A stretch of 44,317 nt of DNA, filler included, from Candidatus Sysuiplasma jiujiangense (lineage in GTDB: Archaea > Thermoplasmatota > Thermoplasmata > Sysuiplasmatales > Sysuiplasmataceae), in the NCBI GenBank assembly GCA_019721075.1. It is 12 parts of 12 records of this genome, joined end to end, with 100 filler letters (N's around TTAATTAATTAA, not from the genome) between each part and the next. Parts side by side here need not be neighbours in the genome. Positions count along the whole stretch, not along the records: positions 18,677 to 22,744 come from JAHEAD010000048.1; 11 more parts are not named here. One strand, 5' to 3'. Position 1 is the stretch's first letter. Each line of letters opens with the position of its first letter. The notes under the pieces are model-generated. The model was not told the origin of the DNA, did not search any database, and worked only from the letters and a program-made list of their open reading frames with translations. Shown here in pieces: positions 1 to 44,317 of the stretch. The translations under genes were made by a program, and so were the position numbers.

Positions 1-2
1 CT

Positions 3-3000
3 TCACCCAGTTTTACTGGTAATTCTGCATCTTATACATCCGCTGCCTCACCGAGCTGGACAGTAAACCTTAACCTTTACGGCAACCGCCATCCCGTCTA
101 TCAGAATTCAGCCATTTCCCTGACAACCGTAAACCCACTCACTCCCATAACATTGTACGCAAATTATTCTGAGACAAATTTCACCGGCGAATCTCAGACA
201 TTGCAGTCCTCATGGAATGGCAGGGCACTTGAATCAGCCGCATCTACAACGAACGCATTGGATCAGTCCTCATATTTCCATACCACAGGATCAAAGACCA
301 TCAGTTTCTATGCCCAGAATGATCCGAATCCCTCGACCAATTCTCTCGGTTCGCTGGATTCCGGTTCCAGTTCATATGGCGTGAACGTTGTGCCATTCTC
401 CCTCACGCCTTCCCCTGTGGATTATTCATCCGTTGGAACATCCGTATTGCTGTCGTTGAAATACAGCACTCAGACCTCCGCTCTCATGTCACAGATCGAT
501 CTCACAGTCAATAGCGTACTGGAGGACAGGTTCCAGCCCAACGTTGCCTCTGGCATTGCCAAGTACACCTTCACCCAACCCGTAGCCTCGCCCCTGCTGG
601 TTACGTGGACGGCATCCGATCAATACGGCTACTCTCAGTCGATCACTTTCCAGTATGGCTCCAATTTAACCCCAGCGGAATACAGCAATAAGGTTACAGT
701 ATTGCAGTCTGCTAATGCAACTCACTCCTACCCCATATCCCTGTCTGGCGTCCCTTCTGGAACAGGATTTTACCAACAGTTGCTCACAATTTCAAATCCT
801 TCGAGTTATGGCATCAACACGGCAGGTTCAAACGTGCAATTCTCTGCACAAAATGGCTCATTGCTATATGCTTGGATCCAATCGGTTAATCAGGGTACAG
901 AAGACAACTTCACAGTGTGGGTAAAGAACTACAATGGTTCGTCAACCGTTGATATGCAGGTTCTGCCGAGTTTTGAGAATCTTTTTAGTGCGAATGGATA
1001 TTTAGGGGAAGCACCACAGTTAAGTTCAGTTTACGGAGAATATTTCAATGCACCTAAAGTATTCGGAAATTCAACTTCACCAAATGCTTGGGATTTCTCC
1101 GGAACAATATTACCGTCGGGATTTGTAAATTCAGGCACTATATATACGCAGGATAATGGTCTTACTTTTACAGGCACGAATGCGAATGGTTATATGTATT
1201 ACAATGAAAATCTTGGTTCTGCATCGGGTTATTCCATGACAGAATACGGGGTCATTGAGGGCTCACAGGATAATAGTACAGCATTCGGTTTCATACAAAT
1301 ACCAATTGATAACCACGCAGGATACAACGGCATAGGTATGCTAACATGGGATGGTGGTTCAGGCTCTACGTTGCAAAATCCGTATGGGTATATGACAAAC
1401 GATTCTGTTGTTGTAGATACAACAACATCAGTCTTTCCTACCTTCAGCACCCCTGCAATATGGACTGTCTCAGTGAATTCAAACTCCTATGATACTTACT
1501 ATTTGAACAACAGTAATATGAAGTCTATCAGTGGAGAGAGCAACCTAAATTCACTCTATCCGAGTGTAGCGGAGTTTCCTGCAGGTAAAATAGCTTATAA
1601 TCTCGAACAGCCTATGAAGGTCTATTATATGTTTATATCCCAGTCGATTGTTTCAATGCCCACCTTCACCATCGGCACAGGAAGCATTTATCAGGCGAAT
1701 GCCACGACGACATCGACACTGACTGGAAATCCAGGGCAGGCATACAATTCCACGTTCCAGTATTTTTCCTTCCAGATTCCCCTTGCACCGGGAACCAACT
1801 ACACGACGGTGATATGGAACAGCACATGGACGCTGAGCAATGCATTCCCCTCTACGTTCCTGCCAATATCAGCAGGGCAGAACTACATCACCTTTGAGGA
1901 CCTGTCAGGCTTCAGCTTCATCCAGGTGCAGCTGATCGAGCCATCATCGCTGATCAACACCATGGAGCAGGTTCAGCTGTCGCCATACCAGAGTCGGACG
2001 GGCCAGTCGCTGGGAACATTCTCGTCATATTTCAGCATCTCGGTCAGTTACACGCCATTTGGATCATCCACCGCGCAGACAATCAACCCTTCATCGGAGG
2101 GGTTCTCCCTCCCGTACGGTTCCATAGCTTCGGCATATCTCTATGATCCCTGGCACCAGCTGGTCGGATCAGAGGCTTTCAATGTCTCCTCAACCTATGT
2201 GCAGGTCGGAATTCCGCTCAACGTTACCTTCGTCTATTTTGTTGATGAGGAAACAAATGCAACCTTCAGCGGCGAAACAATCTCGGCGAACGGCTACAAC
2301 AATACATATCCGGATCCCATGGTTGTGGCCAACGGATCCTCATACCAGTACACGGTCTCAACGGTTGACCCCGCAACCTCCCTTCTGAAGGCTTACTCGG
2401 GATCCTTCACGGCTTCCGGTGCAGTCCAGGAAGCATATGTCAAAGTCGGGAAACCTCCCGGAACAGTTCAGCTGTCCGTATACCAGAAACAGAGCGGAGA
2501 ATCCCTTTCCCAGTATTCCTCCTACCTGAATGTAACCGTATCGTACCTGTCCCCTGGGTCAGCGTCCCCCATAGAAGTTGAGCCTCTTGGCATGAGTGTC
2601 CAGCTTCCCCAGGGATCAACTGCCACCGCATATGTCTACAATCCATGGCAGCAGCTGATGGGGTACGTATCATTCAATGTGACAGGACAGTACAGCCTGG
2701 TAAGTATTCCCCTCAATGCCACTCTTGCCTATCTCATAGACCAGCAGACAAGTGCTGCCTTCCCGGAGGAATCCCTGTCATCCAACGGCTACAACAATAC
2801 ATATCCGGATCCCATGGTTGTGGCCAACGGATCCTCATACCAGTATGCCGTGTCGGCAATCAATCCTCAGACATACCAGCTGGAGAATTACCCCGGAATC
2901 TTTACCGCAAAGGGAACCTCGCAGAAGATCTACGTCAACGTGGGAATGCCCCTTGCCTCTGCCCTTGTGAATGTCTATGCATACAACGGCAGCGGCATCG

Positions 3001-4553
3001 GCCTGCTCGGCAATGCAGGGCCGTCCACCGGGTCGCCTACTGCCTACCTTTACATAGGGGGCGTCCTGCAGTCCCTGAGCTCCACCTTCACCGGGGAGCT
3101 GGGGCAGACATACCCCGTTCAGGTTACGGATGTCCTGGGCGATGTCCTGTACACCGGCAACCTGACGCTGAACCAGCCCGCAAAGACCGTGGACATATAC
3201 GTCAGGACGCCGTCCTACGGGGTGCAGTTCATCAATGAGGAGGCCGTCCCCGCTTCGTCCCCGCTGGCAACGCAGTTCTCCTCCATAAATCCCATAGGGA
3301 AGGACGTTTACGTGAATTTCTCTACGAGAGTGGGGCAGGAGAGCACCCTCTATTTTGCCACCGGCAGCTACCACCTTTACACGCATGACAACCTGACAGA
3401 CAGCCTTAATTTCACACTCGTGAATGAGACCATTGGCTATGACTTCAACGGGCCCAACATCCTCAGGATAACGGAACAGGCCATAAACAGCACGAACCAT
3501 GGCATAATCCTGAACCCCATCAGCCAGCCGGGGAATTTGATACCGGGGCAGAATGCAACATGGCTGCTGGAGCCTGAGTTCAAGAACGGAACACTCCTGA
3601 CGCCATCGCAGATAGAGAATTCAACCTTCCAGTTCATTGTCACCAATTCATCGGGTTTCTTCCTGCCTGAGATTGTGGACCACAGCATCGTCCAGGGATA
3701 CCTCAGGGTTACATTTTTGCCAACAGTCAACGGATCCATGACGTTCGCCACGAAGGAGACATTTGATAATAATTCAGGGTCCTACTCCGACCAGGTATCC
3801 GTCATCCCCATTGTTCCCGCATCAGTTGGGCTGCAGGACACTATCACTCTGCCTTCAACAATCCAGGCCGGCAATGCAACGGTCGGTACGGTGTTCTTCT
3901 CCTTGGACTCAAGCAACAGCAGCAACCCTGCCACTCCGGACCAAGGACAGACCCTGTCGATCATGCATAACACCACGCTGGAACTCCTCTTTAACGGTAA
4001 GTTCGACGGCCTCATCGCCATGTACTATATCCAGCCGGGAGAGGCAGCCTTCAGCCTGAACATCACCGCAACAGGCACCGGGTATGCGGTTCTTGCCATC
4101 ACCACCCCGACAGGCATCTCGGGCCAGAAGGTATCATTCACGGGATCAAGCAGCTCATTCAGTGTGGTCTCGTACAACCCGACGAAGCAGGTCTCCCTGA
4201 CATCACAGCTCGAGAAGGCTCTTACAGGCCTGGACGCGGAGATATTTTACCTGATCGTTACGGTGGTAACCGTGCTCTACGAAGTGATAAAATACCTGAG
4301 GAGAGGAGACGAGGAAGAGGACACGGAGGACAATGAGGCAGGCCTCTTCATGGAGGCAATGACCATGTTCCAGGTGCTCCTGCTGAATGCCGAGAAGAAA
4401 CCCGTCCCGCCTGAACTGAATGACATCTACACAAAGATTCCGGCAAAGCGCAGGAACAAGATTTATGGGCTCATCACGTCCAGAAGGAGGGCGATCCTGC
4501 CCAAGCCAAAATTCCTCATGAGGAAGCCAAAGGAGGCAAAACAGAATGAATGA
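3..4553 (+). CDS. Large membrane-anchored surface/virion glycoprotein (5'-partial) with a DUF2341-like domain and a tandem ~165-aa duplication
   Basis: Frame is open from the contig start. S/T/N-rich with many NxS/T sequons; DUF2341-like segment (YPISLSG...SNVQFSAQNGSLLYAWIQS); C-terminal TM (IFYLIVTVVTVLY) followed by acidic and basic tails. Confidence 0.75.
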   Translation, partial: SPSFTGNSASYTSAASPSWTVNLNLYGNRHPVYQNSAISLTTVNPLTPITLYANYSETNFTGESQTLQSSWNGRALESAASTTNALDQSSYFHTTGSKTISFYAQNDPNPSTNSLGSLDSGSSSYGVNVVPFSLTPSPVDYSSVGTSVLLSLKYSTQTSALMSQIDLTVNSVLEDRFQPNVASGIAKYTFTQPVASPLLVTWTASDQYGYSQSITFQYGSNLTPAEYSNKVTVLQSANATHSYPISLSGVPSGTGFYQQLLTISNPSSYGINTAGSNVQFSAQNGSLLYAWIQSVNQGTEDNFTVWVKNYNGSSTVDMQVLPSFENLFSANGYLGEAPQLSSVYGEYFNAPKVFGNSTSPNAWDFSGTILPSGFVNSGTIYTQDNGLTFTGTNANGYMYYNENLGSASGYSMTEYGVIEGSQDNSTAFGFIQIPIDNHAGYNGIGMLTWDGGSGSTLQNPYGYMTNDSVVVDTTTSVFPTFSTPAIWTVSVNSNSYDTYYLNNSNMKSISGESNLNSLYPSVAEFPAGKIAYNLEQPMKVYYMFISQSIVSMPTFTIGTGSIYQANATTTSTLTGNPGQAYNSTFQYFSFQIPLAPGTNYTTVIWNSTWTLSNAFPSTFLPISAGQNYITFEDLSGFSFIQVQLIEPSSLINTMEQVQLSPYQSRTGQSLGTFSSYFSISVSYTPFGSSTAQTINPSSEGFSLPYGSIASAYLYDPWHQLVGSEAFNVSSTYVQVGIPLNVTFVYFVDEETNATFSGETISANGYNNTYPDPMVVANGSSYQYTVSTVDPATSLLKAYSGSFTASGAVQEAYVKVGKPPGTVQLSVYQKQSGESLSQYSSYLNVTVSYLSPGSASPIEVEPLGMSVQLPQGSTATAYVYNPWQQLMGYVSFNVTGQYSLVSIPLNATLAYLIDQQTSAAFPEESLSSNGYNNTYPDPMVVANGSSYQYAVSAINPQTYQLENYPGIFTAKGTSQKIYVNVGMPLASALVNVYAYNGSGIGLLGNAGPSTGSPTAYLYIGGVLQSLSSTFTGELGQTYPVQVTDVLGDVLYTGNLTLNQPAKTVDIYVRTPSYGVQFINEEAVPASSPLATQFSSINPIGKDVYVNFSTRVGQESTLYFATGSYHLYTHDNLTDSLNFTLVNETIGYDFNGPNILRITEQAINSTNHGIILNPISQPGNLIPGQNATWLLEPEFKNGTLLTPSQIENSTFQFIVTNSSGFFLPEIVDHSIVQGYLRVTFLPTVNGSMTFATKETFDNNSGSYSDQVSVIPIVPASVGLQDTITLPSTIQAGNATVGTVFFSLDSSNSSNPATPDQGQTLSIMHNTTLELLFNGKFDGLIAMYYIQPGEAAFSLNITATGTGYAVLAITTPTGISGQKVSFTGSSSSFSVVSYNPTKQVSLTSQLEKALTGLDAEIFYLIVTVVTVLYEVIKYLRRGDEEEDTEDNEAGLFMEAMTMFQVLLLNAEKKPVPPELNDIYTKIPAKRRNKIYGLITSRRRAILPKPKFLMRKPKEAKQNE
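2289..2845 (+). repeat. Exact 62-nt direct repeat (2289-2350 and 2784-2845) inside an intragenic duplication
   Basis: AACGGCTACAAC...CATACCAGTA occurs twice, 495 nt apart; both copies encode NGYNNTYPDPMVVANGSSYQY. Confidence 0.95.
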
Positions 4554-4872
4554 AAAAGAGGATAAGAAAATTGAACTGTGGAAAGTAGTGGCAATATCAG
4601 CAATACTGGCGTTCGCCATGGCCATTGCCGTTATGATGCCCTCCGGCGCTGGGGGAAGCGATCCGGGATCTGTTTCCGGAACGTTCCTGCCGGATGCAGC
4701 GAATGTGACGAATGCCACAATTATGGGGGATGCAGCCCAGATCATGGGATATTACCCCAGCCTTGATCTCTACGTAACGCTGCCAACCGGCACGGCAGCC
4801 CCAATGATCACCCCGTTCCTGGTGAATGTAACGGCGGGAGGGCAGGCGGTGGCTGACCTGTACGTAGGGAAT
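4546..4872 (+). CDS. Signal-peptide/N-terminal TM protein (3'-partial)
   Basis: Overlaps the upstream stop, GGAGG RBS, hydrophobic N-terminus; runs into the spacer. Confidence 0.7.
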
Positions 4873-4972
4873 NNNNNNNNNNNNNNNNNNNNNNNNNNNN
4901 NNNNNNNNNNNNNNNNTTAATTAATTAANNNNNNNNNNNNNNNNNNNNNNNNNNNNNNNNNNNNNNNNNNNN
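4873..4972. other. Artificial contig spacer; others at 9737, 14172, 18577, 22745, 26840, 30872, 34311, 37747, 40014 and 42251 (100 nt each)
   Basis: Same layout every time: N-run, TTAATTAATTAA (stops in all six frames), N-run. Confidence 0.99.
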
Positions 4973-4974
4973 GG

Positions 4975-7900
4975 TCCTATTCATACCAGTGGTACCTGAA
5001 CGGTGCAGCAGCCAGTGGTGCCACAGGGTCGTCATATACGACTTCTTTTAGCTCATCCGGTTCCAACACGGTGTATGTCATTGCTACTGATTCAAACGGT
5101 GTGTCCGTGCAGTCCAATACAATCACCCAGACCGTTGATACTGACCCATCCATATCCATTTCTGCGTCACATAACCCATCCGATGTGGGGCAATCCATTG
5201 ATTTCAGCACAGCTGTCTCCGGCGGTTCCGGCTCATATACATCATACAGCTATATCCTGTATGACGGCACATCCACATCAGATTCCCAGCTGGCATCCGG
5301 GTCATCCTCATCATTTTCCTATACATTCAGCAGCCCCGGGTCTTATCTACTGGAATACTCCGTCACAGATTCAAATGGCTATACCGCATCCACATCACTG
5401 ACGCAGAATGTCAATACCGATCCCTCCGTAACAGTGGCATCATCCCAGAATCCAACCGATTCCGGAAGAACGGTTGAATTTACGTCAGCAGTCTCAGGTG
5501 GTACTCCAGGATACAGCTATTCCTGGTCAGTTGACGGGAGCACCTATACAACCCAGGACATCAATGTGTCATTCAGTTCATCCGGATCGTATTCAGTGGA
5601 TCTAACCGTAACTGATGCGGCCGGGTATTCAGTTTCGCAGTCTCTTACTGAAACTGTCAACTCAGATCCAACCGTATCGGCATCCTCCAATGTAAGTTCA
5701 GCAGACGTCAATTATCCCATAGAGTTCTCCTCCACGCCAAGTGGCGGAACCGGCGGATATTCATATTCCTGGACCCTGAACGGGCAGCAGATATCAGCCT
5801 CCCAGGACTTCTCATATTCCTTCGCTTCCTCCGGATCATACACCCTGACCGTTACAATAACGGATTCAGTCGGGGTGCAGAGCAGTGCATCTGTCACAGT
5901 AAAGATCAATCCCAATCCCTCAGTGTCCATAAGCAGCAGCCAGAATCCCGCCGATGTTGGAAACTCTGTAACCTTTTCATCCTCAGAATCAGGCGGTACC
6001 GGCACTGATACATATGTGTGGTACATCAATGGAGTTCAGGAATCCACTGCATCGTCATTCTCATATTCATTCTCAGCGGCCGGCACATATTATGTCAATG
6101 TCACTGTGACCGATTCAGATGGCCACACGGCATCCTATTCACTGAAGGAGACCGTCAATGCCGATCCGTCAGTTGTCATTCATGTTGTTCACAATCCAAC
6201 TGATGTGGGAATATGGGCTAACTTCTCAGCATCCATATCGGGAGGTACAGGCCCGTTCAGCTATTCCTGGACCATCAATGGACAATCGTTCACAACAGCA
6301 TATGTCAACTATACTTTCACTGCATCAGGCACTTTTCCCGTATCCCTGACAGTAACGGATGCCAATGGGAACACAGCAACAGCATCAGTCAGTGAGGTCG
6401 TAAATCCGGACCCGACTGTTGCTGCGGAAGCACAGTACTCAACAGTGGATCAGGGCATAAATGACACATTCTATGCCGATGTTTCAGGCGGCACATCTCC
6501 CTTCAATTACACCTGGTCACTGGGAGGCAGCATTCTGAATTATTCTCAGGAGTTCCACATGAACTTCTCTGCCATAGGTACATATGACATCAACCTGACC
6601 GTATCCGATTCCCTTGGTGAAGTCTCTTCATCATCAATATCCGTTAAGGTAATCCAGAAACCGTCGGCACTCATTGAAGGATCCAACAGGACGGATGTTT
6701 CCACAACAACATACTGGGAAGGCTACGGATCATATGGGACAGCACCATACAACTACTACTGGTTCATCAATGGGGTCAACACATCCTCAGGCCTGTACCT
6801 TGAATATTCATTCCCGTCCCCAGGAGAATACAACATCTCACTTCTCATAGTAGACAGCCAGGGATCAAGGGCATACGCATACCTTAACGTTCAGGTGGAA
6901 CCAAAGCCTTCTGTGAAGATCTCTCAATCCATATCTGCAACTGATGTTGGCATCCCTGTGCATTTTACATCATCAGTGACAGGCGGAACCCCATTCTTCA
7001 ACTACACATGGTCAGTATCCGGAATTGGGATAGTGGGTTACCAGGCCAATCTCACATACATCTTCTCCCAGCCCGGGTCCTATAATGTAACTCTGTCCAT
7101 CTCAGACGGATCAGGAAACAGCGCATCATCATCCATTGGAATAAGGATAAATCCGCTGCCACAGGTAAGGATAGTGCCGGAGTACAGCAACATCGATCCA
7201 AATGTAACTGATACATTCAATTCCAACATCTCCGGCGGCACTCCAGGCTTCACATATCAGTGGTACGTAAATGGGACTTTTGAGGGGAACGGCAGCTCCA
7301 TAACATGGTCGTTCAGCAGTGCCGGAATTTACCCCGTCAGGCTTGTAATAACCGATTCCCAGGGGATTTCCGATTCCTATTCTACCGACATAACTGTGGC
7401 CTCATATCCCAGTGCTTCGATCATAGCTTCCTCAACAGATCTGGATGCCAATGTAAGCGATCAGTTCCGTGCATCAGGCTTTGGCGGCATCGGCCCATAC
7501 GGGTATGAATGGATCATAGCAGGCCATGAGTTTGATAACAGCACAGTGTCATATGCATTCAAGACACCGGGCAATTACTCTGTGCAACTGATCATTTCAG
7601 ATTCATTCGGCAAGGATGCATCCTCATCAATAACGGTGGCTGTGCATCCCGATCCCACCGTATCGGTATCATGGTCAGGGAAGCCCGTGGTATCCAGGCC
7701 ATTCTCCCTGAATGCAAACATAACCGGCGGAATTTCCCCATACCAGATAAGTTGGATATTCCCGTCAGGGCAGCATGAAACCGGCACATCCATATCCCAT
7801 GTCTTTTCATCCTCCGGTCCGGACACATTTGAGGTACAGGTATCCGATCAGGGTGGATACACCGAGACAAAGAATTTCACCATAGATGTTGGCCTCTATG

Positions 7901-9132
7901 TCGCCATCGCAGCAAACCAGACCTCGGGGCTTGGGCCTCTCTCTGTGCAGTTTTCCTCATCAGTGCTTGGAGGATCAGGCTACTCATACAACTGGACATT
8001 TTCACCGGGACACTATTCCCTTTTGCAGGATCCTACATACCAGTTCCCCGTGGGAAATTACACCGTCCATTTCTCAGTCACTTCGGCTAACGGTGCATCT
8101 GGTCAGGCCAATCTGAGCATTCAGAGTCTGCCTCCACCGGTGTCATTTGAGTATTCGTCAGGCCTGAACATCACCCAGGCATTCAGTTTCAGGGCAATCC
8201 CTAACTGGGATGCCAAGGGCCCATACAATATGTCATGGTCATTCCCCAATGGCCAGACAATAACGGGAATGAACATATCATACAAATTCCCTGTTTACAA
8301 TGAACTGAACACTGTTATTGCCACATTTTCGTACGGCAATGGGAAAACCTGGATCCAGTATCTGACAGTCCGAATGATACCCGCAGTGCCGGTGCTGGCT
8401 TTCAGTCCTCCATCCATCATTCCGGAGGGCACAATGCTCTCCCTCAATGCAACAGCAACTGCACCTGACAGCAGCTCATTCACATATTCCTGGGACATCA
8501 ACGGCACATCGGAATCCGGTCAATCAGTTCTGTATTATTTCCAGAATCCTGGCAATTATTCTGTTTCAGTCACTGTAACAGATGGGCTTGGGGCATCTGC
8601 AACAGTCCACAGGGTCATTGAGGTACTTCCTCAGGGGTCAAACAGCAGCATTGCAATCTCATACACCAGATCAGTGAATGGTCCAATGGACTATTACACC
8701 ATCAAGGTACTGTCAACCAGCGGAATCATTGCCGTCGAGGCTTTCCTTGGAACAACTCCCCTGAACATTTCCGAGATCAACTCCACATATACGGCAGCCG
8801 GTGAACTTGCTTACTTCAATTTGACAATGGACCAGAGGGACTATCCTGCAGGCACATATGGAATCAGCATCGTAGCATTCAACAACAATTCCCAGTCCAA
8901 TCATATCACAGTGGAGTTTCAGGTCACATCCCAGTATTCATCATCCACATTCTCTCTGGCTGATGTCATAGCATTCTTTGGAGGATTCAGCAACTTCCTG
9001 ATCACCATACTGACCATTGGAGGGCTTGTCATCGCTTATGCTTCCCTGAGAAGGCAGGACAATCCTGATCTCATAGTGCAGGGGCTGAGCCCGAGAGGAA
9101 AGAGCGAGAAGATAGTGTTGAAGGGAAAGTGA
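4975..9132 (+). CDS. Multi-PKD-repeat membrane-anchored glycoprotein (5'-partial)
   Basis: Many ~83-aa repeats (DVG..V.F....SGG..PY.Y.W..NG......F...G.Y.V.LTVTD..G) and a C-terminal TM (FSNFLITILTIGGLVIAY); frame open to the contig start. Confidence 0.85.
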   Translation, partial: SYSYQWYLNGAAASGATGSSYTTSFSSSGSNTVYVIATDSNGVSVQSNTITQTVDTDPSISISASHNPSDVGQSIDFSTAVSGGSGSYTSYSYILYDGTSTSDSQLASGSSSSFSYTFSSPGSYLLEYSVTDSNGYTASTSLTQNVNTDPSVTVASSQNPTDSGRTVEFTSAVSGGTPGYSYSWSVDGSTYTTQDINVSFSSSGSYSVDLTVTDAAGYSVSQSLTETVNSDPTVSASSNVSSADVNYPIEFSSTPSGGTGGYSYSWTLNGQQISASQDFSYSFASSGSYTLTVTITDSVGVQSSASVTVKINPNPSVSISSSQNPADVGNSVTFSSSESGGTGTDTYVWYINGVQESTASSFSYSFSAAGTYYVNVTVTDSDGHTASYSLKETVNADPSVVIHVVHNPTDVGIWANFSASISGGTGPFSYSWTINGQSFTTAYVNYTFTASGTFPVSLTVTDANGNTATASVSEVVNPDPTVAAEAQYSTVDQGINDTFYADVSGGTSPFNYTWSLGGSILNYSQEFHMNFSAIGTYDINLTVSDSLGEVSSSSISVKVIQKPSALIEGSNRTDVSTTTYWEGYGSYGTAPYNYYWFINGVNTSSGLYLEYSFPSPGEYNISLLIVDSQGSRAYAYLNVQVEPKPSVKISQSISATDVGIPVHFTSSVTGGTPFFNYTWSVSGIGIVGYQANLTYIFSQPGSYNVTLSISDGSGNSASSSIGIRINPLPQVRIVPEYSNIDPNVTDTFNSNISGGTPGFTYQWYVNGTFEGNGSSITWSFSSAGIYPVRLVITDSQGISDSYSTDITVASYPSASIIASSTDLDANVSDQFRASGFGGIGPYGYEWIIAGHEFDNSTVSYAFKTPGNYSVQLIISDSFGKDASSSITVAVHPDPTVSVSWSGKPVVSRPFSLNANITGGISPYQISWIFPSGQHETGTSISHVFSSSGPDTFEVQVSDQGGYTETKNFTIDVGLYVAIAANQTSGLGPLSVQFSSSVLGGSGYSYNWTFSPGHYSLLQDPTYQFPVGNYTVHFSVTSANGASGQANLSIQSLPPPVSFEYSSGLNITQAFSFRAIPNWDAKGPYNMSWSFPNGQTITGMNISYKFPVYNELNTVIATFSYGNGKTWIQYLTVRMIPAVPVLAFSPPSIIPEGTMLSLNATATAPDSSSFTYSWDINGTSESGQSVLYYFQNPGNYSVSVTVTDGLGASATVHRVIEVLPQGSNSSIAISYTRSVNGPMDYYTIKVLSTSGIIAVEAFLGTTPLNISEINSTYTAAGELAYFNLTMDQRDYPAGTYGISIVAFNNNSQSNHITVEFQVTSQYSSSTFSLADVIAFFGGFSNFLITILTIGGLVIAYASLRRQDNPDLIVQGLSPRGKSEKIVLKGK

Positions 9133-9142
9133 GGTATTGAAA

Positions 9143-9484
9143 ATGACGCAGTTTAGAACAGTGAAGAAGAACGGAAAGAAGCGGGTCATACCAATCCACA
9201 GTGGAAAGTCTGCAATAACAAGGCCTCTGACGCCCAGGCAGGTTGAGGATCTCACAGGCGTGGGAATAAGGCATCCGGGTTCCCTGACCTCTCTGGGATA
9301 TCACATAAACCTTCCAATGGGTCAGAGAAGGAGTGCATTAACCAGGGCTGAACAGAAATATGGCCACAAGGAGACACTGAGAAAATTAGGGGAACTGTAC
9401 AGGTTGGATTACAACAGGCCTGCACTGAGATCGAGAATAGTGGAGGATATCAAATTTGTTTCAGGAGGAAAGAGAAATGACTGA
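9143..9484 (+). CDS. Basic protein, putative virion nucleic-acid-binding protein (DUF5771-like)
   Basis: GAGGT RBS; K/R-rich N-terminus; GSLTSLGY...RRSAL..A..KYG...T..KL...EDIKFV pattern. Confidence 0.6.
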   Translation: MTQFRTVKKNGKKRVIPIHSGKSAITRPLTPRQVEDLTGVGIRHPGSLTSLGYHINLPMGQRRSALTRAEQKYGHKETLRKLGELYRLDYNRPALRSRIVEDIKFVSGGKRND

Positions 9485-9736
9485 ATTTCGAACAAGGAAG
9501 GATGGGAGAGTGTATCCAAAGAGCAGTGGGAAGTTCAAGGGAATCACCAGGAAGATCACGCAGGCCGATCTGAAGAAGGTCCATATCCACGGCCTGTCGC
9601 TGGCAGGATATACCCTTGACCTTGCGGATGATTTGAGAAAGAGAGCCCTTGGAAAGGCCGTAACGAAGTATGGCAAGGCAGACACAATGGCCGAGCTCTC
9701 TCTTCTGAGATCCAAATATGCTGGCAGTTCAAGGAT
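9477..9736 (+). CDS. Paralog of the preceding basic protein (3'-partial)
   Basis: MTEFRTRKDGRVYP vs MTQFRTVKKNGKKRVIP; LSLAGY...RKRALGKAVTKYG. Confidence 0.65.
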
Positions 9737-9969
9737 NNNNNNNNNNNNNNNNNNNNNNNNNNNNNNNNNNNNNNNNNNNNTTAATTAATTAANNNNNNNN
9801 NNNNNNNNNNNNNNNNNNNNNNNNNNNNNNNNNNNNATCAACCTCTTCATTATGATTCTGAGTTAGGATTATGGGTGTGTGATACTCCAAATTGCAGGGG
9901 TTCAGCAAAAAAATTACACGAGGCGGGGTTCTGATTCTACAGAGAGCCGCTAAAAAGGGTGACTAAAAA

Positions 9970-10098
9970 ATGTCTCTCGATGAAATGATCCGGTTCCTGA
10001 AGGCCATCAATCATCCCTTCAGAATTCCCTACCTGAGCGCTGCGAATTTCCATTTGTATATATCAACTTGGGAATCAAAGCACCGTCCGGAGGATTAG
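9970..10098 (+). CDS. Small hypothetical protein (42 aa)
   Basis: GGGTGA RBS; MSLDEMIRFLKAINHPFRIPYLS...; stop abuts the next ATG. Below the ORF-track cutoff. Confidence 0.5.
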   Translation: MSLDEMIRFLKAINHPFRIPYLSAANFHLYISTWESKHRPED

Positions 10099-10245
10099 AT
10101 GAAATCTGATTGCCATAGAACTGTGCAATGCCCTCGCTGTGGAAGGTTCTATGATAAATGCAACGTCAGGCAATATGAATATCATAAAAATAAGATGTGC
10201 CCTGAAAATTATAAACTGGATGATTTTACTCCCAGGGAGTCCTAA
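10099..10245 (+). CDS. Small zinc-finger protein (48 aa)
   Basis: GGAGG RBS; CPRCG...YEYHKNKMC (C2HC-like). Confidence 0.6.
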   Translation: MKSDCHRTVQCPRCGRFYDKCNVRQYEYHKNKMCPENYKLDDFTPRES

Positions 10246-10264
10246 GAATCCCTGGATCCGTAAA

Positions 10265-10663
10265 TTATTTCCATTCTCCCGATCTATTTCCGTTGTTTCC
10301 CGTCTGATTTCCGCTTTGTAATAATTTTGCAGCTATGGGTATGAAGTCCTTGATGTCCATGTTTCCACTCTGGATTTTCGCAAACAGAAGGGGCAAATTT
10401 AAGGGTTTCAGGGCATCTGGAACTTCCTGATTGGCATTTTGTAGCGAATCACTGAACTTATCAACGAGTTTATCCATTGTCGATCCTGACTTCCCTACCT
10501 GTAGGTTAATCCTCTTAAGAATCTCATTTGTAGCTTCTGAAATGATATCGTCCACTGCTCCCCTTGACCATTTCCAGAGTTTCACGATCAGCGTCAAATT
10601 GAAGAAATCTATAGCAATCGCCGCTACAAGTCCTGCCAATGCAATGAGTAAATCTGTTTCCAT
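10265..10663 (-). CDS. Membrane protein with N-terminal TM (132 aa)
   Basis: METDLLIALAGLVAAIAIDFFNLTLIV...; probable leaderless start at 10663, ~25 nt downstream of TTATAA. Confidence 0.65.
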   Translation of the reverse strand: METDLLIALAGLVAAIAIDFFNLTLIVKLWKWSRGAVDDIISEATNEILKRINLQVGKSGSTMDKLVDKFSDSLQNANQEVPDALKPLNLPLLFAKIQSGNMDIKDFIPIAAKLLQSGNQTGNNGNRSGEWK

Positions 10664-10703
10664 GAAATATATATACTTCGTTTCCTTATAATCCTTGATA
10701 TAC
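10664..10703. promoter_or_regulatory. Divergent overlapping archaeal TATA promoters
   Basis: ATATATATA (~10666-10675) and TTATAA (10686-10691) each lie ~25-30 nt upstream of an opposing ATG with no RBS. Confidence 0.55.
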
Positions 10704-11162
10704 ATGGCAAAAAGAAAAACTTCTAAGTCCGCTGCTTCTGCTCCTGCAAAAAGGAGAGTAAGCAGGGCAAGGACTATCTATCGCGGTGCTCGGACTGCAT
10801 CCCGTAAGTCGGGAATGAGATGGGGGGAGGTTGCCCTGGCGGCCCTGGTTGGTTATGAGGGAGACAAGGTCATATCCTCGTCTGGTGTGGGAACGGTTGT
10901 ATATAATCTGATGCAGAAAAACGCCTATACTGCTGAGATCACAAATGAACTTCAGAACTCAGATAAGTATACGAGCCTGGGAGAGGTCGGCGGTGCGGCA
11001 GCGAACAAGATTGCCGGACTTGCTGCGATCCTGAAGGGTGCGTATGACGTTGTCAAGCATAAGAAGCTGAGCGAATCTGACAAGAACATCCTGATCCCTT
11101 ATGGAATAGGAACTGTGTTTGATGGCCCGTCTGGTAAGAGTGAGTCCGGGGGGTGGAAATAA
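10704..11162 (+). CDS. Arg/Lys-rich N-terminus plus hydrophobic segments; putative genome-binding/internal-membrane virion protein
   Basis: MAKRKTSKSAASAPAKRRVSRARTIYRGARTASRKSG followed by Gly/Ala-rich hydrophobic helices. Confidence 0.65.
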   Translation: MAKRKTSKSAASAPAKRRVSRARTIYRGARTASRKSGMRWGEVALAALVGYEGDKVISSSGVGTVVYNLMQKNAYTAEITNELQNSDKYTSLGEVGGAAANKIAGLAAILKGAYDVVKHKKLSESDKNILIPYGIGTVFDGPSGKSESGGWK

Positions 11163-11566
11163 TGCCTGGCATGCTCCCTATGTCCAGTATCAATGATGCT
11201 GGATCGGCTACCGCTGGAACTGTTTACGGTGGTGCTTTCACTGGCCCGGACACCGTCCAGGAATCCGGCCTTACTTTCATCGATGTGACTCAGAAGGTTA
11301 CCCTGGAAGATGCAGTTGCGTTTCTTCAGGGATCGGCTTCTGCGCCTGCGCAGAATCACGCTTACCTGATCAGTAAAGGTAATGTTCAGAATGTGGTTGC
11401 TGTGCTCTACTCGAATCAGCTTAATCCTGCAAACACTCAGAGGATGATCCCGAAGGGGGTATCGTTCCAGGCCGGTGACCGGCTCTTTATCCGGGGTGTT
11501 CAGTTGACAGAGGCAACTACCGCTGCTGCAGAGGCAACTACCTTAGTGGTCAAGTGGGCTCCGTAA
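11162..11566 (+). CDS. Putative major capsid protein, small single jelly-roll (134 aa)
   Basis: GGGGGTGG RBS and TAATG coupling; alternating beta-strand pattern; LNPANTQRMIPKGVSFQAGDRLFIRGVQ; no TM; position in the structural operon. The fold is inferred. Confidence 0.5.
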   Translation: MPGMLPMSSINDAGSATAGTVYGGAFTGPDTVQESGLTFIDVTQKVTLEDAVAFLQGSASAPAQNHAYLISKGNVQNVVAVLYSNQLNPANTQRMIPKGVSFQAGDRLFIRGVQLTEATTAAAEATTLVVKWAP

Positions 11567-11567
11567 T

Positions 11568-12308
11568 ATGGTTGTCCTCTATCCGGTAAATCAGCCGTTG
11601 CCCTTAGGGGCTCCGGTTCCTCTTATTTCTGGCAGGACATATAGGCTTAATTTCGGAGCAGCGTCCGGTCAAGCATCTACGGTGCGCTTGTATTTCAGGG
11701 ATAAGGCCAAGACCTTCCTTGAGTATACCCTTTCTCCCTATCTGATAAAGCGTGTGTCTGGAACTGCTTATTCCGAGGTTATGCTCGTAAGCGGTAATGT
11801 TGGTATTGAGGAAGACACTGATGATGCTATTAACCCGAATCTTTTCGGTGTCTATGATGCTTCGCTCTTTGGTTTGGCATTGATGGATGGTGCGCACGTC
11901 CCTGATTCCGTGATAAAATCAATTCAGGCCATTGTCCCGAGGCGTGGTTTTGCATCCACTTATAAAGTCCCTGTTCTCTCTCTCTCTGTAGCCGCTGGGG
12001 CATCCGTTGCTCTTACAAACTTCATAAATGGCTTGGTATATGGCACTAAGATATTCTACACAATGGCCATATCCCAGGATACCCTTGGAACATCTCCTCA
12101 CGCTTCATATTTGCAGCTCTTCGACGCTCAAACCGGGTATCTGATCGATGAGGTTGTTGGTGCAGTTAATAGCCCTACTAAAGGAGAGTTTACCATGCCC
12201 TTGATTAATAATGACGGACTCACCACTGACGGCTTATCCTATGCGTATGCAAACGGTGACTCCGTTGCTCACTGGTTTTATCTCTTTGTCCAGGGGGTCG
12301 CTCCATGA
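11568..12308 (+). CDS. Putative spike/penton or receptor-binding protein (246 aa)
   Basis: Two beta-rich halves joined by a linker; follows the putative MCP. Confidence 0.45.
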   Translation: MVVLYPVNQPLPLGAPVPLISGRTYRLNFGAASGQASTVRLYFRDKAKTFLEYTLSPYLIKRVSGTAYSEVMLVSGNVGIEEDTDDAINPNLFGVYDASLFGLALMDGAHVPDSVIKSIQAIVPRRGFASTYKVPVLSLSVAAGASVALTNFINGLVYGTKIFYTMAISQDTLGTSPHASYLQLFDAQTGYLIDEVVGAVNSPTKGEFTMPLINNDGLTTDGLSYAYANGDSVAHWFYLFVQGVAP

Positions 12309-12625
12309 GTGTTGCTGATTTGGATCCTCAGATTCTCGCTGCTAAGGAGATCGTCAAGGGGCTAAAAGAACTAAAGCCGGTGTTGAATGAGATACTGGAT
12401 CAGTTTGGGATATCCAAAGAGGATAACTTCCAGGGGCTCATTCCTCTGACCGTCTTGTTATATCCCAAAGCTAAGGAGCTTGCTGTATTTTTGCATAACA
12501 TGATCATTATCCAGGGTCAGGTTATGAAGTGGTTGGAAAATGCCGGTGCTGACATTCAGTCCGCTATTCAGACCGTGCAGAATCCGGTTGTCCTGGGACC
12601 GATCTTACCAGGAGGAATCATATGA
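12305..12625 (+). CDS. Hypothetical helical protein (106 aa)
   Basis: ATGA coupling, GGGGG RBS, amphipathic helices. Confidence 0.6.
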   Translation: MSVADLDPQILAAKEIVKGLKELKPVLNEILDQFGISKEDNFQGLIPLTVLLYPKAKELAVFLHNMIIIQGQVMKWLENAGADIQSAIQTVQNPVVLGPILPGGII

Positions 12626-12843
12626 AAAAAGAAACTGTGCATATGGTAAGTGCGATGCTATGGGGTGTGTTCGGGCTTGTTATTGGTTCTCTCTCTGTTG
12701 TCTATAATAATTTCAACGCTTTCGTTATGGTCACTCTGGTGTCCGCTATTGCGGGTAACTCGGTGCACCTGGTGTCTATGTCTATGTCCAAGTCTGGCAT
12801 CTCAGTGTCAGGAACTGAAGCAAGCGCTCAAACAAAGACATAA
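12622..12843 (+). CDS. Small two-TM membrane protein (73 aa)
   Basis: GGAGG RBS, ATGA coupling, two hydrophobic spans. Confidence 0.65.
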   Translation: MKKETVHMVSAMLWGVFGLVIGSLSVVYNNFNAFVMVTLVSAIAGNSVHLVSMSMSKSGISVSGTEASAQTKT

Positions 12844-13806
12844 ATGATTCCCGGGGACGTGTGTCCCCAATTTCCTTTCAAAAAATATCTGCCAAAGGAG
12901 CTGGCATTAATGGAACATGTGAAAGAACTACAAGAATTTGACGATTCGATCGTCTTCTCTCTCCCTGGTCAAGGTGAACCTTACGAAGACTGCGGAACAA
13001 TTGGTTTTAAGGGGCATCTAAACGATGATGGAGGCCTCGATTACCAGTCATTCGCTCATTCCTGTAACCGTTTCGCCTGTCCAATCTGCTCCCCCAATTG
13101 GCGCAAACATGAAGCACTGGCCATAACCGATCGATTAGCCCAATACATCAAGCTTACTCATGGTGATATAATTCACTTTGTGATCTCTCCTAAGCCTAAA
13201 TCGATTTCTAAATTATCGGATTATAAAAGTCTTCGGGGTGAAATGTATTCCGTAGCCAAGAAAGCAGGCATCCTGGGCGGTGTTGCCATATTCCATTACT
13301 TTAGGCACCCGTCCTCTTTGAATGATAGGACTGAACTCGAACCTGATCAACCCCACTGGCACATCCTGGGAGATTCATACCATTACAATGGCTTCAGGGC
13401 TGAGCACCTTAACATCAGTGCCGTAAAGCGCCTGAAGGACTGGGTTGTTAAGTATGTCTCGATCCGTAAGAGTTATACCCAGATGTTCAAGACTGTTGAC
13501 TATGCTTTAAACTGGGGATCCCAGGTATCTTGCCCCTACGCTGACCTGACCTGTCCTAAAGTCGAAATCGAGACCTGGTTCGGCATCATGTCCTACTCTG
13601 CATTTTCTTGCCCTAAATTCATCGGCGATGGTATCAAATGCCGTACCTGCGGTAAAATTATCAAGCAAAAGGACTGGTATTGGATCACTTTCCATGACAA
13701 ACCGCCTCCAGATGATCATGGTGTTCTCACCATTTCTGATCCCGATTCTCCGGTGCATTGGCACCTGAACCTTACCTGGCGGTCTGAAGACGAGATAGGA
13801 TCATAA
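12844..13806 (+). CDS. rep: HUH rolling-circle replication initiator, IS91/SNJ1 RepA-like
   Basis: Zn motif CG...SCNRFACPIC; motif I IHFVISP; HUH motif PHWHILG; putative motif III VDYALN; C-terminal CRTCG. Confidence 0.8.
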   Translation: MIPGDVCPQFPFKKYLPKELALMEHVKELQEFDDSIVFSLPGQGEPYEDCGTIGFKGHLNDDGGLDYQSFAHSCNRFACPICSPNWRKHEALAITDRLAQYIKLTHGDIIHFVISPKPKSISKLSDYKSLRGEMYSVAKKAGILGGVAIFHYFRHPSSLNDRTELEPDQPHWHILGDSYHYNGFRAEHLNISAVKRLKDWVVKYVSIRKSYTQMFKTVDYALNWGSQVSCPYADLTCPKVEIETWFGIMSYSAFSCPKFIGDGIKCRTCGKIIKQKDWYWITFHDKPPPDDHGVLTISDPDSPVHWHLNLTWRSEDEIGS

Positions 13807-13979
13807 TCTGGATAGGTCCACTTGGATAAGTTTATATGCAACTTGGATATGTGGACCTATGAGATTTACAATCTCGGACCAAAATGTGGAACGTATCAGG
13901 GCGTTCCTTAGAAAACAGCACCCTGGGAGCAGTACGGAACAGAGAACGTACGTAATCGATAATCTGGGTAGGTCCACTT
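13803..13979 (+). promoter_or_regulatory. TATA promoter bracketed by repeats (operator or origin candidate)
   Basis: TTTATAT at 13831; inverted repeat ATAGGTCCAC 13812-13821 / GTGGACCTAT 13851-13860; direct ACTTGGATA at 13820 and 13841; 20/21-nt copy of 13803-13823 at 13959-13979. Confidence 0.65.
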
Positions 13980-14038
13980 CGCCAGGTTACACGATGGATG
14001 ATGCCCTTGCGGAGCTTCTTACTAAGGCGGGGTTCTGA
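13859..14038 (+). CDS. Ribbon-helix-helix (CopG-like) regulator (59 aa)
   Basis: MRFTISDQNVERIRAFL...TMDDALAELLTKAGF; leaderless ~22 nt after the TATA; TGATG coupling to the next gene. Not in the ORF track. Confidence 0.55.
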   Translation: MRFTISDQNVERIRAFLRKQHPGSSTEQRTYVIDNLGRSTSPGYTMDDALAELLTKAGF

Positions 14039-14171
14039 TGTCTACAGGTCGACACCCATCCTTAGGCTGCTATTTCTGTGATCAACCTCTTCATTATGAT
14101 TCTGAGTTAGGATTATGGGTGTGTGATACTCCAAATTGCAGGGGTTCAGCAAAAAAATTACACGAGGCGGG
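14038..14171 (+). CDS. Zinc-ribbon protein (46 aa); finishes across the circle junction at TGA 9932-9934
   Basis: CYFC...WVCDTPNC; the frame continues ...HEAGF* at the contig start. Confidence 0.65.
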
Positions 14172-14271
14172 NNNNNNNNNNNNNNNNNNNNNNNNNNNNN
14201 NNNNNNNNNNNNNNNTTAATTAATTAANNNNNNNNNNNNNNNNNNNNNNNNNNNNNNNNNNNNNNNNNNNN

Positions 14272-15180
14272 GGGACAAGGGCAAATTTTGCACTAGCGGA
14301 GATAATGACCAGCTTTCTGGCCTCGGTGACTGGACAGAGTGTTGAGATGGATTATTCCCCATATCACATATACCTGCGGTGTTCCCGCCAGATAACGGCA
14401 TCAGATGTCGAGAGGATTATCAAGGGAATAGACCCTGGCAGGCTGGAAGAGTATATCAGGGGCGTCGCCAGGAGGTCAAGATTTTTCAACCTGGTATTCC
14501 TGTACGAAGCGAAAAAATTCGGCGTGATAAGTAAGGATGCCGACATGAGCCGCATTCGCTTCGAGAAGATAGTGGACTCTTACCTTGAAACGCCGGTTTA
14601 CACAGATTCCGTGAGGAAACTGATTACCAACTACATGGACCTGGACTCGCTGAGAGGATTCCTTTCCAACACAAATGAAATTGAGTTTGTTCTTATGAAC
14701 AATATTTCAGGGTCTTCTGGAATCTTCCTCAGGCACTATTCTGAGAAGGTGTTGCCACTTCGGCCGACCAAGTCCATACTTGAATCCGTCAAGACCAGGC
14801 TGATGAATGAAGAAACGGTCCTATATTGCGTCTCCTGTGGTAATATCCGGACAATGAAGATTCGCGAGATAAAATCAATAAAGTGTCCGGATTGCGGCAG
14901 TTACCTTGTGGCTTCGTTATCACGATATGACCGAGAGGAACTGGACTCCATAAACCATAAGGGTGGCGACAATTCCAGGATAAGAAGAAGAATTTCAAAG
15001 AATGCTCATCTTGTCAGGGAGAAGGGTATGATAGCCATAATAACAATGGCTGCAAGGGGGATCGGGGCGGAAACCGCCTCAAGGATCCTCGAGGTGTCGT
15101 ATCACAGCGAGGATGACATTATCAGGGCTATACTCAACGCTGAGGTGGAGTTCGCAAAGAACAAGCGGTACTGGGATTGA
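14272..15180 (+). CDS. lhr: Lhr-family ATP-dependent helicase, C-terminal part (5'-partial)
   Basis: C-terminal CxxC...CPxC zinc motif and AARGIGAETASRIL...AEVEFAKNKRYWD tail typical of archaeal Lhr. Confidence 0.8.
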   Translation, partial: GTRANFALAEIMTSFLASVTGQSVEMDYSPYHIYLRCSRQITASDVERIIKGIDPGRLEEYIRGVARRSRFFNLVFLYEAKKFGVISKDADMSRIRFEKIVDSYLETPVYTDSVRKLITNYMDLDSLRGFLSNTNEIEFVLMNNISGSSGIFLRHYSEKVLPLRPTKSILESVKTRLMNEETVLYCVSCGNIRTMKIREIKSIKCPDCGSYLVASLSRYDREELDSINHKGGDNSRIRRRISKNAHLVREKGMIAIITMAARGIGAETASRILEVSYHSEDDIIRAILNAEVEFAKNKRYWD

Positions 15181-15181
15181 A

Positions 15182-15622
15182 ATGCCGGCTGTACAATTTA
15201 TCAGGCGTGAACCCGAAAGAACGCTTAAGATCATTGAAGCGTACATTGAAAAGAATCTGGAAGTCCCGGTTATTGTCGAGGGCATGAAGGATATGGAGGC
15301 CCTCAGAAAGATCGGGTTTCGTGGCAGAGTTATCGTTTACAACTCGGGGCTTAGCGTGGTTGCATTCTCAGAATGGGTCTCCAGAACAGAGAGGCGTGTC
15401 ATACTGCTCATGGACTTTGACAGAACTGGAAGTATTTTGAGGAGGCGGCTATCATCAATCCTTTCTGCCGTGGTTCAGGAAGTTGATGTCGGGCTCTGGA
15501 TATATATCCGGAGACACCTGCCTGTCAGGGCGGTGGAAGAGCTCCCTGCTATCATTGAAGCGCTGGGAAGCTTGTCGCGTTCACCCCCTCCAGGGAGAAA
15601 GAGAGGAAAGAATCGGGAATAA
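15182..15622 (+). CDS. Small stand-alone TOPRIM-domain protein
   Basis: VIVEG.KD and LLMDFDRTG TOPRIM motifs. Confidence 0.85.
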   Translation: MPAVQFIRREPERTLKIIEAYIEKNLEVPVIVEGMKDMEALRKIGFRGRVIVYNSGLSVVAFSEWVSRTERRVILLMDFDRTGSILRRRLSSILSAVVQEVDVGLWIYIRRHLPVRAVEELPAIIEALGSLSRSPPPGRKRGKNRE

Positions 15623-15653
15623 AAGTTTATGATTGACGCTGGATTAAGGTCAG

Positions 15654-16580
15654 ATGGCTTCCAACATCAAGCTGACATTCTTTGGCACAGGTGGGTCGTG
15701 GCCCACACCGATCCGTGGACTCCCCGCAGTGGGGATACAGGTTGACGACATTTTAAACCTCTTCGACTGCGGAGAGGGGACCCAAAAGCAGATAATGGCC
15801 AGCAGCACCTCTTTCATGAAGATAGAGAATATCTTCATATCCCATTTTCACGGGGACCATTTCATTGGCCTGATAGGCATGGTTCAGAGCATGTCCTTTA
15901 ACGGGCGCGTTGCCCCACTGAATATTTATGGCCCGCGAGGAGCTGTACGCATGGTGCTTAATGCACTGAATGTGGGTTACTTCAGGCTAAATTTTGACGT
16001 AAAGATAACAGAGCTCGAGGACAGCGGAAGCTACGACTTTGGGGACTTTATAGTCAGGACACAGCCAAATGATCATCCTGTGCCCGCAATATCTTTCAGC
16101 CTGGAGGAGAAGGACATGATCCGCATCGACAGGGAGAAGGCGGATGAATTGGGATTTCCCGTCAGAAGGCTGGAAGAGCTACGGAAAAAAGGTGTTGTTG
16201 AAGTAGGAGGAAAAGTATTCAGGATAGAGGATGTCAGTGCAGGAACAAGGAAGGGGCGCAAGATAGTTTACACTGGGGATACGAGACCAATGAAGTCAAC
16301 CGTAGCATTTGCTAAAGGGGCAGACGTTCTTATTCATGATACAACCACGGATTCGTCACTGGAGCCAAAGGTAAACGAGTTCGGCCACACCTCTTCCAGG
16401 CAGGCTGCTGAAATAGCCCGGGATTCAGGAGTTAAGCGGCTGTACCTGTTTCATTACAGCCCGAGGGTGGATAACGTAAACACTCTCCTTGAAGAGGCTA
16501 GAAGCATATTCCCCCAGTCCTGTGCAAGCAGCGATCTGCTTGAATATGACGTACCGGTGAACAGAGCCTCGCCAGAATAG
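15654..16580 (+). CDS. rnz: Ribonuclease Z
   Basis: FGTGGSWP, DCGEG, SHFHGDH, exosite, YTGDT and HYSPR motifs. Confidence 0.95.
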   Translation: MASNIKLTFFGTGGSWPTPIRGLPAVGIQVDDILNLFDCGEGTQKQIMASSTSFMKIENIFISHFHGDHFIGLIGMVQSMSFNGRVAPLNIYGPRGAVRMVLNALNVGYFRLNFDVKITELEDSGSYDFGDFIVRTQPNDHPVPAISFSLEEKDMIRIDREKADELGFPVRRLEELRKKGVVEVGGKVFRIEDVSAGTRKGRKIVYTGDTRPMKSTVAFAKGADVLIHDTTTDSSLEPKVNEFGHTSSRQAAEIARDSGVKRLYLFHYSPRVDNVNTLLEEARSIFPQSCASSDLLEYDVPVNRASPE

Positions 16581-16593
16581 TTTAGCCAAGACA

Positions 16594-17064
16594 TTATCTT
16601 TTGACAGGTTCAGTGGTGATGCCAGTCTGATCCTGGTAATTTCCCGATCGCTGCTCGTAGGTTTGGGCAGGTTCTGATGACATCCTAATGAATGTGATCT
16701 GGGCTATTCCCTTTCCCGTGGCAACCATAACGGGGGCATCGGTTGCGTTATACAGGGCAAGGGTGAGTTCTCCCCTGAAACCGGAATCCACAAGTCCGAA
16801 ACTCCCAATGATTCCCTTCCTGCAGAAGGAAGACTTGAGCCATATCTGGCCTGCAATTCCGGATGGCATCTCCAGTCGCTCCAGCGTTGAAACCAGAAAG
16901 AAGCTTCTGGACGGGATGTTGCCGTCTGTTCCATTACCACCTGGCAAACTGATCCTGCCAGCAGTAAGATCATATCCATTCGGTGTAAGCTGTTCCTCCC
17001 TGTAGTTGCTAACAATGAGTTTTCCCCTGGTTACAAGGGATCTTATCTCTGCGTCAGAAAGCAT
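16594..17064 (-). CDS. dcd: dCTP deaminase/dUTPase family protein
   Basis: MLSD, PNGYDL, STLE, KSSFCR.G, VDSGFRG.LT, IAQI, Y...SGNYQ.Q motifs. Confidence 0.85.
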   Translation of the reverse strand: MLSDAEIRSLVTRGKLIVSNYREEQLTPNGYDLTAGRISLPGGNGTDGNIPSRSFFLVSTLERLEMPSGIAGQIWLKSSFCRKGIIGSFGLVDSGFRGELTLALYNATDAPVMVATGKGIAQITFIRMSSEPAQTYEQRSGNYQDQTGITTEPVKR

Positions 17065-17103
17065 TCTGAAGTATAGCTGTGGACGAGATAATATGGTTTC
17101 TAT

Positions 17104-18486
17104 TCATCGTGAGATACCAGATGGCCCATTTCCGGCCCGGATTCCGGGCAGAAATCTGTTAAGCAGCACATAGAAAACCATTGCAAGCACGAATGATACA
17201 TAATAGCTGAGGTCCACTCCACCAAGCACCTGCGCAACTGGACCGTACGGGAAGCCGGATGGCGCCATGAAAGGTATCGAGATAACGATTGCCGCACAAT
17301 ATGCAATAATGCCAGAAAAGTTGTACCTCAAATTCTTAGCTTGGCCATATCTTCGGCCGCGATTGACTATGAAGAAGTCTGCCAGGATAATTCCAATCCA
17401 TGGCGTGATCCAGTAATCGAGAAGATAGAGGAATGTTTCATAGGAATAATTGAATCCATTTATCACGGAAAGGATTGAGAATACAACTGCCACGGCAGAC
17501 ATTAAGATTACTACTGTTATTCGCCTGAGGTTAAGCCCGGCAGCTTTTATCGAAAGGGAATTTGAGTAAAGGTTTATGGAGTTTGCGGCAATCCCTCCCA
17601 GAACAATTCCAACAAGGCCAACGTCAAAGAACCTTCCCATAATCGGTGCAAGCGCGCTAGCAGGATTCGCGGTAGAGGCCTTTCCCGACGCAATCGCGAC
17701 GAGCATGCCTGTGATTTCAAGCCACAGCGATGCAGCAAATCCTCCTGCAAATGAATAGGTGAACACTTTTCCGAGGCTTGTTCGAGGAGAGATATATCTT
17801 GAATAGTCCGAAGCATACGGCCCCCAGCTCATTATGTACGAGAAGGAGAGCGCGAGTACGATTCCGAACTGAGTAAACAGAGTCAGCGATGTGTTTGCAG
17901 AGTATGTGACTGACCAGTGCAAATGGTCAAAAGCAAAATATGTAACCACAACAAAAATCACTCCCAGAACGTATGACATTAATCTTTCAAATTTATGTAT
18001 GAATTTGTGGCCGAAATATGCTGATATGCCAACGATAACTGCAACTAAAATTATGGAATATATGAGGAATATCCCGCTTATCAGCAGACTTATTGCAAAT
18101 GCAGCAAGCACTGTATTTATGGTCAGCCATCCTGTTGTGTTCAGCCATTGCAGGACAGACATAATTGCCCCGCCGCTATCGCCGAACGATCTCCTCCCCA
18201 TTACCATCTGTGGCACCCTCGACTTGGGTCCAACCGCGCTCATAAGTCCCAACAGTGAAGCACCAAGGACATTGCCAAGGACAAGTGCGATAAGGGTTGT
18301 GTCCAGGTCAAATCCGAAATATATGGGAAGAAATCCAAGGGCAAAATCGCCAATGGTCAGGTTTGAAGCGAACCAGATATAGAAAAGGGAAGAGGCTTTC
18401 GGGCCACTGGCATTGTCTGGTACTGCCTGTACATCAAGCCTTTCAGGTGTGAAAACCGAGTCTGCACCTAACACTTGTTCGGTCAT
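17104..18486 (-). CDS. Purine-cytosine permease (NCS1/CodB family)
   Basis: About 12 TM; WFASN, VPQM..GR..FG, SW.PYASDYSRY, N..NLYS motifs. Confidence 0.9.
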   Translation of the reverse strand: MTEQVLGADSVFTPERLDVQAVPDNASGPKASSLFYIWFASNLTIGDFALGFLPIYFGFDLDTTLIALVLGNVLGASLLGLMSAVGPKSRVPQMVMGRRSFGDSGGAIMSVLQWLNTTGWLTINTVLAAFAISLLISGIFLIYSIILVAVIVGISAYFGHKFIHKFERLMSYVLGVIFVVVTYFAFDHLHWSVTYSANTSLTLFTQFGIVLALSFSYIMSWGPYASDYSRYISPRTSLGKVFTYSFAGGFAASLWLEITGMLVAIASGKASTANPASALAPIMGRFFDVGLVGIVLGGIAANSINLYSNSLSIKAAGLNLRRITVVILMSAVAVVFSILSVINGFNYSYETFLYLLDYWITPWIGIILADFFIVNRGRRYGQAKNLRYNFSGIIAYCAAIVISIPFMAPSGFPYGPVAQVLGGVDLSYYVSFVLAMVFYVLLNRFLPGIRAGNGPSGISR

Positions 18487-18676
18487 ATGGGATAATAAGG
18501 AAAAGGTATTAAATTGTAACGGGCTTGGAAAGGGACTCGACCATGGTACCTTAATGAGTCTCCGAGTTTTTGTTCANNNNNNNNNNNNNNNNNNNNNNNN
18601 NNNNNNNNNNNNNNNNNNNNTTAATTAATTAANNNNNNNNNNNNNNNNNNNNNNNNNNNNNNNNNNNNNNNNNNNN

Positions 18677-18718
18677 CAAGCCTATTATTATTACCCAAAG
18701 TCTTGTGTTTGTTTTCAT
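18677..18718 (-). CDS. N-terminal fragment of a signal-peptide protein, probable homolog of 24866-26077
   Basis: MKTNTRLWVIIIGL vs MKKLRGIWGIIIAL; both follow a similar leader. Only 14 codons are visible. Confidence 0.5.
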
Positions 18719-18812
18719 GTCTCAGGAATCCAACAGGGAGATCGCCTGTCCGAGCCACTGGAATGTAACATCAGAGAGCCGATTCCTTGAGAGATTATCC
18801 CTCCATTTTTCC

Positions 18813-18912
18813 TAATTCCTGGGAAAGAAGCCATCCAAGTTTCTGGGGCTCGATGGCTCGCTTCCCCAGAAACTGTGAATGGATATATTCAATGGGTTAT
18901 ATATACATTCAT
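18813..18912. repeat. 100-bp structured direct repeat, copy 1
   Basis: 94/100 identical to 22111-22210; hairpins AGTTTCTGGGG/CCCCAGAAACT and TGAATGGATATAT/ATATATACATTCA. Confidence 0.95.
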
Positions 18913-21900
18913 TCATCTAGGACGGCGAACAAGGATGTATACACCGATTGCCACTCCTGCGGCTGACGCTGCAAGAAGGATAACGAAGACATAGGCGGGA
19001 AAGAAATTCATTGGAGGAGTGGGCTGCACAGGGTTGTATGGTGGTGGGGGCGCCACATACGGTGAGACCTCGAATGTTGGATCCAGAGGCATCGTGGCAG
19101 GATTGAAGGTCGCGTTCAGGATTCCGGAGGAACTTGCATTTTCTATGAAGGATTCAATCTCAGATCCATGACTAATTATCTGAACAACATACTGAATGCC
19201 CGGAACTCCACTGAACTGGAGGTCAACAGAGGGCGCCTTCGAACTGTTCACACCGACCTGAATGTATGTTGGCTCAACGGATTCCGAATAGTTATAGCCT
19301 TTCCATGTGAAGTTTGGTTGAGGGCCACCAACGAGACCGTTGGCGTACGAGATCGTGGGAGTATCACTCGCAATGGTGACGTCTGGCGTTAGGTTGTAAT
19401 ACCAAAAGGATGAACCACCATAAGTAGTGAGACTACCAGATGATGAAGTGTTGAAAAAATACTGGTATGAGGATGATTGCTCTGTTATTGTTGTACCTCC
19501 TCCAATCCACATTGAATATGGCGAACCTTTTCCTGACAAGTATAAAACATTGTAATATGATGGTATATTAGTCTCGGATGGAAGTGGGCGGTAATAAAAG
19601 TGGTTGTTGAAAAGCGTGAGATTAGTTGTGTGCTGCTCTGTGTATATCGGGGCTTCTAGATTGTTTAGGTTCATAAACCAGTTATTTGCAACATACATAT
19701 TCTCGTGTGGGTTAAATCCTATAGCGGATCCTATGTCAACCGAGGGAGGAGCCGCAACAAAGGCGTTTGGGCCATAGGACTCATTGTTATAAAATATATT
19801 CCATGTTACATTTGATACATGGGATATCACCGCAAAACCACCCTGATAACCACCCCTGAATGTATATATAGTATTGTGTGTAAAATTGATGTAAAAAGAC
19901 TGAGACTCATAAGTCATGTAAAACCCAGTCGTCCCTCCCAAGCCGCCACCATTGAAGGCATCCTTTGTGTCATTCATGAATGTTAGATTAACGTAGTCCC
20001 CTGACCAGGTATTATTGTCGTAGTTATCATCAAAGATTGGCTGACCTGAACTTCCCCATGTACCCGTAACTGTATTAGGAGAAAATATTCCAGTAAAATA
20101 GTTGTTGTGTATATTTATGTGGTTTCCATTTACCAAGATGAAGCCCTGCTGGAAGCCCCCATCAATATAATTGTTGAAGAAATTTACGTATGAGTTAATA
20201 TAAGTTTGAGGAGGCATGAACCCGTATCCGTTATATGATGTGGGATGAGTATTATTATCCCAATATGCGATTACCGATGGCGAGTCAACGTAATAGAAGA
20301 TATTGTTTGATACGCTGTCATTAGGTTCAAAATACATTGCCTCTAAAGGAGCCAACGGCGGAGCCGAATATGTAAAATTGTTGTACTCCACAACCGTATT
20401 CTGAGTAAATGTAAAGTAAGTAAAACCTATGCTGGAAAAATAAGCAAGCGAATCACCAGTAGGCATCCCATCCTGAACAAGATTATGCTCAAAGGTGGAT
20501 TCCAAAGAATTGGTTGTAGCAAAATTAAAAGTTGTCCCAGATCCAAATATTGATTCGGTGATGTTCATAGTTAATCCGTTAATATTTCCAAATATTGATG
20601 AATTGATGAATCTGTCGTATTTCCATTGGGGACTGAAAACCCTGGCACCTACTGTATAGTTGTAGAAGGTACTATTCGACACGTAATCCGGTATAAGAAA
20701 CGACGTGATATTTTCAAAAACCGACTTTTCCCAATGATTAGTTGCAGACACGCCAGCACTGGAATCAAAATATTTGATAATGCTACCAGATATGTTTCCA
20801 CTTGGGGGTATCATGTCATTAGAATTCGATGTCGTTCCTACTCCATCGTATATCAAATCATGATAAAATGATCCAAAAATAGTGGAATTATAGGCATTGT
20901 CATTAGAGCCCCCGTACCATATTTCCGCAAACGAACTTAACGAAATAAATGTTGAATTGAACAGATAGATGTTCTCGGTGTCATCATTAATGCTGACGTT
21001 ATCATATACAACAGTATCATTAAAAAAAAGTGAATGCCCATTGACATTTATGCCGTTTGAAATGTAAAAATACCCCCCTGTGACACTTGTGTTTACGGAC
21101 AGTGACCAGGCAGATCCTCCGCTGACTGGGGGTGATGAACCGACTATTGTTGCCGTATGTTTCCACTCCGCAGGACTTAGTAACATGCCTGTTATAGACC
21201 AGATATTTCCACTGAAAGCGGATGTAGGAGCAACCGTGAAATTTGCTTCATACATCATGGTGTTAGTCAATGATTGATTGTAGCCAATGACGTCAAAACC
21301 ATAGCTATATGCAGTACTAACGTGAGTAAAAATTGCCGTCCCATTATTTCCAGTGATGGCTGATGTGAGATACGCTCCGCCTGAACTGTCATTTAACAAT
21401 TGCACAGTTATTTGCGTTGTTTGGTGTGTGTGACTATATGAATTTGTACCGTCCACATTGAAATATATAGTTCCAAGCGACGATGAAGGATTATCAACCG
21501 CAGATGACACGTATGATGAAGGAATCAGGTAAACGGTTCTGCTTGATGAACCTGGTGGAATCAACACCTGTTGAGTATAGTTGACATAAGACGAGGGGAC
21601 TGAAGAGACAACAAACATCCAGTACCAACCTGCATAGGTTGATATTGATACCGTTCCACTTGCCGACGTTTTGTATGGATAAAATATTCCAGTCGTGATG
21701 TTCTGCAATAGAACAGTTTGAAATATTGCTGGCGTATTTGATGATTTAGTGCCATTGAGAACCGTTAAGTTTAATGTAGCTGGAATTTTAGGCATGTTTC
21801 CTTTATATCCAATCATGTTAGGATTTGGTTCACCCACTGTTGATGGTGCTCCAACGCTCGATTGAGGAACTGTTAATCCAATGTCACTCTTCGGAACTGT

Positions 21901-22098
21901 TAGCCCCTGTATTCCCTGCGCCCCAACATCCGATGGGACCGTAGGAGTTCCATACTGATAGGGGAATGTGAAAGAAGATGATGCCGACGGCGATGCCTGC
22001 GCTTGATTGCCTCCCGACTGGATTACTGCGAACGCCGTAAATACAAACAATCCTACTATAAACAATGATAATGCTCTTTTCAGTATCCTCATGGTCAT
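18913..22098 (-). CDS. Secreted, C-terminally anchored glycoprotein with a probable parallel beta-helix (adhesin/receptor-binding), 1061 aa
   Basis: Signal peptide; recurring NNxF/NNTW motifs; Pro-rich linker, TM and RRPR tail; visibly AT-rich core. Confidence 0.75.
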   Translation of the reverse strand: MTMRILKRALSLFIVGLFVFTAFAVIQSGGNQAQASPSASSSFTFPYQYGTPTVPSDVGAQGIQGLTVPKSDIGLTVPQSSVGAPSTVGEPNPNMIGYKGNMPKIPATLNLTVLNGTKSSNTPAIFQTVLLQNITTGIFYPYKTSASGTVSISTYAGWYWMFVVSSVPSSYVNYTQQVLIPPGSSSRTVYLIPSSYVSSAVDNPSSSLGTIYFNVDGTNSYSHTHQTTQITVQLLNDSSGGAYLTSAITGNNGTAIFTHVSTAYSYGFDVIGYNQSLTNTMMYEANFTVAPTSAFSGNIWSITGMLLSPAEWKHTATIVGSSPPVSGGSAWSLSVNTSVTGGYFYISNGINVNGHSLFFNDTVVYDNVSINDDTENIYLFNSTFISLSSFAEIWYGGSNDNAYNSTIFGSFYHDLIYDGVGTTSNSNDMIPPSGNISGSIIKYFDSSAGVSATNHWEKSVFENITSFLIPDYVSNSTFYNYTVGARVFSPQWKYDRFINSSIFGNINGLTMNITESIFGSGTTFNFATTNSLESTFEHNLVQDGMPTGDSLAYFSSIGFTYFTFTQNTVVEYNNFTYSAPPLAPLEAMYFEPNDSVSNNIFYYVDSPSVIAYWDNNTHPTSYNGYGFMPPQTYINSYVNFFNNYIDGGFQQGFILVNGNHINIHNNYFTGIFSPNTVTGTWGSSGQPIFDDNYDNNTWSGDYVNLTFMNDTKDAFNGGGLGGTTGFYMTYESQSFYINFTHNTIYTFRGGYQGGFAVISHVSNVTWNIFYNNESYGPNAFVAAPPSVDIGSAIGFNPHENMYVANNWFMNLNNLEAPIYTEQHTTNLTLFNNHFYYRPLPSETNIPSYYNVLYLSGKGSPYSMWIGGGTTITEQSSSYQYFFNTSSSGSLTTYGGSSFWYYNLTPDVTIASDTPTISYANGLVGGPQPNFTWKGYNYSESVEPTYIQVGVNSSKAPSVDLQFSGVPGIQYVVQIISHGSEIESFIENASSSGILNATFNPATMPLDPTFEVSPYVAPPPPYNPVQPTPPMNFFPAYVFVILLAASAAGVAIGVYILVRRPR

Positions 22099-22110
22099 CT
22101 ACCCAGGTTT

Positions 22111-22210
22111 TAATTCCTGGGAAAGAAGCCATCTAAGTTTCTGGGGCTCGATAGCTCACTTCCCCAGAAACTGTGAATGGATATATTCAAGGGGGTACAT
22201 ATACATTCAT
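22111..22210. repeat. 100-bp structured direct repeat, copy 2
   Basis: Six mismatches to copy 1, mostly in loops; overlaps the stop codon of the upstream wHTH gene. Confidence 0.95.
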
Positions 22211-22437
22211 CTGCGGTATATGATGACGTTCCATGATCTGCCGTCAGAGTTTATGTGGGGAGTTGTAATTTCGACCGCTATTGAAAGGCATTCCCTGATG
22301 TGGTACCGGATTACCTTGTAAGGAATATCCAGCTGATAGGCGAGTGCCCTTCCGAAAATTTTCCTTCCTGGTGGAATGGCCTCGAGGATTATCGAATCAA
22401 CCTCATGGGCAAATCTCAATATAGGATCCTGGATCAT
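22207..22437 (-). CDS. Winged-helix DNA-binding protein (76 aa)
   Basis: GGAGGG RBS and ATGA coupling; VDSIILEAI...RALAYQLDIPYKVIRYHI HTH plus wing. Confidence 0.6.
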   Translation of the reverse strand: MIQDPILRFAHEVDSIILEAIPPGRKIFGRALAYQLDIPYKVIRYHIRECLSIAVEITTPHINSDGRSWNVIIYRR

Positions 22438-22709
22438 TGACCCTCCTCTTTCCGAATGCGGTCGATGATCTTCCTGGGGTCGCACCTGAAGACGTCCGTG
22501 TTCCATGAACCATGCCATACTATGTAGAGAGCATCGTTTTTCTTCATTGACAGTAGGTCATCGACAAGAAAGTGGTTATCGGATTGCGAGAAGTATATCG
22601 CTTGTTCTTCTATTTTTCCTTCCTTGTATCTGACTATTATCCCCCAAACTGGCTTATCAAGCGGGATTGAGTCTTCTTCTCCATACCTGATTTTTCCTTT
22701 TGACATCAC
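22434..22709 (-). CDS. Hypothetical viral protein (91 aa)
   Basis: GAGGTGA RBS; coupled to the recombinase stop through the contig overlap. Confidence 0.65.
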   Translation of the reverse strand: MMSKGKIRYGEEDSIPLDKPVWGIIVRYKEGKIEEQAIYFSQSDNHFLVDDLLSMKKNDALYIVWHGSWNTDVFRCDPRKIIDRIRKEEGQ

Positions 22710-22844
22710 TTCACCTCAAACATCTGTTTCTCCTGTATGGTCTTNNNNNNNNNNNNNNNNNNNNNNNNNNNNNNNNNNNNNNNNNNNNTTAATTAATTAA
22801 NNNNNNNNNNNNNNNNNNNNNNNNNNNNNNNNNNNNNNNNNNNN

Positions 22845-23132
22845 CAAAGAATAACTGACAAATTGATTCTCAATATCCCGAACTGTATAATCATCAGATA
22901 ATAACCCTTGTTCTTTTGGTTCAACAATATATCTATGATAAATATGATCCAACTCATCTGCTATTGGAGAATATTCATATTCAAGATACTCTTTTTGATG
23001 CCGAATTGGAACCCATTCTCTATTAACATTCCAGAAATTATCAGTACGCTTATCAATTATAATTTCTGGAATGTTGTCTTTTGGTGGCAAATTCTCCAAT
23101 ATCTTTTTTATTTCTCTATCTATATTATCCAT
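22845..23132 (-). CDS. Hypothetical protein (3'-partial), AT-rich
   Basis: GAGGT RBS; open to the contig edge. Confidence 0.55.
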
Positions 23133-23152
23133 ATATATTTACCTCAAATATT

Positions 23153-23634
23153 TTACGCCTCATATCTCCACTTCCACGCTCTTCTTTTTTCCATGATGCC
23201 ATTTTGCTCCTGTTCAATCTTATGTGCAGTCTCATGTAAAAGCACATGCTCAAACTTAGCGTCATTGGACACAAGCTCTGGATCAAAATAGACGGTATTG
23301 CCCCGAATTTTTGCACGTTCCACAGTTCCATTTTTATTGTTTGTTTTAGATTTCATAGGTCTAAATTCCATGCCGGAAACAAATCCAAGATACTCCGGTG
23401 CATTCCTCTCCACATTTTCCATGACAATTCTTCTTGCTTCCTCATCCATTGATTGTCTCTCTTTCCTGTTCAGAGGTATCTCCTGTCCAAAGTTGTAATA
23501 CGATTCTGCTTCCCTGCAATACCCCGATACCCACGTTCCCTTCTTGTAATAGCCACTGACAAAGAGTTTTTCCTGTTCTTCACAGGCATATTTTTCGTAG
23601 GTTTCGTCCGGGGTTTGTCGTTTTTTCCAAACAT
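23153..23634 (-). CDS. HExxH zinc-metallopeptidase-like protein; full length needs a -1 shift near 23621-23626 (ORF track shows only 23153-23449)
   Basis: VLLHETAH motif; its frame stays open upstream (FVSGYYKKGTWVSGYCR); the ATG at 23634 has a GGAGGTGA RBS but is out of frame by one base. Confidence 0.55.
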
Positions 23635-23823
23635 CTATTTCACCTCCTCTCCTGGCAGAGCGTTTTCAAGACATTCCGCAGCCCTGTTAATGGCCTCGTC
23701 CATGTCAACGTCGAGCCTTGCCGCAAGGATCCTTATCCTCTTCCTTGTCGCTGTCTCGACCTTGATGGTTGTCTTGGTCATACTCTGCATACTACTTAGT
23801 GACATATTAACCTTTTCCCCCAT
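23635..23823 (-). CDS. Ribbon-helix-helix regulator (true start may be internal, MTKTTIKV)
   Basis: TTIKVETATRKRIRILAARLDVDMDEAINRA RHH pattern. Confidence 0.7.
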   Translation of the reverse strand: MGEKVNMSLSSMQSMTKTTIKVETATRKRIRILAARLDVDMDEAINRAAECLENALPGEEVK

Positions 23824-23926
23824 GGCTACCTGGATCTCCTGGTGATGTGGCTGGCGAATCTCTCGAAGCTCCCCAGGAACTTCATCCTCTGGCCGTCCTC
23901 CTTCCTGTCCTCCTCGTCCCGGCGGT

Positions 23927-24160
23927 TCATGGGTCCGTCTCCAGGTATACGCCGAGGCCCAGTGCCATCACCGTGGCAAGGATGTATATCCCTGTCCAGA
24001 GCGTTATGGCAGCGTCCACGCTCATGTGCGTCGCATATGCCGTTACGTTCCCCAGGAACACGGCGAAGCCGAGCTGGCCGATCATCAGGGCGCCGAGGAG
24101 GTAGACGAGCATCAGCGAACCCATGAGTATGAGGGTCCATCCGGATCTTGATTCGGCCAT
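23927..24160 (-). CDS. Small two-TM membrane protein (77 aa)
   Basis: GGAGG RBS; two hydrophobic spans. Confidence 0.7.
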   Translation of the reverse strand: MAESRSGWTLILMGSLMLVYLLGALMIGQLGFAVFLGNVTAYATHMSVDAAITLWTGIYILATVMALGLGVYLETDP

Positions 24161-24466
24161 TCACAGCCTCCCTATGGTATTGTTGTACAGTGATTTTGCG
24201 CCCCCCTGGATGCCGTTCCATGCCATGTTCAATATATTCTGGATCAGGGACCAGAAGAACCCGATGAGGCCATGGATGAATGCCGAGGCCGGGGCAAAGA
24301 ATGATGCGAAAAGGCCCGAGAATATGGACTGGATCTGTGCGGGATAGAACACTATGCCCAGAACGATCACAGCCGCAATAATGATCATGAAAAAATATGC
24401 GCCGTCCTCGAATTCCACGAGGGCGGCACTTTTTGGTATGTTTCTTGCAAGGGAGATTCCGTTCAC
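24161..24466 (-). CDS. Membrane protein with TM and amphipathic helix (101 aa)
   Basis: GTGA-coupled start; resembles the upstream gene (SFFAPASAFIHGL vs SFTSPVSAGFNGL). Confidence 0.6.
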   Translation of the reverse strand: MNGISLARNIPKSAALVEFEDGAYFFMIIIAAVIVLGIVFYPAQIQSIFSGLFASFFAPASAFIHGLIGFFWSLIQNILNMAWNGIQGGAKSLYNNTIGRL

Positions 24467-24864
24467 GCCCCTGCGATGGTCATGGCCGCGTATCCGCTGT
24501 CCGTAAAGAGGGACAGCATGGACCGGATCCCGATCGATTGCGAGACGAACGCCTTCACGAGGGCGATCTGCTGCATGATGCGGAGGTAGAATGCCGGCAG
24601 TATGGCCAGGTTCGACACCGCATGGGACGCCCACTGGAAGAAGGCATTTATCAGGGACGCAAGGCCATTGAAGCCGGCACTCACCGGTGAGGTGAAGCTG
24701 CCGACAAGGCCCACGCCGATCTGCGCAACCTGATGGGAATACAGCCAGAAGGCCAGGCCCACCACGGCGATGATGGAGACGCCGACAAGGATCAGGATGT
24801 CATCCAGATCCCAGCCTGCGTACCCCTCGACGTCGGTTGCCTCTGTCTGCAGGTCTTCCGTCAT
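24463..24864 (-). CDS. Membrane protein with TM and amphipathic helix (133 aa)
   Basis: Acidic N-terminus, TM ILILVGVSIIAVVGLAFWL. Confidence 0.65.
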   Translation of the reverse strand: MTEDLQTEATDVEGYAGWDLDDILILVGVSIIAVVGLAFWLYSHQVAQIGVGLVGSFTSPVSAGFNGLASLINAFFQWASHAVSNLAILPAFYLRIMQQIALVKAFVSQSIGIRSMLSLFTDSGYAAMTIAGA

Positions 24865-24865
24865 G

Positions 24866-26077
24866 TCACGCCTTCAGTTTCCTCGCGGACTGGTCCCTGC
24901 GGATCTTCCTGAGCTTGTACCTCTTCGTGTCGATCAGGCCATAGTACGCTATGACTATGAAGAAGACCACAGCCAGCCAGCCGTATATCAGGGCCACGAC
25001 GTTCGGGGATGTCATGAAGTTGAACACTATGGTCCCGAAGGGCCAGAACATGTTCAGGACGAACCCGAGTACCATGCCTATGAGGCCCACGCCCATGGTC
25101 CTGCTGTACCTCTGCCTCTCAGGGATCTCTGTGTACGCGAAGATGAACAGCCCGAAGAAGAACAGAGATGCTATGGCCGATCCCCATCCCCCGAGGGGCG
25201 TGATGGATCCGACGAAGCCCTCAATTACCAGTATGCCCAGTGCGCCTGCAATGCCGACCAGTGCGACTCCCATCTCCCTGCGTGTCTGGAACGCCTTTGC
25301 CCTTCCTTCCTCCCCGCCTTCATATGCCGGGGCGGCCAGATACGTTACGTAGATGGCAAGGAGCAGTATCACGAGGCCTATGGATGCTATGTATGTCACC
25401 AGCGGGAACTTCTGCCCGTTTGTGTACTCAAAGTACTGTGTGAATGTTATGCTCGCGCTCTGGAAGCCTGTGGCGTTCTTGCTCTGGTTCAGGTGGAATG
25501 CGTACTGCGGCGTGCTTGTGAAGCCGGATGCCAGATACGTTATCGGGTTGAGCTGCACCGATGATCCGAAGTACGAGGCCTGTGCATCAAAGAGCGTCTG
25601 GTTCATTGCGTAATCGGTTATGCCCTTGTCTCCAATGGAATTGACGCTTGTCGCGTTGACCGGTTCCCCGAAGTACATGTATGCGCTGGTCAGGTTAGTG
25701 TTTACCCCGGTAATGGTAAAGTCCGAAAAAGTGAAAAGCGCTCCGTTCTGCAGTTCATCATAGACATCCTGCGAGATATTCTTTGTCTGCACGATCACGG
25801 TCGATATCTTCTCCTTGGCAGGCGTCGAGAATGTGATCGCATTGGTGACCTTGTTCACCGTGAAGCTTGCCTGGTACCAGTGCGCAGAATTTCCGCTCTC
25901 GTTCAGGAGCCATACCGCACTTGTCTCGTTTGCTATCCCTACCCCGGCCAGGGTGTTCAGGCCTGCCGAGGACGGCCCTATGCTGGCATCAGCGCTGAAG
26001 ACATACGCTCCCAAAGGAACGCTGATAACCACCAGCAAGGCGATTATTATTCCCCAAATTCCTCTCAGTTTTTTCAT
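24866..26077 (-). CDS. Signal peptide + glycosylated ectodomain + ~5 C-terminal TM (403 aa); probable envelope/structural protein
   Basis: Hydrophobicity pattern, NxS/T sequons, first gene of a membrane-protein operon. Confidence 0.7.
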   Translation of the reverse strand: MKKLRGIWGIIIALLVVISVPLGAYVFSADASIGPSSAGLNTLAGVGIANETSAVWLLNESGNSAHWYQASFTVNKVTNAITFSTPAKEKISTVIVQTKNISQDVYDELQNGALFTFSDFTITGVNTNLTSAYMYFGEPVNATSVNSIGDKGITDYAMNQTLFDAQASYFGSSVQLNPITYLASGFTSTPQYAFHLNQSKNATGFQSASITFTQYFEYTNGQKFPLVTYIASIGLVILLLAIYVTYLAAPAYEGGEEGRAKAFQTRREMGVALVGIAGALGILVIEGFVGSITPLGGWGSAIASLFFFGLFIFAYTEIPERQRYSRTMGVGLIGMVLGFVLNMFWPFGTIVFNFMTSPNVVALIYGWLAVVFFIVIAYYGLIDTKRYKLRKIRRDQSARKLKA

Positions 26078-26265
26078 AGAGTTTTCCGGAAACAAACGGG
26101 AAAAGCATCCGTTTTGCCTGGTAAAGCATCAGGAGCTGATCCCGGAAGCCTCCATTCCTCCCTTCTGTTGGCGCCATGCGGGTACGAGAAAGTCATGGTC
26201 TTGCGGGACTTGATGGCTTTCGCATGCCCGCAAGACTTAACTATTCATGACGCACAACCTTAATA
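26078..26265 (-). promoter_or_regulatory. Structured ~190-nt leader homologous to 18719-18912
   Basis: Stem GTCTTGCGGG 26198-26207 / CCCGCAAGAC 26227-26236 with a shared GATGGCT..CGC loop; shared GGRATCRGCTC(T)CTGATG block. Confidence 0.6.
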
Positions 26266-26481
26266 TTATTCCTGTTCCTGGAGGCAGTACTTCCTCCGGA
26301 TGGTCATGGTGGCGTCCACGGGCAGGTGCTGGAGGTGGTAGGCGACGGATCGGCTCGATATCCTGTGGCCCGACCTTTCGAGGCCCCTGCTGATGCTCCT
26401 GGCGGAGAGGTGGATCGAACCGGCGGTCTGCAGGTACTGCAGGATGATCGCGTCTACGGCATCGGGGCTGCGGGCAGTCAG
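26266..26481 (-). CDS. Winged-helix protein (71 aa) with probable CTG start; homolog of 22207-22437
   Basis: GGTGA RBS and CTGA overlap; VDAIILQYL...SARSISRGL...ISSRSVAYHL. Absent from the ORF track. Confidence 0.6.
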   Translation of the reverse strand: MTARSPDAVDAIILQYLQTAGSIHLSARSISRGLERSGHRISSRSVAYHLQHLPVDATMTIRRKYCLQEQE

Positions 26482-26684
26482 CGGATCACCGCCAGGGTGA
26501 GAATGACCAGGATCGCAAGCACCGTAAGGGATGCCCAGGGATGCTTCCCGATGGGGATCACCATTCTTGAAATGACTGAATCGGATGTGTCCACAACGAA
26601 GGCCAGGATGAAGATTGCAAGGAAGAAAAGGAAGAACAGCCGGATGCGGTCAGGCCAGCCAAGGCGTTCCTCATCATGGGTCAT
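26478..26684 (-). CDS. Small two-TM membrane protein (68 aa)
   Basis: GGGTGA RBS; two hydrophobic spans. Confidence 0.65.
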   Translation of the reverse strand: MTHDEERLGWPDRIRLFFLFFLAIFILAFVVDTSDSVISRMVIPIGKHPWASLTVLAILVILTLAVIR

Positions 26685-26939
26685 GGCTTCACCCTCATCA
26701 TGATTCCAAGGACCGTGAATGCCACTCCAAGCGTCTCGTTGCGTTCAAATATCGCTTTCTTTATTTTCTGCATTTTTTTCATGTTTTCACCTTCCTTTTT
26801 TTATTCTCCGTCTTTTTAGAATTGATTTCAGGGGTTTCGNNNNNNNNNNNNNNNNNNNNNNNNNNNNNNNNNNNNNNNNNNNNTTAATTAATTAANNNNN
26901 NNNNNNNNNNNNNNNNNNNNNNNNNNNNNNNNNNNNNNN

Positions 26940-27105
26940 CCATGCGATTCAAAAATATCTCCACAGAAGTGTGAGGATTCTGATTGGAATCACTCGTAAC
27001 CAGATATCCTTCGATTGAGAGCATTATACGTGGATCAGTTAGAGACTGTTTCATTATCTCAACCATTGCATTGTTTACTTTCTCTGTTTCCTGTAAGTCC
27101 ATCAT
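26940..27105 (-). CDS. Hypothetical protein (3'-partial)
   Basis: GGAGGT RBS; open to the contig edge. Confidence 0.5.
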
Positions 27106-27118
27106 TTCTGGACCTCCA

Positions 27119-27940
27119 TTATATCATGCATGATGCTTCAACCTCCACACACACATTTCCCTCATAATCATCGAAGATACTGAGGGATCCGTTCCCGAAA
27201 CCCGGTCCCGATGCCAGTCTCCTCAATCCTTTTGACTTTCCTCTTGGATATAGATTATAGGTTGGAAATTTGATATCCTGCTCTTCCAGTGCGACAGCAT
27301 CCCAGAATAAGATCGGATGAGTATGGTACAGTGCAGCCCATTCCTTTGGTGACTGGAACGGGCAGAAATAGCACCCTGACTTGACAGGATCGGGCCAGCC
27401 ATAATCCTTTATGATACGGTGGCAGTCATCCCTCGATATGCTCCGTTCAACCATAGGATAAGCATTCCGGTATTCTGAATGATGCGGCTGCTTCCATGAT
27501 CCATCGGAATTAAAAGCTCGGTGCTTCTCATCAATGCTTATTCCAATCAGCGCAGTTGCCGGCTTCATGAATATGCCTTCTTTCTGCATTCCCCTGAGTG
27601 CGAGCTTTATTGGCGTTATCTTTGAGTATTCAGTGCACCACCTCATATTGATGCTTGGAACCCTATGCCGTTTTACGATTGCTTCCCTGAGTGAATCGGC
27701 ATGTTCCTGCTTTTTCGTGTCCACATTTGTTATCCTGCGGTGCATTCTCACCGTCATAAATGGCATGCCAATCTTTTCACACAACGGTTTGTCATATTTC
27801 TCGATGTAATCGTAGGTTTCCGGATGCTCTGCCCCTGTATCAGCGAATACGAGGGTATCAGCTTCTACCTCACCTTTTGCGATCAGGATCAGCATCGCTG
27901 TTGTCTGGACACCTGCACCGAATGATAGGAAGGTCTTCAT
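27119..27940 (-). CDS. PAPS-reductase-family (PP-loop) protein, phage type
   Basis: LSFGAGVQTT, FADTGAEHPETY, RWCT..KI.PI, GISIDE, SGCYFCPF motifs. Confidence 0.85.
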   Translation of the reverse strand: MKTFLSFGAGVQTTAMLILIAKGEVEADTLVFADTGAEHPETYDYIEKYDKPLCEKIGMPFMTVRMHRRITNVDTKKQEHADSLREAIVKRHRVPSINMRWCTEYSKITPIKLALRGMQKEGIFMKPATALIGISIDEKHRAFNSDGSWKQPHHSEYRNAYPMVERSISRDDCHRIIKDYGWPDPVKSGCYFCPFQSPKEWAALYHTHPILFWDAVALEEQDIKFPTYNLYPRGKSKGLRRLASGPGFGNGSLSIFDDYEGNVCVEVEASCMI

Positions 27941-28451
27941 TTCACGTCACCCCTGCTCTGGATTTCTATCCGGAGGGGCTTCTCTTCCTCAAGGACGCTG
28001 AAATCAACGGTAAAGATAATCTTCCTGGAATTGGGAACCGCTATCGGGGATGTCAGGACGCCCAGGTCAACGAGCATGGTGATGTACTTGTCTATTGACC
28101 TCTGATCGGTTCCCTTGACCCTGGCTACGATGGATGCGAGATCGCTTGACCTTCCCCAGTGGACGTTTCCCTTCGCCGACATCCTCTTTTCCACTATTAT
28201 TTGATTGGTGTAGCCCTCGTTCTTCATCTCGTTTATTATGTCCGTCAGCTGAACGATCGCACGGTTTTTCATCCTCTCAATTTGTGTGTGTGTGCGTTTC
28301 GGTTGCCTTGAAAGGAAGGAAGAAAGAATTTGATCGACCACGAACCCCATGCTGTTAGCCGTCCCATGCTCACTAATAACATACTCACGGAAGGCTTCTT
28401 TTACACCTTGCGTGATACGAACGAAAAGAACCGCAGACCTCTCTGAAGATG

Positions 28452-28455
<4 letters not shown>
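27937..28455 (-). CDS. DNA-binding protein, RHH-like N-terminus and wHTH-like C-terminus (172 aa)
   Basis: LFVRITQGVKEAFREYV...VVDQIL; TDQRSIDKYITMLVDLGVL; GAGGTGA RBS. Confidence 0.55.
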
Positions 28456-28951
<496 letters not shown>

Positions 28952-28961
<10 letters not shown>

Positions 28962-29170
28962 GTTGACCCTCCGTGAGATAAATCAGGACTTGTGAGGTCT
29001 TTTTTGCTTGCGTGAGGGTCTTGTTTTCCCAGTTCTTTCTCCATGTATTCCCGAACCAGGCTGTTGATCAACTTGCCTATGGATATATGTTTTTCTTCCA
29101 TCCAGTCGTTCAAGTCTTCATCCAGCCGGAAGCTACGGATTACATTCTTCTTTTTTCCGTCTTCAGCCAT
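28952..29170 (-). CDS. Ribbon-helix-helix regulator (72 aa)
   Basis: IRSFRLDEDLNDWMEEKHISIGKLINSLVREYM; leaderless start below a TTATATA box; divergent from the next operon. Confidence 0.75.
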
Positions 29171-29303
29171 ATTGAAATATAACGCTAGGAAGTATATAAT
29201 CATTTTTAACTATGACACCGTTGAAATCGTTGTAATAAGTTTTTTATACTTCTATCGGTTATCATCTTATGACCTCACAAGTCAGAAACATGGAGGTGCT
29301 ATC

Positions 29304-29519
29304 ATGACCGATAGCGCCAAGGAAATGCCAGCTACAGAGAAGACTGTTACCGTCATGGCACAGCCCGCACAAATCGAGTTATCGACAAACGCCAAGGGCC
29401 AGCACCAGTGGAGTATCAAGCTCTATGGTGAGGAAATGGACAGCGGGCTATTGGAGAAGGTTCTCAAGATCGACGGGGAACTCTCAGAGAAATACAAGGA
29501 CGAGAGGGATGTAAGATGA
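29304..29519 (+). CDS. Small viral hypothetical protein (71 aa)
   Basis: GGAGGTG RBS; IELSTNAKGQHQWSIKLY. Confidence 0.65.
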   Translation: MTDSAKEMPATEKTVTVMAQPAQIELSTNAKGQHQWSIKLYGEEMDSGLLEKVLKIDGELSEKYKDERDVR

Positions 29520-30292
29520 TGAGCAACCCGGGAACCTGGACTGATGCACAGCGTAAGCTGTTATTCGGTCTGATGCATAAATCCATGCTGACCGCAGAGG
29601 ACATGGAGGCAACATTGAAGTTTCCTATGTCTGAATTGTCAGTGCAGGAAGCTTCGAGTCTAATAGATTGCATGAAGAACAGCGGTGATCTTTCCGCGGC
29701 AATGAATAAGATCAGGGAAGCCAGAAATGAGTCTGATGCCGCTGCAAAGGAAGAGGAAGCACAGGAGGCAACTCAGGCTCTCACAAAGAATGTGAAGAAC
29801 CCCATGAATGTTGAGAAGCCGTCAAGCCGCCCCCAGCTCATGGCAAAGCTGAACGGGATTCCACAGGAGCTGGCGGATATGTATTTCGCCATAATCGACG
29901 GAGCTCTCTACATAAAGAATCCCGGGCTTCTCTACATGGCTTCTAAAAAGGGGTATGCAAAGATAGAGTCCACTTCCCAGTCTGACGGAAAGGGCGGATA
30001 CATTGCCCTTGCGAAGGTCTACCCAAAGATCCCCATAGATTTCATAAAAGCGATAGCCTCCCTGTCTCCGGACCTACAGGTAAGGCTTCTCGATGAGCAG
30101 TATGGTCCGACTGTCGACAAAGGATCAGCAAACAAAGACAATGTGAAGAATACCCGCATGCATCCATTCTTTGAAGAGCTTGCCCGAACCCGGGCAGTTG
30201 ACCGCGCCCTCCGCCTGTATACCGGATATGGCGGCACTTCGTATGAAGAACTCCCCGATGCCGATGCGGAAGTTGGAGGCGAGGTTCAGTGA
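29516..30292 (+). CDS. Putative single-strand annealing protein (Rad52/RecT/Red-beta superfamily)
   Basis: GALYI..PGLL...A..KG and GSA...NV...ELARTRAVDRALR...G...TSYEEL motifs. Confidence 0.6.
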   Translation: MMSNPGTWTDAQRKLLFGLMHKSMLTAEDMEATLKFPMSELSVQEASSLIDCMKNSGDLSAAMNKIREARNESDAAAKEEEAQEATQALTKNVKNPMNVEKPSSRPQLMAKLNGIPQELADMYFAIIDGALYIKNPGLLYMASKKGYAKIESTSQSDGKGGYIALAKVYPKIPIDFIKAIASLSPDLQVRLLDEQYGPTVDKGSANKDNVKNTRMHPFFEELARTRAVDRALRLYTGYGGTSYEELPDADAEVGGEVQ

Positions 30293-30498
30293 TGATCAGC
30301 GAGGAGGCTGCCCTCCGTTACCTTGCGGCACGCATGGAAGCCCTCCACAGAGAAATTGACTTCCTGAGGGCTAACCTTCAGGCGGACATCGATAAAACAC
30401 AGGTTCGGCTGAATGGCCTGCCTCCTTCCGCCCTCACTGAAGCGAAGAAGCTTATCGGGATGTACCAGGATGTCCTGAAAAGGCTGGAGGGGTTCTGA
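30289..30498 (+). CDS. Small coiled-coil protein (69 aa)
   Basis: GTGA coupling, GAGGT RBS, heptad pattern. Confidence 0.6.
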   Translation: MMISEEAALRYLAARMEALHREIDFLRANLQADIDKTQVRLNGLPPSALTEAKKLIGMYQDVLKRLEGF

Positions 30499-30971
30499 TG
30501 GCCTCTAAATGCAACGTGAAAGTTGCATCTAAAAAAGGTGAAATTCATAAATGTAAAAAAGTCAGGGGGCATTATGATCCAGGCGCAAGTCCACATGAAT
30601 GTTCATGTGGATATATATGGGGTAGACGGGGGAACTGGAAGGAGGAGATGTCCTGATGTGCGACTGGTGCATATCACGAATTCCCTGTTACTGCGATTGC
30701 GAAGACAATGGGAACGGGAAATGTGATCGTTGTGGCCATTGGTTCAGAAATGATGAAGATGATGAGGAGGGATTCTGATGAAATTCAAGATAAGCAAATT
30801 GGATGAGTTCATAATCATAAACCATTATCCTGAGCCTTACTATGAAGGTGAAGAGCCAGAAGGAGATTCAANNNNNNNNNNNNNNNNNNNNNNNNNNNNN
30901 NNNNNNNNNNNNNNNTTAATTAATTAANNNNNNNNNNNNNNNNNNNNNNNNNNNNNNNNNNNNNNNNNNNN

Positions 30972-33900
30972 GGAGAACTGCACTGCCAGTGGTCCGAGCC
31001 CGGAGGTCTGGTTTGCAGCAACGGCAACATAGAGGCCAACGTCAATGGTGAAATTCCTGGTCTGGATGAAACCTCCCTGATCGGATACCTGCACTTCGAA
31101 GATGTCAGGGCCTGAGGAAGAGAATACATGATCTATGGAACTGCCGGTTTCATGCTGCCCTGAGGGGAAGATCCATGATATGCCATATGGCGCTATTCCG
31201 CCGGTAACGTTGGCGTAAAGCGGGAACTCCTCGGATACCACGGCCTTTCCTGTCCATGACACCTGGATTGTGGGGTCTTTGTAAACTGATATTGCAACAG
31301 AGGAGGATGCATCCATGCCAAATGAGTCGGATATGACAAGTTGCACGGTGTAATTGCCCGGTGACTGGAAAGAATATGATACGGTGCTGTTTGTGAAAGC
31401 GTGGCCGCCAATCACCCATTCATAGCTGTACGGTCCTACGCCTCCCGTACCGGAAGCCCTGAATTCATCGCTGACGTTAGCGTCCAGTGACGTCCGTGAC
31501 GGTATGATGGACGCCTGGGGATACGGGACAACGGTTACGTCCGTCACGTATGATGCTGAGAGGCCCTGGGAATCCTGCACAACAAGGCGAACCGGATAGA
31601 TGCCAGCCCTGGCAAAGGAATAATTCAGCGACCCGGTGCTGCCTGAGAGCGATCCGTTAACGTACCATGCATAAGAATATCCGGGCGTCCCTCCTGTTAC
31701 TATTGAATTGAAGGAATCCGTTACGTCAGGGTCAATGTTGGGATACTGCACCGCTATGGCTACACTCGGAAGGGCATTGATGCGTATCTCGATTGACGCT
31801 GACGCCGAGTTGCCGGAACCATCTGATATCTTTACCGTGATATTGTAATATCCCGCAGAGCTGAATGCATAGACCAGGCTCTGCTGGTATCCCACGAACC
31901 CTATGCCGCTTATTGACCATGTATAGTTGAAGAATGGCGTTCCGCCACTGACTGAGGCATTGAAATATACAGGTATGCCTGCATCCGTAGCGCTTCGCGA
32001 TTCTGTCACCGTAACCGAGGGCAGCTGGTCCACAGTTATGTCAAGGTATGCATATGCCCTGCTACCCTGGCTGTCCACAATCAGCAGGGAGATGTTGTAT
32101 CCGCCGGTGTCAGGGAAGGAATACTGGAAATACAGGCCTGAGGAGGTGTTGACGCCGTTCAGGTACCAGTAGTAGTTGTACGGCGCCGTTCCGTATGAAC
32201 CGTAACCCTCCCAGTATGTTGTTGTGGATTTGTCCGTATTGTTCGGGCCTTCGATCAGTGCCGATGGTTTGGCTATTACGGTGACGGTGTAAGAGGTGCT
32301 TGTAGCCTCGCCAAGGGAATCCCTCACCGTGAGGTTGACCTGAAATGTACCGGTGCCGACAAACTGCAGATGGAACTCCTGGGAATAATTCAGGATGGTT
32401 GATCCCAGGGACCAGGTATAATTGAAAGGCGAAGTACCTCCGGTTACCTGGGCGAATAGTGTGTCGTTTATGCCCTGGTCCACGGTTGCATACTGCCCTT
32501 CAATGGCCACTGAGGGATCAGGGTTCACCACCTCATTCACGTCTGCAGTTGCCTGGTTCCCATTGGCATCCGTGACCGTCAGGGAAATCGCGAAAGTGCC
32601 TGATGAGGTGAATGTGTAATTCACATATGCTGTTGTGAATATCTGGCTGTTTATGGTCCAGGAATAACTGTATCCGGGAGTGCCTCCCGATATGGAAGAG
32701 GAGAAGTTTGCCCATATTCCAGCATCAGTTGGACTGTGGACCACATGAATGGCAACTGATGGATCAGGGTTCACAATCTCGGTGAAGGAATACGATGCCG
32801 TGTGGCCGTCGGAGTCAGTTACGGTGACATTGACATAGTAGGTTCCAGCTGATGAGAAGGAATAGGAGAACTGCGAAGCAGTAGATTCCTGCACACCGTT
32901 TATGGCCCACGAGTACGTATCGGTTCCCGTGCCTCCGGTCACCGAGGATGAGAACGTTACGCTATTCCCAACGTCAGTTGGGTTTTGAGACGAGGATATT
33001 GATACAGAGGGGTTGTCATTGATTGTAACCGTGACGGTGGCGCTGCTTTCTACCCCAACAGAATCCGTTATGGTTACCGTAAGGGTATACGATCCGGCCG
33101 AGCTGAAGGAATAGGAGAAGTCCTGCGTTGTCGATATCTGGTTTCCGTTCAGCGTCCATGAGTACCCGTATGACCCGGACCCACCGCTTGGCGTGGAGCT
33201 GAACTCAATGGAATACCCGATGTCGGCGGAGCTTACGCTTGCGGTAGCCGTGACAGTGGGATCGGGGTTCACGGTCTCATCCAAGGTCTGGGTTACCGTG
33301 TAGCCGGCGGCATCTGTGACCGTGAGGGATACGGCATAAGTGCCGGATGAGCCAAAGGATACGGATACGTCTGAAGTGGTGTAAGCATTCCCGTTTATGG
33401 ACCAGGAATAACTGTATCCGGGAGTTCCACCGGATACAGAAGAAGAGAATGTCACGGAATTGCCAATATCAGTTGGGTTCTGGGAGCTTGATATTGAGAC
33501 AGACGGATCAGAGTTCACTGTCTCAGTTATGGTATTCGATGTGACTGAATACCCGGCGCTGTCCACATATACCACGAAAATGGAATATGTTCCGGCTGAG
33601 AAGGAGGTGCTGTATGATGACCCCGTGCCGATCTGGTCTGACGTTGATCCTGAATACCATGTGTATGATCCGCCGCCCGAACCTCCTGAAACCGAGGAGG
33701 AGAACTGAATTGTCTGGCCGGCGTCCGCAGGATTGAGGTTTGAAGAGGCGCTTACCGAGGGGTCGGAGTTGACCGTTATGGTGATGGTGTTGGAATTGAC
33801 GCCATACCCTGCGTTATCAGTGAGATGGACGTAAACATAGTATGTCCCGGCGGAACTGAACGTATAGGATGGGTTCTGCGAGGTTGAGAAGGATGAGTAT

Positions 33901-34310
33901 GATCCACCGGATATTTCCTCATACCATGTGTAGCTGTATGGGGTAGTCCCTCCGCTTGGCGAGGACGAGAATGACACGCTCTGCCCCGCATCAATGGTCT
34001 GAACATTTGCCGAAGCGGAAATTGTAGGGTCTGAGTTGACCGTCAGCGTCGTGGAATATGTTGACGTTGACCCAGCGTCAGTGGAATAATACATTGATTC
34101 CGTTCCTCCTGACCCGCCGGAGTAAGTGGGGTTTGAGGAACTGCTTGTAACCAGTCCTGACCAGTGAAATGTACCGCCGTTGACATCTTCGGCATAGGCA
34201 TTGTTTGAGAACGTAGTGGTCTGCCCCGCATCAACTGGGTTGGGTGAGGCTGACACTGAAGAAAGAGTTGGTGCGAGGGGGCTGCCTGAATAAGTTCCGG
34301 TTTCGTCATA
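30972..34310 (-). CDS. Multi-PKD-repeat glycoprotein (partial at both ends), homolog of 4975-9132
   Basis: Same repeat order, with near-identical stretches (STTTYWEGYGSYGTAPYNYYW, FPSGQHETG, DVGLYVA.AANQTSGLGPL). Confidence 0.85.
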
Positions 34311-34410
34311 NNNNNNNNNNNNNNNNNNNNNNNNNNNNNNNNNNNNNNNNNNNNTTAATTAATTAANNNNNNNNNNNNNNNNNNNNNNNNNNNNNNNNNN
34401 NNNNNNNNNN

Positions 34411-34508
34411 ACGGCTGACACTGCTCCTGCAAGAATGGAAGGTCGGTCATGTTTCAGAAGCTGATGTATCTGCGGCACTCATTGCCTAACCCTTTATGTC
34501 CGCCATAG
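34411..34508. mobile_element. IS element end (terminal inverted repeat 34485-34508), probably with a transposase C-terminus
   Basis: The reverse complement CTATGGCGGACATAAAGGGTTAGG matches 44219-44242 at 23/24; the contig ends 98 nt into it; a + frame ends ...SAALIA* inside the IR. Confidence 0.65.
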
Positions 34509-35680
34509 GATCAGAGCGAAATTATTTATGAGGTGGACGAGAATCAGCATCAGTCCTATCATTATGAACGGGTAAACTCCGCCTTCAAACGGTCCAAAAA
34601 TCAGGCCGTTTACAATTGCAAACAGAAATCCGAAACCTGTTATCAGCATTATAATCCTGTGCGGCGACTTGTACTTGGGATGGGTGGTAGCAAATACTCT
34701 TTTCGGAAACACAATGTCGTCCCTGGCCATGCCGTACATTGTCCGGGACAGTGAGTTGTTGATTGCGAGGCCAAACATAAAATAACTGTTGTAAATGATT
34801 GCGACAAAAATTAATGCAATAACTGGCCCGAGATAATGGCTGTATACTATAATGCCCGGATCAGGAGATGTCGCAAATGAAGCCATCTTCGAGACGCCCC
34901 AGCCCACTGTCAGGGCATAGGTCACAAGTATGACGGACAAATCAATAAGCATCACAAGGACAAGGGATCTTGGGACGTTCCGTTTGGGCTGCTTTGTTTC
35001 TTCGGCAACGGCTACCACGGATCCGGAACCTGCAAGAGTGGTGATGCCGATTATAAATGCAAGGAATACCGGCGTGTAGTCACCGCCAACAGGAGCGGTG
35101 GTAAACACAGACAGTGTGTTATGAGGCCCGACCAGGAAAATTACGCGACACCCGTGATTACCAGAAAGGCAACCCCAATTGAGCCTGCAATCCAGGCATA
35201 GTTCAGGGATGGCCTGATTCCAAGATATTCAATGATGAAAATGAATAACATGAAGGGCAGGATCAGGACAATCCACAAATACGGAATCGATGACAGCACC
35301 GGAGACAGCAGATACAGCAGGGATGCTGCTCCAAGGAATCCGAATGCAGGATAGGCGAGCATTTCATTGCCCAGAAAAAGCCATCCTGTGAATATTCCCC
35401 ATCTCTTTCCCAGGCCGTTGGCTGCAAAACCGTAGTAGCCGCTCGCGCTTGAAATGTATTTTGAGAACTGGTAGTTTGTGTTGACAAGGAGGAAATAACC
35501 CACCCAAGCCAGAAGGATAACCAGAGGCGTTGCACCCAGAGCAATTGCAGCCGTTCCGGTGATGAGCAATGCAAGATCCGCTGCCGGTGCGACATGCGAC
35601 TGGGACTGGAAGATTATGTGCAGCAGGCCTACTGCGTTGCGCCTCAGGCCGCCCTCATGTTTGTCACCGAGGCCGCTCAT
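34494..35680 (-). pseudogene. APC-family amino-acid permease, frameshifted near 35143 and truncated by an IS end
   Basis: Two ORFs (35141-35680, 34494-35108) join with one added base (...GVAVIFLVGPHNTLSVFT); AEETKQPKRNVP and SRTMYGMARD...FP...HPKYKSP motifs. Confidence 0.8.
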
Positions 35681-35725
35681 TCAATCCCACCGTTATAATG
35701 GCCGGGCATATTTCCAGTTCTGATT

Positions 35726-37219
35726 TTACCACCTTCTGATGATTACCTTACTGTCTGTGTAGAACATCACATGGTCCCTTCCGCCCTGCGCGTGCAGGTC
35801 TCCGAAGAACGATTTTTTGAATCCGCCGAACGGATAGTATGCAATCGGTGCTGCCACTCCTATATTCACACCGATATTGCCTGCCTCCACCCTCGAGACA
35901 AACTCATCGGCATACCTGCCCGAAGAGGTAAAAATTGTGGAGGCGTTTCCAAATTCACTGCGGTTAATCAGCTCAATGGCACCGTCAAAATTTTCAGCCT
36001 CCACCACGCTTGCCACGGGGCCGAAAATTTCCTCCCTTATGATGCTCATATCATGGCGTGCGTCATCGAACACTGAAGGTCCCAGAAAATAGCCTTCGCG
36101 ATAAGCCGCCGGCTTATTGGCTCTGCCGTCCAAAACCAGCCTTGCGCCCTGCTCTTCTCCCTTCTCTATGTAAGAAATCACTCTTTTCCTGTGCTCATCC
36201 CTGATGAGCGGGCCCATCTCGGTCTCCGGATCCAGTCCGTATCCCAGCTTCAGTCTGCGTGCTGCCGCAGTAAAAGCGCTGACTACTTTCTCATGATTTT
36301 CCGGCAATGTAACCAGGACCGAACCGGCCAGGCATCTCTCGCCGGCGTTACCAAAGAAAGAGGAGATAAGTCCCGGTATCACCCTTTTCAGGTCGGCGTC
36401 AGGCATGACAAGCTCGTAATTCTTTGCCGACGCTCCTGCCTGTGCCCTTTTATGGTTGGCTGTGGCCCTTTTGTAAATATATTCGCCGGCAGAGGTCGAT
36501 CCTACAAAGCTCACGCCGGCAATTTGCCTGTTGTCTAAAATTGCATTGACAACGGGTGCCGAGCCGTTTATGACCGAAACAACCCCCGGAGGGAATCCCG
36601 CCCTTCCTATCAGCTCGATCGCCTTCTGCATTGTCAGGGGCACCTTTTCAGAAGGTTTGACCACGATGGTATTGCCGAGACCTATGGCATAAGGGATAAA
36701 CCAGAAGGGAACCATGATTGGGAAGTTGAACGGAGCAATAACGGCAAAAACACCCATTGGAACGCGTATCAGTTCCTCGTCTATTCCACTTGATATGTTC
36801 TTGTTGTTTGTGCCCATGATGTGGTATGTGGCTGCGCAGGCGGCCTGAATATTTTCAATCGACCGCATTACTTCGCCCTTCGCCTCTTCAAAGGTCTTGC
36901 CATGCTCCATTGTTACAAGCTTTGCGAGTTCGTCTGCGTTTTCCTGCATCAGGTTTTCCAGCCGGAAGAGGAGTTTGATCCTGCTGGTAATCGGAACAGT
37001 GGACCACTTGAGAAATGCATCATGTGCGTAGCCTATTGCCCGATCGACTGAAGCCTTTTCAGTGTCATAGACGGTTGCTATTGTTTTCCCGAAAGCCGGA
37101 TTGAACACTTTGTACTCAGTTGTTTCCTCAGCATTTTCGAATCCGCCGTTCACGTAGTTTCTTACAGTTCCGAATTCTCCGCTCTTGCCTGCATTTGCTT
37201 TTTTCTCTGGAGTTAACAA
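35726..37219 (-). CDS. mmsA: CoA-acylating (methyl)malonate-semialdehyde dehydrogenase
   Basis: PFNFPIMVP, KPSE, FVGST, AKN, FGNAGERCLA, EEIFGPV, F.G.K.SFFGDLHAQG motifs. Confidence 0.9.
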   Translation of the reverse strand: MLTPEKKANAGKSGEFGTVRNYVNGGFENAEETTEYKVFNPAFGKTIATVYDTEKASVDRAIGYAHDAFLKWSTVPITSRIKLLFRLENLMQENADELAKLVTMEHGKTFEEAKGEVMRSIENIQAACAATYHIMGTNNKNISSGIDEELIRVPMGVFAVIAPFNFPIMVPFWFIPYAIGLGNTIVVKPSEKVPLTMQKAIELIGRAGFPPGVVSVINGSAPVVNAILDNRQIAGVSFVGSTSAGEYIYKRATANHKRAQAGASAKNYELVMPDADLKRVIPGLISSFFGNAGERCLAGSVLVTLPENHEKVVSAFTAAARRLKLGYGLDPETEMGPLIRDEHRKRVISYIEKGEEQGARLVLDGRANKPAAYREGYFLGPSVFDDARHDMSIIREEIFGPVASVVEAENFDGAIELINRSEFGNASTIFTSSGRYADEFVSRVEAGNIGVNIGVAAPIAYYPFGGFKKSFFGDLHAQGGRDHVMFYTDSKVIIRRW

Positions 37220-37847
37220 ACTTTCACCCTCTTATGAATCCATCTAATCGGAGAAAAGGGGACAGCATCCATGCGGCAGGCCTGTACCGTGCTGCTGCCT
37301 GTCTTCTCCTTTTGCATATGTCCAAAAATAAATGTTACAGCCGACCTTGACAGTTGCTTCATCTATGCTGAGCTCCCAAAGGATTTCATGGCCACGCCCC
37401 AGGCACACATCCCTGCGCGGAAGGACACGAACATAGGGCCTGTTCGGTTTTGTTGCGTGTTTGTTGCTATTTTATCCCGCTGTATTGTTTAAACATTATT
37501 TAAAGTTTATTTAAAATGACATCATGCGGGATAAAATGTAAACGATTCTGGCAATTTGTGCATTTCGTCCACCTATGTTTACTATGGCGCAATTTTCAAA
37601 AGCCCGTGAAGTGTACGCATCCTCAGCCGAATCTTGCGAATCCTGGAAGCGGCCTTTTATGTCTCACAAAGTTCTCCATGATTATTCCGGAGACGGATTA
37701 CATCAGTCATCAGCCATCTGGAAGACTGGAGACATACGATGGAAGANNNNNNNNNNNNNNNNNNNNNNNNNNNNNNNNNNNNNNNNNNNNTTAATTAATT
37801 AANNNNNNNNNNNNNNNNNNNNNNNNNNNNNNNNNNNNNNNNNNNNA

Positions 37848-40013
37848 TACCATCCATCCATCGGGCCGCAGGCAAATGTTTCAGATCCACTCGCATCAGT
37901 CGGCGTCAGCGCAACATATTACACTTTGGCATCAGAAAGCAATACGCCATACACATTCAGTGTGCCATTCTCGGAAAATTCATCATATACTTCGATCCCA
38001 GTATTCTCATCCTCTTCATCATGGACGGAGTCTTCAAACACCGTTGCTGGATGGACTCAGAATTTCGGTTCCATGTATTTCGGGATGTTTTCCGACACCA
38101 CGAACGTGGAGCTTGACCAGGTTGCCTTCAACATAGGGTCATCATCTACATCTGGTGGCATATCAGAGGCTATAGGTACGGTGTACGCGAATCTTACATC
38201 GCCTCTCGACGTGACTTATACATGGTCTCACACCTTCAACTACGCATCCATTGAGACGTCCTACGCCTACATTGACCCGCAATGGACTGTCTATGACTCT
38301 CCATTTACGGTTCAGGTTGGCTCATGGTCTGTTCAGTTTACAGATGTTCTTCAATCCGGGTATGTATGGTCAACTGCACCAAGCGGCATGACATCAAATA
38401 CGGGATCTCAGACAAATTCGATCCAGACATCCGTAACAGGTTCCAATACGGCGATCAATGGCGTAATTGGAACAAGCTACGGAACGCAGGGCTGTTTTTT
38501 CACTATCCCTGCCAATGAGGCGTCCTACAATATTGTGTTTTCCAACCCGTACGTACCCCAGATATATTCAGAGTATGCCGGGGATGGTGCCACACTGGAC
38601 TCTACGGCGACAACCACTGCTGGCATCCTTTCGGGGTCATACATAAACGAGATGTTTGGAAACGTTAATGGTGACCCGAATCCAGGCGGAAGTGGTTCAG
38701 TCGCAACGTCAGCTTCATCGGTGACATATACGATAACGCTTGAGAATCAAGAACAAGCCGTATTGAATAATGTTGGGAGCTACTTCTCAGGTTCGGTTGC
38801 CTACAGTCCGTCGAACCCCTCGCCAAATGAATTCACGTATGCCGTTCCTTTCTCCTACTCTACTCCGTCAGGTGCATACTTCGGGCCATATGAATCTGGA
38901 ACCAATTCATTCCTTACGGATTCAGGGACGTTTGTCCCGTCCGTGACTGTGATCGACCTTGAGCAGGTTGATTATTCATGTTCGCAGGCAGGATTCTTTA
39001 TCTCGCTCAACAATGGATCATACAGCCAACAATCCAATGCACAGGATCATTCCTATACCTACAGCAACACATATACTTCTGCGCAGACAATCGACAACTA
39101 CATCCAGACAATATCAGTCGCCAATACTGCTCCGCAATATGTCAGCTCCTATCTTCAGTTCATGGGAACCGGATCTGAAATGGAGCTTTACTTCAACATT
39201 TCACAGCCGGTCTTCTCAGGCGAAACCGAGGCCGTCTCTGTTCAGTGGGGCGACGGAAGTAATTCAAATGTGCAGGGAACAACTTATTCTCTGACATTCA
39301 CTCATTCTTACGCCAGGACGGGAACCTATACCATCACGGTCTCATTCAATAACGTGCCATCCGTCACTGAGGGGGTCCTATCTTCTATTTCTGGACCTAC
39401 GCAGGTTCTCACCTGGCAGGTCTCTATAGATCCGGTAATAACGCCCGTATACGGCAGCCAGCTTACGCCAAGCGAGCCTGTTAATATGCATTTCACAACC
39501 GTGCATGATATCGTCGGTACCGTCACTGCATACGATTCGGGCACAGAGTTCCAGAGCAACACGTTCGATACGGCATCCGGGAGCATGACAATGTATCCTC
39601 CAAGCGAAGGCCTGACAGGATTCACCCTGACAATAAAATTCGATGGCGCCTTTTACTCAATCACATACGAATATTCGAGCCCCCTCTATCCGGCATACAA
39701 CTCCACGTTCTTGGTGGAGATCGGCGGTGATTCACTGACGCAGCAGTACCCGATCACCATTACAAACGCCGGGACATCAGCAAGCGGCAATTTCGTATAT
39801 AACCTCACGGAAAGCAGCACCTACTGGTCGCCCTATGCCAACCCCTCGATCTCGAACGTGCTGTTCAGGTATTCAAACGGCTCCCTTATACGGGTAGAGC
39901 TCGTAACTCATTCCTCATCATCCGCGACATGGTATCTTTCCCTGTACTCAATTCCTGCATCCGGAAATGCGCCAATCCTCCAAATATTCTATCCGGCAGG
40001 CGAGGACGTCTTT
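37848..40013 (+). CDS. Large surface glycoprotein fragment (partial at both ends) with PKD-like and DUF2341-like domains
   Basis: Open across the whole contig; VQWGDGS...HSY..TGTYTITV; YPITITN...SNVLFRYSNGSL resembles the protein at 3-4553. Confidence 0.7.
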
Positions 40014-40113
40014 NNNNNNNNNNNNNNNNNNNNNNNNNNNNNNNNNNNNNNNNNNNNTTAATTAATTAANNNNNNNNNNNNNNNNNNNNNNNNNNNNNNN
40101 NNNNNNNNNNNNN

Positions 40114-40212
40114 AAACTGGCTTATCAAGCGGGATTGAGTCTTCTTCTCCATACCTGATTTTTCCTTTTGACATCACTTCACCTCAAACATCTGTTTCTC
40201 CTGTATGGTCTT
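40114..40212 (+). repeat. 99-nt assembly overlap identical to 22646-22744
   Basis: Exact match at both contig ends. Confidence 0.97.
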
Positions 40213-40743
40213 GCGGATGAACTCGGGGCTTGGCTTGGAATAGTACTTGAGAATTGTGGCTGCTGTATCACCTGTATTCTGAATTACTATCTCCATCGGG
40301 ATCCCGAGTTCCCTTGAGAGTGAAATGTAAGTGTGCCGGATTGCATGCCAGCTCTTTCTTTTCCCTAATACCTTTTCAGTCCATGACTGTATCTTCCTTT
40401 CTATCGTCTTATGCGAGAACGGAAAGAGGCGGGGATCCTTGCCTCTTGCCAGCGTGTTGATAAACCTTCGCAGGACACCTAAAACCTCGGTTGGAATGAA
40501 AACATCCCTATATCGGTCCTTCTTCTCATCCCAAATCCGGATCTTCTGTTCCTGTTCGTTTATCGATATCTCCTCAAGAGCTGCGATCTCTGATATCCGC
40601 ATCCCTGTATAGAGGCCCAGGAGGATGAGGGCATAGTCGGAGAAGTCCGTAATCGTTCTTAACAGCAGGTTCGCTTCCTGGGAAGTGAGGGGATCGTTCG
40701 GGGTCCGTTTCCTCTCTTTTATGTCTGTCTTATTTTGTTTCAT
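40174..40743 (-). CDS. int: Small tyrosine recombinase/integrase (catalytic domain only, ~189 aa)
   Basis: TGMRISE (R), DEKKD (K), WHAIRH (HxxR), NTGDT, ILKYY (Y). The start could extend to 40848. Confidence 0.9.
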   Translation of the reverse strand: MKQNKTDIKERKRTPNDPLTSQEANLLLRTITDFSDYALILLGLYTGMRISEIAALEEISINEQEQKIRIWDEKKDRYRDVFIPTEVLGVLRRFINTLARGKDPRLFPFSHKTIERKIQSWTEKVLGKRKSWHAIRHTYISLSRELGIPMEIVIQNTGDTAATILKYYSKPSPEFIRKTIQEKQMFEVK

Positions 40744-40866
40744 TTTAGGACTTTTTCTTGATTCGAGTTTTTTTCTCCTGATTGGGGTATATATATTCAA
40801 GTGGATCGGACCTCCCGATTCTGTCCTAAACGTGCAAGAATAGGACATGTCTTTTTCTCCATGGAA

Positions 40867-41385
40867 TTAATCCTCCTTCTCTGTTAAAGAACATTTCAGC
40901 CATTCATGCTCTCCCTCTCTCTGGATGATACGTTGCACAAGTGGTGTATTTCTTATAGACATCCAAAAATCAATCAATGGCTTCATTACGTTGTCATAAT
41001 ACCTTCTAACATAGAACGAACGCCAATCTTCAAGTTGCTTACGGAAATCGGGATCGCTGGTGGTGCTTGGGATATCTGCTGCAACAGTTTCTATCCATTT
41101 CTTGCCATTCAGGAAATTCAGCGAACCCTGATAATTTGACAACCATACGGAAATTATTAAAATTTCAAGAACATCACGTGGTTCAGCAGGTATTTCAACT
41201 CGATCATCACTTACCATGTCTGCGCACACAACATGAAGCCTAAAAAAAGACCTGCCTGGAATAACACGCTTTCCTCGTTTAGTTTCCATCCAGTCATCCT
41301 CGTCCGCAACATCGATGTATTCATCGCCTTTCCAGATAGGCAAGCCACACGCCTCACATTTTCCTTTATCTTTTCTTGCTTTCAT
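40867..41385 (-). CDS. Zn-binding viral protein (172 aa)
   Basis: KARKDKGKCEACGLPIWKGDEY...HVVC. Confidence 0.65.
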   Translation of the reverse strand: MKARKDKGKCEACGLPIWKGDEYIDVADEDDWMETKRGKRVIPGRSFFRLHVVCADMVSDDRVEIPAEPRDVLEILIISVWLSNYQGSLNFLNGKKWIETVAADIPSTTSDPDFRKQLEDWRSFYVRRYYDNVMKPLIDFWMSIRNTPLVQRIIQREGEHEWLKCSLTEKED

Positions 41386-41639
41386 TTTATTGCCTCTTTT
41401 AATTCTTTGTCACCAACCATATCATAAAACTCGGAGAGAAAAAATACAAACAGCATACCCAAGATTACGACGGTGCCTTGGATGAATATGTTATGCAGAA
41501 GGCCATTAACCAGATCATGAAGCTGGAATTGCAGCACTATGACATACCAAATGAAGATCATGAGAATGCCGAGTACTGGGATAAGATAAACTAATTCCGT
41601 CGTGGTTTTACTCAACTTGAATGTAAAATGATCTTTCAT
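41382..41639 (-). CDS. Small two-TM protein (85 aa)
   Basis: ATGA coupling; hydrophobic spans. Confidence 0.65.
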   Translation of the reverse strand: MKDHFTFKLSKTTTELVYLIPVLGILMIFIWYVIVLQFQLHDLVNGLLHNIFIQGTVVILGMLFVFFLSEFYDMVGDKELKEAIK

Positions 41640-42040
41640 TGCCTCACCCTTCCCTTGTTCAGTTCCTTGAGAATGCCAAGCTCGTATCCTGCAAAAATAT
41701 CCAGGAAAAGAGAGGCCCAGATGAAAACGAAGCCAGTCTCGGTGTACCTTAAGGCCACGCTAATCACCAGGAACATTATTGAAACATAGAGGGCTGTAGC
41801 TCCAATGTCATGGCGATTAATCATTATTTTCGTTTTAGGGTGCTCCTCTGCGTGGCCTTCTTCAACAATGGAATAAGTCTGGTCGAATATGTCTCTCCTG
41901 CATGCGTATTTTTCTCCCTTGATCCCGGTTATAATGGCATCTCCTTTTTTGTATGACATTATTCCTTCAAGAGTTTCTATTTCTCCGTCCTCTACTGCAA
42001 ACTCATAATCTACAGGAATGGGTTTTTTCATTGCTTTCAT
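41636..42040 (-). CDS. PGDYG-like phage domain fused to two TM (134 aa)
   Basis: KKPIPV...IETLEG.M...GDAIITG.KGE.Y.C..DIF..TY. Confidence 0.7.
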   Translation of the reverse strand: MKAMKKPIPVDYEFAVEDGEIETLEGIMSYKKGDAIITGIKGEKYACRRDIFDQTYSIVEEGHAEEHPKTKIMINRHDIGATALYVSIMFLVISVALRYTETGFVFIWASLFLDIFAGYELGILKELNKGRVRQ

Positions 42041-42240
42041 CCTGTTACCTCCCTTAGTGCTGCATCCTTAGCATTGAGATGCTTCCGGTATCTTATCAAA
42101 AAGTCTATGCCGATAACAAAGGCCATCGTAATTACGATCTTACCATACACAACCAAGGCGGCCTGGTTTGTCCATTCCATATACAGAGATACTGGCTGGC
42201 CAAGCATGACGTAATACATCAGATCTCCAGCTCCATTCAT
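42037..42240 (-). CDS. Small membrane protein (possibly 5'-partial)
   Basis: One TM and a basic tail; coupled to the next gene. Confidence 0.5.
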   Translation of the reverse strand: MNGAGDLMYYVMLGQPVSLYMEWTNQAALVVYGKIVITMAFVIGIDFLIRYRKHLNAKDAALREVTG

Positions 42241-42350
42241 GATAAGCGTANNNNNNNNNNNNNNNNNNNNNNNNNNNNNNNNNNNNNNNNNNNNTTAATT
42301 AATTAANNNNNNNNNNNNNNNNNNNNNNNNNNNNNNNNNNNNNNNNNNNN

Positions 42351-43001
42351 AGAGGAAAGAACTACGAGCGGACCCACAGGCTGTCTGTACCTTCTGTTCC
42401 TCATCTTTCCCTTTCCAGCCCGGACATGCCTTCCGTTCCTGACCCTTACAATATCGTCAACCACTCCGAGGGAACCCAGCAGCTGTTCAAATTCCGCCAC
42501 CTTGCTGAGCTCCTCGATACTGTCTTCCAACACAACAGGCAGTGAAAGCTCCTCGGAAAACCTGTGTCCTCTGGAACGGACGATTTCGGCATTCGCGGTT
42601 GCCGCAAGGGCTGACATGCGGGCAAGCCTTCTTTCCTTCGCGTTTACCTTCATTGACCAGTCTTTCCATGGCCTTGGCGGATGTGCCCTCCTGCCACCGA
42701 CGTTGTTTGGAGACTCTGCGGCAGTGGACTGTCCCTTGATGCGCTGGACCCTTGCCACGCCCCTGCCCTTTCCCCAGGTCTCCACGGAATGGTGCATTCC
42801 TGCCCTGAATTTCGGTCCGTACGGCTGCCTCCTGTTTGATGCGGCTGCCGCGACATCCTTCCTTATTATGTCTGGCCTGTAAGATGTGGAAAAGCAGACA
42901 GGCAGCTGCACCTGGTCGGCCGCCTTTCCGCCAGGTGAATACACGAAGACGTGTCCTTCCCTGAGTGCGGTGACCTGCTCCTCAAGTTTCTTTTCAGCCA
43001 T
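42351..43001 (-). CDS. rpl4: 50S ribosomal protein L4 (3'-partial)
   Basis: RPDIIR, ETWGKGRGVARVQR, GGRRAHPP, RAGKGKMRNRRY motifs. Confidence 0.97.
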
Positions 43002-43007
43002 ATTCCA

Positions 43008-44009
43008 TCATGCCCCCTGCTTGGATTCTGTCGATATGTAAGTGAGCGACGGCGCTTCCTTGACCTTTGTGAGTCTCGGCCGTACTGTATCTCTCAGCCG
43101 TATCAGCCTCTTTGCCGGGCCCGGAATACTTCCATGCAGCAGGAGGTACGACCCTGAGACTTTTCCATAATTGAGGAAACCGCCCTTCGGTGTTATCTCC
43201 TCGCCATTGTCCCCTATTTTCAGTACACGCTTGTTGAGTTCGGTTCTCTGATGGTATCCCATCTGGCCCGACTGCGGGACGGTCGGCCAAATATAACCGG
43301 GCCTCTTGGGACCGAGTGTGCCTATCATTCTGGTGTGCTTGCTGTTCTTGTGGGACAGCAGCTTCACACCCCATCTCTTTACCGCACCCTGAAAGCCCTT
43401 TCCTTTCGTAACGGCAATAACATCCACAACATCCCCGTCCTTGAGATAATCCCTGACATTGAGGTCCTTTCCAAGAACGGAAAGACCGTATTCCAGTCTT
43501 TCGGCAAAAGAGCCGCCGCCTATCCTGATTTCCATGAGTTCCGGCTTCTTCTTCGGGACACCGGTTACAAACGAGGGCTGTGTATGCACTATGATATTTA
43601 CCTCTTCGCCTTCGATCTTCTTGAAATTCTCAACTTCCTGAGCAAAATTTCTGTTCTTTTTTATTTCATAAAGCCTGGACAGTTCCCTGTCAGGTTTTTC
43701 AGACCACAGTTCACCGGCCGTCTGGAGGCCGTTGCCACCGCGGCTGTATATCCTCACAGCGGCGATACGCAATGGCGGCGTCTCGACGACCGTCACCGGA
43801 ACCTGGACTTCCTGGCCGGCTGTTGTCGAAGAGGCCCTGTAATCAACAAGTATAGCATGCGTCATTCCTGCCTTGTAGCCCGCAAAACCCTGAATTCTCG
43901 GTCCTCCGGCTGCCTCGGGCCATGAATCCAGTTTCGGCACCTCCCGTTTGGCCCTCTTTCTCGGCGAGTAGCCCATTGAGCCTCGTCTTGGTCTCCTTCT
44001 GTTTGGCAT
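43008..44009 (-). CDS. rpl3: 50S ribosomal protein L3
   Basis: PRRGSMGYSPRKR, GYKAGMTH, TKGKGFQG.VKRWG, GQMGYHQRTE motifs. Confidence 0.98.
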   Translation of the reverse strand: MPNRRRPRRGSMGYSPRKRAKREVPKLDSWPEAAGGPRIQGFAGYKAGMTHAILVDYRASSTTAGQEVQVPVTVVETPPLRIAAVRIYSRGGNGLQTAGELWSEKPDRELSRLYEIKKNRNFAQEVENFKKIEGEEVNIIVHTQPSFVTGVPKKKPELMEIRIGGGSFAERLEYGLSVLGKDLNVRDYLKDGDVVDVIAVTKGKGFQGAVKRWGVKLLSHKNSKHTRMIGTLGPKRPGYIWPTVPQSGQMGYHQRTELNKRVLKIGDNGEEITPKGGFLNYGKVSGSYLLLHGSIPGPAKRLIRLRDTVRPRLTKVKEAPSLTYISTESKQGA

Positions 44010-44196
44010 TAACTAACACCTTCACAGCGCCGCCTGTCACAGGTACGGCGTCTACTTCGAATGGTCCCTTGCGACTCAGGCAACCGTGGCGCCTCCGATT
44101 CCGTAAGAAAGCATCAGACGGAATCTTGTCGGGATGCGGTGCATTGCCCAAATGCGTCTGGTCACCCTGAAGGGTAGAATTGCTAAACGGTAGTTG

Positions 44197-44204
44197 TATT
44201 TAAA
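44197..44204 (-). promoter_or_regulatory. TATA box of the rpl3 operon
   Basis: TTTAAATA on the minus strand, ~190 nt above the rpl3 ATG. Confidence 0.55.
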
Positions 44205-44218
44205 GATAAGCTGAATGA

Positions 44219-44317
44219 CTATGGCGGCCATAAAGGGTTAGGAAAATAAGCGTTTTTGATTCGATTTTTGAATTGCCAGTGTGCTCGGACCGAAGAGTCT
44301 AAATAGTTAGTAGTATA
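44219..44317. mobile_element. Opposite end of the same IS type (IR 44219-44242)
   Basis: CTATGGCGGCCATAAAGGGTTAGG; the contig ends exactly 99 nt into it. Confidence 0.65.

Follow-up and report, generated by a model that had tools for sequence, protein, structure and literature searches.

The direct repeat that bounds a surface-protein gene in the window (the whole stretch of DNA analysed, 44,317 nucleotides made up of 12 small contigs with N-linkers between them) is probably an archaeal virus promoter followed by a two-shape RNA leader, apparently undescribed, and this leader probably switches the synthesis of virion proteins on and off. We put at roughly 0.64 the probability that the unit is a promoter plus translational switch, duplicated ahead of a cargo gene, with the cargo being shuffled by homologous recombination and the small tyrosine recombinase acting as a resolvase. 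The locus is part of a family of virus-like elements of Thermoplasmata that are circular or integrate.

The repeat pair itself is real. The two copies are 100 nt long, 94% identical and spaced by 3,298 (Table 1), and because the best match of the repeat in the genome beyond the four contigs of the element family is just 18 nt, the resemblance is not due to chance. Much of the layout in the preliminary description stands: read in the sense direction, the stop of the small wHTH-like ORF falls within the upstream copy, and the downstream copy comes directly after the stop of the surface gene; the core of that gene is AT-rich (39.5% GC versus 47–51% at the gene ends); and a 99-bp overlap links the repeat contig to the recombinase contig. 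The two hairpins described for each repeat need rewording, with the first being a palindrome around the TATA-like box and the second a two-state structure. The downstream copy, which precedes the major membrane gene, has the ancestral position, and no contig has more than two repeat copies, all of which include a TATA-like box. A fold search with the 387-aa product of the membrane gene gave no clear match (best Z 7.9, to beta-sandwiches). The 1061-aa protein is laid out as an N-terminal helix, a beta-sandwich region, a central beta-helix-like passenger, a beta-sandwich and a C-terminal membrane helix (predicted structure, pLDDT 73). Its weak structural matches, with TMq up to ~0.2, are to pilin, tailspike and pectate-lyase-like folds, and it may be an adhesin. 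Upstream, a joint at 22389–22705 skips 315 bp with most of the 91-aa ORF; in run X2 its depth is 9,762, and that of the form with the ORF is 3,692.

Table 1. Features of the locus and of related sequences, in window coordinates
Feature	Position	Strand	Remarks
387-aa major membrane protein gene, start	18677..18718	-	complete in C33, C29 and C14
Second leader element	18716..18812	-	GGAGG, ~75 nt predicted long stem, AUG; weak lead, z only -0.7 to -1.6
Downstream repeat copy	18813..18912	-	TATA-like box 18905-18898; precedes major membrane gene
Downstream copy arms	A 18874-18864; A' 18848-18838; 3' arm B'-A'' 18837-18813	-	
1061-aa surface protein gene	18913..22098	-	103 homologues
Allele-specific interior of surface gene	19357..21804	-	swapped between conserved coding ends; from depth, joints and C14 allele
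Upstream repeat copy	22111..22210	-	palindrome with TATA-like box ~22203-22196; two-state leader 22172-22111
Small wHTH-like ORF	22207..22518	-	no Pfam match; positional counterparts have weak HTH matches
91-aa ORF	22434..22709	-	mostly within 315-bp segment absent from commoner run X2 allele
MKKLRG gene	24866..26077	-	homologue of 387-aa protein, 39% identical
Two-state leader, single copy	26170..26237	-	in distantly related element
Small tyrosine recombinase	40174..40800	-	catalytic domain only, ~208 aa; R, K, HxxR, Y kept; second His replaced by Asp; start probable
Recombinase site II	40726..40752	.	10-bp inverted arms, variable 7-bp spacer; in N-terminal coding region; candidate accessory site
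Recombinase site I	40822..40847	.	10-bp inverted arms, 6-bp spacer; candidate crossover site

What does the repeat encode? In each copy, a TATA-like promoter is followed by a 62-nt leader with arms in the order A-B-A'-B'-A''. The leader is found at about 25 places in virus-like elements of Thermoplasmata, nearly always as a single copy and nearly always just 5' of the first membrane or structural gene. A TATA-like match lies 25–35 nt 5' of the leader in all 21 copies, using a loose pattern without a shuffle control. Comparison of the copies supports two mutually exclusive predicted folds: a 5' hairpin, A:A', and a G-U-rich rod in which A-B pairs with B'-A''. For the hairpin, a structure-blind alignment of 11 copies gives two-sided changes in 10 of 11 pairs with 95% of cells paired, which none of 500 shuffles matched. 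For the rod, the 5' and 3' arms of eight lineages pair best with their own partners in 1 of 40,320 permutations, and across 16 lineages own-arm pairing is matched by 0 of 20,000 random permutations. The rod is more stable on the sense strand by >4 kcal/mol in 18 of 21 copies, with C44 favoring the antisense strand and two copies tying. A caveat to this preference is that G-rich strands acquire G-U pairs trivially. A full pseudoknot (A:A' plus B:B') was ruled out by reasoning from loop length. Rfam covariance models gave no match to the leader, although motif tables in the supplements of RNA surveys (e.g., PMC5737381) could still hold it; likenesses to ribozymes, c-di-GMP RNAs and CRISPR repeats are unsupported by Rfam.

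It is conceivable that the element works as DNA, for example as an operator array, a single-strand origin, a packaging signal or a small invertible segment beside the promoter. The A:A' pairing is almost pure Watson-Crick, and a DNA inverted repeat is also compatible with it. In locus L041, a 35-nt inner segment is flipped between perfect 9-bp inverted repeats, and the conserved GCGNAAGC core resembles stable DNA mini-hairpins. However, arm sequences diverge among lineages while pairing is kept; the rod relies on G-U pairing, and folding with DNA parameters does not give it as the minimum-energy structure in the C43 family; and the element keeps a constant place just behind the TATA-like box, in sense orientation in every copy but L041. 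A role as DNA is improbable on this evidence.

If the leader acts as RNA, at which step does it act? In 14 of 20 copies, the predicted pairing of an SD-like motif is higher by 0.2 or more in the hairpin state, and in 12 of 21 an anti-SD hairpin outdoes shuffles of the downstream sequence (P<=0.05). Gating of the SD is unpredicted in the other six of the 20 copies, including the downstream copy of the window, C14, C44 and L048. This, together with a pyrimidine-rich tract in the 3' arm and the retention of both folds even where gating is unpredicted, would suit a leader that acts on transcription or RNA stability, as an attenuator or protective 5' structure, leaving the rest of the model the same. 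Against it, an anti-SD or anti-AUG hairpin is predicted with unrelated downstream sequences (C17, G414, G009, the G410 group and the upstream copy of the window), and we consider this version unlikely, if less so than a role as DNA. Under the translational switch that we favor, the repeat would be the promoter and leader of the operon of structural genes, and transcription would start at arm A. The A:A' hairpin would form first, leaving B'-A'' free to mask the ribosome-binding site (OFF), and a switch to the rod would uncover the site (ON). The trigger could be a virus protein or a folding delay, or, as a second guess, a small ligand.

The distribution of the leader was extended by a held-out search of 101 genomes, which found 10 new matches in 8 genomes; nine of the 10 are intergenic, between a TATA-like box and a start codon, and the tenth (G532) was discarded because it lies inside a long ORF. 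Two matches in G411 were discarded as weak. Many of the supporting copies are close kin, and those of G410, G555 and G583 are one identical sequence. Under stricter filters, 150 other genomes sampled from the class gave no match. An exact-pattern hairpin scan gave 0 matches in IMG/VR; its 28 genome matches were all bacterial or unrelated records and were rejected, as were 10 IMG/VR loci from a core-motif scan, none of which scores as the element. Since junk preselected by pattern reaches 20–29 bits with model R1, the matches in C17 and L041 rest on position rather than score. Searches with the major protein and the recombinase found nothing in 9 family genomes or 400 phylum genomes.

Are the genes between repeat copies exchanged? 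The repeat-bounded interval is exchangeable, as the preliminary description proposed: in place of the 1061-aa gene of contig C43, contigs C33 and C29 of the same assembly carry a module of TatA, TatC and a twin-arginine substrate between the same repeats. The cargo between near-identical repeats is 3,298 bp long in C43, 4,524 bp in C29 and 4,544 bp in C33. The literature searched showed no sign of a TatA/TatC pair carried by an element together with a twin-arginine substrate. There is also variation within the surface gene, and in three runs it is mostly swapping of the gene interior rather than of a repeat-bounded unit; in run X3, depth is 825–2,009x at the gene ends and 4–8x in the interior. 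Among 6 copies, a linked SNP pair shows all four possible combinations of position and haplotype, a pattern that assembly chimerism across the 100-bp repeat could mimic. Indeed, the cargo-repeat combinations could in principle all be assembly chimeras of strains, given that the repeat and the contig overlaps (99 bp) are of nearly the same length, that C33 starts within the repeat and that the population is very diverse. Nevertheless, both cargo types share a terminal anchor and join the same leader, both upstream junctions are present in contigs from public runs, and the leader motif recurs in unrelated assemblies, so that wholesale chimerism is extremely unlikely.

The contig at 22845–26839 had been read as an "empty" version of the locus. 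It does hold a wHTH-like ORF, a related element and the MKKLRG gene with no gene between, but it belongs to another, distantly related element and is not an empty allele, because its gene is only 39% identical in amino acids and 54% in nucleotides (669/1232) to the MKTNTR gene. Single-copy loci without cargo do exist (C44, L048 and L057). No empty-site junction or cargo circle was seen in G000 or among 7 joints in contigs from 4 runs; contigs collapse repeats, so failure to see them does not mean absence.

The genes between repeat copies are most likely swapped among virus strains by ordinary recombination rather than by the neighboring recombinase. Specifically, one lineage would have copied the promoter and leader ahead of an accessory envelope cargo, so that the cargo would be expressed like the structural genes. 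Co-occurring strains would exchange this cargo by homologous recombination, with the wHTH gene plus repeat as one flank and the shared C-terminal anchor plus repeat and leader as the other. The interior of the adhesin would be exchanged likewise, inside its conserved coding ends. The preliminary description had offered plain promoter duplication as the simpler alternative. Duplication comes closer than the integron-like reading, but the unit is not plain, since it carries a conserved two-state RNA.

The recombinase appears to have sites of its own. The gene, reported at 40174–40743, probably starts near 40800 instead, because homologues are mostly 205–208 aa. All catalytic residues (R-K-HxxR-H/W-Y) are invariant in 24 sequences, save that the second His is an invariant Asp. 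By sequence pattern, a dif/res-like pair of sites, with the inverted arms and the spacer of 6–8 bp expected for a Xer-like resolvase, is conserved at the 5' end of the gene and the repeat is unlike either site; both sites are present at 7 of 9 retrieved loci, 83–84 or 94–95 bp apart, and they score 25–32 (inflated, being scored on the training sites) against at most 8.3 for the repeats. The best solved relatives of the protein are archaeal XerA proteins, and site I has a dif-like geometry, dif having 11-nt arms and a 6-nt spacer (PMC8371274). Compared with XerA and plasmid resolvases, the protein differs in having no N-terminal core-binding domain, in the second His being Asp, and in a second phased site inside its own gene. 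It had no match among plasmids. Most likely, it resolves multimers, working at the two sites of its own and not at the repeat.

The preliminary description instead suggested an integron-like or recombination-driven system. In the form weighed here, the adjacent recombinase would excise and insert repeat-bounded cassettes with the folded repeat as its site. Two different cargos do begin at the same repeat end, the repeat can fold into a long imperfect hairpin, and the recombinase lies 1–2 genes upstream of the element in C43, C29, L048 and L057; in C14 it precedes a promoter-only copy. It is, however, off the contig of the element in 10 of 10 further element-bearing genomes (some of these contigs are short), and recombinase loci L055, L056 and L058–L064 lack the element. 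The attC core consensus is RYYYAAC ... GTTRRRY, and there are 0 such motifs on either strand of either copy. The protein lacks the IntI-specific additional domain near patch III, aligning to XerA throughout that region, and scores 28 bits with an integron-integrase profile whose cut-off is 265. The edge of the downstream copy has a single half-site-like 10-mer, whose score of 8.0 falls at the 95th percentile of background; the five other copies that were scored have not retained it. Moreover, homology extends ~180 nt into the coding 3' end of the cargo, and there is no array of promoterless cassettes behind an attI/Pc, two copies being the maximum and both including a TATA-like box. Together with the conserved sites elsewhere, this makes recombinase-driven cargo swapping very unlikely.

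There are several known systems with which the favored reading can be compared. Translational riboswitches and attenuators use alternative 1:2, 1:3 and 3:4 pairings. The element resembles them in its putative 5' leader, its helices that exclude one another, the sequestration of the SD predicted in most copies and its short conserved core. It differs in having no Rfam match and in preceding envelope genes of archaeal virus-like elements. The PeSL cassettes of T4-like phages RB49 and phi1 are ~100-bp intergenic units of promoter and stem-loop that flank variable genes, start near the upstream stop codon and serve as linkers for homologous recombination, with no dedicated recombinase identified (PMC2839356). 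The repeat shares with them this arrangement, here with a predicted promoter, and the start near the upstream stop. PeSLs are numerous and have sigma70-like promoters and a stem-loop that is a terminator, whereas here there are at most two copies, an archaeal promoter, a structure 3' of the promoter as a two-state leader, and no mini-circle seen. This position suggests that the structure is a 5' leader rather than a PeSL-type terminator. Integrons, including archaeal ones (10.1101/2022.02.06.479319), likewise have a tyrosine recombinase gene near a repeat-bounded gene and a repeat foldable as an imperfect hairpin; the present locus differs in lacking attC motifs, an IntI domain and an array, and in every repeat having its own promoter.

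The viral context comes from C14, a 23,046-bp circle that encodes a protein of the fusellovirus VP2 family (PF25632, E 3.7e-17). The VP2 DNA-binding protein occurs beyond Fuselloviridae too. Fuselloviruses likewise have circular genomes, of about this size, and share VP2, an AAA-type ATPase, an integrase and a large number of membrane proteins with it (PMC6080066). In that source, VP3 is presumed to have been lost by homologous excision at direct repeats, and a duplicated promoter region is described for SSV8. Here, no VP1/VP3 homologue was identified and the host class differs; membership of that family is a candidate assignment. The available part of PMC4158269 makes no mention of Thermoplasma. 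Pfam, PHROG and fold searches gave no match to the VP1/VP3 major capsid proteins among the proteins tried.

What would such a leader mean for these viruses? To our knowledge, little is known of structured regulatory RNAs in archaea, and none was found described for archaeal viruses in the literature searched. A bolder and more tentative possibility is that this repeat is the founding member of an undescribed class of RNA switches in archaeal viruses, with a conserved GCGNAAGC core, that respond to a virus protein or small ligand and gate virion-envelope synthesis, and that one lineage has made it a portable regulatory and recombination linker for swapping whole envelope modules, one of them a Tat export system that is self-contained and brings its own substrate. 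The leader is cheaply testable because it is 62 nt long, has good covariation and makes sharp predictions, and the recombinase comes with a precise candidate site. The leader also serves as a marker for a virus-like group that IMG/VR scans failed to retrieve. Finally, at this locus the envelope proteins of acid-mine archaeal elements vary at two tiers, by exchange of whole modules and by exchange of passenger domains.

Direct repeats tightly bound the minus-strand gene for the 1061-aa surface protein, as the preliminary description had it, and the 99-bp overlap linking the surface-gene contig (C43) with the recombinase contig is likewise borne out; the window is made up of twelve small contigs of assembly G000 with N-linkers between them. 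Elsewhere in G000, contigs C33 and C29 carry two copies of the repeat each, and C14, a 23,046-bp circle, carries one full copy, its upstream copy being reduced to a 29-nt promoter-like part. C14 encodes a fusellovirus VP2-family protein (E 3.7e-17), a 406-aa XerA-like integrase, the small recombinase, many membrane proteins and, by a weak match, an AAA-type ATPase. The C43/C33/C29/C14 family is a set of virus-like elements with named relatives in Thermoplasmata assemblies. Two linked SNPs occur in all four combinations across the upstream and downstream repeat copies, as expected from sequence exchange between them, a pattern that assembly chimerism may also produce.

Features in the window and in related loci
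Feature	Position	Strand	Remarks
Direct repeat, upstream and downstream copies	22111-22210 and 18813-18912	-	94% identical, 3,298 bp apart
Two inverted-arm sites (10+6+10, 10+7+10)	40726-40847		5' end of small recombinase gene, overlapping its start
Large surface proteins	153-4553, 5071-9132, 30924-34310, 37848-40013		three with PKD/Ig repeats
Complete 4,244-bp circle	9837-14171		91-nt terminal repeat
SD-like motif 75-90 nt before AUG	18716-18812, 26075-26172; also loci L041, L043, L046, L048, L055
Element-borne Tat module	L001:128-2908 (G000:C33); C29 458-3220		TatA (PF02416), TatC (PF00902), twin-arginine protein
Internal duplication	C14 17044-17528 and 18878-19362		486 bp, 74%; two ORFs thereby share a C-terminal segment
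Two homologues of the 1061-aa protein	L070 (G000:C5, 70-kb contig) ~1268-4264 and 16039-19161		without repeat
Inverted leader	L041:1357-1424		35-nt inner segment flipped, with a perfect 9-bp inverted repeat on either side
Palindrome in leader's place	L055 ~8810-8850		recombinase-wHTH locus; near-perfect 31 bp, nested hairpins

What lies between the repeats differs among elements. The cargo is the 1061-aa gene in C43, a ~980-aa relative of it in C14, and in C33 and C29 TatA, TatC, a 597/591-aa protein with a twin-arginine motif (recognised by eye), a ~190-aa ORF and a 371-aa anchored protein. The element TatC is 35% identical to a TatC copy on the large contig C4. The twin-arginine protein is probably a beta-helix (lead at 0.85); its C33 and C29 versions diverge over the C-terminal ~90 aa, a stretch with matches in contig C24. 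All these cargo types share a homologous domain and membrane anchor at the C-terminus. Because DNA similarity at this shared 3' end reaches ~180 nt into the coding sequence, the downstream exchange point need not coincide with the repeat.

How is the cargo exchanged? In sequencing runs X3, X5 and X8, depth at both ends of the surface gene is far above that of its interior (825–2,009x versus 4–8x in X3). At five joints in X2 and X3, other sequence takes the place of the interval from 19323-19362 to 21899-21905; X2, which contains nearly the whole stretch, is not treated as an independent run. The commonest variation is therefore a swapped passenger domain, and we infer homologous recombination as the route. 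In its working the system probably resembles the PeSL cassettes known from T4-like phages (PMC2839356) and not an integron; fuselloviruses provide a precedent both for excision between repeats and for duplication of a promoter (PMC6080066). No description of the virus group, of such a leader RNA or of a virus-borne Tat was found in open-access main text.

An integron-like or recombinase-driven mechanism, suggested earlier, is unlikely. The repeats lack the attC core motif, and the small recombinase, aligned to XerA, shows no IntI insertion, the feature that defines integron integrases (10.1101/2022.02.06.479319). Its relatives form a conserved family of ~205-aa proteins (158 matches), in which R, K, HxxR and Y are invariant and Asp replaces the second His. 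The recombinase also has candidate sites of its own, with dif-like geometry (PMC8371274), both found in seven of nine retrieved loci (11 tried), one from Nitrososphaeraceae; the sites are conserved in Thermoplasmata and Nitrososphaeraceae loci. The paired sites lie 83–84 or 94–95 bp apart, spacings differing by about one helical turn. In a Micrarchaeota locus, the 10+6+10 site (site I) was recognised by eye. On the site pattern the repeats score at most 8.3, versus 25–32 for training sites, and another 10 genomes with the element either lack the recombinase or have it on a different contig. The enzyme is probably a resolvase acting at its own candidate site. The gene at the supposedly empty locus (22845-26839) shares only 39% protein and 54% DNA identity with the MKTNTR membrane-protein gene downstream of the repeat; we read this single-copy arrangement, also seen in L048 and L057, as ancestral. 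Empty-site junctions did not appear: no G000 contig joins the wHTH end to one repeat and the leader, only C14 and C41 are terminally repeated, and none of the seven joints listed for four runs omits the 3,298-bp unit, although contigs could conceal one.

The repeat contains a well-supported candidate regulatory RNA, with no match in Rfam. In the sense direction, a palindrome around a TATA-like box, the putative promoter, precedes a segment of 62 nt composed of arms A-B-A'-B'-A'', with transcription putatively starting at arm A. When transcripts were folded at increasing length, all nine non-inverted copies tried formed an A:A' hairpin at 45 nt and had changed to a rod (A-B with B'-A'') by 62–70 nt. 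In structure-blind alignments, two-sided changes affect 10 of 12 and 10 of 11 hairpin pairs (0/500 shuffles each), tests inflated by the relatedness of the copies; pairing is 93–95% in the true register versus 23–63% in slid registers. For the rod, the 5' arm of a lineage pairs best overall with that lineage's own 3' arm (1/40,320 permutations, 0/20,000), although the own arm is the single best partner in just 10 of 16 rows. Of 21 copies, 18 favour the rod on the sense strand by >4 kcal/mol, two are tied, and C44 shows the reverse. Of 20 copies, 14 have an SD-like motif whose predicted pairing is stronger in the hairpin state; the six exceptions include the four with a second predicted stem between SD and AUG. 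The leader would switch between these states in response to a trigger. A long stem is predicted between SD-like motif and AUG in all eight aligned leaders, with weak individual z-scores. The inverted leader in L041 would be a one-off template switch, an artefact or a flip allele.

A covariance model recovered held-out leader copies in G410 and G414 and found 10 further matches in eight of 101 genomes, and one more match lies in G009. Nine of these 10 lie between genes in sense orientation, downstream of a TATA-like box and upstream of a start codon that mostly belongs to a membrane-protein gene; the tenth, inside an ORF, is a false positive. All new matches are single on their contigs.

The complete circle in the window, a small plasmid or ssDNA virus, encodes a protein of 320 aa similar to rolling-circle Rep_1 clusters (0.96–0.97), a 155-aa ORF with a basic N-terminus and small membrane ORFs. 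The 1061-aa protein has a predicted structure of beta-sandwiches, a long beta-helix-like region, then one more sandwich and a membrane helix. It weakly resembles pilins and tailspikes; "adhesin" is a reasonable putative name. Two of the window's large surface-protein genes share 74–76% DNA identity, and similar genes occur in C17, C19, C27 and C31. All of these probably represent additional variable envelope genes from related elements.
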